DNA of 64,000 bases, from the IMG/VR virus record IMGVR_UViG_3300032320_001447, positions 64,001-128,000 of that record. One strand, 5' to 3'. The translations under genes and the position numbers were made by a program. Source of the stretch: a virus. Lineage: Duplodnaviria > Caudoviricetes. The notes under the pieces were generated by a model that searched no databases, was not told where the DNA came from, and saw nothing but the letters and a program-made list of their open reading frames with translations. Positions 1 through 64,000 of the stretch are shown here, piece after piece (position 1 is the first letter of the stretch; the number at the start of each line of letters is the position of its first letter).

Positions 1-184
1 ACAAAAGATCTAGAGCGATCTGTGCTGCTAACATGGATTTACCGGATCCGGCTTGTCCTTTTAAAACAGTTATTTTGTTATCGAGAATTATTGACTTGGC
101 TTGCTTTTGCTCCTCGTTTAATGGAATTAAAAACTTAATTGGATTTTTAGGAGACTTTTTTGCGATCGAGTTCGTATCAGTCAT
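1..184 (-). CDS. phoH: PhoH-family ATPase, N-terminal part (runs off window start)
   Basis: Not in ORF track. Manual translation from ATG at 184: MTDTNSIAKKSPKNPIKFLIPLNEEQKQAKSIILDNKITVLKGQAGSGKSMLAAQIALDLL; has the LNEEQK and G.AGSGKS Walker A pattern of PhoH. Confidence 0.85.
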   Translation of the reverse strand, partial: MTDTNSIAKKSPKNPIKFLIPLNEEQKQAKSIILDNKITVLKGQAGSGKSMLAAQIALDLL

Positions 185-212
185 TCAAATACCTTTCTAG
201 ATAAATATGCAT

Positions 213-243
213 AAAAAAAGACCCAACTTACGTTGGGCCTTTC
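213..243 (-). terminator. Rho-independent terminator after major capsid gene
   Basis: Minus strand AAAGGCCCAAC-GTAA-GTTGGGTCTTTTTTT, hairpin plus U-tract ~20 nt after the stop. Confidence 0.85.
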
Positions 244-264
244 TTATATAGATCTTAAAATAGA

Positions 265-1986
265 TTAAACTACTTGTAAGTCTGCTACTACTACTAAACC
301 ATAGAATTCTGGACGGATCATAGTCATCGCGTAACGAGTCATGATACCTTTTCTTGGAGTGAAGGTATTTGGATCGTACACTAATGGAGTCATGATCAAT
401 GGAACATATGGAGAATATACAGCACCAGCTTCTAAGAACTGAGTACCACGGAAACCTAACAAGATAACGTTTTCAGTCATGTAAGGATTCTTGTACACTT
501 TGTAGCGGCTGTTTAAAGCACCTACTTTCTGAACACCGAATGCATATTTCATTGTATCTGCTGCACCGTCAGTATCAGCCGCAAATCCTGGGATTGATTC
601 CAAGATTGTAGCTACTGCTGGAGAAACTACCATGAAGTTAGCGCCGCCACGTAAAGTACGTTGGTGAATGATGTTAGAAACTTTTTGTAACTTGATACCA
701 ATAGTTTGGAACCAAGTCATTTGGTTGTAATACAAACCACTTGTATTAGAAGTAAACGCATTTTTAGAAGCGTTGATTTGATCACCAACTCTAGCTGACC
801 AATACTCTACTGTTGGAGCGTTAGTAATTAACATATCTAAGATTTCTAAGTCGATCTCTAAAGAGATGTACTCAGATAATAAACCTGTTAATTCAGCTTC
901 AGCATCTAAAGAATGGTAAGCGTTCAAATCTTGTGCAAATTCTGGAGTCCATTGTGCCTTTAACTTTTTAGTCTTAGCGCTGATAGTTTGAGACTTCATT
1001 TGTACGTTGATCTCAGGGATAACGATTGAAGTAGCAGAAGCAGCGTTAGGAACAGAGAAGCCTTGAGTAGCAGTTCTGTCTTCAAAATCACCTCTTGTAG
1101 CAAAATCAGTTGCTTTATTGTAATCAATCTCATAAGATCCTGTAGCTATTGTACGAATAGCTGTAGAAGAGCTTACATAAAAAGAAATTTGTCCTTGGTT
1201 AGCTGAGTTATAATTGGTGAATTGAGATAATACATTGCTTGAATTGATACTTGCAGCAGAGCTACTTATTTGGAAAGCTCTAATTGAATCTAAGTCAAAA
1301 TTAGGAAGAATCGCAGAAGCACTAAAGAAAGTGATTTTAGCGATTTGACCAGCAAGAAGAGATGCTGAGTAATCTGAATTAAACTCAAGTTCAGCGAAAT
1401 CTGACATTAATAATACTGAAGCTGTACCTGAGCTGATAGTTGGATAACCACCAGATGTAGATCCAGTCGCAGAAATTCTAGATGCAGAGAATTGGTTAGT
1501 TGAATAACCAAAACGGCCAGAACCATATAAAGCACCAGCAGCAGCGTTACCGAAGTTAGCTGTGTTTGTACCGTATAAAGAATCACCAGCAGTGAAAGGA
1601 GACTTATTGTTTCCGTATTGGAAATCTAAGAAGAATACTAAACCAGCAGGTAAGTTCATTGGTTGAACAGAAACGAATTCTTTTGCAGCGATTTGACCGA
1701 AGATCTTACGAACTAAAGGTAAAGCTACACCAGCCCATTGTTCTCCAGTGCCTGGAGTGAAAGTAGCGCCGTTTGAAACACCGCCACCTGTGTTAGAAGA
1801 CTCAACTACTAATTGCTTAGCTTGGTTTTCTAAGATCATAGCCATATTAGCTTGGTCGTTTCCTTCCAAACCTTCTAAAAGGCCAGATTTTGCCCACTTC
1901 TTAGAAAGCTTTTGAGCTACAGTAAACTGAGCTTGTTGAGCGTTCTGAGCAGACTCATTTAATAATGATTGTACTAAGTTTGCCAT
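265..1986 (-). CDS. gp23: Major capsid protein, T4 gp23-like, with Ser/Thr-rich insertion
   Basis: Motifs LENQ, LPLVR, VQPMNLP, KTKKLKAQWTPEFAQDL, DAEAEL..LSEYISLEID, YSPYVPL, FTPRKGIMTRY. Confidence 0.96.
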   Translation of the reverse strand: MANLVQSLLNESAQNAQQAQFTVAQKLSKKWAKSGLLEGLEGNDQANMAMILENQAKQLVVESSNTGGGVSNGATFTPGTGEQWAGVALPLVRKIFGQIAAKEFVSVQPMNLPAGLVFFLDFQYGNNKSPFTAGDSLYGTNTANFGNAAAGALYGSGRFGYSTNQFSASRISATGSTSGGYPTISSGTASVLLMSDFAELEFNSDYSASLLAGQIAKITFFSASAILPNFDLDSIRAFQISSSAASINSSNVLSQFTNYNSANQGQISFYVSSSTAIRTIATGSYEIDYNKATDFATRGDFEDRTATQGFSVPNAASATSIVIPEINVQMKSQTISAKTKKLKAQWTPEFAQDLNAYHSLDAEAELTGLLSEYISLEIDLEILDMLITNAPTVEYWSARVGDQINASKNAFTSNTSGLYYNQMTWFQTIGIKLQKVSNIIHQRTLRGGANFMVVSPAVATILESIPGFAADTDGAADTMKYAFGVQKVGALNSRYKVYKNPYMTENVILLGFRGTQFLEAGAVYSPYVPLIMTPLVYDPNTFTPRKGIMTRYAMTMIRPEFYGLVVVADLQVV

Positions 1987-2011
1987 TTGTTATGGAATTA
2001 AAATTTTTAAA

Positions 2012-3142
2012 TTATTTGATACCAGCTAATTTTTGCATTCTAGAGATAAAAGGATCTGATTCGATCGTTTGTGTCTGCTTAGGTGCAAGTCCAGCTGCTT
2101 GTGATGCAAAACCTTCGTTAATTGATTTCTTTTTAGAAACAGCGAAAGATTCATTTAAAGTAGCAAATGTGTTCTTAACTTCTTTAACTGTAGTAGCTCT
2201 ATCGAAAGCGTTGATAGCTTTGATCTTTTGAGATTCAGTTAATGATTTAGCTTTAAACAATTTGTTCATGAATAAGTACTTAGCGTTTAATAAGTTAACT
2301 TCTTTCAATTGAGTTTGTAAATAAGAGATTGTTTGATTTGCTTCTTTCAATTGTTTTTCAGTTCCAGGAACTACTAATTGCTCTTGCTCGTCCATCTCAT
2401 CTTTACCTTCTTCCATTTCTTCTTTCTTCTCTTCAACTTTTTCTTTTGAAGCTTCTTCTAATTCAGCAAAAATTTCGTCTAAATTGATGTCGTCAGTAGC
2501 TTCGTCGCCTTCTGCACCTTCTTCATCAGCTTGATAAGGAGCTAAAATGTCTTTTAATTGACCCAAAGTGATAGTGATTACTTTTTCTTCTTCTTCACCA
2601 TCCATTTCTTCTTCGTCATCCATTTCAACTTCTTCTTCACCGTCTTCTTCAGACTTTGCTTCGTAGTTCATGTCGTCTTCGCCTTCTTCCATTTCTTCTT
2701 CTGTGCCCTCTTCCATTTCGCCTTCGTGGTCTGCGCCTTCGTTAGCTAATGCTTCAAGTTCACCTAAGATTTCTTCAAGAGACGTTTCGTCCATTTCGTC
2801 AGCTTCATCCATCTCTTCAGTCTCGTCCATTTCCTCAGCTTCATCCATTTCTTCAGCCTCATCCATCTCTTCGGCTTCGTCCATTTCTTCTGCTTCGTCC
2901 ATTTCCTCAACTTCGTCAAGTTCTTCAGCATCTTTTTTGTGCTTCTTTTCCTCGACTTTGTGTTTCGCTTCGTCCATTTCTTCAGCTTCGTCCATTTCGT
3001 CAGCAGCTTCTTCAACGGTCTTGCGGAACATTTCTTTCAGTTTAGGTTCAAATGCTTCTTCTAATGCAGCTTTAGCGTTAGCCATGGCGCTAGCTCTTAG
3101 TGCTTTTGCGTCAGCAATTGCCTCTTTGTACAAATTTTCCAT
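2012..3142 (-). CDS. Prohead core scaffold protein (gp22-like position)
   Basis: Very acidic coiled-coil protein between protease and capsid genes; tandem EMDEAE repeats; C-terminal RMQKLAGIK. Confidence 0.8.
   Translation of the reverse strand: MENLYKEAIADAKALRASAMANAKAALEEAFEPKLKEMFRKTVEEAADEMDEAEEMDEAKHKVEEKKHKKDAEELDEVEEMDEAEEMDEAEEMDEAEEMDEAEEMDETEEMDEADEMDETSLEEILGELEALANEGADHEGEMEEGTEEEMEEGEDDMNYEAKSEEDGEEEVEMDDEEEMDGEEEEKVITITLGQLKDILAPYQADEEGAEGDEATDDINLDEIFAELEEASKEKVEEKKEEMEEGKDEMDEQEQLVVPGTEKQLKEANQTISYLQTQLKEVNLLNAKYLFMNKLFKAKSLTESQKIKAINAFDRATTVKEVKNTFATLNESFAVSKKKSINEGFASQAAGLAPKQTQTIESDPFISRMQKLAGIK
2787..2912 (-). repeat. 18-nt coding tandem repeat (EEMDEA x ~7) in scaffold
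   Basis: Repeated tccatttcttcagcttc-like units on the + strand. Confidence 0.85.
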
Positions 3143-3286
3143 TTGTTATAAAATAATGTGTGTTCTGATTGCTTATTGTAATGTGAAGCAATATGTAGAT
3201 AAAATTCGTGTAGCTACCGCATTAGAAAGCGGTGCATGTACCAATAAATACGGCACTTTTTTCGAAAAATATGTATATACTAAAAA

Positions 3287-3934
3287 TTATTTGGTCAAAC
3301 AACAAACTCCGCTCTGAGAACAGATTAGGTCTGAAATGAGACGGCTTGCTCTTTCGTACTTATTTGTCATAGCCATTTGTAAATCGATTGATTCTCTAAG
3401 ACCTGGTGCGCTTGGGTTGGCAACAGGCTTCATGTAAGCTCCGTAAGTTGATGGAGTGGAAACAAAGTCCCAACAAATAAGATCCAAGTCGTCTTCTACT
3501 TGAACCAAACCTTCGCCAATTGGAATAACAGATCCCAAAGCTCTAGAAGAGATGCCTACGGTGATGTTATTTGCGAAAAGTTGAGTAAGTATGTTTCCTG
3601 ATGGTGTAGGTAGGATTTCTATTTGACCGTAAAGATCTTTGTCTTGCCACCAAAGTTTAACGATGTTATGGCTAACGTTCTTTAAGTTAATAACCGTAGA
3701 CTCTGGGTGATCTAATTCTCCCAAAGCTCTATTTTCTCTGATTGGCCCGTTCATGTACTTTTCTACTTGCGTAAATAGTACTTCGTAAGGATATATTCTT
3801 TTGTTGGCATTTGGCTTATCGCATGCTTGCACTTGTCCGCTAACGATTAGGTTACCGTTTGTGTGTCTTCTACTCTCGTTCAATGAAACTGTAGGAGTAA
3901 AGTAAGCAGTCTCTATAAGTAATTGTTTTGCCAT
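3287..3934 (-). CDS. gp21: Prohead core protease, T4 gp21-like
   Basis: NANKRIYP, ALGELDHP, VSHNI, GISSRALGS, WDFVSTPS motifs. Confidence 0.95.
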   Translation of the reverse strand: MAKQLLIETAYFTPTVSLNESRRHTNGNLIVSGQVQACDKPNANKRIYPYEVLFTQVEKYMNGPIRENRALGELDHPESTVINLKNVSHNIVKLWWQDKDLYGQIEILPTPSGNILTQLFANNITVGISSRALGSVIPIGEGLVQVEDDLDLICWDFVSTPSTYGAYMKPVANPSAPGLRESIDLQMAMTNKYERASRLISDLICSQSGVCCLTK

Positions 3935-5313
3935 TATGCTACAGTTGTTGAGGTCGCAGATTTAATGCCCTTTTGTTTGTAATTTTGAGCTGTCTTCGTG
4001 CCTTTTCCAGTTGGAACTACGTCTAAAGTAACTTCTTGACCTTGAGGATTTTTACCTTTTACAATATCCATAGCTTCATCTACGTCTTTTTTCTTTTTAT
4101 CTAAACCCAAAGCCTTTCTTAGTTTTTCAACAATTCCCATAGTTTTCTTTTGGCGATCTGCGTCTATCTTAGAAGGGAAATCTGCAATTCCACCGAATGT
4201 TTTTTCTCCTTTTTTGTCCCAATCAGACCACATATTATCTCTTGCTTCTTTATCGTCAGCTTGAGATTTCATCGCGGCTAACTCTTTAGCTTTATCGATT
4301 ACGTTGCTTTGTCTGTTAATAATCATTGGCTCTTCGCCTTCTCTATGTATTTCTAATTCTAAAGTACCACCAATTATATTTTTTATAATACCGGTTTGAC
4401 TTTTGAATTCTTTAACGTCCTCTTCTGGTAAATCAACCTCTTGGCCCATGCCGTAAATAGGATGCATGTCCTCAGTTAACTCAACTTTTTTTTTAAGAAG
4501 GTCTTTTAAGATATCCAATTGAGCAGACTCTTTCATCATTTTAACACCTTTTGGATTACCTCTCTTATTCTCTTTCTTAGAAGCTTTTGTATTTGCTTTA
4601 GCATCGTTGAAGCCTTTAATCTTCTTCATGCCATTGTACTTATCAACAAAATTTCCGTCTTTAACTGGAGTCATGCCCAATCTAGCATCGGCTTTTTCAA
4701 TCTTTGCTGAGTTAGAAACTTGTAATTCGTCGTATGCAGTAGGATCTTTTGCTAATTTCTTAGTAGCTGTTGCAGTAGCTTTTGCGTAAGCCAAATTGTT
4801 AATTTGACCTCCTTTTAATAATTCTGCTTCAATGCCTTTCTTTAACAAGTAAGGATGGATGTTATCTGCAGCAGACGCTTCACTTAGAGATATTTTTTTT
4901 GCTGCTAAAGTTGGATCTTTTTTTGATGCGTTGTCCATGTAAGACTTATCTCCCCACCAAGCAATTACTGAATTGGTATCTGCGGTAGAATTGAATCTAG
5001 GCCCAGCTTTAAAAATATCTACGTGTTGTAGTTTGTTATTTGCGCGTATTAAGTTTTTTGCAAAACTCATAGCTTTTTGTACATCAGAAAACTTTTTAGC
5101 TTGTCTAATTCCATCAGAGTAATGAACTTCGTAATTCTCACTCATTTCTGATTCTTTAATAACGCCTTTGTTTTTAAGAATCTTAATAGAATCTTCGTAA
5201 GAAGTCATATTGGTGATAAAAGGTAACTGTTGGTCCCTTCTAACTTCGTATAAGAATTTTTCACGGCTGATTTCTCCGGCTCTGTGTTTCTTGAATAAGA
5301 TTGATACTGTCAT
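3934..5313 (-). CDS. Hypothetical head-cluster protein (putative prohead core/internal protein)
   Basis: 459 aa, Lys/Glu-rich, several L/I-x-E sites, own ATATTTAT motif upstream. Confidence 0.55.
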   Translation of the reverse strand: MTVSILFKKHRAGEISREKFLYEVRRDQQLPFITNMTSYEDSIKILKNKGVIKESEMSENYEVHYSDGIRQAKKFSDVQKAMSFAKNLIRANNKLQHVDIFKAGPRFNSTADTNSVIAWWGDKSYMDNASKKDPTLAAKKISLSEASAADNIHPYLLKKGIEAELLKGGQINNLAYAKATATATKKLAKDPTAYDELQVSNSAKIEKADARLGMTPVKDGNFVDKYNGMKKIKGFNDAKANTKASKKENKRGNPKGVKMMKESAQLDILKDLLKKKVELTEDMHPIYGMGQEVDLPEEDVKEFKSQTGIIKNIIGGTLELEIHREGEEPMIINRQSNVIDKAKELAAMKSQADDKEARDNMWSDWDKKGEKTFGGIADFPSKIDADRQKKTMGIVEKLRKALGLDKKKKDVDEAMDIVKGKNPQGQEVTLDVVPTGKGTKTAQNYKQKGIKSATSTTVA

Positions 5314-5324
5314 ATTGATAAATA

Positions 5325-5459
5325 TTATCTTCCTTGACCTTGATAGGTTTTTGGTCTTGGACTGTGCTTATTAAAACTCTTTTTACCTCCAGGTTGCCCT
5401 GATTTTCTTTTTCCGAAAACTAATTTTTCACTGCTTCCGGCTGACTTTATTTTTGCCAT
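5325..5459 (-). CDS. Small basic 44-aa protein ending YQGQGR
   Basis: Not in ORF track. MAKIKSAGSSEKLVFGKRKSGQPGGKKSFNKHSPRPKTYQGQGR fills the gap between two genes almost exactly. Confidence 0.7.
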   Translation of the reverse strand: MAKIKSAGSSEKLVFGKRKSGQPGGKKSFNKHSPRPKTYQGQGR

Positions 5460-5460
5460 G

Positions 5461-6399
5461 TTACTTTAAACTTTTAACCTTTTTGTAAATTTCTGCTAGC
5501 TGTCTTTCTAGCTTATTCACAACCTTACCAGTTCTTGGACTATAGTCCTCTTCCAATTCCATTTTCATGTTGGTAGAGTATTCCATTAACCTGTTTATTT
5601 CGTGTAACTTTTTGTTTATTGATTTCAATGCCTCGTGTAAAGCATCTTTGTTAGGTCTTGTTGCAGCCTCTCTTTTGAATTTATTGTAAGTCAAAGCTTC
5701 ATTTAAATCTTCGCTGCCGTATAAATGACTATCGCTAAAATTGTCGCCTATTACTTCTATATCTTGAGTTCCAAAGTCCATCATCATATCGTAGGCTAAA
5801 TCTTCATCGTCTGTATAGTATGTGTCTGATCCGTTTAACTCTACGCCCATGTAACTTGGATTGTCTCTAAGTACATCTAAAGCTCTTTTTGCATCTCTAA
5901 CTGAAACTTTAACGTAGTACTTTTTCTCTTCGTCTTCTGTTTGCATTTCTTGATCAGGTTCTGCTTGCTTTTTGATATATCTTTTAGAAACATCGTCGAA
6001 TGACCAATCGTCTTGATTAAATTCTTGGTAGTTTCTAGCTTGCTGATATTCCATTGGAGATAAAGAGTCTTTGTCCAAGTTTACTGGCTGTAAAACTCCC
6101 TCTTCCATTTCTTCGAACATCTGCTTGTATTGAAATCCTCCTTTAGATGGTCTGTTTGGAATAGATGGTGCAGATTTCCAACCCCATTTTTTTTGAGGAT
6201 ATATTTCTGCTTTACCTGCAGCTAATTTTGGTTCTACGTCTTTTACCTCGTTTTTCTTCTTTTTGAAAGCTTTCGTAGTTGAGTATTGTTCTCCAGTGCC
6301 AGGCGTAAATGTAGCTCCGTTAGAAACTCCACCACCAGTCGCACTTTCCTCTGATAGTAATCTTTGTGTTGCGAATTGATTATCGAAAGGTTTCTTCAT
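5461..6399 (-). CDS. Hypothetical head protein carrying a copy of the capsid N-arm peptide
   Basis: 312 aa; contains TGGGVSNGATFTPGTGEQ, identical to the major capsid protein. Confidence 0.65.
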   Translation of the reverse strand: MKKPFDNQFATQRLLSEESATGGGVSNGATFTPGTGEQYSTTKAFKKKKNEVKDVEPKLAAGKAEIYPQKKWGWKSAPSIPNRPSKGGFQYKQMFEEMEEGVLQPVNLDKDSLSPMEYQQARNYQEFNQDDWSFDDVSKRYIKKQAEPDQEMQTEDEEKKYYVKVSVRDAKRALDVLRDNPSYMGVELNGSDTYYTDDEDLAYDMMMDFGTQDIEVIGDNFSDSHLYGSEDLNEALTYNKFKREAATRPNKDALHEALKSINKKLHEINRLMEYSTNMKMELEEDYSPRTGKVVNKLERQLAEIYKKVKSLK

Positions 6400-7253
6400 T
6401 ATTTAGATACTCTTTTTAGCTCGTCAATTAATTCACAATATTGTAAAATTCCAGTAATGGTTTCGTCTTTAATAGCGATGCCCTCTTTTAATGGCTTTAT
6501 GAATTTAATTACTTCTTCTGCTTTTATTTTAGTAACTTTATCTTCTACTTTTTCAGTTTGCTCGATAAGTTCTTGCTTGATCTCTTTTAACTTAGTGTTT
6601 AAAAATTTTCTTAAATTAGCAGAATCAGATATGCTAGAAACGTATTCTTTTAAAATGCCCTTTTGTCTTTCAGAAAGGCCTTGGTATTTCTTATTGAATT
6701 TCTCAACCAATAATTTGTAGGTCAAAAGTCTGATCTCTTTGTCTTCATTCATTAACTCTTGAACCATTGATTGAGGCGCTTGCATGTCCTTAATAGAGTC
6801 TTGAGTAATGTGCTCCAAAAGATTGATCTTGTTTAGAACGATCTGCTTGGTATCTGAATTAGGGCTGTTTTGAGATTCAAATATTGTATAAACAGAAGCG
6901 TAAGGCTTGTAATTCTCTATCTTGGCTTTAAAAAAATCTTCTAGGTTGTAGTTCTTTTTAATTTCTTTGATTAGATTATACTTGGCTTGGCTGAGTGTGT
7001 CGTGGCTTAATTTCTTATATTGTTCTAAAATGGTTGAAATAAGAATCTCGGCCCTAGCTTCTGAAAGTTTTGGACTGGTTACGAAAGCGCTGTACAAGCT
7101 GTACTCTTTTCCCAATTCTGTGTTGGTAAAGTGCTTTTTAAGTATTTTAACAGCTTTAGAGTCCTGATTGTTCAAAAGGTCTGAAGTTGTCTGTCTTACT
7201 AAAAGTTCAAATAAAATACCGGTGTTACGATATTTAGAATGTTTAATTCCCAT
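6399..7253 (-). CDS. Hypothetical helical protein downstream of portal
   Basis: 284 aa, IKHSKYRNTGILFELLVRQ N-terminus, stop overlaps next start, late-type motif upstream. Confidence 0.6.
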   Translation of the reverse strand: MGIKHSKYRNTGILFELLVRQTTSDLLNNQDSKAVKILKKHFTNTELGKEYSLYSAFVTSPKLSEARAEILISTILEQYKKLSHDTLSQAKYNLIKEIKKNYNLEDFFKAKIENYKPYASVYTIFESQNSPNSDTKQIVLNKINLLEHITQDSIKDMQAPQSMVQELMNEDKEIRLLTYKLLVEKFNKKYQGLSERQKGILKEYVSSISDSANLRKFLNTKLKEIKQELIEQTEKVEDKVTKIKAEEVIKFIKPLKEGIAIKDETITGILQYCELIDELKRVSK

Positions 7254-7276
7254 AGCTATTTTGGATAGGCTTGCTA

Positions 7277-7284
7277 ATAAATAT
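7277..7284 (-). promoter_or_regulatory. Putative late promoter ATATTTAT (representative; - strand copies also at 201, 3244 [GTATTTAT], 5318, 11537, 17219, 19904, 52109, 57111, 62031)
   Basis: Reads ATAAATAT on + strand, consistently just upstream of minus-strand starts. Confidence 0.7.
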
Positions 7285-7293
7285 CTAAATATT

Positions 7294-9216
7294 CTAATCT
7301 AGATTGTCAATGATGTTGTCTTCGCTTAATAGGCTTGATTGTTCAAAAAGTTGAGTCTTTCTAGCATTCTGCTTCTCGAACATTTTCTCAATTGAGTTTT
7401 TGTTCTGTAAATAGATAGCCATAGTGTTCTCCATATTCAAAGCTCCACCTTTAAAAGTAACGCCAACCTTATCTTCCCTAGTCTCGGCATTTTGAGTATT
7501 CATATCGTAAACTCCAGCTCTTCCAAATGGAGATTCGTCGGTTCCGTATATAGATTTGTATTTTTGTGGTCTTCCAGGAATCTTCATTGGCTCTTTTGGA
7601 TTTGTCTCATCGTAGCCTCTAGGCACATCTAGCGTACCATCACCTTTTCCACCGTATAAGCTTGCGATCTGATGAGGTGTACCAAATGCTTGGCCTGTTT
7701 CTGCTGGATCGTTTCCTTCCTCTGCGATTTGTTTGTATCTAAACTTGCGCTTTTGATCTTCTACAATAAGGTCATCTAACTCATCAAATTCGTCCTCAGA
7801 GATATTAAATACGTTCTTCCAAATATAATCTCTTGGTAAAGAAGAGTTTTCAACCGCTTGATTAGCAAGGTCAATCTTCTCTTTCATCATAGCAATTCTC
7901 TCTTGCTCGTATATAATAGAAGGATTAGTTAACTGAATATCGAAGTTAGTAATTGATTCGTTAGTGTAACCGTGAGCGTACAAGTGAACCAATGCCACTT
8001 TCTTCAATTCAGATACAATGATTCTTTGGATTCTCTCAATTGTTCTTGCAAAACGAATATCTTCAGCTGCTAAAGTTGCTTTACCTGTTAAGTCCTTTTC
8101 GTATCCCATGAATGCTTTAGGAACCTTTAACGCTGCAAATAGTTTCTCTCTAAAGTATTGAACGTCTTCGATAGCGTTGTACTCAAGACCTTTTGCGGTA
8201 TCAATTCTAGTAGATTGATCGTTACCTCTAACTGGAATAAAGAAGTCTTCCAATAAGTTTTGTTGGTTGAACTTCATATTGTATTGACCAGTTTGAGCAT
8301 CGATAAGTGGAGTTTTCTTCATCTTACCGATCATACGTTGAATGTAGTTCTCAACCTCGTTTGGTGGGATGGCTCCCACGTTAACGTAGAATGTTCTTCT
8401 TTCTGGGGCACGCGTAATTCTATGAATCAACATCGCATCTTCGATTAAAGTATATTGCTTGAATAGCTTTCTTGCTGGTTCCAAATAAGATCTACCGTAA
8501 GGTAAATAGTTTACGTCTCCTAAAAATCTAAAGTGAGCCATTTCGTACAAGTCAAACCAAATTCCTGGATCTTGATTGTTATAGGCCGAAGTGTATCCTG
8601 TTGTAGAACTTATAGCTGCGTTAGGATCGAACTTAAATCTTACTTCGTTTGGATTTTTTGGATTAAAACCTTCTTGTCTAACGATGTTGTAAGCAGAGAA
8701 TGGAATTACGTTGTAAACTCCAAACTTTTCTGCAATTTCTAATTTTAAATAGAAATCACCGTATTTACACATGTTTCTAATCCATGACCATAAGTTAAAT
8801 TCTATATTTAAAACTGAATAGAATAGGTTTTCTAGTAAATTTTGAATGTTTTCATCTGCAGAAGTAATGTGTAGTACTTGACCTTGATCGTTTTTTAGAG
8901 TACACTCATCTGCAATAATATCTAACGCAGAAGCAATGATAGCATCTGTATCCATTGCATCATAATCTGCATATATTTGTACACGAGCTGATTGATAGTT
9001 CTGAGCTAGATTTAGGTTAACTCCATAAGCTGTAGACGTAGTGTATACTTTGTGGAATCTATCAATTAAGGAGTTAGTTTGAATCACACCAGAAGTCTGA
9101 ATGTGTTCAGTATCTATCACTTGTAAATTCTTGCCGCCAGAATCTCTAATAATGACATCGGTCGAGAAGAGTCTTCTTAGCGCCGAAAATAGGTTGTCTT
9201 GTTTGTTTTCTGCCAT
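7294..9216 (-). CDS. gp20: Portal protein, T4 gp20-like
   Basis: ALDIIADE, YGRSYLEPARK, EDAMLIHRITRAPERR.FY, EDFFIP.RG, ALKVPK, EDIRFAR motifs. Confidence 0.95.
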   Translation of the reverse strand: MAENKQDNLFSALRRLFSTDVIIRDSGGKNLQVIDTEHIQTSGVIQTNSLIDRFHKVYTTSTAYGVNLNLAQNYQSARVQIYADYDAMDTDAIIASALDIIADECTLKNDQGQVLHITSADENIQNLLENLFYSVLNIEFNLWSWIRNMCKYGDFYLKLEIAEKFGVYNVIPFSAYNIVRQEGFNPKNPNEVRFKFDPNAAISSTTGYTSAYNNQDPGIWFDLYEMAHFRFLGDVNYLPYGRSYLEPARKLFKQYTLIEDAMLIHRITRAPERRTFYVNVGAIPPNEVENYIQRMIGKMKKTPLIDAQTGQYNMKFNQQNLLEDFFIPVRGNDQSTRIDTAKGLEYNAIEDVQYFREKLFAALKVPKAFMGYEKDLTGKATLAAEDIRFARTIERIQRIIVSELKKVALVHLYAHGYTNESITNFDIQLTNPSIIYEQERIAMMKEKIDLANQAVENSSLPRDYIWKNVFNISEDEFDELDDLIVEDQKRKFRYKQIAEEGNDPAETGQAFGTPHQIASLYGGKGDGTLDVPRGYDETNPKEPMKIPGRPQKYKSIYGTDESPFGRAGVYDMNTQNAETREDKVGVTFKGGALNMENTMAIYLQNKNSIEKMFEKQNARKTQLFEQSSLLSEDNIIDNLD

Positions 9217-9225
9217 ATCTTTATA

Positions 9226-10827
9226 TTATAAAAGCCAAGTTAAATCTTGTTGTTCTTTTCCCATTGGAGTTGCGATCTCTTGTTGCCATGGGTTATTACC
9301 ATAATTAGTGTAAGACTGATACATAGGACTATCTTCTCCAGCTTTTGAGAAAGCATTTAGACTAGCGTGAGTTAGACTTTCTGCTGTTCTTCTGAATCTT
9401 AAAGAAGTTTCTCTCAAATACATAGCAATCGAAAAAGCCATCACTAAGTCATCGTTGTACCCCGACATAGCTTGTTGCTTACCGTTCTTCCATATAAATA
9501 CGCGAAGCTCCTCTAATAATCTAACTGATCTTATAGTAACCGTTTTGTTTTCTATAAAGTCTCTCATCTTTTCTAATACAGAAGGTCTAACTTTAGGACT
9601 CATGGTAAATCCAGGTACCAAAGTTGCATTTCCGTAGTGCACTTGTAAATAGCTGTTTAAGTCAGCGTTGCTGTCAGATCTATGACTAAAGTGAATATTT
9701 GAGTATCCGCTCTCTACCACGCCTTGAACTACGTCCCAACCAATATTTGCGTTTTCAATTACCAATAAAGCTTGGTTGTATCTAGTTGCTATCGCTATAA
9801 GCTCGTTGGCAAATATCCTGGTGTCTGTTTGGGCTTTAAATTCAGCTACTTGTGTCAATGTCTCTGTATCTATAACATGATAAGCAGAGTAGTCCATTGA
9901 GTCTCCCCTCGCTACGTCAGCTACTACCATATAGTATGTGGTGGGTTTAGGATATTCCCAAATCCAAAGTGCTTTTTCCTGACCTTCTCTATTGATTGGC
10001 TCGGATATCATATTGGCTTCGTACCAAGTTAAAATTTCTGGAGGAATTACTGTATTACCTGAAGTAGCAAAGTCACAATCACACTCTTGAGCTGCGTTTC
10101 TAACTCCGAGATCTATGTCTTGCATATTTCTCCAATCTTGATTTCTTTCAGGGTGAACCGTCCAAGGTAACGAGATTGGTAAGAAGTTATTCTTTTGTAA
10201 TTGAGCTTCTGTGTAAGACTTGTGGAACCAGTTACCAACACCGTTAGGAGTAGATAACGCGATACATCCACCACCCGTAGCCAAGGTCATCTTAGCCGCA
10301 GTGTAGATAGTTTCAATGTTATCGATAAACGCGGCCTCATCTATTACCAAGAGCGACACGGCTTCCGAACGACCTGCGTCACCGGCTGCTGATACTGCTT
10401 TGATTTGAGAACCGTTTGTTAGTCTTAAACTTAATGCGTTGTTAGAAGTTGCTGCAGCTCCGATCTTCATCCAGTTAGGTAAGTTATCGTAAGCGAATCT
10501 AACCTTTGTAACCATGTTCTTTGCAGTGTCCTGCTTAGTCGCGATTACAAGAATATTCTTATCTTTTGAAAATACCATCATCCATAAAGAGTACGCAGAC
10601 ACTAAGGTAGAGATACCCAACTGTCTTGACTTATTTATGATTGAATCCGGATGTTTTTGAAATAGTTTTAGAACCTTTTCTTGGAACGGATAAAGGTCGA
10701 ACAGCATTCGACCTCTTTGTGGGTGTTGGATCATATAATATTTCTTCATGAAATATACAGGATCTTGAGCGCACCTTACAAACTCTTCCTTAATTCTTTG
10801 TTTTATATCGATTTGACTCTCTGACAT
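9226..10827 (-). CDS. gp17: Terminase large subunit, T4 gp17-like
   Basis: LYPFQ adenine motif, KSRQLGIST Walker A, LVIDEAAF Walker B, STPNG, DVARG..DYS nuclease motif, DDLVMA. Confidence 0.96.
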   Translation of the reverse strand: MSESQIDIKQRIKEEFVRCAQDPVYFMKKYYMIQHPQRGRMLFDLYPFQEKVLKLFQKHPDSIINKSRQLGISTLVSAYSLWMMVFSKDKNILVIATKQDTAKNMVTKVRFAYDNLPNWMKIGAAATSNNALSLRLTNGSQIKAVSAAGDAGRSEAVSLLVIDEAAFIDNIETIYTAAKMTLATGGGCIALSTPNGVGNWFHKSYTEAQLQKNNFLPISLPWTVHPERNQDWRNMQDIDLGVRNAAQECDCDFATSGNTVIPPEILTWYEANMISEPINREGQEKALWIWEYPKPTTYYMVVADVARGDSMDYSAYHVIDTETLTQVAEFKAQTDTRIFANELIAIATRYNQALLVIENANIGWDVVQGVVESGYSNIHFSHRSDSNADLNSYLQVHYGNATLVPGFTMSPKVRPSVLEKMRDFIENKTVTIRSVRLLEELRVFIWKNGKQQAMSGYNDDLVMAFSIAMYLRETSLRFRRTAESLTHASLNAFSKAGEDSPMYQSYTNYGNNPWQQEIATPMGKEQQDLTWLL

Positions 10828-11519
10828 TATTTATGCGTTGCTGCAAGGCCTAGTATTAAAAATCCCATTCCAAATTTAGTCAGCTTATTGATCTTATTTT
10901 TTCTATCCAATTTTTTAATATCGCCTTTCAAACCTTCAACCATTACTTTGTAGTTATTTTGTTGTTCTACTTGCTTTTGTATGATTGATTCGTAGTTACC
11001 CTCTTTAGTTCTTAGAGTTACAATTACTTTGTCTTTACCATTTACAGTCGATTCTAAATTAGTAATCAAGCTATCTTGGTTTAACACAATATTTCTAGTT
11101 CTGTCTAAATCTACTAAGTCAACTACTACTGCTTTAGAAACTGGAACTGGTAATATAGTTGTATCTGTAGTAGGAACTTTATATTGAGCTTCGTATCTCT
11201 TTACAAAGAAACTGTCGATCTCATGAGGTCTCATTTTTGCTGCCGCCTCTAATTCTGATCTATCTTCTTTTAGTTCTTTTACTTTACCGGATAATGTCTT
11301 AGTTTTTTGCTCTAGAACCAAGTTTTCTTGTTCTACCACTTGAATTGTAGACTCTAAACTATCGTTTTGACCGTGTAAAGAATCGATTTGAACGGCTAAC
11401 TCTTCTATCTTATTTTCATAAGATTCGGTATTAAATCTAACTTCACCGAATTCTTTATATAAGAACCAAATACATGCTAGTAAAAATACGGCAATGCCCG
11501 CTTTAATTGCTATTTTCAT
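10827..11519 (-). CDS. Membrane-anchored coiled-coil protein, spanin-like
   Basis: N-terminal hydrophobic segment with LLAC, long coiled coils, C-terminal hydrophobic segment; near endolysin. Confidence 0.5.
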   Translation of the reverse strand: MKIAIKAGIAVFLLACIWFLYKEFGEVRFNTESYENKIEELAVQIDSLHGQNDSLESTIQVVEQENLVLEQKTKTLSGKVKELKEDRSELEAAAKMRPHEIDSFFVKRYEAQYKVPTTDTTILPVPVSKAVVVDLVDLDRTRNIVLNQDSLITNLESTVNGKDKVIVTLRTKEGNYESIIQKQVEQQNNYKVMVEGLKGDIKKLDRKNKINKLTKFGMGFLILGLAATHK

Positions 11520-11548
11520 AGTTTTTTAGTTTTCTAATAAATATGTCA

Positions 11549-11773
11549 CTAAGCTTCTTCTTCCACGGAGTTATAAATACGCTTTTTGCTAATCAACGTA
11601 AATTGCGAAGCATTCATTTTAAGGCCATTTATGTAATACTCCTCTCTACCGTCAGCATAAATCATAGCTGGACCGTTTAAATTGTGAGGTTTTCTGTTCT
11701 GACCTGGATCTTGTACGTAATGGATTGTGATGCCATCAATAGTTTTCATGACACCGTAAGTAGTCTTTTTCAT
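11549..11773 (-). CDS. Small protein with HxxxGPA-(x)-EYYxxG beta-hairpin motif
   Basis: HNLNGPAMIYADGREEYYING, a common phage motif. Confidence 0.6.
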   Translation of the reverse strand: MKKTTYGVMKTIDGITIHYVQDPGQNRKPHNLNGPAMIYADGREEYYINGLKMNASQFTLISKKRIYNSVEEEA

Positions 11774-11843
11774 ATAACCAATTTAATAAATTTTCTTGAT
11801 ACTTTTTAACTAAAGTCTATGGTATGTGTACATTACTCACAAA

Positions 11844-13856
11844 CTAAAGCATTCTAAAGGCTAATTTCTTATTTTTTGGATTGTATATTGATAATGAGGA
11901 TTCGAATTCAAATTCAGCTGAAGAGAAACTTTTTAGATTAAATCTAGCGATATTCTGTTTAACATTCATCGTTAAGTACAGCTGTTTAACTTCTGATTTG
12001 CTCATTATATCGGTTAGCGCTTTTTTATAATTTTTGTTAGAATTTAAAAAAGCAACTATATAATTAATTAATGGAGAGGTAATTATTCCATAATAACCTT
12101 TAGGAGATATATCTCTCCATCTTATAGGAAAAGCTGGTTGTTTTTTAATAGATGCAAAGAAAGGGCCAAATTTCTTTTTTATAATCGCATCTTTTTGTTC
12201 GTCAGTAGTTGCAGATTTAAGTAATTTATTAAGGTAATCGTTTATAGTTTGAGCGTCAATTTTTTCAACAGGCACTTTTATAATCTGAGACAGTTTTTCC
12301 ATACCGTCTAATTTTAAAGCTTTTCCAATAGTTATAGGACCTTGAACTACGTCTTGTTGTAAAATTATTCTAAGTAATTTATATAAAGATTTTTGGCCTG
12401 GTGTGGTTAATTGTTCAGGCTTTATATTTTTTACTGTGTCTGTTATAGTTGCTGCTCCGCCTTTGTTGTATTTTGCGGATACATTAAATCCGTCTAATTC
12501 AAAATCTGCTAATGGATTGGCTTCAGCTGCTGGAAATGTGAGTCCTGATCCTGGGTCTACTACACTTTTTAATAGCGCAATTGCTCCTAAACATTCTCCA
12601 AAATCTGATCCAATCATTCCAACATCTTGTGGACTAACTTTTGTAAGAGCTTTTCTAGTTCTTTCGCTTAACGGTATTTCTTGATCGAATTTAGTAATTT
12701 CAGCTGTGTCTGCAAATTTACCTTTAGCGGCTCCTTTTAATACATCATCCACTAAACTATCTAATAATTCTTGAAGTGATTTATCATTAGTAACATTTGG
12801 TACATTTGTTTTAATTCTGCTAGCTAATGAGGTAGCAGTTTTAAATTTGCCTGTAGTAAGTCCTAGTTTATTCGGGGTTAAAGCCTTTCCTTTTGTTGAA
12901 GCGCCTTCTTTTACGGTGCTTACTATAAAAACTGATTCTCCTTTTTTATAACCATCTACGGCTTTAGTTAGTTGTACTTTATAAGTAGGATATGTACCCG
13001 ATTTGGATTCGCCTTGGTTTTTTTGAAATTCTTGTACTTTAAAAGAGTCTTTAGGTAGTAATTTACCTAGCGCTTTTTCAATTAAACCTTGAACATTTTT
13101 TGAGGTTTCAAAATTAGTTCTTAATACAGGCCCTCTATTGCCTTTGTTTTCTGGGGCCACGTTATATTTGGCGTCTGAAAGTGTTTTTTGAATCGCCTTA
13201 AATAAAGTTGAAGCTGGTAAATTTGCTTCTTTAATCAAAGCCTTTAGTATGATTGATTCTGTTAGTGGCTCGTTTTCTTCTTCCTCTGGCGTATTTTCAA
13301 CTCCAGTTTGATCTCCACCTCCGTTATTATTTCCACCACTTATGCTTCCATCGTCTTCTCCATCTGCTCTTGTTCCTTGTTCTGCTCCTTCCGGTCCTTT
13401 TGTTTTCAATGGACTGCCTTGTTGTAGCAATCGACTGATGCCCTTCATCGCTCTTTCTTTTTCTCCGATACTTGATAGATAATGTCTTTTACCTGCTATT
13501 ATGGCTTGATAGATACCATCTCCCATGTAACTTAAATAGAAGTATTGGCTATTATGTAAAACGATTTTAAAACTAGTAGGCTTAGGCGCTTGAATGAATA
13601 TTGCAGTAACGTATTCCTGAAAAGCAGGAGTCATTAACTCTTCTAATAATGTATTCAAAGTATGATACTTCTTTAGAATAAAACCCATTGGGTCTTTATC
13701 GAAAGGAGAATCAGGCTTATCGTCTTTTTCGCTAGCTCTGTTATCGACTTTCTCTTCTGCGTTGTCTTTCTTTACTTCTTTTTCTTTGTCTTTAACGTTA
13801 TCTTCTTCGTCAGCTTCTAAAAGAATGGCCTTTAATATGTGTAAATCTTTATTCAT
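11844..13856 (-). CDS. Multi-module protein, putative internal head protein; C-terminal PD-(D/E)xK-like region
   Basis: N-terminal ILKAILLE; internal ILKALIKE; DFGE...FP....NPLADF...VSAK motif. Confidence 0.5.
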   Translation of the reverse strand: MNKDLHILKAILLEADEEDNVKDKEKEVKKDNAEEKVDNRASEKDDKPDSPFDKDPMGFILKKYHTLNTLLEELMTPAFQEYVTAIFIQAPKPTSFKIVLHNSQYFYLSYMGDGIYQAIIAGKRHYLSSIGEKERAMKGISRLLQQGSPLKTKGPEGAEQGTRADGEDDGSISGGNNNGGGDQTGVENTPEEEENEPLTESIILKALIKEANLPASTLFKAIQKTLSDAKYNVAPENKGNRGPVLRTNFETSKNVQGLIEKALGKLLPKDSFKVQEFQKNQGESKSGTYPTYKVQLTKAVDGYKKGESVFIVSTVKEGASTKGKALTPNKLGLTTGKFKTATSLASRIKTNVPNVTNDKSLQELLDSLVDDVLKGAAKGKFADTAEITKFDQEIPLSERTRKALTKVSPQDVGMIGSDFGECLGAIALLKSVVDPGSGLTFPAAEANPLADFELDGFNVSAKYNKGGAATITDTVKNIKPEQLTTPGQKSLYKLLRIILQQDVVQGPITIGKALKLDGMEKLSQIIKVPVEKIDAQTINDYLNKLLKSATTDEQKDAIIKKKFGPFFASIKKQPAFPIRWRDISPKGYYGIITSPLINYIVAFLNSNKNYKKALTDIMSKSEVKQLYLTMNVKQNIARFNLKSFSSAEFEFESSLSIYNPKNKKLAFRML

Positions 13857-14455
13857 TATACTAATAGGGTGTGATACTCTTTAAAATGTTTAATTCTGTC
13901 TGGTAACCCGATAGTTCCTCCATTTACTCTCTTTGTAATCTTAGTTACTACGTCGTCTGTAGCTCCTAAATCAGCTAACTTATGCAAACCGTTCTTGTTA
14001 AAAAACCAAGCTGCAGATAACAAAGCGTATTTGTCTGCAACCACTGTTGGGTTAGCCGCTATGTCTTCGTTGATTGATTTTCCGAATGCAGTGTAGTTGT
14101 CTTTACCAGTTAATTGTATATAACCACGACCGCAATATTTAGCGCCATCTCCAGTTGACTCGGCACCGTTACCCATTCTATTGCCGTAAACCTTATTAGC
14201 AATTTTTTCAGGTTTTCTTTCATAAGCTTTAGCTGATTGTAAAGTCGGAAAGTACTTCTTAAAAATACCATTCAAACCTTTAGCAGAATAGTTTAAGTTT
14301 TCTTTTGTCAATCTAAATCCACCACTTTCGTGGCCGCATTGAGCCAAGAAATGAGCCAAACGTAGTGGAGTATTGATTTGGAATTTCTCCATTACTCCAG
14401 GAATTTGTTCAATTACTTTGTCTGGTATATGTCCTTTTAATTTATCTAGATTCAT
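13856..14455 (-). CDS. GH19 (chitinase-like) endolysin
   Basis: RLAHFLAQCGHESGGF, ENLNYS, GRGYIQLTGKDNY, SAAWFF, TKRVNGG..GL.DR. Confidence 0.93.
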   Translation of the reverse strand: MNLDKLKGHIPDKVIEQIPGVMEKFQINTPLRLAHFLAQCGHESGGFRLTKENLNYSAKGLNGIFKKYFPTLQSAKAYERKPEKIANKVYGNRMGNGAESTGDGAKYCGRGYIQLTGKDNYTAFGKSINEDIAANPTVVADKYALLSAAWFFNKNGLHKLADLGATDDVVTKITKRVNGGTIGLPDRIKHFKEYHTLLV

Positions 14456-14463
14456 GATTATAA

Positions 14464-15132
14464 TTATTTATGTTTACGTTTTACTTCCATTAAATCTTCT
14501 AAAGCAAGACCATCATTGTGTTCTGGTTGAGAATACTCGTGATAATTTTCACTTGCTTGTCTAATATAATTAGCTGCATTAGTAATATGATCTTGAATCC
14601 AAGCTGGGATATCTTTTTCGTCTTCTCCCATTTTATTCATCAATTCTCCTGCTGCAATTACAATAGATTTTAAACTATTTTGAGCCATTGAAACTTCGTG
14701 ATCCATTGCTTCAGAATATCCGTCTTCGTCATTTTTAACTGGTCCGTCAATAAGTGATGAAGGCAAAGAAGTAGCATCGCCATCTTCTTCCATATATCCG
14801 CACTCCATACACATCTTGTCTTCGTACATCATTGGAGCTCCACACTCTTTACATATATTATTTCTAGAATCCATTGCAGTCATCTCTGATCTTGATAAAG
14901 ATGGCATGGTTTCCATTGGTCTTTCTTCGTTACCAAATCTAATGCCTTCTTTCTTAGGAGCTTGCGTTTTGAATTCAGTTTTCATGCTTTTTTCAATAGC
15001 GGCGCCTCTTTTCTTTTCATAAGAAGAGATTTGTTTATCTTTGTCTAAGTCAGCTAAGTTTGGCTTCTTTAATCCTGATTTTTTGTAAGAAATTTCTGCT
15101 ACTGTTTCTTTAAGAAGGTCTTTAAGTTTCAT
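14464..15132 (-). CDS. Putative internal head protein with CxxC-CxxC Zn ribbon
   Basis: MKLKDLLKE N-terminus; CKECG...CMECG; DHEVSMA...PAWIQDHIT.AA.YI module. Confidence 0.55.
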   Translation of the reverse strand: MKLKDLLKETVAEISYKKSGLKKPNLADLDKDKQISSYEKKRGAAIEKSMKTEFKTQAPKKEGIRFGNEERPMETMPSLSRSEMTAMDSRNNICKECGAPMMYEDKMCMECGYMEEDGDATSLPSSLIDGPVKNDEDGYSEAMDHEVSMAQNSLKSIVIAAGELMNKMGEDEKDIPAWIQDHITNAANYIRQASENYHEYSQPEHNDGLALEDLMEVKRKHK

Positions 15133-15135
15133 TTA

Positions 15136-15819
15136 TTATTTCTTTTTAGATTTGCTTGCTTTTTTCCATAAACCTTTGTCTGCTTTTCTAGCTCCGCCTT
15201 TTCCAGTTACAAAAGAATTAACTCTTGCCATTGCCCACTGATGCTGTCCAACTCCAGGTCTGTGCCCAGTTTTCCAAGCAGCTAAGCCTTTATCATATAC
15301 TCCTCTTAAAACTGTTTTTGATATGCCAGTTGCTTTTGCTTTATTTGCTAATGCTTTGTCTGCGTCTCCTTCGTTGATGCTTTCGTTCTTTCCGAATCTT
15401 TTTTCGTAAGCTGAAGTGGCTGCAGATTTTTTAGTTGTGTATGGTTTCTTTTTTTCTTTGTCTGCGTAATCTGCATCCCATTTTGTGTACGCTGAAGGAT
15501 CATCATTGCTTAATTTTGCAACCCTATCGATCTCTCCTTTCATTGCAGACTTATTCTTTGTAAGATATGCCTTGTTTACCTTTCTTCCAGCTTTAGTTCT
15601 TTCTACCTCTTCTATTTCAACTCCTAATTCGTCTCTAAATTCGTTGAATTCATTATAATCCAAGCCTCTTAATTCGTTTTCTACTTCTTCTTTAGACCTT
15701 GTCTTTTGACCAGGAAATAAAGCTTTAGAAACTCTATCTGGACTCTGATCGTATAAATCTAAAATAGGTTTGATTGTCATCGAACCCATTTCTAATAGTA
15801 TGTCTTTTAATTTTATCAT
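15136..15819 (-). CDS. Putative internal head protein with basic C-terminal domain (DUF5824-like)
   Basis: MIKLKDILLE N-terminus; VYDKGLAAWKTGHRPG...QWAMARVNSF. Confidence 0.6.
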   Translation of the reverse strand: MIKLKDILLEMGSMTIKPILDLYDQSPDRVSKALFPGQKTRSKEEVENELRGLDYNEFNEFRDELGVEIEEVERTKAGRKVNKAYLTKNKSAMKGEIDRVAKLSNDDPSAYTKWDADYADKEKKKPYTTKKSAATSAYEKRFGKNESINEGDADKALANKAKATGISKTVLRGVYDKGLAAWKTGHRPGVGQHQWAMARVNSFVTGKGGARKADKGLWKKASKSKKK

Positions 15820-15820
15820 A

Positions 15821-16207
15821 TTACCATGCTTTACAAGACCAATAGTTTGCTTTCCATTTTGGTCCAGGGTTACTACAGCCGTGTCTTGCTCTGTAAGATT
15901 TTCTATGTTTAGGGAGATGCTTTTTGATTGCGACTCCTTTTTGACCGAAATTTACTTTAACAATATTTCCTTTATCGTTCTTAACATATACTGATCTCTT
16001 TTTAGGTCCATCAGGAGTTAAAAATGGTTTATTTAAAGTAACTTTTCTACCTTGATATTCGGCTTCTTCTAATTCCTCTTGCTCTTCCAAAGGAACGCAG
16101 TTAGGAACCATCCTATCACCTTTTTTCTTAGTACCCCTAGCGATATATCCTTTCCAACAAGATTTCTCTTGAAGTATTTCGTTTAATAATAGGCTTAATT
16201 TAATCAC
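15821..16207 (-). CDS. Putative internal head protein, two basic Cys-containing modules
   Basis: MIKLSLLLNE; CWKGY...VPNCVP; RKSYRARHGC...ANYWSCKAW (recurrent phage motif, DUF6321-like). Confidence 0.6.
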   Translation of the reverse strand: MIKLSLLLNEILQEKSCWKGYIARGTKKKGDRMVPNCVPLEEQEELEEAEYQGRKVTLNKPFLTPDGPKKRSVYVKNDKGNIVKVNFGQKGVAIKKHLPKHRKSYRARHGCSNPGPKWKANYWSCKAW

Positions 16208-16578
16208 TATCTTAAGTTTTCTAATTTATACTTAGTTGTTTCTATTAAAGCGACTATTTCGTCTACTTGATTTTGTATGTAAGAGTCTTGAGGTAATCTT
16301 TGTCTTACGGTTTCTACGTATTTAACCAAAGCTTGGAAGTATCTTAGAGGAGAATTGTCTTCTTTAACTGTAAAAGCTAAATCGTATCCTCTTATAATGC
16401 CGTTTCTTCCTTGAATTGACTCAACTAAAGCATCTACTAAATCAATTATGCCATCGTAATAAGCTGCAAGTGTTAAGTGAGCTGCATTAGAGCCTTCACC
16501 TGCTGCTTGCCAATGGTATACTTGAGATTGTTGGCGACTGTTTAGTAAAGTCGATACAAATTTTGCTACTTCTTCCAT
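16207..16578 (-). CDS. Ferritin/Dps-like four-helix protein
   Basis: YHWQ...AAHL.L..YYD.I..LVD.LVE..QG...IQNQVDEI...IETTKYKL. Confidence 0.75.
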   Translation of the reverse strand: MEEVAKFVSTLLNSRQQSQVYHWQAAGEGSNAAHLTLAAYYDGIIDLVDALVESIQGRNGIIRGYDLAFTVKEDNSPLRYFQALVKYVETVRQRLPQDSYIQNQVDEIVALIETTKYKLENLR

Positions 16579-17201
16579 TATTTTTTATCTTTTTTTGTTT
16601 CTTTTTCTTTCATTTTCTTTGATCTTTCAACTTTCTCAAGCTTAGTCATCAAATCATCGATCTTTGTAGCTATCATAGCGATCTTATCTTTGTGCTGTGA
16701 CGCATTCTTAGGATCTGCTTTAGCAAGATCAACGTGTTCTTTTCTTTTCTTCTCTAAAGCGTCTATAGCAGAAGAAATCTTGCCTGTTACGGCGCCTTTC
16801 TTCTCTTCCAAAGCTTCCATCTTAGTGCAATACTCTTCGTAAAGCGTTTCAGCGATAGCCATTGCTTGATCTTGGTCTGGAAATATTGCATGAACGTGAT
16901 CTACTTGATCTTGAGCGCCTTGTAAAGGGTCTAATGGAGCTACTAAAGAGCTTGCATTACAGCCATCGAAAGGCTTTTTAACCATATATAGAGTGTCTAT
17001 TGCTCCGTCTACGTTTTCTTTCTTAACTTTGGTAGGAAGTCCTTTGTGTTTTGTTGATGCGAAGTCTGTTGCCGCTTTTGGTTTCATGTCTTTTGCTACG
17101 TTTTGTGCTTTTTTTGACACATCTGATGGTTTAACCGTTCCTTTTTGTAATCCATGAACGATTCCCATGAATTTTTGTTGTTTTTTAGATACCGCTGGCA
17201 T
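16578..17201 (-). CDS. Hypothetical protein with DUF3008-like N-terminus
   Basis: MPAVSKKQQKFMG...DFASTKHKGLP; coiled-coil C-terminus. Confidence 0.6.
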   Translation of the reverse strand: MPAVSKKQQKFMGIVHGLQKGTVKPSDVSKKAQNVAKDMKPKAATDFASTKHKGLPTKVKKENVDGAIDTLYMVKKPFDGCNASSLVAPLDPLQGAQDQVDHVHAIFPDQDQAMAIAETLYEEYCTKMEALEEKKGAVTGKISSAIDALEKKRKEHVDLAKADPKNASQHKDKIAMIATKIDDLMTKLEKVERSKKMKEKETKKDKK

Positions 17202-17215
17202 TATAGAAAATTTTA

Positions 17216-17788
17216 TTAATAAATATCGGTGTTTTTCATCTCTTGTAATCTAGTCTTGATCTCTTCGTACATCTTTGTCTTGTCCCCGCCTCCCCAATTT
17301 TCTATTTCTCCAGATTCTGATACAAATGTGTCTTTTTCTTTATACCAAGATTCTACGGCCTTTTCAAAGTCAAGCAAACTAGCCAATGCATTCGCTTTAA
17401 CAATGCCTTTTTCGTATTGGTCCCATTTACCTTCCAATTTGATCTTGGCTTCCATATTAACTACGCACTCTAAACACATTTTGTGAATTGAGTACATCTT
17501 TTTGTTGGTTTCGGTGATCTTCATGTGTTTACCACAGTTAGGACAGGAGATTGGCATCACCACTAACTTTTTTATGCCATCTAATTTAGTAAGATTCTGT
17601 TTAATGCCATTCTTTATAGTCCAAGTGCGTCCCTCTTCTTCCCAAACGTCGCCTTCTGTATGATCTATATGTTTCTTTTCCCACCCCGCAAGAGTCTGCG
17701 TAGCAGCTCCTGTGTTGCCAGAGATAATGTTCCTCATTCTTTGAACATCCTTCTTGCCAAACTCTTTCTTCAAAACCGATTTTTCCAT
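17216..17788 (-). CDS. Hypothetical Zn-finger protein
   Basis: EGDVWEE.GRTWTIKNGIK; CPNC...CLEC. Confidence 0.6.
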   Translation of the reverse strand: MEKSVLKKEFGKKDVQRMRNIISGNTGAATQTLAGWEKKHIDHTEGDVWEEEGRTWTIKNGIKQNLTKLDGIKKLVVMPISCPNCGKHMKITETNKKMYSIHKMCLECVVNMEAKIKLEGKWDQYEKGIVKANALASLLDFEKAVESWYKEKDTFVSESGEIENWGGGDKTKMYEEIKTRLQEMKNTDIY

Positions 17789-17789
17789 C

Positions 17790-18212
17790 TTATTTTCTTT
17801 TTATTTCTTTTAGTATGTTTCCTAGTTTTAGGCTTTCTGATTCGTATATCTCCTCTCGCTCTTTACCGAAGTCTCTCATTAAGATTCCAGCTTTTGCGTT
17901 TGCCTCGTTTTCTATATCTGATCCAGCTTTACCACTTTCAGGCTTTAATTTGCCCAATTCGTTTTGTTTGTGGTGTACTAGTTCGTGTGCTAAAGTTCTA
18001 AGTATGTCTGCCATGTTTCTGTTTCTCATGTACACAGTCACGTCTCTTTCTCCATTTCTATATCTACCAAAACTGTGCAAGTTGGTAGCCCATCTTCTAT
18101 CAAAAACAAACTTTATCTTTGGTAAGTTCTTTATATCTAAAGCATTTTCGCAATATTCTACGAAATCTTTTAATAACGCTATTTTTTCTTTAGGTGTCAT
18201 CTTATTTTCCAA
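17790..18212 (-). CDS. Zincin-like metallopeptidase domain protein
   Basis: TLAHELVHHKQ (HExxH) plus downstream ENEAN third-ligand motif. Confidence 0.7.
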   Translation of the reverse strand: MENKMTPKEKIALLKDFVEYCENALDIKNLPKIKFVFDRRWATNLHSFGRYRNGERDVTVYMRNRNMADILRTLAHELVHHKQNELGKLKPESGKAGSDIENEANAKAGILMRDFGKEREEIYESESLKLGNILKEIKRK

Positions 18213-19899
18213 AAGCTGTTTGAAGACCTCTTAATATAAAAGATCCAGTTATTTTATATGGCTTATCGTATACTGCCTTATCTCTAACCACAATACCTTC
18301 TTGATCTTTAACGTCACCCAAAGGAGAGGTCAAAGAGTCAAGTATTACGTCGCCTAAATACATTGTAGCATTATATATTACGAATGAATCTATTGCTATT
18401 TGAGCATCTTTCATATCTGATACCAATTGATCCACTGGTTTTCCATCCATGATCCAGATAAATACTTGCTTGCTTAGTGCGTCAACAGTTTTTCCGTCTT
18501 TTAATTTTAGCTTAAGACCTTTAGTATTCTTAGCTTTATTCAACCAATCGTTTAAAGATTTAGTTTCTTTCTTTCCTTTTGTTAAAACTACAGTATAATT
18601 CTTAGAAAGGGCTGAGGAGAAATTAGGTTTCGTTTTTAATTTAGCAGGAATTTCTCCCATTACTTCGAAATCGTATTTTTTAGCGATTGGATTTACCTTC
18701 TTAATAAGTTCTGCCAATGCTTTTCTATCGTAGTCTGTTTCTTTGGTGACTCTTTTAGTAGGACTTACTCTTTCAAGTTCTAATATATTGTGTATAGCTA
18801 AGAAATTGCTCTCGTATTCTTGAACGTTTGATTTTCCTTCTACATATTCTATATTAAACATCTTATTAGGATCGTTTAACATTCCTAATTTTTGTAATTC
18901 TCCCTTGATAGAAGGTAAAGCCTTATTGAATATCTCTAGTACTTTACCACCGACTCTAATCATACCGTGCCCTTCACCGAATCTATCAGTAAGATCTTTT
19001 GAAGTGATGCCTTTAACGTCTAACGGCTTATTAGAACCTCTGTCCATTACGAATTGAGGCTTACCGTTTATTTTGGCCAATCTAATAGAAGCATTCACAC
19101 CGTCTATTTTTACTGGAACGGGATTCTTTGTTAGAAAATCTCCAGTTTGTTGGAATACTTTCAATAAATCTTTACCCGTCTTCACAGAAGGAATATCGAA
19201 TGGATGCGCCATGTGTCCAGCAGCTCCACCTTCTGTTAGTAAATTGTAAACTAGATATTCTAATATAAGAGATTTTTCAAAACCAATAGATTCTTTTAAC
19301 GAATTAGCCGATGAAAACTTTTTTTTCAACATGTCTGCAATTTTTGGATCGTACCATCCGAATATATCGGTAAATAATTTTTTGTATTGTTCTGGTGTGG
19401 ATTTAGAAGATAAAGCTTGTCTAATAGTAGTTCCGCTCATCTCACCAAATCCAGTAATTTTAAAAGAAGTGTGTGGAGCAACGATTAAATAGCCATGTTT
19501 CATGTAGCCTTCCATCTTCATGCCTGGTTTGTACTCCTGAAAATAAGAATCGCTTCCGTCTTTTTTCTTTCCCATCTTAAATCGAGGATCTTCTTGCATG
19601 TCCTTCTTTCCAACCATAAAAACCGCAGCTGTAGTTTCAGGGTCGAACTTTTGAGTAATCTCTTGAGCTTGATAAGGATTTTTTACTTGAACTAGACTAT
19701 TGCCCAATCCGTATTTGTCTATGATTTGCTTCTTTTCTTTGAAATTAAGAGGGCTTTTAGGTAAATTTACTACGTCTGTGGTAGCAATGAAAGTTTTTCC
19801 TTTGCCAAATTTAGATTCTAACCACTTAAATGATTCAGCGTGGTGCCTACCAAATGGTTGGAACCTTCCTGGATATATGGCGATGACAGTTTTGATCAT
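18202..19899 (-). CDS. Cytidylyltransferase-like domain fused to ligase-like nucleotidyltransferase domain
   Basis: YPGRFQPF..HH, VGKKD, SGTTIR (HIGH-superfamily pattern); then LLTE-GGAAGHMAHPFD, KIDG, EGIVVRD, KITG. Confidence 0.6.
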   Translation of the reverse strand: MIKTVIAIYPGRFQPFGRHHAESFKWLESKFGKGKTFIATTDVVNLPKSPLNFKEKKQIIDKYGLGNSLVQVKNPYQAQEITQKFDPETTAAVFMVGKKDMQEDPRFKMGKKKDGSDSYFQEYKPGMKMEGYMKHGYLIVAPHTSFKITGFGEMSGTTIRQALSSKSTPEQYKKLFTDIFGWYDPKIADMLKKKFSSANSLKESIGFEKSLILEYLVYNLLTEGGAAGHMAHPFDIPSVKTGKDLLKVFQQTGDFLTKNPVPVKIDGVNASIRLAKINGKPQFVMDRGSNKPLDVKGITSKDLTDRFGEGHGMIRVGGKVLEIFNKALPSIKGELQKLGMLNDPNKMFNIEYVEGKSNVQEYESNFLAIHNILELERVSPTKRVTKETDYDRKALAELIKKVNPIAKKYDFEVMGEIPAKLKTKPNFSSALSKNYTVVLTKGKKETKSLNDWLNKAKNTKGLKLKLKDGKTVDALSKQVFIWIMDGKPVDQLVSDMKDAQIAIDSFVIYNATMYLGDVILDSLTSPLGDVKDQEGIVVRDKAVYDKPYKITGSFILRGLQTAFGK

Positions 19900-19911
19900 G
19901 ATAATAAATAT

Positions 19912-22900
19912 CTACGCTGCTTGTTCTATCTTGGATCTACCATTCACTTTGTTTATCTCAATATGATGGTCTACCACGTCTCTCATAGAGTCAATATGGG
20001 ATATGATCATGATAAACTTAAATTGTGTCTTAAGATAATCAAATAGCATCACCATAGAGCTCAGATTAGTTTGATCAAGCGCTCCAAAGCCTTCGTCTAT
20101 TGCCATAAAGTTGGGCCTAGGAAGAGTGGATACGTTGATAAGAGAGGTTCGGATAGCCAAACTTGCAACGAACTTCTCCATGCCTGAAGTAAGTTCAAGA
20201 GGCCAAAAGTTATTTTCGTCATAAGCAATGTATGCGTTTATATTTTTATCGTCAGCGTGTAATACTACTTGGAAATCTACCAATTGAGCCAAGATATTGT
20301 TGATCTCTTCTTCTACTTGAGGAATAATGTTAGCAATCAGCTTGTGAGGAAGGCCATCTCTGTGTACTGCTTGTAAATAGTATTGATAGTCTTTGAATTT
20401 GGTCTCTAAGCCTTTTAATTTGCCTATGCCTTGCTCGTACTTTGTTTTATTATTCTCTTCAAGTTTCTTGTTAGCCGTGATGTCTGATATCTCATCGTTA
20501 ACTTGTTCTAATTCTCTATTAATAGCTTTTGACTCTTCTTTTAATTTAGCTATTTTAGCGTTAACAGTCTGATTGTGAGTAATTGCCTCTTCTTGTTGAT
20601 AATAAGAAGCTATTTTTGTCTCTATGTTACTCAATAAAGTTTGTGCGTCTTGAAGTTTTTTTGTTAACTTATTGTCTTCTGCTTCTTTTTTATTCTTTTT
20701 CGCTTCTAAATCTTGTAAATCTTTCTCATACTTGTCTTTTGCTTCTTTAATTTCTACAGCCGCTGAGCAATCTTTGATTCTTTTCTTCAAAGTTTCTACT
20801 TGCGCTTCTAATTCTTTAACCGCTTGCTCTTCTGCTTGTATGGAGTTCTTAGTTTCTATGGCGTCTTTAACAAATACGTTGTCCATACAGAATTTACAGT
20901 TAGGATCGTACTTAAGTTCCTTTAATTTCTCCATTTTCTTTAAGCTATTCTTCAAATTGGCGTTTGCGTTGCTCAATTCTAGTTGCTTATCTTGTAAAGC
21001 TTCAGTATCCAGCTTATGACTTCTTAGTTTGTGACTATAATCGTCTAAATTAATGTCTTTGATTAGCTCGTTTCCTACTTTTTTAGTGTTAAGCTCAGCT
21101 ATCTTTGATTCTATAAGAGTTATTTGATCGTTATTTTCGCTTACAGAACAAGTAACTTTAGTAATACCCGCTTCTATAGCAGATTTTTGGCCTTCTAACT
21201 CTTCAATGTCAACACTATCTTCGTCAACTTTAATCAATTCTTTAGTAGAGGTTAATATCTCTTCGCTTTTAGTATCTCTTTTGCCTTCTACTTGTGATCT
21301 TTTATCTTTAGTCTCTTCAAGTTTGATCTCAAATGTGTCTACATCGAACTCGGCCTTCTTTAATAGCTCATGATAGTCTTGTTTTTGATACTCTTTCAAA
21401 AGAACAGAGACCTCCTTCATCTCGTTATTAGCAAGATTGTACAAATCTTCGAACACATTAATGTCCAAGAATTGAGAAAGGAGGTCCTTGCGGTCCTTTT
21501 GATTCATATCGATGAAACCTGTATTGTTATTTTGCATAGATAACGCAGTAAGAACAAAGTCTTCGTACGTACCCATAACATTTTGAATGCTTTTGTTAGT
21601 GTCGTTTCTCTCTTTACCGTTCAAAGAAACTTTACTTCCGTCTTGGTCTGTATAATAGAAGTCCACATTGACTTTTACGTTGCCTAATTTTTGTTTTGAT
21701 CCCTTTCTTTCGATAGTGTACTCTAATCCATTTAATTCAAAGACTAATTTACATTTAAAAGAGTCTGAAATGCTGTTCATTACTTGCGCAGACTTCGTGG
21801 TTCTAGAACATTTGTCGAATATGCAATAAGCAATTGAATCAAGTAGCGTAGATTTACCGCTTGCATTAGGCGCAAATATACCGTAGGTTCCTGACATATT
21901 AGAAAAGTCAATAAAGTTGTCTTTACCGTAGCTAAACATGTTAGAGAATTCAAAAGTTTTAGGAATCCAAATTGAATTTCTTGGAACTTCAGACTTTGGT
22001 AATCCATCGTTAACTATTTTGTTGATCTCACAAATGTCTTTCACAGATTGGTCATCTAAATCGTACTTTTCTTTTAAGAAATCTACTAATAAAGTGTTTT
22101 GGTAATCAATATCTCTTACGTTATGTACGTTAAGCTTCTTATTTTCATTAGAAGAATTAGTAAAGTCTCGTATTTTCATCAAAGAAGTCTCTAATACATT
22201 GTGTTCTTGCTTGATTTCTGCTACTATTCTCTTAATTTCAGACTGATCAGTGTTCCTATATTTGACTCTAAGGTATAAGTTCTTAGGTAATTGTGGTAAT
22301 GGTTGATAAATTCCAGCGTCTACTTCGATTGTATAGAAAGCTGTGTCATTTTCTATCTCAACGAACTCTGCAGACTTAGTTGATAGATCCCAAACGTATA
22401 TGCCGTGTACCAAAGACTCAGCGTGGTTCTGTTGTACCAATGATCCTGGATAACCTATGGTCTTGGCTTCGTTTAAGAATTGAGTTTTGTGTATATCGCC
22501 TAATAAAACTAAGTCAAAGCCTTCAAAATCTTCTACTTTTACATCGTTGTCGAAAAGACCGAAGCCGCTTTCTGTTACAGTGCCGCTAACAGGACCGTGA
22601 TACAAACAGATATTAAAGTCTTCTCCTTCGTTAATACATTTCGGATACTCGGTGTGACTGTCAAAAACCGACCAGTGATAAAAAGTAACGTTGTTGTTAT
22701 AAATGTCTAATACTTCGGTCTTCTTAAGATAGGTTAGATTATGATGGTTCAAAGCATTAACGATAGGCGTCAACGCATCCATTCTATGGCCGTTGTTTAA
22801 GTTCGCATCGTGATTGCCAGGAATCAATAATACTCTTCCAATGTCTGCTAGACTTTTTAGGAAAGTTTGTACCTCTTCCACTAATTCAGGCGTAACGTCC

Positions 22901-23061
22901 GTCTTAGCGTGTACAATATCTCCAGTCAAACAGATTAGATCTTCTTGTGTAAAATTTTCTCTAATGTAGTCGTAAAGTTTCTCAAATACTCTTCTGTACT
23001 CGTCGTGTCTCTTAAAGTTCCTAATGTGGATATCACTTACTTGGAATATTTTTCTTATCAT
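19912..23061 (-). CDS. Fused Mre11/SbcD nuclease - Rad50/SbcC ATPase (T4 gp47+gp46-like)
   Basis: SDIH, TGDIVH, PGNHD, LGDIH phosphoesterase motifs; APNASGKST Walker A; CKFC zinc hook; SGMEK signature; IDEGF Walker B; ISH. Confidence 0.92.
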   Translation of the reverse strand: MIRKIFQVSDIHIRNFKRHDEYRRVFEKLYDYIRENFTQEDLICLTGDIVHAKTDVTPELVEEVQTFLKSLADIGRVLLIPGNHDANLNNGHRMDALTPIVNALNHHNLTYLKKTEVLDIYNNNVTFYHWSVFDSHTEYPKCINEGEDFNICLYHGPVSGTVTESGFGLFDNDVKVEDFEGFDLVLLGDIHKTQFLNEAKTIGYPGSLVQQNHAESLVHGIYVWDLSTKSAEFVEIENDTAFYTIEVDAGIYQPLPQLPKNLYLRVKYRNTDQSEIKRIVAEIKQEHNVLETSLMKIRDFTNSSNENKKLNVHNVRDIDYQNTLLVDFLKEKYDLDDQSVKDICEINKIVNDGLPKSEVPRNSIWIPKTFEFSNMFSYGKDNFIDFSNMSGTYGIFAPNASGKSTLLDSIAYCIFDKCSRTTKSAQVMNSISDSFKCKLVFELNGLEYTIERKGSKQKLGNVKVNVDFYYTDQDGSKVSLNGKERNDTNKSIQNVMGTYEDFVLTALSMQNNNTGFIDMNQKDRKDLLSQFLDINVFEDLYNLANNEMKEVSVLLKEYQKQDYHELLKKAEFDVDTFEIKLEETKDKRSQVEGKRDTKSEEILTSTKELIKVDEDSVDIEELEGQKSAIEAGITKVTCSVSENNDQITLIESKIAELNTKKVGNELIKDINLDDYSHKLRSHKLDTEALQDKQLELSNANANLKNSLKKMEKLKELKYDPNCKFCMDNVFVKDAIETKNSIQAEEQAVKELEAQVETLKKRIKDCSAAVEIKEAKDKYEKDLQDLEAKKNKKEAEDNKLTKKLQDAQTLLSNIETKIASYYQQEEAITHNQTVNAKIAKLKEESKAINRELEQVNDEISDITANKKLEENNKTKYEQGIGKLKGLETKFKDYQYYLQAVHRDGLPHKLIANIIPQVEEEINNILAQLVDFQVVLHADDKNINAYIAYDENNFWPLELTSGMEKFVASLAIRTSLINVSTLPRPNFMAIDEGFGALDQTNLSSMVMLFDYLKTQFKFIMIISHIDSMRDVVDHHIEINKVNGRSKIEQAA

Positions 23062-23064
23062 GGT

Positions 23065-23991
23065 TTAACCCATCATTTTTTTGAGAATGATCTCACCGAA
23101 TGTTAACGGCTTTGCTTGTTGTAATAATTTTGTCATATTTTCGAAACCTAAATCAGATGGATCTTTGCCATCTAATTCTATTAAATAGACTTCCTTACCC
23201 AAATTTATTAGCTGTTCTGAGTAAGTCAATGCTTCCTTAAGAGCATCCTTGTCTAAAGCCAAATATACTGTTTTTACTTGACATTCTACAAGTTTCAACA
23301 TCAGTGCCTTTGGAATACTTTTTCCAAATAGAGGAACTGCATTTCTTTTTATTGCTATTGCATCGAATATTCCTTCGCATAGTATTACTGGAACTGACCA
23401 ATTTATAAAGTACTCCATACCCACAATCTCTGTCTTCTGAATAGATGGAGCGTCGTACTTTTGATATGGATCCTTTTCGAAAGATCTAGCGATGAAGTAA
23501 TTTACTTGACCGTTTCTATCGTAAGAAGGAATAATAACACGGTTTCTGTATCGACCAGTTTTACAATATCCAATGTTGTATTTTCTTACATCGGATTCGT
23601 TGATGCCTCTATTTTTTAAGTAAACAGCAGCGTGACGATACTCCAAAGATTTATCGTTTTCGGTCATTGAAATAAATTCATTAGGCAAAAATACGCGAGT
23701 AGTTTCAGTGTCGTCGATCTTTGTGCGATCGCTTTTAAAGTATCCCTTCATCTCTACCATCCGCGCTTTATCAACACCAAGTTTCTTAAATAGGGATACG
23801 GGAGTTTTGCCTTTTGTAGGTGGATGGCAGGTCCAACAGTTGTATTGACCGCTAGAAACGTTTACTACTAGCTTTGGCTTCTTGTGATTGCATATTGGGC
23901 AATGGAACACATGATCTTTCTTGTTCTTGTCGGGTTTTCCCTTTCCAAGTACCGATTCTAAAAGTCCTAATACTAACTGTTCGTTCTCCAT
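23065..23991 (-). CDS. DNA primase (Zn-binding + TOPRIM)
   Basis: CPIC.H...CWTC, YLKNRGI, RVIIP, CEGIFDA, LDKDA, KDPSD; start taken at MENEQ. Confidence 0.9.
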   Translation of the reverse strand: MENEQLVLGLLESVLGKGKPDKNKKDHVFHCPICNHKKPKLVVNVSSGQYNCWTCHPPTKGKTPVSLFKKLGVDKARMVEMKGYFKSDRTKIDDTETTRVFLPNEFISMTENDKSLEYRHAAVYLKNRGINESDVRKYNIGYCKTGRYRNRVIIPSYDRNGQVNYFIARSFEKDPYQKYDAPSIQKTEIVGMEYFINWSVPVILCEGIFDAIAIKRNAVPLFGKSIPKALMLKLVECQVKTVYLALDKDALKEALTYSEQLINLGKEVYLIELDGKDPSDLGFENMTKLLQQAKPLTFGEIILKKMMG

Positions 23992-24131
23992 AAATCTAAT
24001 ATACAAAAAATATGTTTAATAAAAAAATTTAATCTTTGTTGAGCGCACTTAGAACTTAAGTTTTTTATTGTCCTATAGAATAATTATTTTTAGGACCTTC
24101 TACTACAGGGGGAAAACAACAGCAGACAAAC

Positions 24132-24317
24132 ATGGACTTATCAATTATACTAAACAAAGGGGAAGATAATAGAGAATCAATAACAGAGGAGGAGATACAA
24201 GCATTGTATGTATATCTAAGTATGCAATTTGAGAATATGAATGATCAACAAAAACTTTTGTGGATAGAAACAATGAAATCATTAGACCCTGAATTTGAAG
24301 ATTATGAAAAAGATTAA
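24132..24317 (+). CDS. Small acidic hypothetical protein
   Basis: 61-aa ORF, first of the plus-strand block. Confidence 0.45.
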   Translation: MDLSIILNKGEDNRESITEEEIQALYVYLSMQFENMNDQQKLLWIETMKSLDPEFEDYEKD

Positions 24318-24612
24318 ACTAGAAGTGTACCTTTTAGAAGGTTGCGATAAATGTAAAAAATTAAAGACAACTTTAGATCGTTTAAAAATCGAGTATGATG
24401 CTGTTCCTTGCGAAGACTATCCAAATATGTGTGATAATATAGAAAACGTTACTGGAGTTGATATGTACCCAATGGTTAACATGAACGGCCGACTATTATA
24501 TATAGCTGAGAACTACTCTGATATAGGTAAAATAAAAATAATATCTGAGAATGTATCCACGATGGGTATGTACTCGATAGATAATATTATAGATGCGATA
24601 CAAAAAGATTAA
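24295..24612 (+). CDS. Glutaredoxin/thioredoxin-fold protein
   Basis: GCDKCKKLK CxxC and YPMV cis-Pro motif; start probably at 24304 (MKKIKL). Confidence 0.8.
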   Translation: MKIMKKIKLEVYLLEGCDKCKKLKTTLDRLKIEYDAVPCEDYPNMCDNIENVTGVDMYPMVNMNGRLLYIAENYSDIGKIKIISENVSTMGMYSIDNIIDAIQKD

Positions 24613-24621
24613 ATTAAAAAT

Positions 24622-24798
24622 ATGAGATACAAAGAATTAGTTACTAAAAAATTAAGTGAGTTGGTAAACATGATAATGTACCAAAATTCACAAATTTCCC
24701 AATTGCGTCCTCCACAAGAGTTAAAAGACACTTTAGAAAGAATGCAAGAAAAGATAAATGAGATCCAACACTTAATCAACACTGAGCACGAAGCTTAA
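24622..24798 (+). CDS. Small coiled-coil hypothetical protein (58 aa)
   Basis: Not in ORF track; MRYKELVTKKLSELVNM...LINTEHEA fills the gap. Confidence 0.6.
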   Translation: MRYKELVTKKLSELVNMIMYQNSQISQLRPPQELKDTLERMQEKINEIQHLINTEHEA

Positions 24799-24814
24799 TT
24801 AAAAAATAAAAGTT

Positions 24815-25447
24815 ATGAAAAAATTAACAGAAGAGCAAATCCTTGAGAACTTACAGAAGTTTTACGGATACATTGACAAGTATGTAACGTCTGATAGAAA
24901 AGACTCTTTACTGGAATTTTATAAGAGTAGAGAAGTTACCCTAGCTATTAGTCCAGCCTCTACTAAATTAGCACATCACAACTGTTTTCCAGGTGGATAC
25001 GTTGAACATATTAATAGAGTAGTTGAAGCCGCTTTAGTAATGGATAAAGTATGGGAGCGCTTTGGTCAGAAGAAAGATTATACCATTGAAGAATTAGTAT
25101 TCTCTGCAATTAATCATGACCTAGGTAAATTGGGCACTAACGAACAGCCTTTCTATATTCCTAACGACTCTTCTTGGCATGTAGAGAAACAAGGCGCTCA
25201 TTTTAAATACAATAGCAACATCACTCACATGAGAATCGCGGATAGAAGTTTATTCTATTTACAAGAAGCTGGTATTTCTGTTAGCGAAAATGAATTCTTA
25301 GCAATCAAATTACACGATGGATTGTACGAAGAATCAAACAAAGCGTATTACATTACGTACAGTTCTGACTCTGAATTAAAATCTAATTTACCTTACATAC
25401 TTCATCAAGCCGATTTAATGGCTTCGAGAGTAGAAACACAAATTTAA
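24815..25447 (+). CDS. HD-domain phosphohydrolase
   Basis: PAS...HH.CFPGGYVEH, HDLGK, LHDG, LHQAD. Confidence 0.88.
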   Translation: MKKLTEEQILENLQKFYGYIDKYVTSDRKDSLLEFYKSREVTLAISPASTKLAHHNCFPGGYVEHINRVVEAALVMDKVWERFGQKKDYTIEELVFSAINHDLGKLGTNEQPFYIPNDSSWHVEKQGAHFKYNSNITHMRIADRSLFYLQEAGISVSENEFLAIKLHDGLYEESNKAYYITYSSDSELKSNLPYILHQADLMASRVETQI

Positions 25448-25453
25448 AATAAA

Positions 25454-25726
25454 ATGACTGGAACAATTGCACTAGTATTATGGTTCGCCACTATTTTTGG
25501 AGCTATAGTATATAATTTATACAGAAAGAACAAACGTTTAGAAGAGATTGTACTTAATCAAAGTGGTTTTGTAAACGATACAATGTCTTTATTAGACGAG
25601 TTTAACGGCTTAGTAAATAAAATAGACATGACAATGTGGGTTCAATCAGATCCAGAGTTGTTATCTTTATTCGAAACAATTAAAGCAATTCAATTACGCG
25701 TTCAACAATTTACAGGGAGAAAATAA
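25454..25726 (+). CDS. Small single-pass membrane protein
   Basis: Hydrophobic N-terminus followed by YRKNKRLEE. Confidence 0.65.
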   Translation: MTGTIALVLWFATIFGAIVYNLYRKNKRLEEIVLNQSGFVNDTMSLLDEFNGLVNKIDMTMWVQSDPELLSLFETIKAIQLRVQQFTGRK

Positions 25727-25729
25727 ACC

Positions 25730-26488
25730 ATGGCAGAAGACTTAATAGTTGAAGCAGAACCTGATATGGGTCTTACCATTAAAGGTACTCCTAGAATAAG
25801 AAAACCAAAAACAAAGAATGTTTACTTTACCTCTGAAACTGAAGAGGCAATCTTAAGATATCGTGCTGCTCCAAATCAAGCGTTAGCAAATCAAATTTAT
25901 AACAAAGATATTCACTACGCATTTTATAAATTAGCCGAGAATATTATCCACACTTTTAAGTTTTATTATACAGAAGTAGATAATATTGAAGATCTTAAGT
26001 TTGAGGTTATCTCTTTTCTTTTACAAAAATTGCACCTTTACGATCAATCAAAAGGAAAAGCCTATTCTTATTTCGGTACCATTGCTAAAAGATATTTAAT
26101 TATCTACAATCAAAAGAACTATAAAAAAATGGTTTCTAAGATACAAGTAGAAGAGATTGATAACGCTAATAGTACTCATGAAACCTTAATCCTAGAACCA
26201 GAATCCTCTGATATTAATAGAGTTTCTGTAATAGATCAATTCATAAAATATGTTGACGCCAATTTAACTGAACTATTCGATAAAGAAGTAGAAATTAAAG
26301 TGGCAGATTCTATAATAGAGGTCTTTAAAAGAAGAGAAAACATAGACATTTTTAATAAAAAAGCTCTATTCATATACATAAAAGAGATGACCGATTGTCA
26401 ATCCAATACTATTACAAAGGTTATTAAGAAGCTTAAAACCGTATACAAGGAAGTATTGGACCACCACATTGAAAACGTAGACCAGTAA
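25730..26488 (+). CDS. Late-transcription sigma factor, T4 gp55-like
   Basis: YFT..TE.AI..Y, FYKLAENII, YDQSKGKAYSYFGTIAKRYLI (sigma region 2-like, compare gp55 N.FAYFTQI). Confidence 0.75.
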   Translation: MAEDLIVEAEPDMGLTIKGTPRIRKPKTKNVYFTSETEEAILRYRAAPNQALANQIYNKDIHYAFYKLAENIIHTFKFYYTEVDNIEDLKFEVISFLLQKLHLYDQSKGKAYSYFGTIAKRYLIIYNQKNYKKMVSKIQVEEIDNANSTHETLILEPESSDINRVSVIDQFIKYVDANLTELFDKEVEIKVADSIIEVFKRRENIDIFNKKALFIYIKEMTDCQSNTITKVIKKLKTVYKEVLDHHIENVDQ

Positions 26489-26507
26489 TATTTATTTTAA
26501 AAATCCT

Positions 26508-26861
26508 ATGGAACTAGAAAAGGAAATCTTCCCTGGCAAGACTTTGGCGGAATTGGTGGAAGAGGTTTACAACAAACACAAGTCCCAAGATTCTACGATA
26601 AAATCTGAAATACTACGTCTAGCTGATATGATTGATGGTCCTGGCGATGCTATAGTTCTTATGCCCATGATCAAAGGCTTATTAGACTCTAGTCTTAAGA
26701 ACGATGAGGTACTAATGAAAATACTTGGTGCTTTTCAAAAATCCGCTGACGCAAAAGACAAATCTGTAGAAGATGGCGGTCTTTTATCAGAAAAAGATAT
26801 CGAGCAATTAATGAGCGAAGTTACTTCAATGGCTCCTAAAAAACAACTACCTAACGCATAA
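26508..26861 (+). CDS. Hypothetical protein, first gene of the late baseplate block
   Basis: 117 aa helical, preceded by ATATTTAT. Confidence 0.55.
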   Translation: MELEKEIFPGKTLAELVEEVYNKHKSQDSTIKSEILRLADMIDGPGDAIVLMPMIKGLLDSSLKNDEVLMKILGAFQKSADAKDKSVEDGGLLSEKDIEQLMSEVTSMAPKKQLPNA

Positions 26862-27778
26862 TGGGACTAGATTATTTATTTGGTGATGAGTACTCAGCAT
26901 TCGAAAATACTTCAGGATTTTTCTACATTATAGGTAGAGTAAAAAGTATTGTGATGTCAGATGTATTAGAGGGTACTAGCACGCCAGATCCTAATTTTAC
27001 AAACTTTGGAGATATAGGTAAGATAAAATTTGAAGTATTATACTGTAGTCTTACCACCCTAAATACTGATCAAGCTAACAAACCAGCTTATCCAATATTT
27101 AGTTTTATGAATCAATATCCTCTAATAAACGAGATAGTGATCATATTTCCTGGACCTTCAGAGGCTTTAAATGATTCTTTTGAAACAAAAACATTATTCT
27201 ATTTACCGCCTTTTAATTTATGGAGATCTAGTCCTAATCACAGCGCAATGCCTAATTTAATTGAGTGGAGTAAGCAGTTATCAGATATAGGCAACCATCC
27301 TAATTACATTCAAGAAAATAATCAGCAAATTCAACTATTTCTTGGAAAATATTTTAAAGAAAAAAATGTAAGAAGATTAAAACCTTTTGAAGGTGATACA
27401 ATATTAGAATCTAGAAACGGTCAATCTTTAAGATTTGGAAGCACAACAGAAACCATTAGATCTTCTAATAACTGGTCTAGAAAAGGATCTCAGGGAAGTC
27501 CTATAACCATGATGATTAATGGTCAAGGAACTCCAAACAATAGAGCTAATTCTTTTGCTCCTACAATAGAAAATATTAATAAAGATGCTTCGTCTCTTTA
27601 TTTGACATACGATCAAGAGATTGTATTAGAGGATTTGAATAATTTTGTTTTTAGATCTTTCGGTAGAATAAATGCTCAATATCAAGAAAAAACCGACAAC
27701 ATTAGAATGACTTCTAAACCTATTATTTCAAATGAAATAGTAGATGCTAATACGCAAGACAAAAATTCAATAGGTTAA
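26861..27778 (+). CDS. Putative baseplate hub/spike protein (gp5 N-terminal-like)
   Basis: IGRVKSI, YPLINEIV, FEGDTILESRNGQSLRFGS; lies upstream of gp25/gp6. Confidence 0.55.
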   Translation: MGLDYLFGDEYSAFENTSGFFYIIGRVKSIVMSDVLEGTSTPDPNFTNFGDIGKIKFEVLYCSLTTLNTDQANKPAYPIFSFMNQYPLINEIVIIFPGPSEALNDSFETKTLFYLPPFNLWRSSPNHSAMPNLIEWSKQLSDIGNHPNYIQENNQQIQLFLGKYFKEKNVRRLKPFEGDTILESRNGQSLRFGSTTETIRSSNNWSRKGSQGSPITMMINGQGTPNNRANSFAPTIENINKDASSLYLTYDQEIVLEDLNNFVFRSFGRINAQYQEKTDNIRMTSKPIISNEIVDANTQDKNSIG

Positions 27779-27780
27779 AA

Positions 27781-28215
27781 ATGTTAGATAAATTAATATT
27801 TCCATATAATAAAGCGCAAATTATACTATCTTCTGATAGAGTATTACTACACTCTAAAAAAGATGCTATAATTTTAGCGGGTAAAAGAGCGGTTTCCATT
27901 TGTTCTACTGAAACTATAAACCTAGATGCTAAAGAAAAGATCCTATTAGATTGCGATATAATAGAACTAGGACACAAAGCCCAAGCTTTGGGAGAGAATG
28001 TAATATTAGGAAGAACTCTAGTTAATCAATTAAAGAATTTCTGCATCGTATTACAATCTGTTGGTCAACAAATGTCAAGGGTTGCTGAAAGTAAGGACAA
28101 AATAGCCGCTTCTATTACAGTTATTATGAATCAAGGATTCGAAATAGAATCAGCAGCATCTACTCTATTGGATTCCCTAGACTCTACGCTTTCTCAAAAT
28201 ACTTACACTAGATAA
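27781..28215 (+). CDS. Putative baseplate spike beta-helix part
   Basis: QIILSSDRVLL, beta-repeat INLDA/ILLD/IELG, ILGRTL. Confidence 0.5.
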   Translation: MLDKLIFPYNKAQIILSSDRVLLHSKKDAIILAGKRAVSICSTETINLDAKEKILLDCDIIELGHKAQALGENVILGRTLVNQLKNFCIVLQSVGQQMSRVAESKDKIAASITVIMNQGFEIESAASTLLDSLDSTLSQNTYTR

Positions 28216-28217
28216 CT

Positions 28218-30086
28218 ATGAGCGATCAATACTATGATGTAGATATAGACACCTTACAGATACTATCTAAGTTACCCGTAGATTTGAATAGCTATGATAC
28301 ATTGGGAGAGGGATTCGAAAAAGTAATAAATAAAATTGCTTTTAGTTGCTCTAAAATAAAAAAAAATATATCTAAAGTATTTTATGGAAAAACTAATTTA
28401 GCTCAAACAAATAGAACTACTGGCGCTAGAAGAACATTTCAAAATCCTTTACAGTTAGGACTAATTAGAGTTCTTACTTCTATAGCTTCTATAGACTTCT
28501 GCGCTATATTTAGTTTTGCTGCAAATCAAATACCTGATAATCTACAAAAATTTGATCCAACAAAACAACCCGAAGATCAAAGTCCTTTAGGTAGGAGAAA
28601 GTGGCAAATTCAAAAAAATGCATACGATGTACAAGTTATTATAGATAAATTTATGTCTGTTTATGCAGGATCCAATACAGCATTAAGTCTCGTGCCTAAG
28701 AATTCTCAAACACAAAGAGCCCTAAAATCTTTAATATCAGAGGTTACTTCAATATTAGAAGATTTAAACGATGTAAATTCTAGCGCTTCTTTAGTAAATC
28801 CTGAATTTTCAGAAACCTATCCTCAATCTACTGTACTAAGTAACTTTATAACTAACGCCATAGGTTCATTAAATAGAAAAATAGATCTAAGACAATTTAC
28901 AAACGATGATTTTAATTCTGTATTAGACACTATTAATAAAGTAAGACAAATTTGTATTACTATTCAAGCCATAAACGATCCTAAAAGCGTCTTACAACAA
29001 TTAGATACTTTTACAAAGGGCACAATATCTCGACAAATAAGACAATTAGATAATATCATAGACCCTTCTAAAGCAGTGCCTCTTTTAAAGTCAATAATAC
29101 AAGGAGTAAAAACGATTATAAACATAGCTAGACAAATAGCTTCTTTTATTTCTTTATTTCAAGTTATTATTAGAATATCTCTTTTATTGATTAAAATATT
29201 CTATAAGCTTAGAAAATTTTTCTTTGGCATACCTATTCCTCAAGTAGTTAACACAGTTGGAGTTCAAACTGCAATTTCCGCAACTTTTGAAGACGTCATT
29301 GTTAATAAAGGCATTACATTTTTCTTAAGAAGACTATTACAAATAAATGAACTTCTAAGCATTATAAAAAGTTTATGTTTGTATATTATTAATCAAATAG
29401 TAGTAATAATTCCTAAATTAGAATTAATATCAAGAAACCTATCTAGTTGCGATCAGTGTCCAGAGGAATTAAAACAAGATTATATTGACTCAATTCAACA
29501 ACTTAAAGATGCCCAAAAAGTATTACAGGATTTTATAGATATATCTAATAATGCTAGAATTGTCAAGGACAGATCTTATGGAGATTACATAATTCAAATA
29601 ATTACAGAAGAAACAACTGACACCGTTCTTTCTATAAAAAGAAGATTCGGAGTAGCTTTGGATAGAAATAAAATAAAAGTGGTACAATCTACACCCACCT
29701 TTGCTTCAGACGATAATATAATAGTGAACGAAGTTAAATTGCTTTTAAGCGCAGGAGGATTTGTTAATAAATCATTAACTGGACTGGATTCTTCTGATCT
29801 AACTATTATAATAGATTCATTAAATAATTTAGGAAATAACGATATTACCATAGACGATATAGATATAAGCTCTATTAGTATTAGCGATTTAGATCCTCCA
29901 GATAACGAAAATGAAAATGTAGGATTGGGACTAAATGCCTTTGTTAATAAGCTTCCTGGAGGTAAGGCCCTTAGAAAAAGAATGCGTAAAGCTATGGCAA
30001 ATCAAGCTCAAAATTTATCTGCTGATCTAAAATCAACGGATCCAAATGGAAAATATACATCTAACATAACTCCTACGCAAAATTAA
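28218..30086 (+). CDS. Hypothetical helical protein in baseplate block
   Basis: 622 aa with long amphipathic/hydrophobic helices. Confidence 0.5.
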   Translation: MSDQYYDVDIDTLQILSKLPVDLNSYDTLGEGFEKVINKIAFSCSKIKKNISKVFYGKTNLAQTNRTTGARRTFQNPLQLGLIRVLTSIASIDFCAIFSFAANQIPDNLQKFDPTKQPEDQSPLGRRKWQIQKNAYDVQVIIDKFMSVYAGSNTALSLVPKNSQTQRALKSLISEVTSILEDLNDVNSSASLVNPEFSETYPQSTVLSNFITNAIGSLNRKIDLRQFTNDDFNSVLDTINKVRQICITIQAINDPKSVLQQLDTFTKGTISRQIRQLDNIIDPSKAVPLLKSIIQGVKTIINIARQIASFISLFQVIIRISLLLIKIFYKLRKFFFGIPIPQVVNTVGVQTAISATFEDVIVNKGITFFLRRLLQINELLSIIKSLCLYIINQIVVIIPKLELISRNLSSCDQCPEELKQDYIDSIQQLKDAQKVLQDFIDISNNARIVKDRSYGDYIIQIITEETTDTVLSIKRRFGVALDRNKIKVVQSTPTFASDDNIIVNEVKLLLSAGGFVNKSLTGLDSSDLTIIIDSLNNLGNNDITIDDIDISSISISDLDPPDNENENVGLGLNAFVNKLPGGKALRKRMRKAMANQAQNLSADLKSTDPNGKYTSNITPTQN

Positions 30087-30105
30087 AAATCAATATTTAT
30101 AGGAT

Positions 30106-30579
30106 ATGGCAAAAACAAATCAAGTAGACTTACTTAGAAAATTGATCAGGGAAGAGGTTGCTAAAGCGATCCGCCAAGAAATGCCTACCATTTTAAAAGA
30201 GATTCAATCCTCAAGCTCTCCTAAAGAGGTTATAAAAGAATCAAAGAGACCTAAAATGGCTGTACCAGGCACACTAAACACACAACCAATGCGTCCTATG
30301 CCTAATTTCATGGGCAACCCTTTGGCAAACATGCTAAATGAAACAGCAATGGCAATGGGCGATACGGACGAAATATCTTTCAACACCTCAGACATTGGTC
30401 CTAATTCAATAGGAGTAGACCCAACTAGTTTCTTTCAACCAAAACAAGTTGCAGTAGGAGACGTTAATGGTATGTTGGCAACAGCAAGACCTAGTTCTGA
30501 TCCAAGTATGGTACAAATAAACGAGGTACCTGATTTCACAGATTTAATGAACAAAATGAGATCTAAAGGCGTAATATAA
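30106..30579 (+). CDS. Hypothetical late protein
   Basis: LLRKLIREEV N-terminus; ATATTTATA directly upstream. Confidence 0.55.
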   Translation: MAKTNQVDLLRKLIREEVAKAIRQEMPTILKEIQSSSSPKEVIKESKRPKMAVPGTLNTQPMRPMPNFMGNPLANMLNETAMAMGDTDEISFNTSDIGPNSIGVDPTSFFQPKQVAVGDVNGMLATARPSSDPSMVQINEVPDFTDLMNKMRSKGVI

Positions 30580-30992
30580 TGGCATACAATTTAAGAAAGA
30601 TAAATGTCGTCGATTTAAGACCTTCTATTGGAGTTGGAGTAAAGCTTCCATTTTCTGCTGCGACGGCTTTTACTTCTGTGTATAGCACTAAAGAGCAGAC
30701 TAAGTTCAATCTAATAAACTTTCTACTCACGGATAAAGGAGAAAGACCATTCAATCCTACTTTCGGAGTTGGATTAAGATCTAAACTTTTTGAACAAATA
30801 TCTCAAGTAAGCTTAGAAGAAATCGAAACTTCTATAAAATCTCAAGTAGAAAATAATTTTCCAAACGTTTTGATCAGAGATTTATCAGTTTTAGGAGATC
30901 TTGATAATAATTCCATTAAAATAAACTTCAGTTATGTACTAACAAATTCTAAAGAAACCGATACTGTTATACTAGAAATACAAAACGCTTAG
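30579..30992 (+). CDS. gp25: Baseplate wedge subunit, gp25-like
   Basis: NLINFLLTDKGERPFNPTFGVGL...LFE. Confidence 0.9.
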   Translation: MAYNLRKINVVDLRPSIGVGVKLPFSAATAFTSVYSTKEQTKFNLINFLLTDKGERPFNPTFGVGLRSKLFEQISQVSLEEIETSIKSQVENNFPNVLIRDLSVLGDLDNNSIKINFSYVLTNSKETDTVILEIQNA

Positions 30993-30994
30993 AC

Positions 30995-32842
30995 ATGTCC
31001 ACAAATAATAATATAGACATAAAATACCTTAATAAGAATTATTCTTCTTTTAAAGCAGATTTAATAGAGTACGCAAAATCTTATTACCCTACTACTTATA
31101 CAGATTTTAATCAAGCTAGTCCTGGTAGCATGTTTATCGAGATGGCTTCTTATGTAGGAGACGTTTTATCTTTCTATTTAGACAATCAATTACAAGAAAC
31201 TTTCTTACAATACGCTAAACAAAAGAATAATCTTTACACCATGGCTTATATGTTAGGCTATAGACCTAAAGTTACAAGCGCAGCTATTGTAGATTTGAGT
31301 GTATATCAACAAGTCCCCTCTATATTTACAGCTGGCGTGTATATTCCAGATTTTACTTACGCTTTTTCTGTAGAACAAGGAATGCAAGTTAAGTCTAATG
31401 TTGATAGCTCTGTATTATTCTATTGTCCTCAAAAAGTAGATTTTAGAGTGTCTTCTTCTTTAGACCCTACAGAAGTAAGTGTATATACAGTTGATGCGTC
31501 AAACAATCCAACTAGTTTTCTACTTAAAAAGAATACTGACGCAATATCTGGTCAAGTTAAAACACAAACATTCTCTTTTGGTAATGCTGAAAGATTTCCA
31601 ACCATAACTTTACAAGATAGCAATATTATCACTATATTAGAAGCTGTAGACTCTAATGGAAATGCATGGTATGAAGTTCCTTATTTGGCTCAAGACTATA
31701 TATTAAACCCAGTTACTAATACTTCTACTCAAGAAAAGAATCAAGTTCCTTACATGATCCAAAAGGTAAGAACAAATAGAAGATTTGTTACTAGATTCAA
31801 ATCAAACGAAACTTTGGAAATAGAGTTCGGTCCAGGAGTTAATTCTGTTGCTGATTCTGCAATTGTTCCTAATCCCAATTCTGTTTCTGTTGGAAATGCA
31901 AATGGCGGTCTTAGCACTTTATCAAGTTCTTTTGATCCCACTAACTTTGTAACTACTCAAACTTATGGTTTGGCTCCTAAAAATACGACTATTACTTTTA
32001 CTTATTTAGCCGGCGGTGGAGTTTCTTCTAACGTTTTACAAGGCCAATTAACTATTCCTACATCTAAAAAAGTAACAGGGATTAATACCACTTTTGAATA
32101 TACTTTAGTAACAAATAATGATAATCCTGCTTCTGGCGGTGGTGATGGAGATACTGTTGAAGAATTAAGATTGAATTCCCAATTGCAATTTTCAAGCCAA
32201 TTAAGAACAGTTACTCAAGAAGACTATTTGGCGAGAGTATTGAGTATGCCTCCTAATTTTGGAAAAGTTTCTAAAGCGTTTGTAACAAAAGATGACGCTA
32301 CTTTTAGAAATTATTTGGATAAAAATTCTACGCAAAGAGATCCGCTATCTATAAGTCTTTACGTTTTAGGATTAAATAATTTAGGAACTTTAGACATACC
32401 TACACCTTCTCTACTAAAAAATATACAAAGTTATTTAAGTGATTATAGAATGATGACAGACTCTATAAACATAAAGTCTGCTTATGTTATAAACATTGGT
32501 TGTAACTTTGATATTATTATTAGACCTAATTACGTAGGCGAAGACGTTGTAGCTAGATGTTTAATTGTTTTGCAAGATTACTTCAATACTAATAACTGGC
32601 AAATTAATCAACCTATAATCTTAGCGGACTTAAACGCAGTTTTAGATCAAGTAGAAGGCGTTCAAACTGTTAAAAAAGTAGACATAATAAATAAAGTAGG
32701 AGAAGTGAATGGATATTCTAAATATTCTTATGATATAAGTGGAGCATCGGTAAATAATGTAATTTATCCATCATTAGATCCATCTATATTTGAAGTTAAA
32801 TTTCCAACTTCCGATATTCAAGGTCGCGTAGTATCATTTTAA
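30995..32842 (+). CDS. gp6: Baseplate wedge subunit, gp6-like
   Basis: DFNQASPG.MFIEM.SYVGDVLSFY.D.Q..E, A.MLGY.P, IEFG.G, ASGGGD.DT.EE, RTVT.EDY. Confidence 0.88.
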   Translation: MSTNNNIDIKYLNKNYSSFKADLIEYAKSYYPTTYTDFNQASPGSMFIEMASYVGDVLSFYLDNQLQETFLQYAKQKNNLYTMAYMLGYRPKVTSAAIVDLSVYQQVPSIFTAGVYIPDFTYAFSVEQGMQVKSNVDSSVLFYCPQKVDFRVSSSLDPTEVSVYTVDASNNPTSFLLKKNTDAISGQVKTQTFSFGNAERFPTITLQDSNIITILEAVDSNGNAWYEVPYLAQDYILNPVTNTSTQEKNQVPYMIQKVRTNRRFVTRFKSNETLEIEFGPGVNSVADSAIVPNPNSVSVGNANGGLSTLSSSFDPTNFVTTQTYGLAPKNTTITFTYLAGGGVSSNVLQGQLTIPTSKKVTGINTTFEYTLVTNNDNPASGGGDGDTVEELRLNSQLQFSSQLRTVTQEDYLARVLSMPPNFGKVSKAFVTKDDATFRNYLDKNSTQRDPLSISLYVLGLNNLGTLDIPTPSLLKNIQSYLSDYRMMTDSINIKSAYVINIGCNFDIIIRPNYVGEDVVARCLIVLQDYFNTNNWQINQPIILADLNAVLDQVEGVQTVKKVDIINKVGEVNGYSKYSYDISGASVNNVIYPSLDPSIFEVKFPTSDIQGRVVSF

Positions 32843-32853
32843 ATTAGAAAATA

Positions 32854-33960
32854 ATGGCAATATATAAAATATTTCCCACAGCAGACGCTTCAATATATTC
32901 TAGATTTCCGAATCAAAATACTGGTTTAGACGAGATTTTAGAAGTTTCTTGTAAAAATGACATAAATAGTACTACGTACTTGGTTGAATCGGATCCAAAT
33001 ACTCCGGCTCTATCAGATGATCTTAGAAGATCGCTAATACTATTTTCTGATGCTGACATTGCAAAAATAAAAAGCTTTTCTACAGGATCTTGGCAAGCTG
33101 GATTAAAATTATATTTAGCTAATGCAGAGAACTTAAATACAACATATAGTGTAGAAATTGGACAAGTATCTTCTTCGTGGACAATGGGTACTGGTAAGTT
33201 CTCCGATTATCCAGTAACTATTAACGGAGTGTGTTGGTATAATCCAAATCAATATGTAAGTGCTTCCAATGCCTGGCCAAACGCTAGTTATTTTTTAACT
33301 CCTGGTGGAGGCAATTGGGTTTCTGCAAGTATCGTTACTCAATCTTTTACTTATAAAGATCCAAAAGATATTAATGCAAATGTTACCTCTATAGTTAACA
33401 GATGGTTTAGTGGATCTTTAAACGCTGGATTTATAGTTAAACAAGCCACTTCAGTAGAAAATTCTTCTGGTAGCTTTATGGCTCTTAACTTCTTCTCTGT
33501 AGATACACATACAATATATCCTCCTACGTTAGAAATGAGATGGGACGACAGCTCATATTCTACAGGAAGTTTAAGCACAATAAACAATAATCAATTTGTA
33601 GTTTCAATAGATAACAACGTAGGTAATTTTAAATACAATACAGAAAAATATAGATTTAGAGTAAACGCTAGAGACAAGTATCCAGCAAGAACTTTTACAA
33701 CTTCTTCTGTTTATACAGTTAATAAAGCGCTTCCTAGAACTTCTTATTGGGCAATTCAAGACGTAAAAGGCGAAGATATAGTAATAGATTTCGATGACAA
33801 TTATACTAAAATAAGTTGTGATCCTACTAGCAGCTACTTTGATGTGTATATGAGTGGATTAGAGCCAGAAAGATACTATAAGTTACTTTTAAAAACAGTA
33901 ATAAGCACAGGAGAAACTATAGAAATAGACAATAACGCTATCTTTAAAGTAATTAGATAA
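32854..33960 (+). CDS. Putative baseplate/tail structural protein
   Basis: 368 aa beta-rich; DASIYS, NTGLDEILE, W.MGTG, FFS.DT.TIYPP.LE. Confidence 0.6.
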   Translation: MAIYKIFPTADASIYSRFPNQNTGLDEILEVSCKNDINSTTYLVESDPNTPALSDDLRRSLILFSDADIAKIKSFSTGSWQAGLKLYLANAENLNTTYSVEIGQVSSSWTMGTGKFSDYPVTINGVCWYNPNQYVSASNAWPNASYFLTPGGGNWVSASIVTQSFTYKDPKDINANVTSIVNRWFSGSLNAGFIVKQATSVENSSGSFMALNFFSVDTHTIYPPTLEMRWDDSSYSTGSLSTINNNQFVVSIDNNVGNFKYNTEKYRFRVNARDKYPARTFTTSSVYTVNKALPRTSYWAIQDVKGEDIVIDFDDNYTKISCDPTSSYFDVYMSGLEPERYYKLLLKTVISTGETIEIDNNAIFKVIR

Positions 33961-34298
33961 TGGAAAAAGTAGATTTAGTAAAAAAAGTATACGGTATTAA
34001 TACGTATTCGAAAGTAGTAGATACTAGCTTTTCTGAATTAATTACGCCTGCTCCTATAGTAAGTGCTAGCGTTGTAACTGTTGAACAGTTTTTTGAAGAA
34101 TACGATCAATTGTTTTTCGACATACCTGTTACTGGAGAAATTAATTCTCACACATATTTAGTTAATAGAAGCCAACAATATATAGGAGGCTCGGTTATAG
34201 ATGCTGAAAAGCAAGCATTGATAGAAGAGATTAACTCTTTGCGTCAACAGTTATTAGATTTGAATCAATCATTTTCGTCAATAAGTAATTTAGTTTAA
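33960..34298 (+). CDS. Small structural-block protein
   Basis: 112 aa, start overlaps previous stop, C-terminal coiled coil. Confidence 0.55.
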   Translation: MEKVDLVKKVYGINTYSKVVDTSFSELITPAPIVSASVVTVEQFFEEYDQLFFDIPVTGEINSHTYLVNRSQQYIGGSVIDAEKQALIEEINSLRQQLLDLNQSFSSISNLV

Positions 34299-37200
34299 TG
34301 GAATTAGTAAAAGTATCGGTAAAAGGAACGGGCATATCTGCTCAACAATATTCGCCTATAGATAATTCGCTAATTACTAGTAATTTTATAAATTCTAGTT
34401 TTGGAGCTAAAGAAGACTATATTGAAATTTTCATATACGATCAAAATGGAAATATTCTTTTGTCTGACTATGATGGATTCGATTATTATCCTTACTTAAC
34501 TTCTAATCCTCAAAATAATTTATATAACGTAATATCTTTAGATCCACAAAAAGATGTTATTAATAGAGGTTTTACAAGAGGATCTGTTAATATTCAATAT
34601 TCTTTTTTTAAGAAACTATTTAATTCTCAGTTCGGAAAGACCTACTGGATAAAAGAAATTTCAGAATCTAGAACAGAACTTAAGCTTGCTTCTCAAGTTA
34701 TTAGTGACATAGGAATCATAGAGGGATTTGACGTTTATCAAAATTACATTTCTACTAAGAATTACTATAGCGATTTTTACCTAAATTTTGGAGATAATAA
34801 TTTAGTAATAGGTGTTAATGTGGCTGTAGCGGAAGACGAAGAAGGTACTTTTTTATTAGTAAAGTTATACGAACCGCTTGATGCAGATATCGATGTAAAG
34901 GCACAACTTTGGATAGTTGATAAAATATCAGAAGCCATAAATTATAACGTAGATATTCAGGTTCCCGCTGTTGACGAAAACGAAGCAAATAGATTACGTG
35001 GACCTAACTTCGCTGTTAGAGTTTCAGAAAAAATAGGACAAACTACTCCTTATTATTCTTACAATAGTTTAATTGCTAGTAATTACACTTCTTCATTCCA
35101 AAAATTATTAAGTTACTATCAAGATAAATCTGTAGAGATTAATGTAGACTATAGTAACTTTGGTAATTTTATTCACTTCTCAAGCGCTGTAGAAAGATTA
35201 GAAAATTTTAAATACAAATTAGAATTAATTGAGTCTTACAATAACGATATAAGATTAGCTAATTCTTACTCTTCTCAATCTCCAACTGCGGCTTCTTCTT
35301 CCATAGGATTAGCTAGCAACTCGATAAATAATGTAATTAAAAATTTCGATACCTACGAATACTTTTTATATTTTGATTCAGGAAGTTGGTCTTGGCCTAA
35401 GCGTAATAATACACAGCCTTTCGCGTTGTATTCTGTAACGTCTTCTCAAGCATCTAATTGGTTGGGTTCTATAGACACTGTAACCACTCCAACGACCGCT
35501 TCTTTATTATACTCAGCTTCTTTATACGACTATTCAAATAAAGATTATTTAAGATACAGTATTCCACAATATCTATTGGACGATTCTAGCAATCAACCGT
35601 ATCTTACATTCTTGGATATGATAGGTCAACATTTTGATAATATTTGGATTTATTACAAAGATGTTACAAATAGATTTGACGCTACAAATAATCCTAATAC
35701 CGGTATTTCTTTAGATTTAGTTTCTGATGCTTTAAGAGGTTTGGGCTTTGAATTGTATACTAATACTAGTATTACTAATAACCTATACTACACTTTATTT
35801 GGCATTAATCAAGATGGAACTTTATTGCCTCCAACTGGATCTGAGCGCATTACAAATTATGTAACCTCTAGTATTGCTACTTTACCAGGTCTTCAAATAC
35901 AAGACGAATATTATAAAAGACTTTATCACAACTTACCTTATTTATTAAAAACAAGAGGTACTCAAAGAGGCATAAAAGCTTTGATCGCTTCGTACGGTAT
36001 ACCTGATACAATATTAGACGTTAAAGAATTTGGAGGAGTTTCAAGAGAAACTCTCGCTGGTATATACGATATAGACAGTGAAGATTATAAAATAACAATT
36101 GCTACAGGTAGCAATGGACAAGTGACAGGAAGTAGTTCTATATCTTCTTCTTTACTGTCTTATAGCACAACCTTACAGTATTATTCTACAGACAAAAGAT
36201 TAAACTCTGCTAACGTAGAAGTTGGATTTAGTCCAAGCAATACCGTAAATAATAATATAACGGCCTCAGGAGTTATCATTGGCAATATAGATCAGTACAT
36301 AGGAAATCCTAGCTACGCCAATCTTTCTACTTATCCCGCTTTAGATACTTTAAAAACTACATACTTTCAATCCTACGATAAGCCTAAAAGCGTTTGGGAG
36401 TACATTAGACTGATTAAGTTTTACAATAATAGTTTGTTTAAGACTATAAAAGATTTCGTGCCTGCGAGAGCCAATTTATCTACAGGTATTATTATAAAAT
36501 CTCACATACTAGAAAGAAACAAATACGCTAGAAACGAACCTAGCGCAAGTGTCAATCAGTATTCTGAATCAATAGAATTGCTTTCTATTACTGGATCCGC
36601 GGCTAATACCATATCAGGCTCTACTAATTGGCAGGCTCCTTTATTAACTTTGGTTGGATATGTTCCATATTCTTCTTCTCAAAATATTGAAAAATTTACT
36701 GGAGAATTCAGTGGCTCTATTATAACAGCGACTGACTATGAAAGTTTTCCTCAAATAGAATACAACAATAACGTATCTAGTAGTAATGCCTCTTTATCTA
36801 ATTTAACTAGCTCTTTATTGGCATTATATCAAAATGTTACCGCATCAGTTAGATCTCAAAAGTATTTTGATTTAGACTATACGTCTAATCAATCCACACC
36901 AGTTAATTTTGGAATAGTTACTCAATCCATATCTCAAAGTCAAGTATCCGGATTCGACAATCAAGGCGCTTACACCTCTTCAACCGTTCCTTACGCGGAG
37001 TTACAGGATAGCAACTATGCTTTGCAAAGTTTTACAATTCCTAGATATTACGGATCAAAAACAATTAGTGCTACGTATACGGACTACACTGTTGGAGACG
37101 CCTCTTACGGAGATACTGCCGCTATTGATAAAATTAAATTTCAATATGCATACCTAGTAGACATATACTCTTCCTCTTTACAATTACCAGAAAGATCTAA

Positions 37201-38389
37201 CGCACAGATAAAATATATTATTGATAATGAAGAAAATGTGTTAAATTTAACAAAACTTAATAATAACATTTTTACTTCTCAAAACTTATATAAATCAGGA
37301 GAATCTGTAGATATATCTCTATTTGATTACGATCCAAATAATCCAGATGGTCAATTCTTAACGAATAACTCTAATGTAACTTTGTATGAAGGTGGGTTTA
37401 GGTACAGTCCAATTTTATATAATCCTAATGGAGCAGCTAGTTTAACTTATAACTTTGCGACTCCTATTGTTACCACCGGATCTATTTCAACTCCTGGAGG
37501 AGATACTTATACAGCGCCATTGGATCAATATAATTATTTTAATTGGACTTCAGCAGTTGACTATTCTTACTCTACCCAATATAGCCAAATAATTTGTACA
37601 ATTACAGCATCTGTGTCTCCGTCTCCTCTTACACAAACTATAAGACTCACTTACTTATTTGAGCCTAATTCGAGAGGCATTTCTAATGGTTTTTTAGAAC
37701 AAGAGAGATATCTTACCGTAAGTAATGGTGCAACAGTTAGTCCTTTAGGTAGCTCAGCTGCAAGAGCTTTTTTCGCAGGATTTAGTCCAGTATATTATTT
37801 TGATCCGGTATTAGTAGGAGCTGAAGCAGTAGTAGCCGGATCTGGAGGATCTACTTCGTTTAATGTGTATTCTACTAGTTCTATAGATATAAGTCCTTCT
37901 TGGACCTACAACACATCATCTGCTGGAGCAAATGTTGTAAGACTATCGGCAACTCAATCGCTATATTACTTAAGTCCTCAATTCGTGCAATCAGGTAGCT
38001 ACCCAGGCATAGAGCAAGCTGTATTCCCTTTTCAATTAAATGTCAATGATTTGATTAGACTATATAATTATACTAGTAGTCTATTAGATAGAAATGACGA
38101 ATATAGAGTCGTAAACACCTTTGTTGAAGCCTCAGGATCTAATAATTTTCCCTATGTCAATGTAACATTAGATAGACCAATTTCTCCCGCTAACTATACT
38201 AGTAGTTACGCTATTTATAAATACATTGTGCTTAAACATATTCCAGACGAGACTAATTTAATACTTGAATTAAATGGAGCCTATAATATTCCAACCGATG
38301 GATTAATATTTCCTAAGTATATTAGTAAAATTGCCAGAGAAAACTCAGGTAATGTGATAAAATCATTAAAACAACAAAATCTAATTTAA
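34298..38389 (+). CDS. Large baseplate wedge/tail protein
   Basis: 1363 aa; FLDMIGQHFDNIW, NLPYLLKTRGT..GIKALIA.YGIP, IKDFVPAR; Ser/Thr-rich. Confidence 0.65.
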   Translation: MELVKVSVKGTGISAQQYSPIDNSLITSNFINSSFGAKEDYIEIFIYDQNGNILLSDYDGFDYYPYLTSNPQNNLYNVISLDPQKDVINRGFTRGSVNIQYSFFKKLFNSQFGKTYWIKEISESRTELKLASQVISDIGIIEGFDVYQNYISTKNYYSDFYLNFGDNNLVIGVNVAVAEDEEGTFLLVKLYEPLDADIDVKAQLWIVDKISEAINYNVDIQVPAVDENEANRLRGPNFAVRVSEKIGQTTPYYSYNSLIASNYTSSFQKLLSYYQDKSVEINVDYSNFGNFIHFSSAVERLENFKYKLELIESYNNDIRLANSYSSQSPTAASSSIGLASNSINNVIKNFDTYEYFLYFDSGSWSWPKRNNTQPFALYSVTSSQASNWLGSIDTVTTPTTASLLYSASLYDYSNKDYLRYSIPQYLLDDSSNQPYLTFLDMIGQHFDNIWIYYKDVTNRFDATNNPNTGISLDLVSDALRGLGFELYTNTSITNNLYYTLFGINQDGTLLPPTGSERITNYVTSSIATLPGLQIQDEYYKRLYHNLPYLLKTRGTQRGIKALIASYGIPDTILDVKEFGGVSRETLAGIYDIDSEDYKITIATGSNGQVTGSSSISSSLLSYSTTLQYYSTDKRLNSANVEVGFSPSNTVNNNITASGVIIGNIDQYIGNPSYANLSTYPALDTLKTTYFQSYDKPKSVWEYIRLIKFYNNSLFKTIKDFVPARANLSTGIIIKSHILERNKYARNEPSASVNQYSESIELLSITGSAANTISGSTNWQAPLLTLVGYVPYSSSQNIEKFTGEFSGSIITATDYESFPQIEYNNNVSSSNASLSNLTSSLLALYQNVTASVRSQKYFDLDYTSNQSTPVNFGIVTQSISQSQVSGFDNQGAYTSSTVPYAELQDSNYALQSFTIPRYYGSKTISATYTDYTVGDASYGDTAAIDKIKFQYAYLVDIYSSSLQLPERSNAQIKYIIDNEENVLNLTKLNNNIFTSQNLYKSGESVDISLFDYDPNNPDGQFLTNNSNVTLYEGGFRYSPILYNPNGAASLTYNFATPIVTTGSISTPGGDTYTAPLDQYNYFNWTSAVDYSYSTQYSQIICTITASVSPSPLTQTIRLTYLFEPNSRGISNGFLEQERYLTVSNGATVSPLGSSAARAFFAGFSPVYYFDPVLVGAEAVVAGSGGSTSFNVYSTSSIDISPSWTYNTSSAGANVVRLSATQSLYYLSPQFVQSGSYPGIEQAVFPFQLNVNDLIRLYNYTSSLLDRNDEYRVVNTFVEASGSNNFPYVNVTLDRPISPANYTSSYAIYKYIVLKHIPDETNLILELNGAYNIPTDGLIFPKYISKIARENSGNVIKSLKQQNLI

Positions 38390-38415
38390 CATATTTATTT
38401 TTAAAGCAACTCTTT

Positions 38416-39078
38416 ATGTCTTATTTAAGTAGTACTTCAGTCGTAGTCGATGCCATTTTAACAAAAAAAGGCCGCGAATTATTGGCAAGAAACGATGGTT
38501 CTTTCCAAATCACTCAATTTTCTTTATCTGATGATGAGGTAGATTATACTCTGTATAATCCAAACCATCCTTCAGGATCAGCTTTTTATGGAGAGGCGAT
38601 AGAAAATATGCCAGTCCTTCAAGCCTTTCCAGATGACACGGAAATCATGAAGTATAAGCTTATAACTCTTCCAAGAGGCACAGCCAAACTTCCAGTGTTG
38701 GATTTGGGATACAACAGCATTTCCCTTCGTCAAGGCGCAAGTCTTTCTATTACGCCACAAACATTAAATTACTTAGGCGCCACTAGTACTTACGAACAGT
38801 CTGGATATGTTGCTACTATCGGTGATGTTAGAACGATGAACGGTAATTTTGTAGGAGTTGGAATTAACACCCCAGAAGTAACTTCATTAAATGCGACTAC
38901 AACTATAGGTACTAACGTAAGTAAGACAGTAATTGGCACAACTATCAATATGACTGCTACTACTATTAATACTCTATTCGGAAACAATGCACAATTACAG
39001 ACAACATTAATTGTTACAGGTAGAGATTCAGGAGCTAGAATTAGTATTCCGGTAACGATCATTAAAACAAACTCATAA
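38416..39078 (+). CDS. Putative baseplate/tail structural protein
   Basis: VDAILTKKGRELLA...ITQFSLSDDEVDY.LY (T4 gp8/fibre N-terminus-like LT..GR pattern). Confidence 0.6.
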   Translation: MSYLSSTSVVVDAILTKKGRELLARNDGSFQITQFSLSDDEVDYTLYNPNHPSGSAFYGEAIENMPVLQAFPDDTEIMKYKLITLPRGTAKLPVLDLGYNSISLRQGASLSITPQTLNYLGATSTYEQSGYVATIGDVRTMNGNFVGVGINTPEVTSLNATTTIGTNVSKTVIGTTINMTATTINTLFGNNAQLQTTLIVTGRDSGARISIPVTIIKTNS

Positions 39079-39089
39079 TAATTTAATAT

Positions 39090-40121
39090 ATGTCTTTTAC
39101 TCAATTTGATCAATCGGATTTCGTAATATCCAATGATTCTGTTACTGCTCCAGCATGGAGTACTAATGCACCGACATTGACTTCTTTTTTTACATTAAGT
39201 GGTAACGCGACTGGCAGCTATTACGTAGATGTATATCAAACTGCATCTACTTTAAGCAACGCAGCAATTCAATTTTCTATAGCCTACGGTCATATATACG
39301 GATCAGGTTCTATACCGTTAAATCCTTTGGTTCCTCAAAATACACCTACTAGAGTTACTTTCGGTCAATATAGAAATTTAATTTACGGAGACGCTGAATC
39401 AAATGTAAACTTTGGATCTGGGGCAACCGCTTCTTTAGATCTAATAGCTATTCCTATAGATAGAAATAGGTACAAAGGCAACTTATTTCCTGGTACTTTT
39501 AATTTACAATTAGGATTTGGTACTTATGCTCAAAAATTAAAGTTAACCGACAATTCTAATGACGTTTCTACAATTACTTACTTAGATTGCGGAAGAGCTT
39601 TCAATATTATATCTGGATCCAATGGTACAGCGGCTAATAGTCCATTAATATCAGGAGCTCCAGCTAAAGGCTACACACCTTCTGGTTCTTACGGATTATT
39701 TTTACCTGATGTGGGTTTAATTTTATTGAATCCCACTGCTTTAAGTTTGCCTACTGCTGGTGGAGGTTTAGCAGTCACTTGGTCAAATAGCACAACAACA
39801 AATGGTTTAAATAATGCAAGAGCGTTTGAACTTATCAACTCTGGAAGTTCTTTCGCTTTAAATAGTCAAGAGCAGATATCTTCAGATTATGTGTTTGTTA
39901 GAGTTAGAAATTCTGAATACAATTATACATCTAATCCATCTATAATCAATGTATCTGGAAGTTTAATATACCCTAATTTTATTAATAGTCCTCAGACTTA
40001 TATGACAACTGTTGGTTTGTATAACACAAATAATGATCTTTTAGCGGTTGCTAAATTATCAAAACCATTGGTTAAAGATTTCACTAAGGAAGCATTAGTT
40101 AGAGTAAAATTAGACTGGTAA
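39090..40121 (+). CDS. Putative baseplate/tail-fibre attachment protein
   Basis: C-terminal EYNYTSNPS...TYMTTVGLYN..NDLLAVAKLSKP...VKLDW. Confidence 0.6.
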   Translation: MSFTQFDQSDFVISNDSVTAPAWSTNAPTLTSFFTLSGNATGSYYVDVYQTASTLSNAAIQFSIAYGHIYGSGSIPLNPLVPQNTPTRVTFGQYRNLIYGDAESNVNFGSGATASLDLIAIPIDRNRYKGNLFPGTFNLQLGFGTYAQKLKLTDNSNDVSTITYLDCGRAFNIISGSNGTAANSPLISGAPAKGYTPSGSYGLFLPDVGLILLNPTALSLPTAGGGLAVTWSNSTTTNGLNNARAFELINSGSSFALNSQEQISSDYVFVRVRNSEYNYTSNPSIINVSGSLIYPNFINSPQTYMTTVGLYNTNNDLLAVAKLSKPLVKDFTKEALVRVKLDW

Positions 40122-40124
40122 AAA

Positions 40125-41360
40125 ATGAGTATCGCAAAGAATACCATAAGGTTTTCTGATATAACTACCACTCCTATAAAATTAAAGTATTCAGCTTCTT
40201 ATTCAAGCCAATCTTTTTCAAACTTAGGAGTTACTATAAATGGTGGTGTTAACGGTCCTACCGCTAGTTTAGACCCAATTACTGCTATGACTTATAATAA
40301 CAATTATAGGTTAGTTAAACAACTCTATTATACTAATTACATAACGGGATCTTTATTAGGAACTGGTAGCGCATGGGATTCTTCTTTGCAATCCACAGCA
40401 GCTTCTGGAAGTATGGATGCAGATATTAGATCTTTTCCCACTGGAAGTAATGAAAGAATTAGTTTTTTAGCAATTCCAAGAACGGTATTTGGAGAAAATA
40501 TAAGTAGAAACACGTTAGCTATATCAAGCACTAATGGTACTAGTTATAAATTAATAGACGACGGTAATGGAAATATTATAGACGCAAAAGCAAATTACGT
40601 TCATGTTGGAAATATAATATATTCTCAAGGCATAATTACTTTTACTAATCAAGATTATGTTTCTGCGTTCTTTAATAATAATTTTACTTTTACAGTTTCT
40701 ATAGTTCCTCCATCCCCTACGCCAAGCGTTACACCAAGCCTAACTCCTAGTGTAACTGTTACGCCTTCTATAACGCCTAGCGTAACTATAACTCCATCAG
40801 TTAGTGTAACTCCTAACGCTAGCACAACTCCTAGTGTAACTGCTACTCCTTCTGTTAGTGTTACGCCTCCTATAACGCCTAGCGTAACTATAACTCCATC
40901 AGTTAGTGTAACCCCTGTAGTTAGTGTAACACCTTCAGTTACAATAACTCCGTCCGTTACAATTACACAGTCACCGTCAGCTGGTTCGGTTTCTATTACT
41001 GTAAATGATCCAGGTTCTTTCCCTTACCCTGTATCAGCCGGTAATGGATCCGCTTCAGGTACAATTAGTAATACCTCTGGAGTTACGGTATACGTTTATA
41101 TAGTATTTAATAGCGGAGGTAACAATTCAGGAAATATAGGAAGTGATAGTGGTGTTGTAGACGGAACAAGCATTCCTATGAGTGGAACTGTAACAGCATT
41201 CGGACAAACTATATACTCAGCAACCTACGCTACTATAGCAAACGGATCTACTGGATTAGCTTGGAGCTTATCTAAGCAAGACACATTGTCAAGCGGAGCA
41301 ACATTAAGATTAGGCTATTCAACAACTATAGGAGGTGCTATAACTCTTCTATCTCCATAA
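40125..41360 (+). CDS. Structural protein: N-terminal domain paralogous to upstream gene + mucin-like TPS stalk + C-terminal beta domain
   Basis: LAIPR..FGE.I, LIDDGNGN, VGNIIYSQGII followed by (TPSVT(I/V))n repeats. Confidence 0.7.
   Translation: MSIAKNTIRFSDITTTPIKLKYSASYSSQSFSNLGVTINGGVNGPTASLDPITAMTYNNNYRLVKQLYYTNYITGSLLGTGSAWDSSLQSTAASGSMDADIRSFPTGSNERISFLAIPRTVFGENISRNTLAISSTNGTSYKLIDDGNGNIIDAKANYVHVGNIIYSQGIITFTNQDYVSAFFNNNFTFTVSIVPPSPTPSVTPSLTPSVTVTPSITPSVTITPSVSVTPNASTTPSVTATPSVSVTPPITPSVTITPSVSVTPVVSVTPSVTITPSVTITQSPSAGSVSITVNDPGSFPYPVSAGNGSASGTISNTSGVTVYVYIVFNSGGNNSGNIGSDSGVVDGTSIPMSGTVTAFGQTIYSATYATIANGSTGLAWSLSKQDTLSSGATLRLGYSTTIGGAITLLSP
40707..40980 (+). repeat. Mucin-like Thr-Pro-Ser coding repeats
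   Basis: TPSV/TPSVTI 12- and 18-nt units. Confidence 0.9.
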
Positions 41361-41393
41361 AAATAAAAAACTAGAAGATAATTATAAAAAGAG

Positions 41394-43280
41394 ATGCTGG
41401 TAACAATACAACTTACGAATTATGGGGATGCAGTAGGTCCATTTAATATCTACTACGACCTGGACTATGTTAGCCCTTTCACTATTGCTGCATCCAACGT
41501 ATCTCTCGCTAATTTAATTAATGGCTATGAAGTAGATATAGATACGTTATCTGTTAGAGTGGTATTAGAAAATTTGAACCCATTTGGAAACAATAATTAT
41601 GTAGAAGTATTCTTAGTTCCTCAAAGTCCTTCTCCTACTCCAAGCATGACTCCTTCTATTACAGTTACTCCTAGCATGAGCATCACTCCTAGTGTAACTG
41701 TAACTCCTAGCGTAACTATAACTCCATCAATTACACCTAGTGCTAGCATTACTCCTAGCGTTACTATAACTCCTAGCATTAGCATAACTCCAACAGTTAC
41801 GCCTAGTGTTTCTATAACTCCTAGTGTTACTATAACTCCTAGCATTAGCATTACTCCAACAGTTACTCCTAGTGTTACTATAACTCCTAGCATTAGCATT
41901 ACTCCAACAGTTACTCCTAGTGTTTCAATAACTCCTACTGTAACGCCATCAGTTTCAATAACTCCTAGTGTTTCAATAACTCCTACTGTAACGCCATCAG
42001 TTTCTATAACTCCTAGTGTTTCAATAACTCCTACTGTAACGCCTAGTGTTTCTATAACTCCTAGTTTGACTACAACGCCTACTGTAACACCATCAGTTTC
42101 TATAACTCCAACAGTTACGCCTAGTGTTTCTATAACTCCTAGTGCTACTATTACGCCAACAGTTACTCCATCGACTAGTGTTACTCCAAGCATAACGATA
42201 ACACCAACAGTTACTCCATCTACATCAATAATACCAATAACATTATCAGTAACTGCATTTTGTGATGAACCTGTTTATAATGGAAATGGCAGAATATACG
42301 CTAATGCATTTGGTGGCGGCACAAATAGTTTTGATTATATAACAATTAGTGCGATATCAGCGGCAGACGCGCTATCTAGATTAGATAATCCAGCAACAAG
42401 AACATTTATAGGTGGAGCCACAGAGTATAATTTTACTGGACTAATAAATGATACCTATTATGTAGCTATAATGGATACAGTGGGTAATAAAGGAGTATCA
42501 ACGGCCGTCGTGGTATCTTGTATAGCGCCTTCGCCTACACCGACTAGAACTCCTAGTTCAACGCCAGCACCAACACCTAGTTTAACACCGACTAGAACTC
42601 CTAGTTCAACGCCAGCACCAACACCTAGTTTAACACCGACACCAACGCCTACTCCTCCATTAACAAAATATCTAGTTGAATTATGCGGTGGAGGTGAAGG
42701 ACCATACGTTGTTTCGTTAGCAAGCGGTGATTTCCCTGCAGGAATAGGTTGGTCGTATAAGTTGTATAAAGAAAGTACACCATTTGATGGAATTAAATGT
42801 TGGGAGATCTTAGAAAATCCTTCAACAGGTACTTTGGATTACGATGCGGTTGCTTTTGGCCCTTCTTATAACAACTGTACGGCTTGTCTTCCGCCTCCAT
42901 CACCAACGCCTAGTTTAACACCAACTATAACACCAACACCGACGCCTAGTGCTGCGTTAGGATACGCATTCGTAGATATTGCTAATAACACGGCTGGTAC
43001 AGATATTACTAATATTACAATAAACGGAGTACAAGTAGACGGAGCAGTTTTCCCAATAGTTGCTGGTGATGGAGCATCTGCTACAACAACAGAGACTGGC
43101 GCATCAAGAACAATAGTTGTATCTTATACAAATATAAGTAACGACTCCGTTGAGGTGATTGATACTGCATCAAACCTTACTTGTATAAGCGCAACATCAA
43201 CAAGTAGAACATTTTCTGGACAAGTTGTAAGCGATGCAGGTACAGTAACAATTTCAATGTTTGATGGACCATGTCCATAA
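41394..43280 (+). CDS. Mucin-like modular virion (fibre/whisker-type) protein
   Basis: 628 aa; four small beta domains, some Cys-containing, separated by three Thr/Pro/Ser-rich linkers, the first ~200 aa. Confidence 0.7.
   Translation: MLVTIQLTNYGDAVGPFNIYYDLDYVSPFTIAASNVSLANLINGYEVDIDTLSVRVVLENLNPFGNNNYVEVFLVPQSPSPTPSMTPSITVTPSMSITPSVTVTPSVTITPSITPSASITPSVTITPSISITPTVTPSVSITPSVTITPSISITPTVTPSVTITPSISITPTVTPSVSITPTVTPSVSITPSVSITPTVTPSVSITPSVSITPTVTPSVSITPSLTTTPTVTPSVSITPTVTPSVSITPSATITPTVTPSTSVTPSITITPTVTPSTSIIPITLSVTAFCDEPVYNGNGRIYANAFGGGTNSFDYITISAISAADALSRLDNPATRTFIGGATEYNFTGLINDTYYVAIMDTVGNKGVSTAVVVSCIAPSPTPTRTPSSTPAPTPSLTPTRTPSSTPAPTPSLTPTPTPTPPLTKYLVELCGGGEGPYVVSLASGDFPAGIGWSYKLYKESTPFDGIKCWEILENPSTGTLDYDAVAFGPSYNNCTACLPPPSPTPSLTPTITPTPTPSAALGYAFVDIANNTAGTDITNITINGVQVDGAVFPIVAGDGASATTTETGASRTIVVSYTNISNDSVEVIDTASNLTCISATSTSRTFSGQVVSDAGTVTISMFDGPCP
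41619..42232 (+). repeat. Long mucin-like TPSVSI/TPTV coding repeat array
   Basis: Recurrent actcctagtgtt / actccaacagtt units. Confidence 0.92.
42537..42632 (+). repeat. Exact 48-nt tandem duplication (TPTRTPSSTPAPTPSL x2)
   Basis: acaccgactagaactcctagttcaacgccagcaccaacacctagttta repeated twice. Confidence 0.92.
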
Positions 43281-43410
43281 AAAACAAAATTTGGAATATA
43301 AATAAAAATTAATATATAAATAGGTATAATATACTATACGTACTTACATACTTTGTTTTCTACTTTAAAAATAAATTTTACATTGTAAATTAAAAGTTTT
43401 AGATTACATT

Positions 43411-44667
43411 ATGCCAAAAATATTTGTTTCGATAGCATCTTACAGAGACCCTGAATTACTTCCTACACTTGAAAATTTATTAGATAATGCAAAGTATCCT
43501 CAAGACCTTGTTATTTGTATAGGGTGGCAGCATTCAAAAGAAGACAAATGGGACAATTTAAAGAAATATAAAAGGGATCAGCGATTTAAGATCATAGATA
43601 TAGACTACAAAGAGTCCAAGGGAGTTTGTTGGGCAAGAAGCGAAATACAAAAACTTTACACAGACGAGGACTACTACCTTCAATTAGATTCTCATCACAG
43701 ATTTACAAAAGATTGGGACGTACAATTAAAAGATCTTTTGCACTATCTTATGTGCAAGGGTCATGAGAAACCTTTACTATCTGCTTACATCCCAGGATAT
43801 TTTCCAGAAAAAGATCCTAAAGACAGAGTTAACGAAGTTTGGGGTTTAAACATAGACAGATTCATGCCGGCTGGCGCCATATTCTTAAGACCTCATCACA
43901 TAGAAAAGTTTGAGGAATTAAAAGAGCCTTTCTCAACCAGATTTATATCGGCTCACTTTATTTTTACCATTGGAAAATTTGTAAAAGAAGTGCCTTACGA
44001 TCCAAACTTATACTTTCATGGAGAAGAGAGTTCTTTAGCCGCTAGAGCTTACACTTACGGATACGATTTATTTGCTCCACACAAAGTGATAGTTTGGCAC
44101 GAATACACAAGAGAGGGAAAGAAAAGACATTGGGACGATAGTCAAGATTGGAAAGCCAAAGACGATGCTTCTTACTCAAGATTTAGAAAACTATTTGGTA
44201 TGGATCCGGGTTGTACGCCATGTCAAAGAAAAGCGCTAGCTCCTTACGGATTCGGTCCAACGAGATCTTTAACTGATTTTGAAAAGTACGCAGGTTTAAA
44301 ATTTGCAACAAGACAAATACACAGAGAGACTCTAAAAAATAATTTTCCTCCAATAAAATCAGATTACGAATCGGGTCTTGCATCTAGTCAAAAGTACTGT
44401 ATAGACATTTATAAAGGATCTTTAACAGAAAAAGATTACGATTCTTTTGTTGTTGCATTTTTGGATGAGAACGGAGAAGATATATACAGACAAGATTGTA
44501 ATAAGGAAGAAATTCAAAGCATGATGAATCTTGATGTAAACAATAAATTCATTCATATATGGAGAAATTTTGAAGCTGTAGAAAGACCAGTTTGTTGGAG
44601 AGTTTGGCCTCATTCAGAATCTATGGGTTGGATGGAAAGAATAGAACAAAAAATATCATATGAATAA
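43411..44667 (+). CDS. GT60-like polypeptide N-acetylhexosaminyltransferase (Skp1 GlcNAc-transferase family), paralog 1
   Basis: IFVSIASYRDPEL, GVCWAR, YYLQLDSHHRF..WD (DxH), FHGEE, YTYGYDLF.P, G.G..RSL.DFE. Confidence 0.85.
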   Translation: MPKIFVSIASYRDPELLPTLENLLDNAKYPQDLVICIGWQHSKEDKWDNLKKYKRDQRFKIIDIDYKESKGVCWARSEIQKLYTDEDYYLQLDSHHRFTKDWDVQLKDLLHYLMCKGHEKPLLSAYIPGYFPEKDPKDRVNEVWGLNIDRFMPAGAIFLRPHHIEKFEELKEPFSTRFISAHFIFTIGKFVKEVPYDPNLYFHGEESSLAARAYTYGYDLFAPHKVIVWHEYTREGKKRHWDDSQDWKAKDDASYSRFRKLFGMDPGCTPCQRKALAPYGFGPTRSLTDFEKYAGLKFATRQIHRETLKNNFPPIKSDYESGLASSQKYCIDIYKGSLTEKDYDSFVVAFLDENGEDIYRQDCNKEEIQSMMNLDVNNKFIHIWRNFEAVERPVCWRVWPHSESMGWMERIEQKISYE

Positions 44668-45934
44668 TAAGTTACAGACCATACTCGTACATTTACCTGC
44701 TTATAGGGACCCAGAATTGGTGCCAACTATTAAGAACGCACTAGAGAATGCGAAATATCCAAAACGAATTCACTTCGGCATTTGTAGACAATACAACCCA
44801 GAAGATCTTTTCGATAATGTAGACGAGTTTAGAAATGACAAACGTTTTCATATCATGGACGTTTTGTACACAGAAGCTCAAGGTCTACCATGGGCAAGAG
44901 CTCAAATCAACGAGAAGCTTTTAACCAATCAAGATTACATTTTACAACTGGATTCTCATCACAGATTCGCAGAGAATTGGGACGAGACTTTAATTGAAAT
45001 GCATAGCGATTTAGAAGCTCAAGGATACAAACCAATCTTAGGGGCTTATTTGCCATTGTATACTCCGTTTAACGATCCAGAAGGACGTACCATGGAGCCA
45101 TGGCAGCAGACCTTTGCTTGCTTCTATCCTCACGGAACTATCTTCATCAGACCAGGATTGCTACACGGTTGGCAAGACATGATAGAACCACCAATGAGTA
45201 GATTCTTATCTGGCCACTTCTGTTTTGCTAGATCTGAATGGGCAAAGGAGATAAAACACGATCCAGATATCTATTTTAGTGGAGAAGAATTAAACTTAAC
45301 TGTTAGATCTTACACTCATGGATACGATTTATTCCATCCGCACAAATTAGTTGTTTGGCATTCTACTATGAGAGAAGAGAGATCTGGCATGTTGAAGTGG
45401 GACGATGATTCTAAATTAGGAGTTAATTGGTTCCAAAAGCAAGAGTATGCAAGAAAAAAGATTAGAGTCTTATTAGGAACAGAAGAGGATCCAACTATAG
45501 ATTTAACTGGATACGATTTGGGTACAGTGAGAACTTTAAGAGATTTTGAAAAGTACGCAGGATTTCACTTCAAAAGGAAGTCTGTTCAAAAATATACACT
45601 AGACAACAAGTATCCGCCTAATCCATTGATAGAAGACGATGAATTATGGGAACAGTCTTTCATGGGATCTTTCTACCATCTAGTTACTATATATCCTCAT
45701 GACTTTCCAAGAAAGGATTATAAACATATCTTAGTAGCATTCGACGATGAAACAGGTAAAGCAGTGAATCACAAGTACATTGCTGGCGAGGAACTAGAAA
45801 ACTTTATGCACAAAGGACAACAAATACACTACGAAGAGTTTTTCTTAACAAATAAAAATCCTTCTAGAGTAGTATATTGGGGATTCACAGAAGAAGAAGG
45901 TTGGGTTGAAAGAGTAGAACATAAAATAAATTAA
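44660..45934 (+). CDS. GT60-like polypeptide N-acetylhexosaminyltransferase, paralog 2
   Basis: AYRDPEL, GLPWAR, ILQLDSHHRF..WD, FSGEE, YTHGYDLF.P, LGTVRTLRDFE. Confidence 0.85.
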   Translation: MNNKLQTILVHLPAYRDPELVPTIKNALENAKYPKRIHFGICRQYNPEDLFDNVDEFRNDKRFHIMDVLYTEAQGLPWARAQINEKLLTNQDYILQLDSHHRFAENWDETLIEMHSDLEAQGYKPILGAYLPLYTPFNDPEGRTMEPWQQTFACFYPHGTIFIRPGLLHGWQDMIEPPMSRFLSGHFCFARSEWAKEIKHDPDIYFSGEELNLTVRSYTHGYDLFHPHKLVVWHSTMREERSGMLKWDDDSKLGVNWFQKQEYARKKIRVLLGTEEDPTIDLTGYDLGTVRTLRDFEKYAGFHFKRKSVQKYTLDNKYPPNPLIEDDELWEQSFMGSFYHLVTIYPHDFPRKDYKHILVAFDDETGKAVNHKYIAGEELENFMHKGQQIHYEEFFLTNKNPSRVVYWGFTEEEGWVERVEHKIN

Positions 45935-45938
45935 AAAT

Positions 45939-46637
45939 ATGAATAAATTTGTAGAATTGCTCAAAGCATGCGACAGTTTTAAAGTAGACACTTTATACTG
46001 GGATCACGACATTTTAGCGCCTTTTGAAAATGATTTAAGAAATTATCCTGCTCCGTGGATAAAAAAGACCGTAGAATTATTAAAAATAATAGACGGAAAA
46101 GTAGTAGTAGAAATAGGATCTACAAGAAGAGAGATGACTCAATCTTGTTTAAACTACTATGACAACTGTTATACCATGACTCCTGCGCAAGCACCCGGTT
46201 GTTGTCAAGATGGACACTCTACTCATTTTTGGGCAGATGCTGGATTCGAAACTTATACAGTAGATATAGATGAAAATTGTAGAGTTCAATTAGAAAATCA
46301 GTATAAGTATCATATTCAAAAACCTATACCGGATAATTTACACATATGTATACCTCAAGATGGAATAGAATTTTTAACTAATTTTGATAAGAAAATAGAC
46401 TTATTATTTTTAGACGGTTGGGATAAAGGTTCTCACAATTACGCAGAAAAACATTTAGAAGCATTTTTAGCTGCTAAAGATAAATTGTCTGATTTACATT
46501 TGGTATCTATAGATGATACAGATTTTAATACTGAAAGTGCTGGTAAAGATAAATTATTAACGCCTTATTTATTAGAGAATGGATATATCAAAATACTTTG
46601 GGGAAGACAAATTGTTTTCATAAAGAATCAAATATGA
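45939..46637 (+). CDS. Class I SAM-dependent methyltransferase (probable glycan O-methyltransferase)
   Basis: VVVEIGS.R, YTVDID, DGIEFL, IDLLFLDG, IDD. Confidence 0.75.
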   Translation: MNKFVELLKACDSFKVDTLYWDHDILAPFENDLRNYPAPWIKKTVELLKIIDGKVVVEIGSTRREMTQSCLNYYDNCYTMTPAQAPGCCQDGHSTHFWADAGFETYTVDIDENCRVQLENQYKYHIQKPIPDNLHICIPQDGIEFLTNFDKKIDLLFLDGWDKGSHNYAEKHLEAFLAAKDKLSDLHLVSIDDTDFNTESAGKDKLLTPYLLENGYIKILWGRQIVFIKNQI

Positions 46638-47566
46638 AATTAAATTTCTATTACGAAAATCCTATTCCTGGTTCAATGGCTGGAAATGTATGTCATTTGG
46701 TTGCAGCAGAAAGATTCTTGAATTTATGTAAGAACGCCTATCCTGATATAGAGTTTAATTACATAAATTCTTGGGGAATTACTTATGAAAATGGTTTACC
46801 AACCCTTAGAAGTTGTCCAGGTTGTAAATTTAGTCACTTCTTCGTAATAATAGAAAACCCAGATAATAAAAAGTTTTTTGTTATTTCTTATTGGGACAAA
46901 TTAAAAGACATCACTTTAGACGGCACTTTTTGGGATTTAGAAAATTGTATGGGAATATTTCCATCTGCGGGAACTCACACTGACGATTTTTCTTTTAGAT
47001 CTATAGATTTAGATTATACTCCTATCGCTCCTTTAACTATACATAAATCTTTAGAAGATAAAGCGCAAGAATTATATCTCTTAAATGTTCCTAAGACTAC
47101 ACCTAAAAGTTTATTTTTTAGAGGGGGCGATTATGGTTTTAGAAGCTACTTATCTCGTAATGATAATAGATTTATAATTAATCATGAAAGAATAGATACT
47201 GCTATATTTGCAGAGGAAATGGCTAAAAATACTATTAACATAGATATTAACGCAGTAGCTGAAATTTCTGGAAGAACTATAGATGCTATGGCTTTAGGAA
47301 CTGCTTTAATCAGGCCTAAATTGTCCATCAAATATCATAACCCTCTTATACCAGATTATCATTATGCAGAAGTTAAATGTGATGATCTTTCTAATTGGCC
47401 TAAATTAGCAGACGCTTATGTAGAAAGATTTGAAGAACTTAAAAAAGACGAAGAGCAAGTTAAATTCTTTTCAGAAAATGGAAGAAGATGGTACGAAGAA
47501 AACGCAACAATAGAAGCTCATGTGAGTATTCTTAAAAAATTAATAGACTTAAATAAACTTGCCTAA
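46634..47566 (+). CDS. GT-B fold glycosyltransferase-like protein
   Basis: LFFRG, RTIDAMALG..LI, LIPDYHY, ENGRRWY; start taken at ATGA overlap (MKLNFYY). Confidence 0.65.
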   Translation: MKLNFYYENPIPGSMAGNVCHLVAAERFLNLCKNAYPDIEFNYINSWGITYENGLPTLRSCPGCKFSHFFVIIENPDNKKFFVISYWDKLKDITLDGTFWDLENCMGIFPSAGTHTDDFSFRSIDLDYTPIAPLTIHKSLEDKAQELYLLNVPKTTPKSLFFRGGDYGFRSYLSRNDNRFIINHERIDTAIFAEEMAKNTINIDINAVAEISGRTIDAMALGTALIRPKLSIKYHNPLIPDYHYAEVKCDDLSNWPKLADAYVERFEELKKDEEQVKFFSENGRRWYEENATIEAHVSILKKLIDLNKLA

Positions 47567-47569
47567 TAA

Positions 47570-48367
47570 ATGAAAGCAGTAGTAACATTGACGACTATAC
47601 CATCTAGATTGGTTAGCATATATCACGAAGATATAAAAGTGTGTTTAGATTCTTTACTTAATCAAGATTTTGAAGATTATGAAATTCATTTCAACATACC
47701 TTATTTTTTTAAATTAACCGAAGAAGAATATATTATTCCAGAATGGTTGAACGAATTAGTTGGAAACAATCCTAAGTTAAAAATATTTAGAGGAGAAGAT
47801 TATGGGTCTATTACAAAATTAGTAGATACTATAAAAAGAATAGAAGATTCTAATTGCATTATTATCACAGCAGATGATGATTTAGTATATCATCCAGAAA
47901 TGGTAAGTGAACAATATAAAAATCAAACAGAAAGATTTAGTAATTGCGCGGTGGGTTATGATGGTATTAGTGCATTAGAACCAGTGTTTAGAGACATACG
48001 CAGTCATTATGTAGTAAGCGTTCCTTGTAATGTTAAAGTAAATGTATTGCAACACTATAAAACAGTATCTTACAAAAGAAGTTATTTTGAAGAGGATTTC
48101 TTTACTGATTTTGTAGGACAATCTTGGGCCGACGATATTTTAGTATCAGCTTATATGGGAAAACAAAAGATTACAAAATACGTAACTTACTTTGAAAAAG
48201 AAAGCATACCTGCTACTATAGAAGAGTGGAATAGCAGAGGAGGCGTAACAACGTTTCCTATAATAAAACACACTCAACACGATTCACAAGAAGGTTGCAA
48301 TATTAAAAGAAATAATCAAGAAACAGACAATTTTATGTACTTTGTGCATAAAGGATACTTAAGATAA
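47570..48367 (+). CDS. GT-A fold glycosyltransferase
   Basis: VTLTTIPSRL, DYGSITKL, IITADDD.VY (DxD), ADDILVS. Confidence 0.8.
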   Translation: MKAVVTLTTIPSRLVSIYHEDIKVCLDSLLNQDFEDYEIHFNIPYFFKLTEEEYIIPEWLNELVGNNPKLKIFRGEDYGSITKLVDTIKRIEDSNCIIITADDDLVYHPEMVSEQYKNQTERFSNCAVGYDGISALEPVFRDIRSHYVVSVPCNVKVNVLQHYKTVSYKRSYFEEDFFTDFVGQSWADDILVSAYMGKQKITKYVTYFEKESIPATIEEWNSRGGVTTFPIIKHTQHDSQEGCNIKRNNQETDNFMYFVHKGYLR

Positions 48368-48371
48368 TATT

Positions 48372-50765
48372 ATGAGTTATAAAGAAGTTTTTAGCGGCAT
48401 TTATGATAATTTTGGTTTCGGAAGTTTGGAAAGCCGATCAGGTCCAGGCAGTACTTTAGAAGAAACTAAATTTCTTAGAGAGAAATTAAAAGAAATAGTA
48501 AAACAGAAAGACATAAAATCTGTAGTAGATATACCTTGCGGTGACTTTAATTGGATGAAAGAGATTGTATTTAGTTTTGAATCTTATACTGGTGGAGATA
48601 TTGTGGAGCAGTGCATCAAAACTAATAGTGAAGAATACGGAAGCAAGAGAATAAAGTTTATTGACTTCGATCTGTTAAACGATAGTATTCCCGATTCTGA
48701 TCTTTTAATAGTTAGAGATATTGTTGGTCACTTTCCTTTAGAAGATGGAAAAAAGATAATTGATAACATACTCAGATCTAATTGTAAATATCTTTTAAGC
48801 ACCACATGGGCAAAAAACACAGAACAAGGTTGGAGTAATTGTGGTCCCATGGATGTACATAGAGAAAACGAAGGAGTTGATTATGGAAGATTCTATCCAG
48901 TTAATTTAATGGCGCACCCATTCAATTTTCCATTAGCCGAAGTATTTTTAGAAGAAGACGTACGCGTAGATAATTTTGATAATGGAAATAGAAAGGCTTT
49001 AGCTCTATGGGATTTAGATAAAGTTAGAGAACATTTAAAAACAGTTGAACCAATACAATCTTTTAATACAGAATCAACAAAAAATTTAACAGTAGTTACA
49101 GGACTTTGGAATATTAATAGAAATGGCAGACCATTCGATCACTATATAGATAATTTTAAAAAGCTGTTAGATACCCCTCAGAATTTATTTATCTTTATTG
49201 AAAAAGAATATGAGCATTTAGTTTGGGATAAAAGATCTCCAAAAAATACTTTTGTTAAAATCTATGAGTTAGAAGACGTTAAAAACTTATACTCTCCTTT
49301 TTGGCAGAAAACTCAAGACCTTAGAAACAGTCCAGATTGGCATAATATCACTGGTGAAAATGGATGGTTAAAAGACAGTCCGCAGGCTAGCTTAGAGTGG
49401 TATAATCCAATAGTAATGTCAAAAATGTTTATGCTACACGATGTAACCATTTGGAATCCTTTTGATACAGAGTATTTTATATGGTTAGACGCAGGAATTA
49501 CTAATACTGTATATGAAAAATATTTTACAGAAAATAATGTGCTAAATAAAATAACTAGTTACTTAGATCCGTTCCTATTTTTATCTTATCCTTACGAAGC
49601 TGTCGATGAAATTCATGGATTTAAGTATGGAGAAATGAATAGGTATGCAGGTACTAAAGTAGAATATGTATGTAGAGGAGGGTTATTCGGAGGAAGCAAA
49701 GCCGCTATACATGAAGCAAATAGTGAATATTACAGTTTACTAAACAATACCTTATCTGACGGGTTGATGGGAACAGAAGAAAGCATTTTTACTATAATGT
49801 CTTATCTTTATCCTAACAGATATAGAAGATTCGAATTAGACAGTAACGGTTTAGTAATTAAATTTATACAAGCTTTAGATAGCGAAAATTTGCAGTTATC
49901 CGAAATTAAAAAGGATTTGGATTTTATACCTAATAAAAATGTTAACGTAGATAATTTAAAGACATCTATTTACATGTTGACTTTTAATTTTCCTCATCAA
50001 GTAGAACACACAATTCAAACTTGGTTAAAGCACTCAAGATTCATTAGCAATACAAGAAATATTTTAATAGATAATTCGACAAATGAAGAGGCTAGAATTG
50101 CCAATAAAGAAATTTGTGATAAGTACGGATTCGAACATATCATAACAAATGAAAACGCCGGTATCAATGGAGGCAGATTCAGAGCGGCCCAGCACTTCCA
50201 AGAATCAGATAGCGATTACTACTTATTTTTAGAAGACGATATGGGAATCCATCCTCCAGAAGAATTAGGTTTTTGTAGAAATGGATTTAGATATTTTGTT
50301 CCTAATTTGTACGATAACATTCTTAAGATAATGCACGGAAGCGATTTAGACTTTCTAAAATTATCTTACACAGAAGTTTACATGGATAACAATATTCAAG
50401 TCTCTTGGTATAATGTTCCTCAAACAGTTAGATCTGAATTTTGGCCCGATTATGATAAACTTCCTGTAACAGGACTTGACACTAATTGTCCTAGAACCGC
50501 TTTCAACAAAATAGAAGTCGTAGACGGTCTTAGCTATATTACTGGAGAAATCTATTACGCTAACTGGCCTATGATTGTGGGTAGAAAAGGCAATCAAAAG
50601 ATGTTCTTAGACACTACTTGGGCTAGACCTTACGAACAGACTTGGATGAGTTATATGTTCCAAGAAACTAAAAAAGGTAATTTAAAACCAGCGGTGTTAT
50701 TAGCTAGCCCAATTAACCACGATAGAATAGCTCACTATAAACCCGAAGAAAGACGAGAGAACTAA
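48372..50765 (+). CDS. Three-domain protein: methyltransferase-like + HtrL/YibB-like glycosyltransferase + GT-A glycosyltransferase
   Basis: SGPGST...VVDIPCGDFNWM...GGDIV; TVVTGLW...MSK.FML...NPFDTEYFIWLDAG...GGLFGG...GTEE; LIDNS...YYLFLEDD. Confidence 0.78.
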   Translation: MSYKEVFSGIYDNFGFGSLESRSGPGSTLEETKFLREKLKEIVKQKDIKSVVDIPCGDFNWMKEIVFSFESYTGGDIVEQCIKTNSEEYGSKRIKFIDFDLLNDSIPDSDLLIVRDIVGHFPLEDGKKIIDNILRSNCKYLLSTTWAKNTEQGWSNCGPMDVHRENEGVDYGRFYPVNLMAHPFNFPLAEVFLEEDVRVDNFDNGNRKALALWDLDKVREHLKTVEPIQSFNTESTKNLTVVTGLWNINRNGRPFDHYIDNFKKLLDTPQNLFIFIEKEYEHLVWDKRSPKNTFVKIYELEDVKNLYSPFWQKTQDLRNSPDWHNITGENGWLKDSPQASLEWYNPIVMSKMFMLHDVTIWNPFDTEYFIWLDAGITNTVYEKYFTENNVLNKITSYLDPFLFLSYPYEAVDEIHGFKYGEMNRYAGTKVEYVCRGGLFGGSKAAIHEANSEYYSLLNNTLSDGLMGTEESIFTIMSYLYPNRYRRFELDSNGLVIKFIQALDSENLQLSEIKKDLDFIPNKNVNVDNLKTSIYMLTFNFPHQVEHTIQTWLKHSRFISNTRNILIDNSTNEEARIANKEICDKYGFEHIITNENAGINGGRFRAAQHFQESDSDYYLFLEDDMGIHPPEELGFCRNGFRYFVPNLYDNILKIMHGSDLDFLKLSYTEVYMDNNIQVSWYNVPQTVRSEFWPDYDKLPVTGLDTNCPRTAFNKIEVVDGLSYITGEIYYANWPMIVGRKGNQKMFLDTTWARPYEQTWMSYMFQETKKGNLKPAVLLASPINHDRIAHYKPEERREN

Positions 50766-50772
50766 TATTTAT
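50765..50772 (+). promoter_or_regulatory. Putative late promoter ATATTTAT (representative; + strand copies also at 26488, 30093, 38391, 51086, 62128)
   Basis: Same motif 5-20 nt upstream of many late gene starts. Confidence 0.7.
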
Positions 50773-50778
50773 TAAAGT

Positions 50779-51084
50779 ATGCCAGCAGTACCAGTAGTAC
50801 CATATTCTCTATCCTTTTTGGCCGAATCAACGATTTACCAAAACGAGGTTAGATGTAAAGTTAACGAAAACGATTTTAATTATACACTTAATAGATCTGC
50901 TATTATAGAAGGAACTAGCGGATCTTATATAAATGCTGTAACTGGATCAGAATTTAGGCCTTACGCAACTACCGTGGGTTTATACAACGATGCAGATGAA
51001 TTATTAGTGGTTGGTAAATTATCCACTCCATATCCTATTCCTTCAAATACAGATATGACCTTTATTATTCGTTGGGATAGCTAA
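50779..51084 (+). CDS. Stand-alone C-terminal module of baseplate/tail protein family
   Basis: DFNYTLN.S...PYATTVGLYND.DELLVVGKLS.P...IRWD matches the C-terminus of 39090-40121. Confidence 0.75.
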   Translation: MPAVPVVPYSLSFLAESTIYQNEVRCKVNENDFNYTLNRSAIIEGTSGSYINAVTGSEFRPYATTVGLYNDADELLVVGKLSTPYPIPSNTDMTFIIRWDS

Positions 51085-51106
51085 GATATTTATTAGAAAG
51101 CAGTCT

Positions 51107-51580
51107 ATGTCAAATTGGTTATACGAAGGGAAACAGCTCACTCAACTAAAAGATTTCCCAGATGATGTTGTAGGATTTGTCTACAAAGTCACAAACAATA
51201 AAACTGGCAAATTCTACGTCGGTAAAAAAATCCTTAGAAACGTTCTAACAAAAACGCTAACAAAGAGAGAAATTTCAGAGTGGATTAAACCAGGGCGTAT
51301 TCCAAAGAAAAGAAAGGAAATTAAAGAAAGCAATTGGGCAGACTATTACGGTTCAAGCAAATTGGTAACAGAAGACATTAAAACCTTCGGTAAAGAAGCA
51401 TTCACTAGAGAGATATTAAGAGTTTGCACGACCAAGAAACAGATGAGCTATTGGGAGACTTATTATCAAATGACACTAAAAGTTTTAGAGGTGAATAGCT
51501 ATAACGAGAATATAGCAGGTAAATGGTACCGCAGGGATGTCAATCCAATCACACCCGAGCTCGAGGCCGAAGAGGAATAA
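51107..51580 (+). CDS. GIY-YIG (Seg-like) endonuclease
   Basis: GFVYKVTN..TGKFYVGKK, YYGSS, F.REIL, YNENI. Confidence 0.8.
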   Translation: MSNWLYEGKQLTQLKDFPDDVVGFVYKVTNNKTGKFYVGKKILRNVLTKTLTKREISEWIKPGRIPKKRKEIKESNWADYYGSSKLVTEDIKTFGKEAFTREILRVCTTKKQMSYWETYYQMTLKVLEVNSYNENIAGKWYRRDVNPITPELEAEEE

Positions 51581-51608
51581 GATTTACGATAGAATATTAA
51601 AACAAAAT

Positions 51609-51640
51609 AAAAGGGAGCCCGAATGAGCTCCCTTTCTTAT
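51609..51640. terminator. Bidirectional terminator between convergent blocks
   Basis: AAAGGGAGC-ccgaatga-GCTCCCTTT. Confidence 0.8.
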
Positions 51641-51665
51641 TTACTAACCGTATGATCCTAATATA

Positions 51666-52094
51666 TTATTTGTTTATCTTTACATGCGTAAATTTTTCCC
51701 ACTCATTAGCCAAAGATGGATCTATTGCTCTAACCGCGGTATTTACTTTGTGTATAAGATCATTTTTTCCCCCAACTTCTGGACTATTAATAGTAATCAC
51801 ATTCGATGAGGTATCCACTTTAATTGGTTCTTTTTGAGATTTGTCTACCTTTACTAAATAATCTGTGCTGCGATTAGATTGTTTATTGAATATTCCTATT
51901 TCTTTATCTAAATGCACTGTTGCAGTTGCACCTTTTCTTAAAGCGTCTTTGAAATCTTGATTTGATTTACGAGCGCCTCCTACTAAAGCAGCTACAGCCA
52001 ATGCAGCACCAATACTAACGTTTTTAAAAATTCCTTCTTCTAAGGCATCTATTTTAGCCTCTGTAAGTATATCGTTTAAATTAATTTGCGCCAT
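51666..52094 (-). CDS. Hypothetical late protein with capsid-targeting-like N-terminus and hydrophobic segment
   Basis: MAQINLNDILTE, LEEG, IGAALAVAALVGG; late motif upstream. Confidence 0.55.
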   Translation of the reverse strand: MAQINLNDILTEAKIDALEEGIFKNVSIGAALAVAALVGGARKSNQDFKDALRKGATATVHLDKEIGIFNKQSNRSTDYLVKVDKSQKEPIKVDTSSNVITINSPEVGGKNDLIHKVNTAVRAIDPSLANEWEKFTHVKINK

Positions 52095-52115
52095 TACAAA
52101 AGTTTTTAATAAATA

Positions 52116-53120
52116 TTAATACATTAAGCTTCTGTGCTGTATTCCCTCTAAAAACTCATCTTGGCCCTCTTTTGCCAAACTAAACGTGTCAGGGAAAATC
52201 CAAGTGTAAGGAATATTCTTGGTCGGCTTCTTTTCACCATGAGAGATTGCGATGTGCTTCCAAAAGAAACATGTCTTATCTTCTATGTTCAGATACTTCT
52301 GGGAAGTCATGGGATTAGATGGGTGATTCACTAACAGATCCATCTGATATAACCATTGCTCCGCCTGTTTGTTCTCTGGCGTGAACACTCCGGCTTCGTT
52401 AATAGTATACTTAACTTTACCGTTTAGGTTCTGACCACCGAATATCTGGTGCAATCCATCGAAGTGACCAGTGCCACCGAATAGAATAGACTCGGGATCT
52501 ACTAAGTGTGGATAGCTCATTGCGATGTATCTTGCAGTGTTCTTACATGGATACAAAGGACTTCTAAAGTTTTGATGCTCTTTAAAGTACTTCTCAAGAA
52601 TCTTTGCAAACTCCATCATTGTGTACTTTCCACGTTTACCATCTTCAACGTCCTGTAAAATGTAAGCCAATTCTTGACCAGCAATTCTAGGTCCGTGTAG
52701 CAACCAACTCTTAACGTCTGTGCCCTTTGGATAATAGATTTGGAATAGATCGTTTCTCGCATGACGATTGTTAACGAAGTGTTCTTTGGTTGCCTCTACA
52801 CCTTCTTTTGCAAGTTTCATAAAGGTTCCCCAATGCTCGTTACTAAAACTAAATACTAGAGTGTAAAACATTCTTAGCTCGTTGTCAGTAACATTATCTC
52901 GCATGTAATAGCAATATGGATGTTCGTGCCAGTGCAAACGATGAGAGAAGATCTGATACTCGTCCTTTAATAAACCGTCTTGTCTTGTGTCGTATTTTTG
53001 GCAGAACTCAAAGAACTTTTCAATGCGTTGCTCTAATGGCCAATCTCGCATCCAAGAGTCCTTTGGTTTCTTGCCTTTGAATTCTACTTCACAAGTGTTT
53101 GGAAATAAAATATCACTCAT
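52116..53120 (-). CDS. Putative DNA hypermodification enzyme (aGPT-Pplase/amino acid:DNA transferase-like)
   Basis: FFEFC...D.LL..Y..FS.R N-terminal pattern; C-terminal NIED.TC; context with paralog-like gene and a glycosylase. Confidence 0.4.
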   Translation of the reverse strand: MSDILFPNTCEVEFKGKKPKDSWMRDWPLEQRIEKFFEFCQKYDTRQDGLLKDEYQIFSHRLHWHEHPYCYYMRDNVTDNELRMFYTLVFSFSNEHWGTFMKLAKEGVEATKEHFVNNRHARNDLFQIYYPKGTDVKSWLLHGPRIAGQELAYILQDVEDGKRGKYTMMEFAKILEKYFKEHQNFRSPLYPCKNTARYIAMSYPHLVDPESILFGGTGHFDGLHQIFGGQNLNGKVKYTINEAGVFTPENKQAEQWLYQMDLLVNHPSNPMTSQKYLNIEDKTCFFWKHIAISHGEKKPTKNIPYTWIFPDTFSLAKEGQDEFLEGIQHRSLMY

Positions 53121-53617
53121 TATTTTGTTAATTTTTTTCTAAAAATAGATGTGCCGTGTTCTAAGATATTTTTTTCTTCCTCATTAGTTATCTTAAAAAT
53201 CTTCTTAATATAAGCAGGATTTCTTGGAATAACTAAAGACAATTTTTTCTCTGGGTTAAAAGAGCCTTCTAATACTTTTGTCATGCATTGTTTAGGATCT
53301 ACTTCTAATACGTAACCATCATATTCGTGTGGTACTCTAGAAGGTAGAGATAAAATTAAAAACTTATCGCACTTGAATATGTTGTTTATATTCTGTGTGG
53401 TTTTACCCTCGTTGATTGCCCAACAATCGAATTTAACAAATGGAGTAATTGCTTTTACTTGCACCGTAGCTCCGTCTATTTTCATGTCCCAATAACCGAA
53501 TTCGTCTGTGTTAATTTCTACTTGGTGTTTTTTTGAATAGTGATTGTACACTATTTTTTCTGCGATATTGCCCGTTGCTTTTATTTTAAAGGCATCGCGT
53601 TGTGTTGTTTGTTTCAT
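53120..53617 (-). CDS. PD-(D/E)xK-like nuclease
   Basis: GNIAEKIV...WDMKIDGATVQVK (E..D..QxK). Confidence 0.55.
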   Translation of the reverse strand: MKQTTQRDAFKIKATGNIAEKIVYNHYSKKHQVEINTDEFGYWDMKIDGATVQVKAITPFVKFDCWAINEGKTTQNINNIFKCDKFLILSLPSRVPHEYDGYVLEVDPKQCMTKVLEGSFNPEKKLSLVIPRNPAYIKKIFKITNEEEKNILEHGTSIFRKKLTK

Positions 53618-54783
53618 TTATAATGTTCTTGTACCCTTTCCTTGTATTGTTCTTCTGTTATAAGAAGTGATTTAAGTACCTTGTCATCGGAAGGGTGTTC
53701 TGTAATACCGTTAAAACTTGGGACAAGTCCAAGATCTAACATTGCTTTTTGACGACCGTATGGATGGTCTTTAATACTGCTGCTGTTCCATACATGATCG
53801 AAATCTAAGTGATCGTAGTCTGCGCCTGGTTTTACGTAGTTCTCAATCCATCTAATTGAGTCACACGCAACGTCCTCTGCGTTGTACGGAAAACTACCAG
53901 TGTCGTCGTATATCTTCATCATTACTGAATCCAAAAATACTTCTTCTTGCATTTTCGTAGACTTCTTTGCTAAATAGCTAACGCACTCCTTTGCATTCGT
54001 ACCGTAATAGAATGGACTTTCACGGTTAACAAATTCAGGGAACCAGTCTGCTATGTCAGCAATAAATGCAGCGTACTGAAATCTAAAAGCTCTAAGTCCT
54101 CTGTCTGTGTTCCACTTAAACATAAAGTCTCCTACTTCTCTCAAGTTTTTCTTTCCTCCAGTTTCTAAGAAGGTAGCTACGTCTTCTGCTAACTGAGGAA
54201 CGAATTCGCAAAGGAAATAATCTCCTCCACGTTTGTAATCTCCTTGAGGTTTAGGGAAACTTGGGAACTGATAACCTACCGATGTGTAAAATGGTTTAGT
54301 TGCTCCTTTTATGATGTCGATTAGCTGAGGTATATTGTCAGCTTGATGCATCTCGAACAAGAGTGTGTTGTGATACCCTGAGGGTTTCATCGAGTAGTTA
54401 ATAGCGGACCCTGTTAATCTGTGAAACAAGAACAAATAGATCCACTCTCTTAAACCGAACACGTCGCGCTTACCTGTCCAATTTTTAGAAACTGTTTCTC
54501 TCTGTTTTGTCATGTGACCTTGAGTCATTTTATTCCAGTAAGGGTGATCTTCGGAAAAACCGTAAAACACATCGTTAACTATCTGTGAGAATCCTGCGTA
54601 CTTTCTTTCAACCACGTCGTATAGTTCAACGTGTTTCATTAATTCGTCAGGTACAGAACTGTCTGCATGTTTTATAATTCCTAAGTTACACTCTTCTTGT
54701 TGTGTTTTAGCCATTTGGTAATAGCGTAAAAATTCTTCGTAATACGGTGTGGTTGTAATCCACTTCGGGCTTGCTGTAATCAT
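53614..54783 (-). CDS. Putative DNA hypermodification enzyme (aGPT-Pplase/amino acid:DNA transferase-like)
   Basis: YEEFLRYY...D.LM....YDVVERKYAG, FLFHRLTGS, FQYAAFIADIADW, NAEDVACD. Confidence 0.45.
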   Translation of the reverse strand: MITASPKWITTTPYYEEFLRYYQMAKTQQEECNLGIIKHADSSVPDELMKHVELYDVVERKYAGFSQIVNDVFYGFSEDHPYWNKMTQGHMTKQRETVSKNWTGKRDVFGLREWIYLFLFHRLTGSAINYSMKPSGYHNTLLFEMHQADNIPQLIDIIKGATKPFYTSVGYQFPSFPKPQGDYKRGGDYFLCEFVPQLAEDVATFLETGGKKNLREVGDFMFKWNTDRGLRAFRFQYAAFIADIADWFPEFVNRESPFYYGTNAKECVSYLAKKSTKMQEEVFLDSVMMKIYDDTGSFPYNAEDVACDSIRWIENYVKPGADYDHLDFDHVWNSSSIKDHPYGRQKAMLDLGLVPSFNGITEHPSDDKVLKSLLITEEQYKERVQEHYK

Positions 54784-54786
54784 ATT

Positions 54787-55566
54787 TTAATTTTGTGCTT
54801 CTAATTGTCTTCTTGCTTCCATTCTTTTTTGCATCGCGTCTACGTGTATGCTGTAGTAAGACTCATCGGTATCCAACCAATGCTCTTCGTCTACCCACTC
54901 TTCTCTACCGAATCCGATGCCTGCTATTTTAAGATGCACAGCGCCTTCGCGTTTCAATGCAATGCGTTTAGTTTTCTCAATCGCTTCGTTTTGAGTTCTT
55001 GCCATAACACAACAAACATAATCTTGTAATCGATTCCAATTAGGTTGCTCTTCTCTTGAATTAGTGTAGTGCGCGTAATAAACAGTTGTGGGTTTTGGTG
55101 TACCTTCTTCTCTTAGTACCCTTTCTTTTTCAGTTCTTGCCCACTCGACGTAGAAGTTTAGTACGTGGTCCTCAGGATCAACTTCGTCGTACTCGTTACG
55201 CTGAAATATTCTCCAAGAATCTATTGCATACTTACCAACTCCTTTAAGTCCAATTAGTTTGTGAGTAGGAATATAGATAGGATTACCATACTCTTGTACT
55301 AACTCCAACCACTCATAAGAGAACTGTTTCCAAGCTTTTACTCTTTTGTTGTAAAAACCTAAAGGCTTGATTATCTCTATGACCTCTGCGTCCGGACAAT
55401 CGATTAGACGTTCTGCTGTACCGCATTTGTTAAAGAAGTGTTCTCTAACTTCGTCTACTTGTCTGTGGTGGGTTTGGTTTAGCATGAAACAGACCATTAA
55501 CATTTTCCATGGGTCGTCTCTGTACTCTTCCTGTCTAGTAAGGTAGGGTGATGTTTGTAATCTCAT
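54787..55566 (-). CDS. MBD4-like HhH-GPD DNA glycosylase with C-terminal extension
   Basis: DPWKML..C.MLNQT, IKPLGFYNKR, LKGVGKYAIDSWRIF, PEDHVL..Y; start taken at MRLQTSPY. Confidence 0.8.
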   Translation of the reverse strand: MRLQTSPYLTRQEEYRDDPWKMLMVCFMLNQTHHRQVDEVREHFFNKCGTAERLIDCPDAEVIEIIKPLGFYNKRVKAWKQFSYEWLELVQEYGNPIYIPTHKLIGLKGVGKYAIDSWRIFQRNEYDEVDPEDHVLNFYVEWARTEKERVLREEGTPKPTTVYYAHYTNSREEQPNWNRLQDYVCCVMARTQNEAIEKTKRIALKREGAVHLKIAGIGFGREEWVDEEHWLDTDESYYSIHVDAMQKRMEARRQLEAQN

Positions 55567-55581
55567 AACTTTTATTGTAAT

Positions 55582-55589
55582 CAAATATA
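55582..55589 (-). promoter_or_regulatory. Bacteroidota-type -7 promoter element TATATTTG
   Basis: Matches TAnnTTTG 15 nt upstream of the ATG, which sits in AAAAGTTATG. Confidence 0.6.
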
Positions 55590-55633
55590 CGAAAAATATC
55601 TCAATTCTATTCGTTAAAGTTCCTAGTAACAAA

Positions 55634-55656
55634 GAAAAAGGGTCTAAGCCCTTTTC
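55634..55656 (-). terminator. Rho-independent terminator
   Basis: Minus strand AAAAGGG-cttaga-CCCTTTTTCTTT. Confidence 0.65.
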
Positions 55657-55826
55657 TATAATAATTCATATGTTACACCGAGTTCTTTTAGCTTTAGTTT
55701 TGCCTCTTCGAACTGAGTAGCCTCTTCGAAACAGAGTGCTCTTTTTGTTGGTCTGAATGCTACTAGTTTTATTTCTTCACATTCAATCGCTTGTTCGTCC
55801 ATCTCTTCTACTATCAAAACTTGCAT
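55656..55826 (-). CDS. Small hypothetical protein (56 aa)
   Basis: Not in ORF track; MQVLIVEEMDEQAIECEE...GVTYELL with AAGTTATG start. Confidence 0.6.
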   Translation of the reverse strand: MQVLIVEEMDEQAIECEEIKLVAFRPTKRALCFEEATQFEEAKLKLKELGVTYELL

Positions 55827-55844
55827 AACTTACTTGTTTTTATA

Positions 55845-57086
55845 TTAGAAATTTCTCTTAGCTGCGATCGTATCTTTAACGAACTGCAAAATCTCTCTGT
55901 AGTCGAATCCGTCAGCCATTAAGCTTTCGATACCTGCTTTTATTCTATCTCCACCTAAACTCATCATTCTATCGTCGTCGCTCATATCCATGTCATCATC
56001 GCCTCTAGTAATCTTATCGATACCAGTTTTGATAGAACCGAATGGATCTTCGTCTTCGTTTTGAATCATGTGTTCAGGCTCTGAGTAATCTATAGAAATA
56101 TCATCATTAAAATCGTGATTGATTTGTGTGCCATGATCTTCAGCTATTTCTTCAGCAGGTGTAAGCATTTTTTCTAACGTATTGAATATCTTTGCCATTA
56201 AAGCCAAATAGCCTTCTTTTGTTTTCCAAAGATCTGTACCAGCTGCAACTACTTTTTGTAGCTTTGGTTCGTCCAAAAATCCTTCTTCTGATTCGTGAAC
56301 TTCAACTGCGATACCGTCAACTCCTTCCCAACCTGGTGTAGCGTATATGATTGCGTTAGGGTATTTTTCGCTAGTCCAAGAGATTGATCCAGCTTGTTGT
56401 TCGATATCCGATTTCCAGTTACCGACTTCTTTACCTACTAAATCTTTTTCCCAATCCATTCTATCTGCTTTACCGTTCCAATCTGCAGTATCAGATCCAG
56501 CAAAGATATCGTCTTCAGCTTCTTTCATGTGTGGAGCCTTATAAGCCGCAGCTTTAGCACCAGTCACAGTTTTCTTGTCGTGATCTTTCTTGCTCATCTT
56601 GTCCAACATATCGCTTGAACGATGACGAGCCAGATTAGTGCGAGTGTTAGCGTGAGCCATTTTACCAGCATCGCCGATAGATTTAACGTCGCCTTTCTCT
56701 TCTAAACCGTTGTCTTCGTTCCAACCAATTTGATATCCGTTCTTTTCAATTACTTTTCTTGCTTTCTTTTCGTCTTTAGTGTACACTTCTGCCTCTTCTC
56801 CCACTTGATTGGCTTTAACTTTAGCTTTTACGCCAGCTTTGTCAAGTAAATATTGAAAGTGCTCTGCTTCCTCTTCGATATCATAAGCATCAGGACAAGG
56901 AATAACGAAAGCTAATTGCTTTTTACCCTCTTCCATTTCTTCTGTTTCTTCAACAGCTTCCTCTTTGATAACGTTGAAATCGCCCAACGCTTGGTTAATG
57001 TCTTGATACCACATTTCGTTCAGCTGTTGGTAAGATCCAACTTGATTCTGTTTCATGTAGTCTTTTAAGTCGAAGTTATTCTTCAT
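55845..57086 (-). CDS. Acidic multi-module late protein, putative internal head protein
   Basis: MKNNFDLKDYMKQN...LNE; modules bounded by x-x-E sites (IKEE, MEEG, LEE, MKEAE, IAED); late motif upstream. Confidence 0.55.
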   Translation of the reverse strand: MKNNFDLKDYMKQNQVGSYQQLNEMWYQDINQALGDFNVIKEEAVEETEEMEEGKKQLAFVIPCPDAYDIEEEAEHFQYLLDKAGVKAKVKANQVGEEAEVYTKDEKKARKVIEKNGYQIGWNEDNGLEEKGDVKSIGDAGKMAHANTRTNLARHRSSDMLDKMSKKDHDKKTVTGAKAAAYKAPHMKEAEDDIFAGSDTADWNGKADRMDWEKDLVGKEVGNWKSDIEQQAGSISWTSEKYPNAIIYATPGWEGVDGIAVEVHESEEGFLDEPKLQKVVAAGTDLWKTKEGYLALMAKIFNTLEKMLTPAEEIAEDHGTQINHDFNDDISIDYSEPEHMIQNEDEDPFGSIKTGIDKITRGDDDMDMSDDDRMMSLGGDRIKAGIESLMADGFDYREILQFVKDTIAAKRNF

Positions 57087-57196
57087 GTAATGTTGTTTAA
57101 TTATACGTTAATAAATATCGAGCCATATCATTTAGAAAACGCGCCATCGTCCCCGATAAGCAGTAAATATAGAAATAGAAAATTATGACTAATCCG

Positions 57197-57412
57197 CTAA
57201 AGAGGACCTACTGTAGTACGACTTCGGTACGTGGGAGCCTCGTATGTTACCATGGCTTGATGGTAAATGGTTTGTTGGAACTGCCCATTGGATTGGAAAT
57301 TGGCCGCCATACCACCCAAGGGTTGCCAGCCCTCCTTGATCATGCGGTTAATTTGATCCACGAATGCCTGCTCGCTGTTTGCGTACACGACCTCGTAACG
57401 TTGTATTTTCAT
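57197..57412 (-). CDS. DUF1737-like small protein
   Basis: YEVV...F...IN..IKEGWQPLGG...YHQAMV. Confidence 0.75.
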   Translation of the reverse strand: MKIQRYEVVYANSEQAFVDQINRMIKEGWQPLGGMAANFQSNGQFQQTIYHQAMVTYEAPTYRSRTTVGPL

Positions 57413-57422
57413 ATTTGTAAGT

Positions 57423-57926
57423 TTAAATTTCGTAGGCCTCGGCGACCTCTTTTATGGTTGCGATTGCCAATTCGGTAGTACACTCGAAACCTTCTCGCTT
57501 CCGGTTAACGCGTTTACCGAACAGTTCTAGCTTCTCGTGCACTGCTCGCTCAATGGCTTTAGCGTTAACGCACTTGTGTTTGTATACCGAGAACCAAGGA
57601 GTAATAACTCCCGTTGCTGCATTGATCTCACGGGTGCGTTGATCTACTGTAGTAGTTGTCATACCAATCTTGCAAACTCCCGGTGTGCCCTTGTTCACCA
57701 AAACGTAAACCCATTGCGGCTTTCTAACGCTACCAGTTGGATCGAGTATGGCCTCACCAAAGTAAGTCACGTCCTCCCAACCTTCCTCGGTAGGAGTGCA
57801 GGTAAATGCTTTGGCCTTTTGTAAAGCGTACTTGTCGTTCTCTACATCCAAAGGCACGTAGAACCTGGACTGTTCTGAAGTAATGCGTTTCATATTAGTA
57901 GCGTGATTTGTATTTGATTGTTTCAT
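57423..57926 (-). CDS. T5orf172-type GIY-YIG domain protein
   Basis: WVYVLVN...GVCKIGMT...QR..EI..ATGV.TP...E..VH..L...R....REGF; start may be 57893. Confidence 0.8.
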   Translation of the reverse strand: MKQSNTNHATNMKRITSEQSRFYVPLDVENDKYALQKAKAFTCTPTEEGWEDVTYFGEAILDPTGSVRKPQWVYVLVNKGTPGVCKIGMTTTTVDQRTREINAATGVITPWFSVYKHKCVNAKAIERAVHEKLELFGKRVNRKREGFECTTELAIATIKEVAEAYEI

Positions 57927-57989
57927 TGAGTTGCTCTATTGCCCTGTGAATGTCCTGGAGTACTTGTAGCAAGGGTGAACTTTCGTCCG

Positions 57990-58169
57990 TTACTTGATCC
58001 AATCCTCGTAGGCCCAAATGTAGGCCTCCACCTTGTCGTCTGCCGTTTGCTCCTCTAGGTACTGCTTGGCGTCCCGATCCACTTCCCATCTTAGGCCCCA
58101 CGAGTCCGCTTCCACTAGAATCATTTCGATCATTAGTTGGTCCTCCTTGCTGGTTGGTTGGTTGCTCAT
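57990..58169 (-). CDS. Small hypothetical protein (59 aa)
   Basis: Alternative frame to track ORF 57895-58173: MSNQPTSKEDQLMIEMILVEADSWGLRWEVDRDAKQYLEEQTADDKVEAYIWAYEDWIK. Confidence 0.65.
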   Translation of the reverse strand: MSNQPTSKEDQLMIEMILVEADSWGLRWEVDRDAKQYLEEQTADDKVEAYIWAYEDWIK

Positions 58170-58175
58170 GCATGA

Positions 58176-58340
58176 TTAGCTTTGGTTTGAGTTTTCAGAT
58201 AAGTACACATACAGAAACAGTGTGCCGATGGTGAACTCGTTTAGAGAGTGCGTGAACTCTCCACGTAATAGGTTAAACAGGCACAACAAATAGTTTGCTA
58301 CGATTAAAAAGAGCGTGATGTACTTTAAAGCTTTTTTCAT
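58176..58340 (-). CDS. Small two-helix membrane protein (54 aa)
   Basis: MKKALKYITLFLIVANYLLCLFNLLRGEFTHSLNEFTIGTLFLYVYLSENSNQS. Confidence 0.55.
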   Translation of the reverse strand: MKKALKYITLFLIVANYLLCLFNLLRGEFTHSLNEFTIGTLFLYVYLSENSNQS

Positions 58341-58369
58341 AAATTTAGATTTAATTTTTGGGGTAATTA

Positions 58370-58549
58370 CTAAAATTGGGAATTCTCATGGGTCTCGTCC
58401 ATGGTGCGTTCTTTGATTTTCTGCAGCCTGAATTCAATAGCCTTTAGACTCTGCTCGCACTCATGGATACGCCTTAAGGTGTCCTGTCTGGACGATGCCT
58501 TATTCATGGCACTAATGTTGGTCATAAGATCTATTAGCAGGTCTAACAT
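58370..58549 (-). CDS. Small hypothetical protein (59 aa)
   Basis: MLDLLIDLMTNISAMNK...THENSQF; start directly after the upstream stop. Confidence 0.5.
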   Translation of the reverse strand: MLDLLIDLMTNISAMNKASSRQDTLRRIHECEQSLKAIEFRLQKIKERTMDETHENSQF

Positions 58550-58550
58550 A

Positions 58551-58721
58551 TTACTTGGTCTTTTTTACCATGGTTTGGATGTATCTGATACCGTTACTGT
58601 CTGTGTGGATAAGCATTGAAGTGTTTGTGATCACATAGTTGAAAGCCATACGATCGTTCACCTTCTTTTCCAATTCTGAGATTGTGTTTGCTTCTACTAC
58701 CACGAAATTTAATTCTGCCAT
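58551..58721 (-). CDS. Second DUF1737-like small protein (56 aa)
   Basis: MAELNFVVVEANTISELEKKVNDRMAFNYVI...RYIQTMVKKTK, same pattern as 57197-57412. Confidence 0.55.
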   Translation of the reverse strand: MAELNFVVVEANTISELEKKVNDRMAFNYVITNTSMLIHTDSNGIRYIQTMVKKTK

Positions 58722-58722
58722 T

Positions 58723-58962
58723 TTATTTTAATTGTTTGTAAGTTTGTTTATAGTACTCGTCATTAGGATTAGGCTCTTGAACTCCATCCCCGTATCCCTG
58801 AGAATATGCCTCTTCTATTTGCTCTTTTTCTTTTTCAAGTGCTTTATTAGCTTTTACTCTTGCAGCTACTAATCCTTCTGCAAAATCAGTTGAATCATTA
58901 CCTTTTAATCCTTCAATAGCTATATCAAGCCATTCAATTAATTCTTGCATTGCTGTTTTCAT
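58723..58962 (-). CDS. Small hypothetical protein, family common in Bacteroidota phages
   Basis: MKTAMQELIE...A.EKEKEQIEEAY..G...EYYKQTY. Confidence 0.7.
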   Translation of the reverse strand: MKTAMQELIEWLDIAIEGLKGNDSTDFAEGLVAARVKANKALEKEKEQIEEAYSQGYGDGVQEPNPNDEYYKQTYKQLK

Positions 58963-58999
58963 AATGTATATTTGTATTTACTCTTTTAAGTTTACCAAA

Positions 59000-59156
59000 A
59001 CCGGGGAATTCTCGGTGACGGACTAAGGGACCAGGGGCCCCCTAGCAGTTCGCTGCCTCCGATAACCATGACATTGGCGGGACGCTAGTTGGTCGCTAGC
59101 GTTCGAATATTTCCACTAGCGACCGACTTGCAATCCTGTCGGTAAGACGACCGGCC
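59000..59156. other. GC-rich non-coding segment with five tandem hairpins (candidate structured RNA)
   Basis: For example agttggtcgctag (59087-59099) pairs with ctagcgaccgact (59116-59128). Confidence 0.45.
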
Positions 59157-59951
59157 TTATGCTGCCACGAAGCGGTCAGCGATCTGCCATAGGCCTTGAT
59201 TCAGAACCATGTCCTCTATAGGATTGGTGATGGCTCTTGCCGTACGGTTGTTCATCTGATAGCCTCCTTTGATCAGGTTCTCTTGTACTCTATTGAATGT
59301 GTGCCATAGAGTGTTTGCCCTGTCTGCGTCTCGTCTTGGGTTTAGAATCTCCATGATCTCGTACTCCTCGGGCGTTCTGTCAGTTGAGATCCTTAACTTC
59401 AATGCTTCTGTAGCGAATGCTCTTCTCTCTGCCGCTGACATGTCTTTGCCCGCCCATCTTGATATTGTACCTACTGTCTTGTTCATGATGCTCATCTTCT
59501 CTTCTATCTTCTCCTTCAATGAGTCTAAGGTAAACTTGGTGTGTCTCTCTTTGAAGCCACCAAAGTCTTGCGTCTTAAGTACCAAGCCGTTCTCGCATAC
59601 CAATCTGAATAGACCTGCTTCGAACTGTAATGGCTTTGTACCATCGTGTGAGTTAATTACTACTATCTCAGGTCTTGCCTCTACTCCGCCATTCTCGTCT
59701 TTGATGTAGATGTCGGGGTGTTGGAACCTAACGATGTGGATACCGTAGTCCTTACGTAATGCAGACTTGGATTGGGACTGCTGTACCTTTGTCAGTTGCC
59801 ATCCTTGGCCGTTCATCTGATCAATGATACCTGTAGTTGGTGTGAATGTGTATAGCTTCTGATTGATGTAAGAAGCAGGCTCCGTAGCGAAGATTGCTGG
59901 TGCCATTGTCTTTGCGCGTTCTAATGAGATTGTTTCGATTGTTTTTGTCAT
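59157..59951 (-). CDS. DUF932/DUF945-family protein
   Basis: APAIFA, H.VRF, PEIVVINSHDG, AGLFRLVCENGLV, RR.AD....LW.TFNRVQEN.IKGG; start at MTKTI. Confidence 0.88.
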   Translation of the reverse strand: MTKTIETISLERAKTMAPAIFATEPASYINQKLYTFTPTTGIIDQMNGQGWQLTKVQQSQSKSALRKDYGIHIVRFQHPDIYIKDENGGVEARPEIVVINSHDGTKPLQFEAGLFRLVCENGLVLKTQDFGGFKERHTKFTLDSLKEKIEEKMSIMNKTVGTISRWAGKDMSAAERRAFATEALKLRISTDRTPEEYEIMEILNPRRDADRANTLWHTFNRVQENLIKGGYQMNNRTARAITNPIEDMVLNQGLWQIADRFVAA

Positions 59952-59991
59952 AACTTTTATTTTATATTTTGATAGAATTGGATACAAAGAA

Positions 59992-60023
59992 AAGAAGGGA
60001 GAACGTAATTGAACTCCCTTCTT
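59992..60023 (-). terminator. Rho-independent terminator
   Basis: AAGAAGGGAG ... CTCCCTTCTT 10-bp stem with U-rich tail on the minus strand. Confidence 0.75.
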
Positions 60024-60029
60024 AGTAGA

Positions 60030-60278
60030 TTATGCCATTAAGCTAGATAACTTAACTGCATTGCTGATACGACCACGAGTTGTATCGTAGGCTTCGTTCA
60101 CGATCTTCTCGTTGAAGTACTTACCAGCAATCACGTCAGATACGTGGGTTGTAGAGAAACCTGTAGTTTCAGCTACGTTTGTAATGTCGCCGTTGCGTAA
60201 TTTGCGGTTGATACGGCTTACTTTCTGGATATAGCTTAACTTAGTGTAGCTACTTGGTCTGTTTGAGTTTGTGCTCAT
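60030..60278 (-). CDS. Small helix-turn-helix DNA-binding protein
   Basis: GDITNVAETTGFSTTHVSDVIAG; own promoter-like TATATTCG (60298-60305) and terminator. Confidence 0.65.
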   Translation of the reverse strand: MSTNSNRPSSYTKLSYIQKVSRINRKLRNGDITNVAETTGFSTTHVSDVIAGKYFNEKIVNEAYDTTRGRISNAVKLSSLMA

Positions 60279-60331
60279 GTTGATTGTTTTTGATTAACGA
60301 ATATAGGTAAATATAACCAATTCTGGTGATA

Positions 60332-60673
60332 CTATAAAGCTAAAGTTTTAAGTGCCTCTAACTCTTTGGTGTACTCCTTCATCTTGTCGTTGTACATAGA
60401 TAGACCATAGTCACCCTCTTTATAGTCTTGCATCATTGCCCAAAGTTGTTGGTACTTGATCAAACACTCGAGTATCTCCATTCTTGTCTGTCTTGCAGAT
60501 CTGCGCCATTCGTCGGCTGTCATTGCGATTTCGTAATCCATGTCAAATCTCATGTTCATATTGGCGATCTCCAATCTACTACTCAGCAATCCAATGATAC
60601 CTGCCATTGTGTTGCTTCTTCTTGCTAAAAACAGTTCGTGCGACTCATGCGCAGATTCTAATTCTTGATTCAT
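60332..60673 (-). CDS. Hypothetical protein
   Basis: 113 aa, AAAAGTTATATATG start. Confidence 0.6.
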   Translation of the reverse strand: MNQELESAHESHELFLARRSNTMAGIIGLLSSRLEIANMNMRFDMDYEIAMTADEWRRSARQTRMEILECLIKYQQLWAMMQDYKEGDYGLSMYNDKMKEYTKELEALKTLAL

Positions 60674-60698
60674 ATATAACTTTTATTTGATTTAATTT

Positions 60699-60929
60699 TT
60701 ATTCTGCCCAACCACTGAATGGATCTACGTAGTGATTTAATTCATTGGTGTTTAACTTGTATTCGTCCGTTTTAGTTTTTACCAATACTGTCGCTTTATT
60801 AACTTTAGTTATTACGCCGTACTCAGTAGTATCGTAATAACTCATACCTCGTTCATTACTAAATGTAAGGAATTGAACGCGATCGCCTACTTGGAATGTT
60901 ACTACTGGTTGTTTTGTTATCTTTATCAT
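60699..60929 (-). CDS. Small SH3/KOW-like protein
   Basis: FQVGDRVQF...GVITKVNKATVLV; start at MIKITK. Confidence 0.6.
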   Translation of the reverse strand: MIKITKQPVVTFQVGDRVQFLTFSNERGMSYYDTTEYGVITKVNKATVLVKTKTDEYKLNTNELNHYVDPFSGWAE

Positions 60930-60930
60930 A

Positions 60931-61101
60931 TTACTTAGTTTTATTGTGTTCTTCAATCGCATTCAATAAGGTCTGAGCTCTATAAGCTATAGCGTCTATA
61001 TCTGCCTCTTTACGGCCTGATGTCCACGTATCGCTATTAAACAATTCACATAGGGCGATTTCAACTGTCTTTAATTCTGCGGGTGTTAATTCTAATTTCA
61101 T
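60931..61101 (-). CDS. Small hypothetical protein (56 aa)
   Basis: Not in track; MKLELTPAELKTVEIAL...IEEHNKTK with AAAAGTTATATATG start. Confidence 0.6.
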   Translation of the reverse strand: MKLELTPAELKTVEIALCELFNSDTWTSGRKEADIDAIAYRAQTLLNAIEEHNKTK

Positions 61102-61118
61102 ATATAACTTTTATTTAA

Positions 61119-61409
61119 TTACAAACTTGATGCAATGATCTTGCGTGCAGCTTCTTTCGTAAAACCAACCATAACGATGTCAGAGATAAGCTGGCCTACG
61201 TTCTGGAACTTTCCGTTCTTAACGTTGTACTGCGCTGCCAAAGCTTTGATGGTGGTGCCTTCGCGCTTAAACATAGCGAGGAAACTGTTGGCCTGCTTGA
61301 TCTGGTTACGCGTTCTACAAGAGATATTGTGCTTGGTGCCCAAGATATCTGTATAGGTTACTACTGCGTTGAAACTTACGCTGGCATTGGACTGTATCAT
61401 TTTTCTCAT
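61119..61409 (-). CDS. Hypothetical protein, first gene of early-type operon
   Basis: Start taken at MRKMIQ (AGTTATG context) inside the left inverted repeat. Confidence 0.55.
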   Translation of the reverse strand: MRKMIQSNASVSFNAVVTYTDILGTKHNISCRTRNQIKQANSFLAMFKREGTTIKALAAQYNVKNGKFQNVGQLISDIVMVGFTKEAARKIIASSL

Positions 61410-61614
61410 AACTAATTGGTTTTCAATGGGTTGAGCGGTTAATAGGGTGGGCTGCAACCATAGTAAAAGTACTACAAATAGCGATACCAAAAAAATATTT
61501 AGCCTCTTTTTTTAAAACTTCTCGATTGAGAACCAATCAGTTATAACGCGTTGATACCCAAAGTGTTCCACGCAGAAAGAGGGGCCTCCCCATTGGAAAC
61601 CAATCAGTTATGAG
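61405..61614. repeat. 26-bp inverted repeat pair (61405-61430 / 61589-61614) with a third internal copy (61525-61544)
   Basis: ctcataactaattggttttcaatggg vs cccattggaaaccaatcagttatgag, 24/26 complementary. Confidence 0.85.
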
Positions 61615-62024
61615 TATTTAGCCCACCTGCTGTCTAGCTCGGCTTGGCATACACTCATCAATTTATGTAAGGTTGGATTGTCTGGAAACTGAGCCAAACG
61701 TTTATTTAGAACATGGACAGAGAAGTGTATCGATCCGCCCTTTAACCTATTGTCTTGATTAAGCATAGGAATATAATTCATATAGTTGAAACAAAGCATA
61801 AGATCCTCTCTCTTCTCTATATCAAATAGATTCTGAGGCACTACATGATCCAGCTGCCATTCCGTTCCGTAATTCATTCTATTGATTGACTCGTCCCAAA
61901 AATGGCTGTCTATAAAGTCCATGAACTGGATCTTGCCGATTCCTATGATCTCGCTTATGATCTTGCATGGTAAATTGGTAGAGTAGTATCTATTGACTTG
62001 CTGTTGTAGTTGTTTCTTATTCAT
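61608..62024 (-). CDS. HNH-like endonuclease domain protein
   Basis: NYGTEWQLDHVVP...CFNY.N..P....DN..KG; start at MNKKQL behind late motif. Confidence 0.7.
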   Translation of the reverse strand: MNKKQLQQQVNRYYSTNLPCKIISEIIGIGKIQFMDFIDSHFWDESINRMNYGTEWQLDHVVPQNLFDIEKREDLMLCFNYMNYIPMLNQDNRLKGGSIHFSVHVLNKRLAQFPDNPTLHKLMSVCQAELDSRWAKYS

Positions 62025-62182
62025 ATAGTAATAAATATGTGCACTACTGCACAATTAGATTTTTTTCGTATTGTATTGGATCCGGGCGTATATACAAAAA
62101 TATTCCTGGATGGTGGGCACAAATAAGATATTTATAAGTTCCACACCATGGGGCCACCTCACCTCAGGATCTGCTCTCTAGC

Positions 62183-62234
62183 ATTGACACTTTTTAACAC
62201 AAATTGACACTTTTTACCACCCGCTTTTTACCAT
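62183..62234 (+). repeat. Intergenic direct repeats ATTGACACTTTTTA(A/C)CAC x2 plus partial third
   Basis: 62183-62200, 62203-62220, and ctttttacca at 62224-62233. Confidence 0.8.
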
Positions 62235-62263
62235 ACTCTCACGCCATTTCCAGTACACACAAT

Positions 62264-62291
62264 AAAAAACCCCAACGTAGAAACGTTAGGG
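62264..62291 (-). terminator. Rho-independent terminator
   Basis: Minus strand CCCTAACGT-ttct-ACGTTGGGG-TTTTTT. Confidence 0.75.
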
Positions 62292-62315
62292 CTCGGTTTT
62301 ATCCTAAAAAATCTC

Positions 62316-62939
62316 TTATTTAATTCTCCAGTATACTCCGCTGTTAACGTAAGGAGTCCATACTAGGTTCGTGTTGTCCACTCTTTGATTGCTGTATCCT
62401 ATACCTAGGTTGTATACTCTTTTGTCCTTCTTGCTATTCATTAGCACTCCAATTCCAAGATGCGATACCAGATTGGTGTGGTTTAATCCGCCTTCGAAAC
62501 CGTAGTACAGCTTTCTCTTTGCGGGCTCTTTAACTAGTACTGTGTCCTTCTTGATCTCTAATCTCGGTTTGATACTTGCGATAAAGCTTCTAGAGAATAT
62601 CCTGTTCTCTGTAATAGAGTCTAGTACTGATACCGAGCCTTCTGATAGTCTTAATGTGTCTTGGTACCCAACTCTTGAGTAGTACTGCTTTAATATGCTT
62701 GCTGTGTCTACTAGGGCTGGTACTACGACCTCCTTCTCTACTGTGACCTTCTTGTATACGGTCTTGCCCTTCTTGAACACTACCTTTTGGTCTACTACTG
62801 TTACTGTGTCTGTGGTGCTCTTTAAGACTTCGTACGGTTTGTCAATATAGACTTTCTCTTTAGGACCAAACCACTTTAATGCCAACAAAGAGATCAACAC
62901 AACGATCGCAATGTTCTTTACGCTTAATAACTGTTTCAT
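62316..62939 (-). CDS. N-terminally anchored protein with C-terminal amphipathic beta strands (envelope/spanin-like)
   Basis: Hydrophobic N-terminus; C-terminal YYGFEGG...LGIGV...YNLGIGY...YVNSGVYWRIK. Confidence 0.55.
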   Translation of the reverse strand: MKQLLSVKNIAIVVLISLLALKWFGPKEKVYIDKPYEVLKSTTDTVTVVDQKVVFKKGKTVYKKVTVEKEVVVPALVDTASILKQYYSRVGYQDTLRLSEGSVSVLDSITENRIFSRSFIASIKPRLEIKKDTVLVKEPAKRKLYYGFEGGLNHTNLVSHLGIGVLMNSKKDKRVYNLGIGYSNQRVDNTNLVWTPYVNSGVYWRIK

Positions 62940-62976
62940 TTTATTTTGTTTTTATATATAATTTTGATTCTGGCTT

Positions 62977-63189
62977 TTATAGCTTCTCGATCTCTTGTCT
63001 TACTTCTAACCAATAACTTTCTACTGTTCCACTCCAATCAAGCCATTCTGGTTCTGGTTCCGACAGTCTTGCCTTTAATATCTCATCTACTGCTATTAAT
63101 GCACAGGCTTTGGCTCTCTCTTTTGAGTTAGTGTTTGTGTGTTGGTAAAACTTATCTACCAAATCTACGGCTTTCTCTTGTGGTGTCAT
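62977..63189 (-). CDS. Small hypothetical protein, family common in Bacteroidota phages
   Basis: MTPQEKA.DLVDKF...AK.CALIAVDEIL...YW.EV.QEIEKL. Confidence 0.75.
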   Translation of the reverse strand: MTPQEKAVDLVDKFYQHTNTNSKERAKACALIAVDEILKARLSEPEPEWLDWSGTVESYWLEVRQEIEKL

Positions 63190-63204
63190 ACGCTTTCTCT
63201 TTAC

Positions 63205-63489
63205 TTAAATCCAATGTGTATTCGTGGGCTTAACTAGTCTACTTATCTCCTCTTGTACCTTTACTGCTATTGCCAATTCTAATGCCTTCTGCTTAAAGTC
63301 TGTAGTGAAATAGAACCTTGGCCAATTCGACTTCATCTTGATTTGGTGTAGCTCGAAGCCTGGAATTAGAGTCATGTCTTGCATTACTCTATCCATGTAC
63401 TCGGTCACCTTTGGCTCGTCGAACTCTAGTCCGTCCCATAAGCTCGGTATCCACTGCTTGTACTTGAGGTTGAATTCTTTCTGTGTCAT
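63205..63489 (-). CDS. Hypothetical protein
   Basis: Start at MTQKEFN; QIKMK...RFY motif. Confidence 0.6.
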   Translation of the reverse strand: MTQKEFNLKYKQWIPSLWDGLEFDEPKVTEYMDRVMQDMTLIPGFELHQIKMKSNWPRFYFTTDFKQKALELAIAVKVQEEISRLVKPTNTHWI

Positions 63490-63490
63490 A

Positions 63491-63763
63491 CTAGATCTCT
63501 GCGTTGTACGATTTAAAATTATCGTGATGCGCTGAGTAACCACGGATTCTGCCAAACAATGGCGTCCACTCTTTTGTTACTACTTCCTTCTCCATCTCGA
63601 TCTTGTTGATCGTGTAGTCGCTTTCACTTAGCACTTTCGCTACGTAGGCAGACACGTCCTTAATGTTCTCGTACTCTCTTTCAATACCGTTCTTGAATGT
63701 GATCTTGATCTTACTTCCACCCTCGATCAATGACAATGGGTTCATTTCGTACCGGTTTCTCAT
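63491..63763 (-). CDS. Hypothetical protein
   Basis: 90 aa, AAAGTTATG start. Confidence 0.6.
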   Translation of the reverse strand: MRNRYEMNPLSLIEGGSKIKITFKNGIEREYENIKDVSAYVAKVLSESDYTINKIEMEKEVVTKEWTPLFGRIRGYSAHHDNFKSYNAEI

Positions 63764-63785
63764 AACTTTAGTTGTTGTTTGTTAT

Positions 63786-63793
63786 CAAATATA
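63786..63793 (-). promoter_or_regulatory. Bacteroidota-type -7 promoter element TATATTTG
   Basis: TAnnTTTG match 22 nt upstream of ATG at 63763. Confidence 0.6.
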
Positions 63794-63795
63794 CT

Positions 63796-64000
63796 CTATT
63801 TCTTCCTCTTTGCGAAATCTAAGTCTTTAGTGCTCTGTCTCTCTATCATATCGTAGTAGTAGGAGTCGGTGTCCTCCGATACCCACCTGTCCGATTGGTT
63901 CTCTACCGAAACCAAATCCGTGTCGACCTTGAACTGCTTCAAGTCTTGAGGTAACGGCTTTGTCACCCAATTCGAGTCCTTCCAAAACAGTCTGTTGTTC
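63796..64000 (-). CDS. C-terminal part of hypothetical protein (enters from beyond window)
   Basis: NNRLFWKDSNWVTKPLPQDLKQFKVD...FAKRKK* open frame. Confidence 0.6.
   Translation of the reverse strand, partial: NNRLFWKDSNWVTKPLPQDLKQFKVDTDLVSVENQSDRWVSEDTDSYYYDMIERQSTKDLDFAKRKK

Follow-up and report, generated by a model that had tools for sequence, protein, structure and literature searches.

Why would a phage encode the same 18-residue peptide twice, once in its major capsid protein and once in a second protein of unannotated family? The question is raised by a 64,000-nucleotide stretch of viral DNA (the window), part of a genome (G000) of 174,359 bp and 35.5% GC that is a single contig rated complete. 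Every gene in the first 14 kb of the window is on the minus strand. The head module runs on that strand in the following order.

9226-10827, minus strand: large terminase (TerL)
7294-9216, minus strand: portal protein of the T4 gp20 type (PF07230 at 2.2e-70)
6399-7253, minus strand: ORF284, without family assignment
5461-6399, minus strand: ORF312, between portal and protease; a head-module protein of modular build whose family is unannotated
3934-5313, minus strand: ORF459, without family assignment; possible cut site VIKE↓S (an arrow marks a predicted scissile bond)
3287-3934, minus strand: prohead serine protease of the T4 gp21 type (PF03420 at 1.2e-22; phrog_207 at 1.6e-45)
2012-3142, minus strand: probable scaffolding protein, 376 aa, acidic and repeat-rich, assigned from its composition and its position between the protease and capsid genes
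265-1986, minus strand: major capsid protein, 573 aa, T4 gp23 type (Pfam PF07068 Gp23 at 4.4e-76)

The capsid protein also matches T4 gp23 in a phmmer search of the PDB (1e-29). A genome-wide scan gave no second Gp23-family gene or gp24-like vertex paralogue besides the capsid gene; presumably the major capsid protein itself, or some unrecognised protein, makes up the fivefold vertices. Judged by the capsid protein, the nearest deposited phages are Flavobacterium phage immuto (53%) and Microcystis phage Mel-JY01 (50%), with Rhodothermus phage RM378 more remote (35%), and the phage is thus a distant T4 relative. The gene order in immuto and Mel-JY01 equals that of the window's head module, and both have syntenic homologues of ORF284 and ORF459 with the motifs MxIKHSKY.NTG and ILKNKG(V/M)I.E in common. 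The head genes of LR756508 and RM378 are arranged differently and are uninformative for comparison. The scaffold candidate is extremely acidic, carries tandem EEMDEA-type repeats and found no family match in Pfam and PHROG searches. It is syntenic with acidic proteins of immuto and Mel-JY01; by eye, its acidic counterparts in these two phages and in locus L198 have little further similarity. A ribosomal protein S21-like gene lies in or beside the head module of Mel-JY01 (L033:8110-8337) and of LR756508 (L200:8783-9022).

The segment common to the capsid protein and ORF312

A preliminary description of this DNA, made from the letters alone, had reported the peptide TGGGVSNGATFTPGTGEQ in both proteins. 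Both minus-strand coordinates do translate to TGGGVSNGATFTPGTGEQ, and our recount agrees with the 9 differences in 54 nucleotides, all at synonymous third codon positions. By hand count this corresponds to a pS of ~0.59 over ~15 synonymous sites, with dN = 0. The protease-type sites said to precede the two copies are also in place, LVVE at 1801-1812 and LLSE at 6349-6360. The local BLOSUM62 alignment of the capsid protein with ORF312 scores 113, as against 36.5 ± 5.1 (maximum 65) for 300 shuffles. The similarity extends beyond the 18 residues to ~33, including the cut sites; capsid ENQAKQ-LVVE↓SSNT aligns with ORF312 DNQFATQRLLSE↓ESAT, the ORF312 segment reading DNQFATQRLLSEESAT... The shuffle tests rule out chance or low complexity as the cause of the similarity. 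A DNA or RNA element is ruled out as the cause of the conservation because the differences sit exactly at third codon positions. The parts concerned are the following.

1732-1830, minus strand: capsid residues 53-85, paralogous to the start of ORF312 (last part of the delta propeptide, cut site, N-fist equivalent)
1801-1812, minus strand: predicted capsid maturation site LVVE↓S (E62↓S63), from sequence and alignment to mature gp23*
1738-1791, minus strand: capsid copy of TGGGVSNGATFTPGTGEQ, residues 66-83, translation checked
6286-6339, minus strand: ORF312 copy of TGGGVSNGATFTPGTGEQ, residues 21-38, translation checked, in a predicted disordered stretch

In the whole genome the motif is confined to the capsid ORF and ORF312. 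The exact 18-mer was found in both genes only in this genome and at loci L005 and L021; at L001 the capsid copy is one residue off.

The capsid copy had been placed at the start of the mature N-terminal arm, and the alignment to T4 bears this out. HMMER pairs capsid residue 74 with residue 16 of mature T4 gp23*, so that the T4 cut (E65↓A66) comes to lie within about four residues of capsid E62↓S63; the peptide therefore covers the first ~21 mature capsid residues. The conserved N-arm follows it (WAGVALPLVRK here, IGPAVMGMVRR in T4 gp23*). The first 25 residues of T4 gp23* form the N-fist, which touches four subunits (PMC9958956). In the cleaved, unexpanded head, gp23 residues 66-105 are disordered and point inward, probably contacting the core, and at expansion they move to the outer surface (PMC9546572); the N-fist is ordered only once the head is cleaved and expanded (PMC9958956; PMC9546572). 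The capsid peptide thus sits in the place equivalent to the T4 N-fist, straight after the maturation cut and ahead of the conserved N-arm. Unlike in T4, a separate, non-capsid protein here has the peptide at its predicted mature N-terminus. We know of no second T4 protein with the N-fist peptide. As judged from the alignments, the first ~40 residues of ORF312 are a paralogue of the capsid segment that holds the maturation site and the first 21 mature residues.

The ORF312 family and its cut-like sites

ORF312 has no match in Pfam or PHROG, and none to PF07068, the HK97-like Gp23 domain. The ESM Atlas returned only virus clusters labelled 'hypothetical protein' (score 0.80), and tblastn with ORF312 and with the minimal family member P0013 gave zero matches in 50,697 GenBank phage records. 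Searched against 1.84 billion proteins, a profile of its first 115 residues retrieved 88 representative clusters at E ≤ 1e-3. When 48 members of this family were compared with Pfam, just two spurious single matches and no known domain were obtained. The phages that carry the family form a clade of uncultured freshwater viruses, distant relatives of T4, and have its gene between those of the portal and the gp21-type protease.

The members run from a leader through optional inserts to the segment corresponding to TGGGVSNGATFTPGTGEQ (the tag), which a basic stretch and a conserved domain follow; behind a variable middle they end in a C-terminal helical domain, and [LIV]xE sites stand between the modules. 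The leader, M..FNNQFATQ(K/R)LR(Q/E)E, resembles the capsid ENQAKQLVVE. Many members then have one or more inserted domains and a second LxE-type site (LDEE, IDEE, LQE, LTE and others) ahead of the tag. The tag follows the pattern [ST]xT[GN]xG-GATFTPGTGEQ-[YM]A and leads into the lysine-rich stretch; the conserved domain reads EPKLAAGKA..WGWK.APSIPNRPSKGGF, with DAPRLAG as an alternative variant. The middle part is freely replaced, the C-terminal helical domain (~80 aa) is conserved, and minimal members of 69-84 aa comprise just leader, tag and basic tail. ORF312 itself divides as follows around its tag.

6349-6399, minus strand: leader or propeptide, residues 1-17, with the predicted cut site LLSE↓E at its end; the family as a whole conserves F(N/D)NQFATQxLRxE
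6100-6279, minus strand: basic stretch KAFKKKK, with the domain best conserved in the family, EPKLAAGKA..WGWK.APSIPNRPSKGGF.YKQ, which has invariant columns in alignments A2 and A3
5698-5706, minus strand: internal LNE↓A site, residues 232-234, bordering the C-terminal domain; the alignment column of E234 hardly varies
5464-5697, minus strand: C-terminal helical domain, residues 235-312, from the AF2 model and conserved across the family

AF2 with the family alignment predicts residues 12-63 to be disordered (pLDDT < 50), a small alpha/beta domain at 160-217 and three C-terminal helices over 230-311 (pLDDT 72-88). Foldseek against the PDB (to April 2026) gave no match at E ≤ 0.001 for this model, whose mean pLDDT is only 61. 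The small syntenic proteins immuto p73 and Mel-JY01 p178 look similar to ORF312 by eye, yet they align locally with their own capsid proteins no better than shuffles do, and the family HMM reaches them only at E = 0.049 and 3.4, so that a relationship is weakly supported.

The preliminary description had set both sites in the context of T4 gp21-type cleavage, and a PF03420 protease is encoded in the same module. T4 gp21 cleaves after L/I-x-E (PMC9026906). The N-terminal and module-border sites of ORF312, LLSE17 and LNE234, are of the aliphatic-x-Glu type by motif. The reported succession of protease-type site and tag extends to the family: in 29 of the 31 tag-bearing members scanned the tag stands 5-13 residues past an aliphatic-x(x)-E motif, a count that includes the second [LIV]xE sites behind inserts. 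Members with inserted domains keep the second LxE-type site immediately before the tag, which suggests that a free N-terminus beside the tag is under selection. An aliphatic-x-E also precedes the C-terminal domain (LNE↓NYSKFK and variants) in all 36 members, out of 48, in which the start of that domain was located through its N(Y/R)SxFK-type motif. The majority of leaders end in LRQE, with R at P3, unlike the canonical T4 L/I-x-E.

Sites of this kind occur elsewhere in the window. The prohead protease begins MAKQLLIE (3911-3934, minus strand), with an LIE site near its start; T4 gp21 likewise has a LIE-9 site, and the motif suggests self-processing at LIE. Several minus-strand ORFs (starts 13856, 15132, 15819, 16207, 52094 and 1986) begin with a short M..(L/I)L.E stretch similar to T4 capsid-targeting sequences; the capsid protein itself starts in this way, with MANLVQSLLNE. 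Proteins with such N-termini are candidates for packaging.

Tag and capsid protein in related phages

DNA encoding GATFTPGTGEQ was found in 114 IMG/VR stretches. Taken together with the other loci compared, these gave 39 distinct capsid contexts and 35 non-capsid contexts, and all 35 of the latter are in the ORF312 family. This 11-residue core is the consensus of the family and near-invariant in the capsid protein across the clade. The idea of a copied 18-mer is weakened: for the most part the peptide is an ancestral motif of the whole family. Conservation acts at the level of the protein only, as had been proposed, the same residues being encoded by the same codon with a frequency of ~0.39-0.46. 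Own-genome capsid/ORF pairs do not share codons above cross-genome pairs within a clade, and the similarity is therefore not maintained by recent DNA exchange. Wholesale recent gene conversion is ruled out as well: the ORF312 copy is 9-20 nucleotides from every sampled capsid copy, and own-genome pairs have no excess of synonymous codons in common. The codon comparisons indicate that the core GATFTPGTGEQ[W/Y] is under purifying selection in both proteins clade-wide.

Strict tracking of a phage's own capsid protein, which the preliminary description had led one to expect of the orthologues, was not seen. The closest relatives have the tag TGGNAPADTAATFKAGDGMQ while their capsid protein still reads TGGGVSNGATFTAGTGEQ. 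Among the 31 closest loci the capsid-identical tag marks a single sub-lineage (the window, L001, L005, L006, L021, L022, L024 and L025); most of the others have TGGNAPADTAATFKAGDGMQ and three have TGG-TANFTAGTGEQ. The capsid proteins of loci with diverged tags retain TGGG[VI][ST]NGATFT[AP]GTGEQ. The tag (6280-6340 of the window, minus strand; loci L002-L031) is in fact a hypervariable patch in a gene that is otherwise ~90% identical, present as a capsid-identical allele, as TGGNAPADTAATFKAGDGMQ and as a shortened allele. Phages whose capsid genes hardly differ have exchanged tag types (L005 and L008, which differ by 10-20% from ORF312 to the scaffold gene), and some members of the family have lost the motif. 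The diverged tags of the nearest relatives, together with these losses, mean that exact mimicry is not required.

Co-variation of tag and capsid protein is nonetheless seen at the level of clades, and not significantly within them. In each of the three clades compared, the tags resemble the capsid protein of that clade most; inside a clade, the tag and capsid protein of one phage match no better than those of different phages (p = 0.07, 0.75 and 0.22). A naive permutation p of 6e-4 reflects clade structure, and we do not take it as a sign of fine-scale tracking. V[ST]N tags occur only alongside V[ST]N capsid proteins. A separate capsid clade (support 100/100) has capsid TGG[GN]VTNGATFTPGNGEQW; its ORFs form another sub-family, into which a helical domain is inserted, and roughly half of these ORFs read TTGGGVTNGATFTPG[NT]GEQY, including a derived T-to-N change. 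In one clade tag and capsid protein alike have the derived PGNGEQ, at locus L138 SAGGGTTAGATF is paired with SVGGGTTSGANM, and the two proteins of one lineage agree in their short TGTG linkers and in EQY. Distant FK.G.GME-type tags (P0039 and P0040) are on contigs too short to include their capsid partners. These patterns are suggestive of a coarse, clade-level tracking with few independent events.

Possible roles and known head proteins

The reading that we prefer, tentatively, is that the tag docks a basic ORF312 fragment on the capsid shell after cleavage. The prohead protease would cut ORF312 at LLSE17↓E18 and LNE234↓A235, freeing a disordered fragment that consists of the capsid-like N-terminal peptide followed by the lysine-rich stretch. 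Since the tag equals the capsid N-fist, it could make the N-fist contacts with neighbouring capsid subunits, and would so dock the fragment on the shell with its basic part facing the DNA. Docking would take place at acceptor sites that have no donor, such as may exist at the portal vertex named in the preliminary description, or at positions left empty by expansion. The leader and the C-terminal helical domain would serve incorporation into the core and then be cut off. Cleavage, location and shell binding of ORF312 are all steps that we infer.

Two main arguments speak for docking, and some further evidence agrees with it. The conservation pattern of the ORF tag is that of a peptide with, by analogy to T4, a role in lattice contacts; and selection appears to keep a cut site directly ahead of the tag despite domain insertions. 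The tag region is also predicted to be disordered, as the gp23* N-terminus is before expansion, and the clade-level co-variation of tag and capsid protein fits as well. Other considerations point the other way. Each capsid subunit supplies its own N-fist in cis, so that free acceptor sites may be few. The T4 N-fist ends on the outer surface, which is awkward for an internal protein. The nearest relatives have the strongly diverged tag TGGNAPADTAATFKAGDGMQ with the capsid protein unchanged, tracking within clades is not significant, and the LRQE ends of the leaders differ from the canonical T4 L/I-x-E site. The mimicry of the capsid N-arm proposed in the preliminary description is partly supported, by the paralogy, the position after cut-like sites and the constraint at the protein level, and weakened in that the capsid protein is not strictly tracked. 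A broader form of the docking reading, in which the tag would be a portable capsid anchor that occupies N-fist acceptor sites, tethers a basic polypeptide and exchangeable cargo domains and co-evolves with the capsid protein at clade level, we consider rather doubtful. The occurrence of the tag across related metagenomic phages suggests a natural capsid-docking tag, undescribed so far.

It is unlikely, in our estimate, that the ~33 shared residues are instead an extended recognition element of the prohead protease, with a P side and a long P' side. ORF312 would then be cut at the capsid protein's time and rate, and the tag would have no role after cleavage. Such an element would explain similarity on both sides of the scissile bond (NQ..Q.L..E↓.S.T), a tag directly behind a cut-like site and the retention of new sites before the tag in insert-bearing members, and a conserved protease could account for a conserved motif. 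But the tag is absent at the other predicted sites (LNE↓NYSKFK, MANLVQSLLNE, MKLKDLLKE), L/I-x-E suffices for T4 gp21 (PMC9026906), and the strongest conservation lies at P'11-P'21, distant from the bond.

We also think it improbable that the tag acts at the prohead stage, the ORF312 peptide binding the capsid protein's core partner and being co-assembled, with the tag as a capsid-targeting signal retained on the product. The probable contact of T4 gp23 residues 66-105 with the core inside the unexpanded head (PMC9546572) speaks for this, as do the location of ORF312 at the map position of the T4 core genes 67 and 68 and the likeness that T4 gp67 shows to the gp23 delta region as far as the cut site (score 49, attained in 3 of 500 shuffles). 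A targeting signal, however, needs no adjacent cut site, and that of T4 is removed; the acidic, repeat-rich, fast-evolving scaffold candidates are a poor match for a clade-wide 11-residue motif; and the conserved leader and C-terminal domain of the family could already do the targeting.

Some DNA traces bear on a last alternative. The capsid gene of the window has GGC ACT GGA (1744-1752, minus strand), the codons of the ORF312 copy, where 15 other related capsid genes have GGT ACT GGT, and capsid FTAG alleles have 'A GCT GG' in common with diverged ORF tags; the two patches suggest occasional short-tract ectopic gene conversion. It is very unlikely that the tag merely survives from an ancient partial duplication, renewed from time to time by such conversion and with no common function: these patches and the exchange of tag types among phages with nearly identical capsid genes would fit, but synonymous sites are near saturation (pS ~0.59) with zero amino-acid changes, codon sharing of own-genome pairs is not above that of cross-genome pairs, and no part of the family is better conserved than the motif, the other modules being freely replaced.

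Returning to docking on the shell, we can compare ORF312 with several known head proteins. A search of the literature found no description of a capsid N-terminus copied in a second head protein. The T4 vertex protein gp24 is likewise a second head protein with sequence in common with the major capsid protein; it has the full HK97/Gp23 fold, whereas ORF312 has only ~33 such residues and no Gp23 domain. P1 DarA and Hdf are internal proteins of the head that undergo protease processing; they are fixed to the shell at defined lattice positions and turn a basic face to the DNA (PMC12810830). They are a precedent for processed, shell-anchored, DNA-touching internal proteins. Unlike the proposed tag, their anchors are folded domains and loops at the shell's inner surface, and they have no copy of the capsid N-terminus; the Foldseek comparison of the low-pLDDT ORF312 model gave no match to their folds.

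The T4 core proteins gp67 and gp68 are similar in gene position, between portal gene 20 and protease gene 21 (gene 67 directly after the portal gene), and in processing by gp21, for which ORF312 has predicted sites of the same type. Sequence homology of ORF312 to gp67, gp68 or the IPs was not found in Pfam and PHROG, and hhalign with gp67 and gp68 gave a probability below 1%. In T4 itself, gp67 (L195:782-1024) aligns with gp23 (L195:2946-4511) propeptide residues 20-67 (FLIE↓GE against FLTE↓AE, score 49, 3/500 shuffles), and the gp22 C-terminus aligns with the gp23 N-terminus (score 55, 5/500 shuffles). The likeness of gp67 to the gp23 propeptide, little noticed and possibly related, may be the T4 counterpart of the ORF312 tag principle, with the difference that it is to the removed propeptide and that of ORF312 is mainly to the retained mature N-terminus. 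By analogy, the ORF312 system could work like the T4 core and internal proteins.

T4-type heads are a model for the sorting of proteins into a capsid and their maturation there, and another parallel in design is the T4 capsid-targeting sequence (CTS) of IPI-III and Alt. There too, a short N-terminal propeptide ends at a Glu cut site and variable payloads are carried on a conserved signal. The CTS is ~10 aa long, precedes the cut and is discarded; the conserved peptide of ORF312 (residues 21-38) is C-terminal of the predicted cut after E17 and is predicted to be retained. If the tag does dock on the shell, it would represent a new way of anchoring internal proteins or DNA to the capsid, and a short, transferable, ready-made tag for loading cargo into T4-like heads; many genes of abundant freshwater phages that are now labelled 'hypothetical' would also gain a role in assembly. 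Where the known T4 signal is lost on maturation, the ORF312 family would thus keep the capsid's own mature N-terminus.

Follow-up and report, generated by a model that had tools for sequence, protein, structure and literature searches.

A candidate protein O-glycosylation module of GT60-family enzymes and Thr-Pro-Ser-repeat fibre proteins in a T4-like phage

Mucin-type O-glycosylation is viewed as a process of the eukaryotic secretory pathway, and in protists its O-GlcNAc form is started by enzymes of the GT60 family. This CAZy family of polypeptide alpha-GlcNAc-transferases comprises the initiators of Dictyostelium and Trypanosoma cruzi, as well as Gnt1, the cytosolic GlcNAc-transferase that acts on hydroxyproline of Skp1. 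To our knowledge, glycosylation of virions by phage enzymes has been documented so far only for the capsid and tail-tube proteins of mycobacteriophages, and our literature search found no paper describing glycosylation of Thr-Pro-Ser (TPS)-repeat fibres by GT60 enzymes in a phage. A viral parallel is offered by Mimivirus fibres and collagens, where the virus encodes both the repetitive structural proteins and the transferases glycosylating them. In the Skp1 pathway, a soluble cytosolic GT60 enzyme is followed by a bifunctional two-domain transferase, and the absence of a ricin-like lectin domain is a trait of the GT60 family (PMC8724618). According to the summary in PMC12619734 of Freeman et al. 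(2023, Cell Host Microbe), mycobacteriophage glycosyltransferases decorate the phage’s own virion proteins.

The locus presented here combines elements of these systems. It lies in a window of 64,000 nucleotides (the whole stretch of DNA analysed, whose positions are used below) from the genome of an uncultured phage, with a record of 174 kb that is 100% complete. With this genome size the phage is T4-like, and the jumbo-phage frame of the original prediction has to be abandoned. Its hosts are probably freshwater Flavobacteria. On the grounds of gene association and family analogy, we consider it probable, with a substantial margin of doubt, that the phage encodes in this region a module for protein O-glycosylation, which would act in the host cytoplasm on the phage’s own fibre proteins. 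All open reading frames lie where they were first placed, and the features of the region are as follows.

38416-39078, plus strand: p220, conserved structural gene, with p343 the upstream edge of the variable fibre slot
39090-40121, plus strand: p343, conserved structural gene, with p220 the upstream edge of the slot
40125-41360, plus strand: TPS411, fibre-type protein with an N-terminal anchor (aa 1-182), a TPS stalk (aa 184-292, nt 40674-41000) and a C-terminal domain
41394-43280, plus strand: TPS628, modular protein with three TPS/PT segments (aa 70-290, 366-433 and 487-529; nt 41601-42263, 42489-42692 and 42852-42980)
43281-43410, plus strand: AT-rich gap of 130 nt ahead of the enzyme genes, with two TATAAATA motifs at 43297 and 43315
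43411-44667, plus strand: GT60a, soluble GT-A glycosyltransferase of PF11397/GT60 with an extra C-terminal beta domain (aa ~323-414)
44660-45934, plus strand: GT60b, GT60a paralog (39% identity) with all catalytic motifs kept, overlapping GT60a by 8 nt
45939-46637, plus strand: MT232, probable class I SAM methyltransferase of 232 aa, variable cassette part
46598-47566, plus strand: p322, putative glycosyltransferase of 322 aa, Glyco_trans_1_2/GT90-like
47570-48367, plus strand: GTA265, probable GT-A glycosyltransferase of 265 aa with a DDD motif, variable cassette part
48372-50765, plus strand: fus797, fusion of a methyltransferase (aa 16-189, variable), an HtrL_YibB-like domain (aa 239-482) and a GT-A domain (aa 521-797)
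50779-51084, plus strand: p101, small conserved structural gene, downstream edge of the slot

The p343-p101 interval is the variable tail-fibre slot of a Flavobacterium-phage-like T4 relative. Across about 100 related loci p220 is conserved at 71-93% and p343 at 44-84% identity; in Flavobacterium phage immuto their counterparts lie between the baseplate wedge and the tail fibre/spike genes, and a baseplate wedge PHROG match is found upstream of the slot in our window as well (30995-32842). In most relatives p343 and p101 are neighbours or have only fibre genes between them. Since both genes are present and adjacent in most relatives without the island, and since p101 is paralogous to the C-terminal part of p343 (34-46% identity to that part in p343 homologues), the idea that they are halves of one gene split by the island is ruled out. 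The cassette sits between the fibre genes and p101, within the baseplate/fibre block and with all genes on the same strand, so that transferase genes adjoin virion structural genes, as would be expected of a virion glycosylation system of the mycobacteriophage type. The two systems, compared by target only, differ in that, as far as the summary in PMC12619734 goes, mycobacteriophages have capsid and tail-tube subunits modified at their C-termini, while here the putative sites are repeat stalks of fibres. At the nucleotide level the region matched none of the 50,697 phage records searched. The TATAAATA motifs before GT60a are possibly a T4-type late promoter, although this is only a hint because the window does not hold the motif more often than expected (8 occurrences against 10.5), and the candidate was set aside as statistically unsupported.

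The two adjoining TPS genes carry the long stalks noticed originally, with 109 repeat residues in TPS411 and 332 in TPS628 built of the units TPS[VI][ST][IV] and TP[ST]V, and the DNA beneath these stretches is a degenerate tandem repeat. An open reading frame of 190 aa on the minus strand (41621-42193) was rejected as a mirror artefact of these repeats. Assignment of both genes to the tail block also holds: they occupy the tail-fibre slot, and the N-terminal 182 aa of TPS411 are common to the same-slot proteins of relatives (176-1524 aa long, 25-58% identity), many of which have this anchor and no TPS. TPS628 matches PHROG 15511 and 38031, both of unknown function. A third TPS protein is encoded outside the window (G000, 32782-34731, minus strand), and has almost the same distal domains as TPS628. 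Along the repeats, polar residues alternate with hydrophobic ones (TPSVSITPSVTI), owing to which the repeats might form beta structure rather than a mucin-like extended chain.

Membership of both paralogs in the initiating family, for which HMM and structure searches had been proposed as a check, is clear. In a profile search PF11397 is matched by GT60a with 236.4 bits (E 8e-70) and by GT60b with 177.2 bits (E 8e-52) against a cut-off of 21, covering profile positions 2-45 and 92-351 of 352. The paralogs match each other with a BLASTP E of 5e-103, and GT60a also matches PHROG 24687 (E 3e-149). The motifs noticed originally proved invariant in an alignment of 20 a- and b-type sequences (SYRD/AYRD, QLDSHHRF and GEE, with LDSHH unchanged in 20/20), and DxH, GEE and H230 are invariant in both paralogs. 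The AF2 model of GT60a (pLDDT 88.6) has a GT-A core, with a catalytic domain of the ppGalNAc-T type: the best 29 PDB entries among the matches listed are all GT27 ppGalNAc-Ts (Z 18.4-22.3, ~275 aa aligned, rmsd ~3.5 A, 13-17% sequence identity), followed by SpsA (Z 16.8). A solved Gnt1-type GT60 structure is not among the 50 structural matches listed for GT60a, and among PDB sequences neither sequence nor profile searches with GT60a gave a match.

The phage enzymes share with protist GT60 the PF11397 domain, the GT-A fold, the DxH metal motif, the absence of a ricin-type lectin domain and Thr/Pro-rich acceptors (putative for the phage), and they are soluble like the cytosolic Skp1 enzyme. They differ in being encoded by a bacterial virus and many bacteria, and in the extra C-terminal beta domain of ~95 aa, which is small, unlike a ricin lectin and outside the Pfam model. 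With animal GT27 they have in common the closest solved structures, the DxH and GE(E/N) motifs and the use of multiple isoforms for Ser/Thr/Pro-rich tandem repeats (the phage acceptor again being putative). Unlike GT27, at the low identity given above, neither GT60a nor GT60b has a ricin B-type lectin domain in Pfam searches, a signal anchor or any hydrophobic segment. Lacking the lectin domain and the anchor, GT60a is not a GT27 member, although it is predicted to work like one. No transmembrane or signal-like segment was found in any of the eight proteins (two TPS and six cassette proteins), in agreement with the expected lack of signal peptides; as judged from sequence, the cassette enzymes are soluble. 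More than 6,500 relatives of GT60a were recovered in one search, in uncultured aquatic phages, and a viral-contig search seeded with a Xanthomonas phage homologue returned no relatives.

The proposed co-occurrence check of TPS and GT60 genes was carried out in relatives of the phage. Every locus of 65-100% identity that reaches upstream of GT60 has TPS genes directly upstream. Among 76 fibre-slot loci, 56 have neither element, 13 have both and seven have TPS without GT60 (two of the seven with GT60 elsewhere in the genome), and GT60 without TPS was never found (0/76). On the p220+p343 tree, 10 independent pairs differ in TPS by gain or loss; GT60 changes the same way in six, the opposite way in none and shows no difference in four, all of which are fragments (sign test p 0.031). 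Hundreds of TPS residues occur in the complete or near-complete genomes with GT60 (G000, G001, G002, G014 and G011), whereas the complete genomes without it have 31 (G003) and 51 (G004) and no TPS stalks. In G001 the GT60 pair is relocated and stands again directly behind a TPS gene. Little or no TPS was found in two partial genomes with GT60, G012 (55% complete) and G013 (25% complete); G005-G009 are fragments in which absences carry no information. The claim that substrate and enzymes travel together stands for the slot loci and the tree but is less general in distant cassettes, which often have no TPS gene within 10 kb (no long TPS gene within this distance of L029, L030, L138-L144 and L146-L156). 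Part of the parallel gains and losses in the fibre slot could stem from a single DNA block being transferred as a whole and not from a functional link.

A similar association was observed in bacteria. At 80 bacterial loci from many phyla, 28 Thr-Pro-repeat genes lie within 3 kb of the GT60 homologue and two at 4-10 kb, which makes them ~22-fold denser within 3 kb (binomial p 4e-10). Often the repeat gene stops 3-50 bp upstream of the homologue on the same strand. One of these neighbours is a T6SS VgrG spike, likewise a tail-like part assembled in the cytoplasm. Since enzyme and repeat co-occur across phages and bacteria, it seems rather likely that the phage coats its own fibres with sugar. 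The cassette may instead modify phage or host proteins other than the fibres, such as the capsid, the sheath or a host factor, with the TPS stretches being unglycosylated spacers that pile up in the same hypervariable slot. Pro/Thr linkers are indeed common and often unmodified, the distant cassettes lie away from any TPS gene, and the known virion glycosylation of phages concerns the C-termini of capsid and tail-tube proteins (summary of Freeman et al. 2023 in PMC12619734). However, the lack of slot loci with GT60 and no TPS, the joint changes on the tree, the relocated pair of G001 and the density of repeat genes beside bacterial homologues make such a target unlikely.

The glycan itself would depend on the rest of the cassette. 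The six enzyme genes follow one another on the strand of the TPS genes, with overlaps or with gaps of no more than 4 nt, tightly packed as first described. Their conserved core across cassettes is GT60 (one or two copies) and a two-domain HtrL-like/GT-A protein; this GT60 partner corresponds to residues 238-797 of fus797 and is kept in nearly all cassettes of the conservation map. The predicted fusion is borne out by PHROG 3382 (E 3e-34), by PF09612 at residues 239-482 (E 1.3e-11, 45 bits against a cut-off of 24.1) and by the AF2 model (pLDDT 85), the C-terminal domain of which is a GT-A fold (Z 14-17); fus797 also has an invariant EDD motif. The NCBIfam equivalog TIGR02192 scores 42, far under its cut-off of 265, so fus797 is a distant HtrL_YibB member and not YibB itself; NCBIfam otherwise gave nothing useful for the six enzymes. 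Full-length fus797 has no match among PDB sequences, and its full-length Foldseek matches are two-domain glycosyltransferases. The top one (E 4e-11, TM 0.27-0.33) is Mimivirus R699, a collagen galactosylhydroxylysyl glucosyltransferase. On re-alignment the likeness is confined to a generic two-domain GT-A architecture, with a generic GT-A C-terminal domain, and the match was therefore not used as functional evidence; virus realm, linkage and host all differ from Mimivirus. The succession of GT60 and a two-domain transferase is shared with the Skp1 pathway (PMC8724618).

Methyltransferases and other transferases form the variable middle of the cassettes, and three of the six enzyme assignments lie under curated thresholds. 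MT232 reaches 21.1 bits with PF13578 (E 6e-4, cut-off 26.3), matches PHROG 24975 (E 4e-14) and has no homologue detected in any of the related loci compared. GTA265 reaches 21.9 bits with PF00535 (E 2e-4, cut-off 23.3); its homologues show 79-80% identity in L022-L024 and ~30% in L014/L015. p322, which probably starts at the ATG at 46634 and not at the TTG at 46598, has no match in Pfam, PHROG or NCBIfam. Its neighbours in a language-model feature atlas score 0.96-0.97, some of them carrying PF13524/PF05686, and homologues of 24-49% identity occur in some relatives. The methyltransferase, GT-B-like and GT-A calls of the original prediction are thus each backed by a weak likeness, below cut-off for MT232 and GTA265 and of language-model features only for p322.

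This middle is O-antigen-like, with carbamoyl-, methyl- and aminotransferases. Together with four more GT2 genes elsewhere in the genome and with the HtrL_YibB domain, whose family is otherwise from LPS gene clusters and was named from one, it speaks for a cassette devoted to a non-protein glycan, for example LPS, capsule or exopolysaccharide of the host, which it would build or alter so as to block superinfection or aid release. We find this quite unlikely: the cassette has no membrane segment, flippase, polymerase or lipid-carrier priming transferase, its initiating enzymes have the family and fold of polypeptide transferases, and it lies within the late structural block, linked to Thr-Pro-repeat genes. 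Glycosylation of phage DNA, as by T4 glucosyltransferases or arabinosyl-hydroxycytosine systems, would fit the habits of T4-like phages, the location of the single GT60 homologue of the Xanthomonas jumbo phages Xoo-sp13 and XacN1 (near DNA polymerase and RNase H, at a distance of a few genes) and the DNA-modifying GT-A enzymes of some phages (bioRxiv 10.1101/2023.12.21.572611), but is highly improbable, because profile searches of the complete 174-kb record found no thymidylate-synthase/dCMP-hydroxymethylase homologue (PF00303), Tet/JBP dioxygenase (PF12851) or C5 cytosine methyltransferase (PF00145), so that known hydroxylated-base precursors cannot be made (in control genomes PF00303 and PF00145 were found above cut-off and PF12851 only below it), and because bacterial homologues adjoin Thr-Pro-repeat proteins, not DNA-metabolism genes.

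Under the preferred reading, that of fibre glycosylation, we suppose that late in infection the TPS stalks of TPS411, TPS628 and the third TPS fibre protein, while still unfolded, would receive their first sugar on Thr/Ser from one or both GT60 enzymes. By family analogy this sugar would be alpha-GlcNAc, taken from the host UDP-GlcNAc pool in a retaining transfer. A hydroxyproline-linked, Skp1-like route is disfavoured because, unlike the Skp1 pathway, the phage genome has no prolyl hydroxylase or PF13640-type oxygenase. Like GalNAc-T isoforms, GT60a and GT60b probably favour different acceptors. The two-domain transferase and the smaller transferases would extend the chain, and the methyltransferases would modify its sugars, in place of which relatives may use a carbamoyltransferase, amino-sugar and other enzymes. 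The spacer that links the virion anchor domain to the distal binding domains could in this way be stiffened, lengthened and protected by dense sleeves of glycan that vary between strains.

Judged from sequence comparison, the system is a putative further and widespread form of phage virion glycosylation. With about equal confidence for and against, one can suggest that a cytoplasmic mucin-type O-glycosylation is widespread in prokaryotes and their viruses, in which soluble GT60-family enzymes coat the Thr-Pro(-Ser) stalks of cytoplasm-assembled appendages (tail fibres, T6SS VgrG spikes, effectors) and variable cassettes diversify the glycan. It would be a counterpart, possibly an ancestor, of eukaryotic GT60/GT27 glycosylation and an added glycan layer in phage-host recognition and defence evasion.

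The initiating family appears here in soluble form beside its putative repeat substrates, in thousands of uncultured aquatic phages and in bacteria of many phyla. Should the fibres be glycosylated, the receptor-binding appendages of abundant freshwater phages would bear a variable glycan coat, which could determine how stiff the fibres are, how far they reach, how well they resist proteases and adhere, and how host defences recognise them. The link to the VgrG spike would carry this idea over to secretion-system weapons, and the enzymes would offer a simple bacterial route to defined mucin-like glycoproteins as well as a testable hypothesis on the origin of GT60/GT27.

The window covers bases 64001-128000 of a source record of 174,359 bp (CheckV completeness 100%). 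The phage is T4-like and no jumbo phage; its host is probably a freshwater member of the Bacteroidota. Among cultured phages, its nearest relatives are the Flavobacterium phages vB_FspM_immuto, which carry a 73% identical homologue of p220, a gene bordering the island of Thr-Pro-Ser (TPS)-repeat genes and enzyme genes. The island occupies the tail-fibre slot, because in immuto a baseplate wedge gene and several unnamed genes precede the p220 and p343 homologues, which are followed by one unnamed gene and then by annotated tail fibre and tail spike genes, and because a PHROG baseplate-wedge match is present at window positions 30995-32842. The predicted combination of TPS-repeat genes, two GT60-like genes (both matching PF11397) and an adjoining cassette was confirmed, with every reading frame at the coordinates first noted, as follows.

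Genes of the fibre slot (window positions unless the source record is named)
38416-39078, p220, bordering gene
39090-40121, p343, bordering gene
40125-41360, plus strand, TPS411: 182-residue N-terminal domain, 109-residue stalk, C-terminal domain
41394-43280, plus strand, TPS628: stalks of 221, 68 and 43 residues with small globular domains between them
43411-44667, plus strand, GT60a
44660-45934, plus strand, GT60b
45939-46637, plus strand, 232-aa protein
46598-47566, plus strand, 322-aa protein
47570-48367, plus strand, 265-aa protein
48372-50765, plus strand, 797-aa fusion protein
50779-51084, p101, bordering gene
Source record 32782-34731, minus strand, third TPS protein, 649 aa, about 29 kb ahead of the window start

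In loci anchored on p220, the genes p220, p343 and p101 commonly follow one another with no gene, or a fibre gene without TPS, in between. Across relatives, p101 shares 34-46% identity with the C-terminal part of p343, of which it is a paralog; p343 and p101 are both kept, mostly adjacent, in relatives lacking the island. This places the island between two genes rather than inside one, and the possibility that p343 and p101 are halves of one gene is rejected. Directly after p101, almost all relatives keep a 157-aa gene (51107-51580 in the window). Its matches are PHROG 447, which bears the label NAD synthetase, and PHROGs of homing endonucleases; such conservation is unusual for a mobile endonuclease.

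The TPS411 stalk consists of TPS[VI][ST][IV] and TP[ST]V units, and the DNA coding for the TPS stalks is a degenerate tandem repeat. A 190-aa reading frame on the minus strand (41621-42193), with GVTVGV-type repeats, is the antisense of this repeat and almost certainly no gene. The N-terminal domain of TPS411 is common to the same-slot proteins of relatives (176-1524 aa), many of them without TPS, which matches the usual build of fibres, where the anchor is conserved and the distal parts are exchangeable. The third TPS protein (N-terminus MPIEFQNRTG, about 400 TPS residues) has distal domains nearly identical to those of TPS628, and this similarity suggests a recent exchange of distal modules between the two genes. 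Since polar and hydrophobic residues alternate in the TPS repeat, it could form a beta structure instead of an extended mucin-like chain.

The expected relationship of the two paralogs to GT60 and GT27 holds. GT60a and GT60b, 39% identical to each other, match PF11397 far over the threshold (E 8e-70 and 8e-52, respectively) as well as PHROG 24687; judged by sequence, they are PF11397/GT60 members. For GT60a, modelled with AlphaFold from 20 sequences (mean pLDDT 88.6), the best 29 PDB entries found with Foldseek and VIA-align are all GT27 polypeptide GalNAc-transferases (Z 18.4-22.3 over about 275 residues, rmsd about 3.5 A), and the next best is SpsA (Z 16.8). Among a-type and b-type sequences there is no variation in YRD, QLDSHHRF (the DxH motif), GEE or a later His, so both paralogs look catalytically competent. 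They are predicted to work like the GT27 enzymes, yet fall outside that family because the lectin domain and the signal anchor are missing. The Pfam model does not cover the C-terminal beta domain of GT60a (about 323-414), which is retained in bacterial homologues.

The six enzyme genes overlap or lie no more than 4 nt apart, following a 130-nt gap (43281-43410), the only sizeable one in the block, which directly precedes GT60a and contains two copies of TATAAATA, 18 nt apart. TATAAATA is the T4 late-promoter consensus; no enrichment of it was found across the window. In line with the noted lack of evident signal peptides on the enzymes, no hydrophobic segment was found in any of the eight TPS and cassette proteins. 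The 797-aa protein is indeed the proposed fusion of a methyltransferase domain (PHROG 3382, E 3e-34), an HtrL_YibB-like domain (PF09612, E 1e-11) and a C-terminal domain of GT-A fold (Z 14-17) with an invariant EDD motif. Residues 238-797 alone are conserved across cassettes, and the methyltransferase part varies. Over its full length, the protein structurally resembles two-domain transferases (Mimivirus R699, K4CP, LH3 and LARGE1); specific kinship to them was rejected, as re-alignment shows a shared architecture only. The genes read earlier as a SAM methyltransferase, a GT-B-like and a GT-A enzyme exist as reading frames, but the methyltransferase and GT-A calls for the 232-aa and 265-aa proteins, respectively, are under curated thresholds, and the transferase call for the 322-aa protein comes from language-model neighbours only.

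Across relatives, the cassette core consists of GT60 (one or two copies) and the two-domain protein; the variable middle includes a carbamoyltransferase (8 loci), an FkbM methyltransferase, a GT34-like enzyme, a DegT aminotransferase and GT2/GT7C-like genes. The pairing of GT60 with the carbamoyltransferase recurs in 8 loci of a Flavobacterium-phage-like clade. The Xanthomonas jumbo phages Xoo-sp13 and XacN1 show it too, with a carbamoyltransferase gene after their sole GT60 homologue (about 40% identical). These two phages also encode, about 8 kb from the homologue and on the opposite strand, a protein of >3,000 aa ending in Pro-Thr linkers. Among cultured phages, Stenotrophomonas phages CM1 and RAS14 have a GT60 homologue as well. 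Outside the window, at 142-157 kb of the source record, four more GT2-family genes over the Pfam cut-off (144316-144672, 145464-145817, 150064-150486 and 156850-157284) form a second glycosylation-related cluster.

TPS genes lie directly upstream of GT60a in all related viral loci (65-100% GT60a identity) that reach upstream. A further 80 loci were fetched via the conserved neighbour p220; the counts below cover the 76 usable loci.

TPS and GT60 genes in 76 fibre-slot loci
TPS present: GT60 present in 13 loci, absent in 7
TPS absent: GT60 present in 0 loci, absent in 56

Of the seven loci with TPS alone, five are fragments and two belong to complete genomes with GT60 elsewhere (G001 and G002). 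The GT60 pair of G001 has been relocated, and there too it comes directly after a TPS gene, which spans the record ends. On the p220+p343 tree the TPS/GT60 states change at least 6-10 times, and among 10 phylogenetically independent pairs that are unlike in TPS, the GT60 difference runs in the same direction in six and the opposite one in none, and is absent in four (sign test p 0.031). The predicted joint travel of substrate and cassette is not universal: in the more distant phage cassettes (L029, L030, L138-L144, L146-L156) no long TPS gene was found within 10 kb. Joint gain and loss may partly represent co-transfer of one block. Complete or nearly complete GT60-positive genomes (the source record, G001, G002, G014 and G011) contain hundreds of TPS residues or more, complete GT60-negative genomes 31 (G003) and 51 (G004). 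Two partial genomes, G012 and G013, carry GT60 but hardly any TPS or none. G011, the 118-kb GT60-bearing record behind L150, encodes ten Pro-rich or Thr-Pro-repeat proteins at 2430-10493 and 95-118 kb, some of them 2,200-2,700 aa long and with extensin-like SPPP repeats.

As an independent test in cellular genomes, we analysed 80 loci with full-length GT60 homologues, drawn from Verrucomicrobiota, Bacteroidota, Gemmatimonadota, Acidobacteriota, Planctomycetota, Actinomycetota and Proteobacteria. We counted 28 Thr-Pro-repeat genes at up to 3 kb from the homologue versus 2 at 4-10 kb (0.066 versus 0.003 per kb; binomial p 4e-10). Many loci show the phage order, with the repeat gene on the same strand and its end 3-50 bp upstream of the homologue. 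Sphingomonas proteins of 1,200 aa with PT linkers and an Rv2525c-like glycoside-hydrolase-like domain end 3-12 bp before the GT60 homologue, and on the Ralstonia sp. 25C chromosome (L272:12276-15137) a VgrG spike (Phage_GPD, Gp5_C, base_V) whose Pro-Thr tail spans 150 residues is encoded 0.9 kb from a full-length homologue.

The cassette may act on other protein acceptors. That it builds or alters a host surface glycan is unlikely, as it holds neither a membrane protein nor a flippase or priming transferase. Glycosylation of phage DNA is highly improbable: the hydroxylated bases of known DNA-sugar pathways are made by thymidylate-synthase/dCMP-hydroxymethylase homologues, Tet/JBP dioxygenases or C5 methyltransferases (bioRxiv 10.1101/2023.12.21.572611; PMC13326640), and the complete genome has none of these.

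We favour glycosylation of the phage's own TPS fibres. The enzymes would be made in the cytoplasm together with the structural proteins, and GT60a and GT60b would put the first sugar, by family analogy alpha-GlcNAc from host UDP-GlcNAc (PMC8724618), on Thr/Ser of the unfolded stalks. Chain extension would then fall to the two-domain transferase together with the smaller ones, and tailoring to the methyltransferases or, in relatives, to carbamoyl- or amino-sugar enzymes instead. A close parallel is the cytosolic Skp1 pathway, where a soluble GT60 initiator is followed by a bifunctional two-domain transferase (PMC8724618); a Hyp-linked route as on Skp1 is disfavoured, the genome having no PF13640-type oxygenase. 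Virion glycosylation by phages is known in mycobacteriophages, according to work cited in PMC12619734, and our literature search turned up no description of phage GT60 or mucin-type systems. Self-glycosylation of TPS fibres is an interpretation that is partly supported, with strong associative evidence, and the GT60/TPS-type system is widespread.

Follow-up and report, generated by a model that had tools for sequence, protein, structure and literature searches.

Split genes in phages are known mainly as genes for enzymes interrupted by homing endonucleases, and tail-fibre or receptor-binding-protein cassettes combine a conserved anchor with exchangeable distal parts. We regard the genes-in-pieces of T4-like phages as the closest analogues of the split gene described here; they include nrdA of Aeh1, split by mobE, the topoisomerase genes 39 and 60 of T4, with mobA, and the DNA polymerase gene 43 that is split in phages 25 and 44RR (PMC2988022). 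“HEG islands” bounded by nuclease genes have been described as well (PMC10448857), as has glycosylation of mycobacteriophage virions (Freeman et al., 2023, as cited in PMC11256854), and GT60 polypeptide alpha-GlcNAc-transferases act on the mucins of T. cruzi (PMC9472816).

In the viral DNA considered here (the window, the whole stretch of 64,000 nucleotides that was analysed), the gene found at 40125-41360 and 50779-51084 is, as judged from its relatives, a true gene fission. An earlier note on this DNA had proposed such a split and had taken the 10-kb island between the halves for its cause.

Layout of the locus

The three ORFs on which the earlier note built its argument were placed correctly: 39090-40121 (343 aa), 40125-41360 (411 aa) and 50779-51084 (101 aa). 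The features of the region are as follows:

38416..39078, + strand: conserved upstream neighbour, 220 aa, 73% identical to immuto gp107, with ATATTTAT ahead of it at 38391
39090..40121, + strand: 343-aa unsplit paralogue (P0001) with N/central domain and C module, homologue of immuto gp106 (49% identical)
40125..40694, + strand: N piece of the split gene, residues 1 to ~190 of the 411-aa protein (P0002), from alignment to L016 and gp105
40695..41360, + strand: graft on the N piece, a ~90-aa stalk of T-P-S-[VI] repeats and then a ~125-aa distal domain
41394..43280, + strand: cargo, 628-aa protein with globular domains separated by three TPS-repeat stretches (phrog_15511, E 6e-18)
43411-44667 and 44660-45934, + strand: cargo, two paralogous PF11397 “GlcNAc” glycosyltransferases (Pfam E 8e-70 and 8e-52, far over the cut-off)
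45939-46637, + strand: cargo, methyltransferase-like
46598-47566, + strand: cargo, 322-aa protein of no named type
47570-48367, + strand: cargo, GT2-like
48372-50765, + strand: cargo, 797-aa HtrL_YibB and GT2-like protein
50765..50772, + strand: ATATTTAT start-proximal motif of the C piece, 6 nt ahead of its ATG
50779..51084, + strand: C piece of the split gene (P0003, 101 aa), from the gp105/L016 alignment and dN/dS
51107..51580, + strand: SegE-type GIY-YIG gene (PF19835, E 7e-30), conserved downstream boundary of the variable region
51609..51636, no strand assigned: bidirectional terminator-like hairpin (12-bp stem, 6 GC pairs, T runs on both strands) ending the + strand structural operon

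The genes of the two pieces lie 9.4 kb apart, with eight ORFs between them. As had been claimed, the N piece is extended by a mucin-like Thr/Pro/Ser stalk, whose repeats begin, again as first read, at about residue 193-195 of the 411-aa protein (nt ~40701-40707), and tandem DNA repeats lie at 40741-40973 within the gene. The sole PHROG match of this protein (phrog_15511, E 9e-4) falls in the stalk and distal part, not in the N piece, and neither Pfam nor PHROGs returned a family for the 101-aa piece or the 343-aa protein. The position of the gene is conserved, after gp25-like, Baseplate_J-like and ~1400-aa genes and before fibres or the GIY-YIG gene; synteny with the gp25-like and Baseplate_J-like genes upstream suggests a location in the baseplate and a role as “baseplate anchor.”

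One gene in relatives, two in the window

Both pieces match the two ends of a single contiguous homologue, for which our references were gp105 of Flavobacterium phage immuto (357 aa) and a 269-aa gene of the metagenomic phage L016, with a further contiguous orthologue in L029. Residues 41-176 of P0002 align with 40-235 of gp105 (E 8e-6 and 2e-5) and residues 10-100 of P0003 with 248-356 (E 1e-24); in the L016 protein, residues 1-~172 are 52% identical to the N piece and residues 177-269 are 72% identical to the C piece. Homology to immuto gp105/gp106-type proteins covers both the N and the C parts, and the best hits take three forms (89 fused, 25 N-only and 11 with an N part and extension).

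Distinct relatives, ~20 of them, encode the C piece as an intact, standalone ORF, at identities reaching as low as 51%; its dN/dS is 0.04-0.2 (dS being saturated), and both halves are under selection. The orphan half is a real gene kept by selection and has, as the earlier note proposed, a start of its own: a conserved ATG with ATATTTAT 4-6 nt ahead of it. Most relatives with the split retain this motif ahead of the C piece, whichever gene is upstream, and 13 of its 15 copies in the window sit 4-24 nt upstream of a same-strand start codon; a sigma-70 promoter scan gave no enrichment over shuffles.

Similarity between the 343-aa protein and the split gene had been read in two parts, which fared differently. 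The C-module similarity is clear (P0001 254-326 against the 101-aa protein, 39% identity, E 1e-9), whereas the N/central similarity to the 411-aa protein is weak. A full-length profile-profile comparison is collinear, with the motifs named in the earlier note pairing exactly (probability 99.4%, E 5e-22), but most of this score comes from the C module; with alignments trimmed of that module the result drops to E 1.2e-3 and a probability of 20%, and BLASTP between the two proteins found no match.

The break site

In an AF2 model of the naturally fused L016 protein (pLDDT 79; 83-91 at the junction), the break falls in a predicted surface loop (residues 166-176) just ahead of a long beta-strand, between strands 162-165 and 177-196. 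This junction takes in-frame insertions in other phages (~240 aa in the Mel-JY01 orthologue, ~25 aa in L040). The N piece ends in a globular domain; among relatives, a T/S/P-rich stalk is present at the break point in 10 of the 11 N pieces with an extension, and N-only tails stop at “...ALIQ*” where the extended forms run on as “...ALIDTP...”. We also considered whether a short stretch had been duplicated at the break, with FTFTV of the N piece corresponding to YSLSF of the C piece, and set this aside because other extended N pieces lack it.

No solved structure matched either AF2 model (L016 or P0001, the latter with pLDDT 85-95 for residues 20-265 and below 50 in the C module): Foldseek gave nothing at E<=0.001 and VIA nothing above noise, the best Z values being 4.6 (9euf_b, phi812 baseplate) and 4.3. 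A PDB profile search gave no sequence match, and the ESM Atlas returned only viral clusters without names. The N-domain matches (Z below 5) cover model residues 19..186 in L016 and 19..263 in P0001 and therefore include the first strand of the C part.

A cargo bay between the halves

The island does not account for the split: L010/L011 and L065/L066, which have no island at all, still encode the two parts separately (with gaps of only 16 nt in L010 and 92 nt in L065), a case that the earlier note itself had named as refuting its reading, and cargo varies widely between relatives. Elsewhere the gap holds two to five small genes (L062, L012, L069, L070) or quite different fibre or glycosyltransferase cargo (L017, L035, L028), so that its contents over the relatives run from none through small genes to GT6, GT2 or GT60 sets and large fibre-like proteins. 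Even in the close relatives L006, L008 and L018 the middle cargo genes are replaced, and five-gene identity matrices and trees indicate that the fused and split states changed into one another at least 2-3 times among close relatives. Since the split occurs without an island, with small genes and with other cargo, and the state has changed repeatedly, the gap is, on these comparisons, an old and recurrent cargo bay within a gene.

The downstream end of this bay is conserved. In the 8 distinct loci fully visible on both sides (the window, L010, L012, L017, L062, L065, L069 and L070) a standalone C piece lies just before a SegE-like gene; L028 and L035, whose N pieces run off the end of the contig, show the same arrangement. 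The SegE-type gene of the window matches PF19835 with 104 bits (cut-off 25) over model positions 1-123 of 123, and its counterpart is syntenic in immuto (gp100), in Mel-JY01 and in nearly all loci. It is found with all forms, including fused ones, and is therefore not a marker of the split; fixed in position in the relatives seen, it does not look like an actively invading element. No homing endonuclease gene lies between the halves in the window, where the SegE-like gene follows both; what fills the gap is cargo or nothing.

Alternative explanations

Insertion may have come first, as the earlier note held, with a cassette entering an intact gene in each split lineage and L010 and L065 representing later losses of cargo; we give this a minority share of the probability. 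Cargo is present in most split loci, deletion could have left behind the short spacer of L065 (92 nt) as well as the mini-islands in L062, L069 and L070, and the N-only and extended tails meet at exactly the same residue. The scheme would, however, require either that several independent insertions hit the same loop or that the whole cargo was replaced after a single insertion, and the trees give no order of events; moreover, the present island has only its end genes in common with those of close relatives and so is not the original insert. A less probable course is fission followed by functional divergence, in which the N piece came to anchor the fibre, the C piece took on a separate role as a small protein of the baseplate or of fibre assembly, and binding between them was lost. 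N-only proteins of 174-176 aa are common and appear whole even though they lack the C strand, expression of the C piece relies on its own signal at distances of up to 10 kb, and the C module is common to up to five paralogues in Mel-JY01, so that it could bind a common partner instead of its own N piece. Yet the fused state, with a junction that is short and structured, persists or reappears in L016 and L029, which are among the closest relatives, and N and C pieces are always found together in the loci examined.

There is very little to recommend a rejoining of the two ORFs into one polypeptide by an intein, trans-splicing or translational bypass, even though the gap in L010 is so short and T4 gene 60 offers a precedent for a phage able to bypass a short gap in translation. 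In the window the pieces are separated by 9.4 kb of intervening ORFs and the N piece runs 220 residues further before its stop; neither P0002 nor P0003 has any Pfam family at E<=0.1, and hence no intein/Hint domain. In L010, bypass is opposed by a double stop, a different frame and the lack of matching take-off and landing codons, and the ATG of the C piece and the motif ahead of it, both conserved, speak against rejoining in general. Slimmer still is the chance that the 101-aa ORF has no function and is either in decay or a partial copy made from the 3' end of the 343-aa gene: it is short and has its C module in common with the 343-aa protein, but it is far closer to gp105-type C ends (72% in L016, E 1e-24 with gp105) than to P0001 (39%, E 1e-9), and it is intact across those ~20 relatives at dN/dS that point to selection.

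Proposed mechanism

Genome comparison establishes the fission with its position, age and recurrence, the selection acting on the two halves and the turnover of the cargo; to the explanation as a whole, in which fission and reassembled pieces are combined with a cargo bay, we assign a probability of roughly 0.7. A two-domain protein of the baseplate/tail-fibre block (immuto gp105 family, paralogue of the 343-aa protein) is here encoded in two parts, the N piece translated within the structural operon directly after the 343-aa gene and the C piece from its own ATG with the conserved ATATTTAT element. The pieces would rejoin non-covalently in the virion, where the first strand of the C piece may pack on the sheet of the N domain, a packing suggested by the alignment ranges of structure matches with Z below 5. 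The break would open an intergenic gap inside an essential structural unit, to serve as the cargo bay: the free C-terminus of the N piece could accept distal fibre modules (here the Thr-Pro-Ser stalk and distal domain), and the space behind it could house accessory genes (here the gene for a second TPS protein along with about seven glycan-building genes, whose products probably O-glycosylate the TPS stalks). The half-genes flanking the gap would provide homology for cargo swaps between phages, and the adjacent GIY-YIG nuclease possibly supplies the breaks.

More tentatively, the locus may work as a plug-in socket, in which a beta-strand supplied in trans by the C piece completes the N domain and the half-genes and the GIY-YIG nuclease serve as recombination handles. 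If so, the C-terminus of the N piece would be free for any distal module, and fibre-plus-glycosylation cassettes could move whole from phage to phage within a very abundant aquatic group. The cargo bay may be a common route of host-range or surface evolution in aquatic Bacteroidota-type phages, since the family of the unsplit paralogue has thousands of environmental members (more than 7800). For annotation, the small ORF before the GIY-YIG gene would be read as the second half of the gene that precedes the island. Fused, split-adjacent and split-with-cargo forms make up a natural series in which the reassembly of split structural proteins could be studied.

Comparison with known systems

Like the T4-like genes-in-pieces, the present gene is contiguous in relatives and here forms two ORFs with their own stop and start, both of them kept; the pieces presumably reassemble, as we infer for the present gene, and a homing-endonuclease-type gene (GIY-YIG) adjoins the locus. 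Unlike theirs, which are genes for enzymes, it is a virion structural gene, its nuclease-type neighbour lies downstream of both halves and occurs also in unsplit relatives, the gap may be empty or hold as much as 10 kb of fibre and glycosylation genes, and the N half has repeatedly been joined to new distal domains while the split state has remained labile.

With modular fibre cassettes and HEG islands the locus shares a conserved proximal and a hypervariable distal part, accessory genes, mosaic exchange and a nuclease gene at the boundary; it differs in that the variable block is bracketed by the halves of one ancestral gene, not by whole genes (in immuto-type relatives the fibres are located after the intact gene). 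As in the mycobacteriophage and T. cruzi systems, glycosyltransferase genes stand beside virion genes and Thr-rich repeats adjoin enzymes of PF11397, which we take to be CAZy GT60. Whereas split phage genes known so far mainly encode enzymes, the gene broken here, at one conserved loop, belongs to the virion. Selection maintains its halves in dozens of divergent phages, and the gap that separates them has turned into a place of exchange for host-interaction hardware: mucin-like stalks, distal domains and glycosyltransferases.

A Structural Gene in Two Pieces

The source record is viral, 174 kb in length and rated complete, and the window covers its bases 64001-128000; the structural genes of the window are related to those of Flavobacterium phage vB_FspM_immuto, with Microcystis phage Mel-JY01 and Rhodothermus phage RM378 as more distant kin. 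The split gene sits within a long plus-strand operon that passes through gp25-like, Baseplate_J-like, 368-aa, 112-aa, 1363-aa and 220-aa genes before reaching the following features:

39090-40121 (+), 343-aa protein (P0001), the unsplit paralog
40125-41360 (+), 411-aa protein (P0002), whose residues 1 to ~190 are the N piece
50779-51084 (+), 101-aa protein (P0003), the C piece
51107-51580, SegE-type GIY-YIG gene (PF19835, E 7e-30)
51609-51636, strong bidirectional hairpin that terminates the operon

Contiguous homologs in relatives show that the window gene is genuinely in two pieces. In immuto, gp105 (357 aa), the gene after the P0001 homolog gp106, aligns at residues 40-235 with P0002 41-176 (E 8e-6 and 2e-5) and at residues 248-356 with P0003 10-100 (E 1e-24). 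Closer relatives have a compact contiguous gene of 269 aa (locus L016) or 291 aa (L029), and the L016 protein is 52% identical to the N piece over residues 1-174 and 72% identical to P0003 over 177-269. A database search with this protein gave 256 relatives; of the top 120 taken together with the loci, 89 were fused, 25 were N-only (174-206 aa) and 11 had an N piece with an extension.

The earlier note had anticipated such a single homolog, and its coordinates were all correct. The likeness that it saw between P0003 and the C-terminal module of P0001 amounts to 39% identity over 75 residues (E 1e-9), and P0002 does switch to T-P-S-[VI] repeats at residue ~193-195 (nt ~40701-40707). The likeness of the N/central parts of P0001 and P0002 was weak in sequence comparison: BLASTP between the two gave no match, and the profile comparison after trimming the C module gave E 1.2e-3 and a probability of 20%. 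The motifs named in its support were paired exactly in a collinear profile-profile alignment of the two families with the C module included (columns 54-281 versus 88-346, probability 99.4%, E 5e-22), most of the score coming from that module.

At E<=1e-5 the P0001 family counts more than 7800 proteins in the database, none of them named, so this phage group is abundant in environments that have been sequenced. Mel-JY01 (L067) encodes at 6853-15799 five consecutive proteins, each with a P0001/gp105 unit; two carry N-terminal extensions of 390-620 aa, and the last (591 aa) has an in-frame insertion of ~240 residues at the junction where the window gene is broken. A ~1400-aa structural gene nearby (34298-38389) is two ORFs in some relatives (L069 4001-8247, in pieces of 567 and 848 aa; L010 1-7600; L017 3-3722), a pattern that a second fission within the same gene block might explain, as might a frameshift.

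The C Piece and Its Neighbor

The P0003 search returned 58 viral-contig loci; at 51-100% identity almost all C pieces were standalone ORFs of 96-137 aa, with ~20 distinct sequences. Pairwise dN/dS was 0.04-0.2, with synonymous sites saturated, and by its sequence the orphan half functions as a gene. The window has 15 copies of ATATTTAT versus 10.4 expected, no excess over chance, yet 13 of them are followed 4-24 nt later by a start codon on the same strand. Example sites are:

26488, 30093, 38391, 50765, 51086 (+)
5318, 7277, 11537, 17219, 19904, 52109, 57111, 62031 (-)

Most split relatives also have it 4-6 nt ahead of the ATG of the C piece, including those with a different upstream gene. 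It may be a promoter or translation-start element of the phage, with a leader that is very short.

The standalone C piece directly precedes a SegE-type GIY-YIG gene in all eight distinct loci with both sides fully visible (the window, L010, L012, L017, L062, L065, L069 and L070), and likewise in L028 and L035, where the contig end cuts the N piece. Every relative seen, Mel-JY01 and immuto among them, has this gene in that fixed place, bounding the variable region downstream (the immuto copy is annotated "NAD synthetase"); by eye, its GIY, YIG, Arg, Glu and Asn positions are apparently present.

Break Point and Structure Models

In an AF2 model of the fused protein that occurs naturally in L016 (mean pLDDT 79, pTM 0.66), the break lies within loop 166-176, which connects strand 162-165 to the 20-residue strand 177-196, with a junction pLDDT of 83-91. 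N-only proteins end inside this loop ("...TNQDYENALIQ" and stop), and C pieces start 6-35 residues ahead of the long strand ("MP..Y[ST]L.[FL]..E[ST]TIYQNEV"). The same loop tolerates in-frame insertions, of ~25 residues in L040 and ~240 in the Mel-JY01 orthologue. Because N-domain structural matches span model residues 19..186 (L016) and 19..263 (P0001), both taking in the first C-part strand, we propose on this one indirect basis that the C piece donates a strand in trans. Solved structures gave no match to either model (best Z 4.6; no Foldseek match at E 0.001), nor did a PDB sequence search. The P0001 model is confident at residues 20-265 and has pLDDT <50 across the whole C module, although this is the most conserved part; the module may need a partner, or an oligomer, in order to fold.

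Cargo and History of the Split

The earlier note made the island the cause of the split, naming in advance separate parts in island-free relatives as the contrary observation. Two such cases were found, and what lies between the halves differs greatly from locus to locus; on this comparison the island is not the origin of the split.

Content between the halves in related loci
L010/L011: no cargo; 16 nt, double stop, different frame
L065/L066: no cargo; 92 nt
L062: two genes, one GT2
L012, L069, L070: three to five small genes, GT6 in some
L017: one PF11397-type transferase and TPS proteins
L035: three fiber-sized proteins (609, 747, 811 aa)
L006, L008, L018, L028: differing glycosyltransferase sets

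Only the end genes of the window island (PF11397 transferases, HtrL/GT2 protein) are common to close relatives; the middle genes are replaced. A Thr/Ser/Pro-rich stalk follows right after the N domain in 10 of 11 extended N pieces, usually as poly-Thr and in the window as a TPSV repeat. Elsewhere in the genome, stretches of >=60% Thr/Pro/Ser occur in ORFs at 32782-34731 (-) and 165913-167214 (-), with another at window 2670-3317 (+), and genome positions 40-60 kb have weak matches to immuto tail-spike genes, so the phage has further proteins that are fiber-like and possibly mucin-like.

Fission is the derived state, since all distant relatives are fused. Within the window's clade, the C-piece tree requires three state changes and the N-piece tree four, at least two being forced by well-supported branches. 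The five-gene identity matrices are mutually consistent: fused L016 is nearest to split L062, L065 and L012 in all five genes, and fused L029 to split L017 in four of five (the four available for that pair). This agreement across genes rules out local recombination as the source of the pattern, and the state itself has changed repeatedly. Several independent fissions are a possible history; one old fission followed by two re-fusions is the most parsimonious.

Proposed Mechanism and Comparison With Known Systems

True fission at an exposed loop is our best explanation. The analysis documents the fission and where it lies, its recurrence, the turnover of cargo, and selection acting on each half. 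The two pieces would reassemble in the virion, and the N piece would bear the stalk and a distal domain at its free C-terminus. The stalks may be glycosylated by the island enzymes, given that two PF11397 proteins of the window island score E 8e-70 and 8e-52; we take PF11397 to correspond to GT60. T. cruzi mucins carry GlcNAc-O-Thr made by GT60 enzymes (PMC9472816). Together with the adjoining GIY-YIG gene, the conserved half-genes might help cassettes to be exchanged, a role suggested for nuclease-bounded islands of other phages (PMC10448857).

The nearest precedent is the genes-in-pieces of T4-like phages: Aeh1 nrdA, T4 genes 39/60 and split gene 43 (PMC2988022). Unlike these, the split gene of the window is a structural gene whose N half acquires new domains, its gap is filled by variable cargo, and its nuclease gene, located outside the gap, occurs in unsplit relatives as well.
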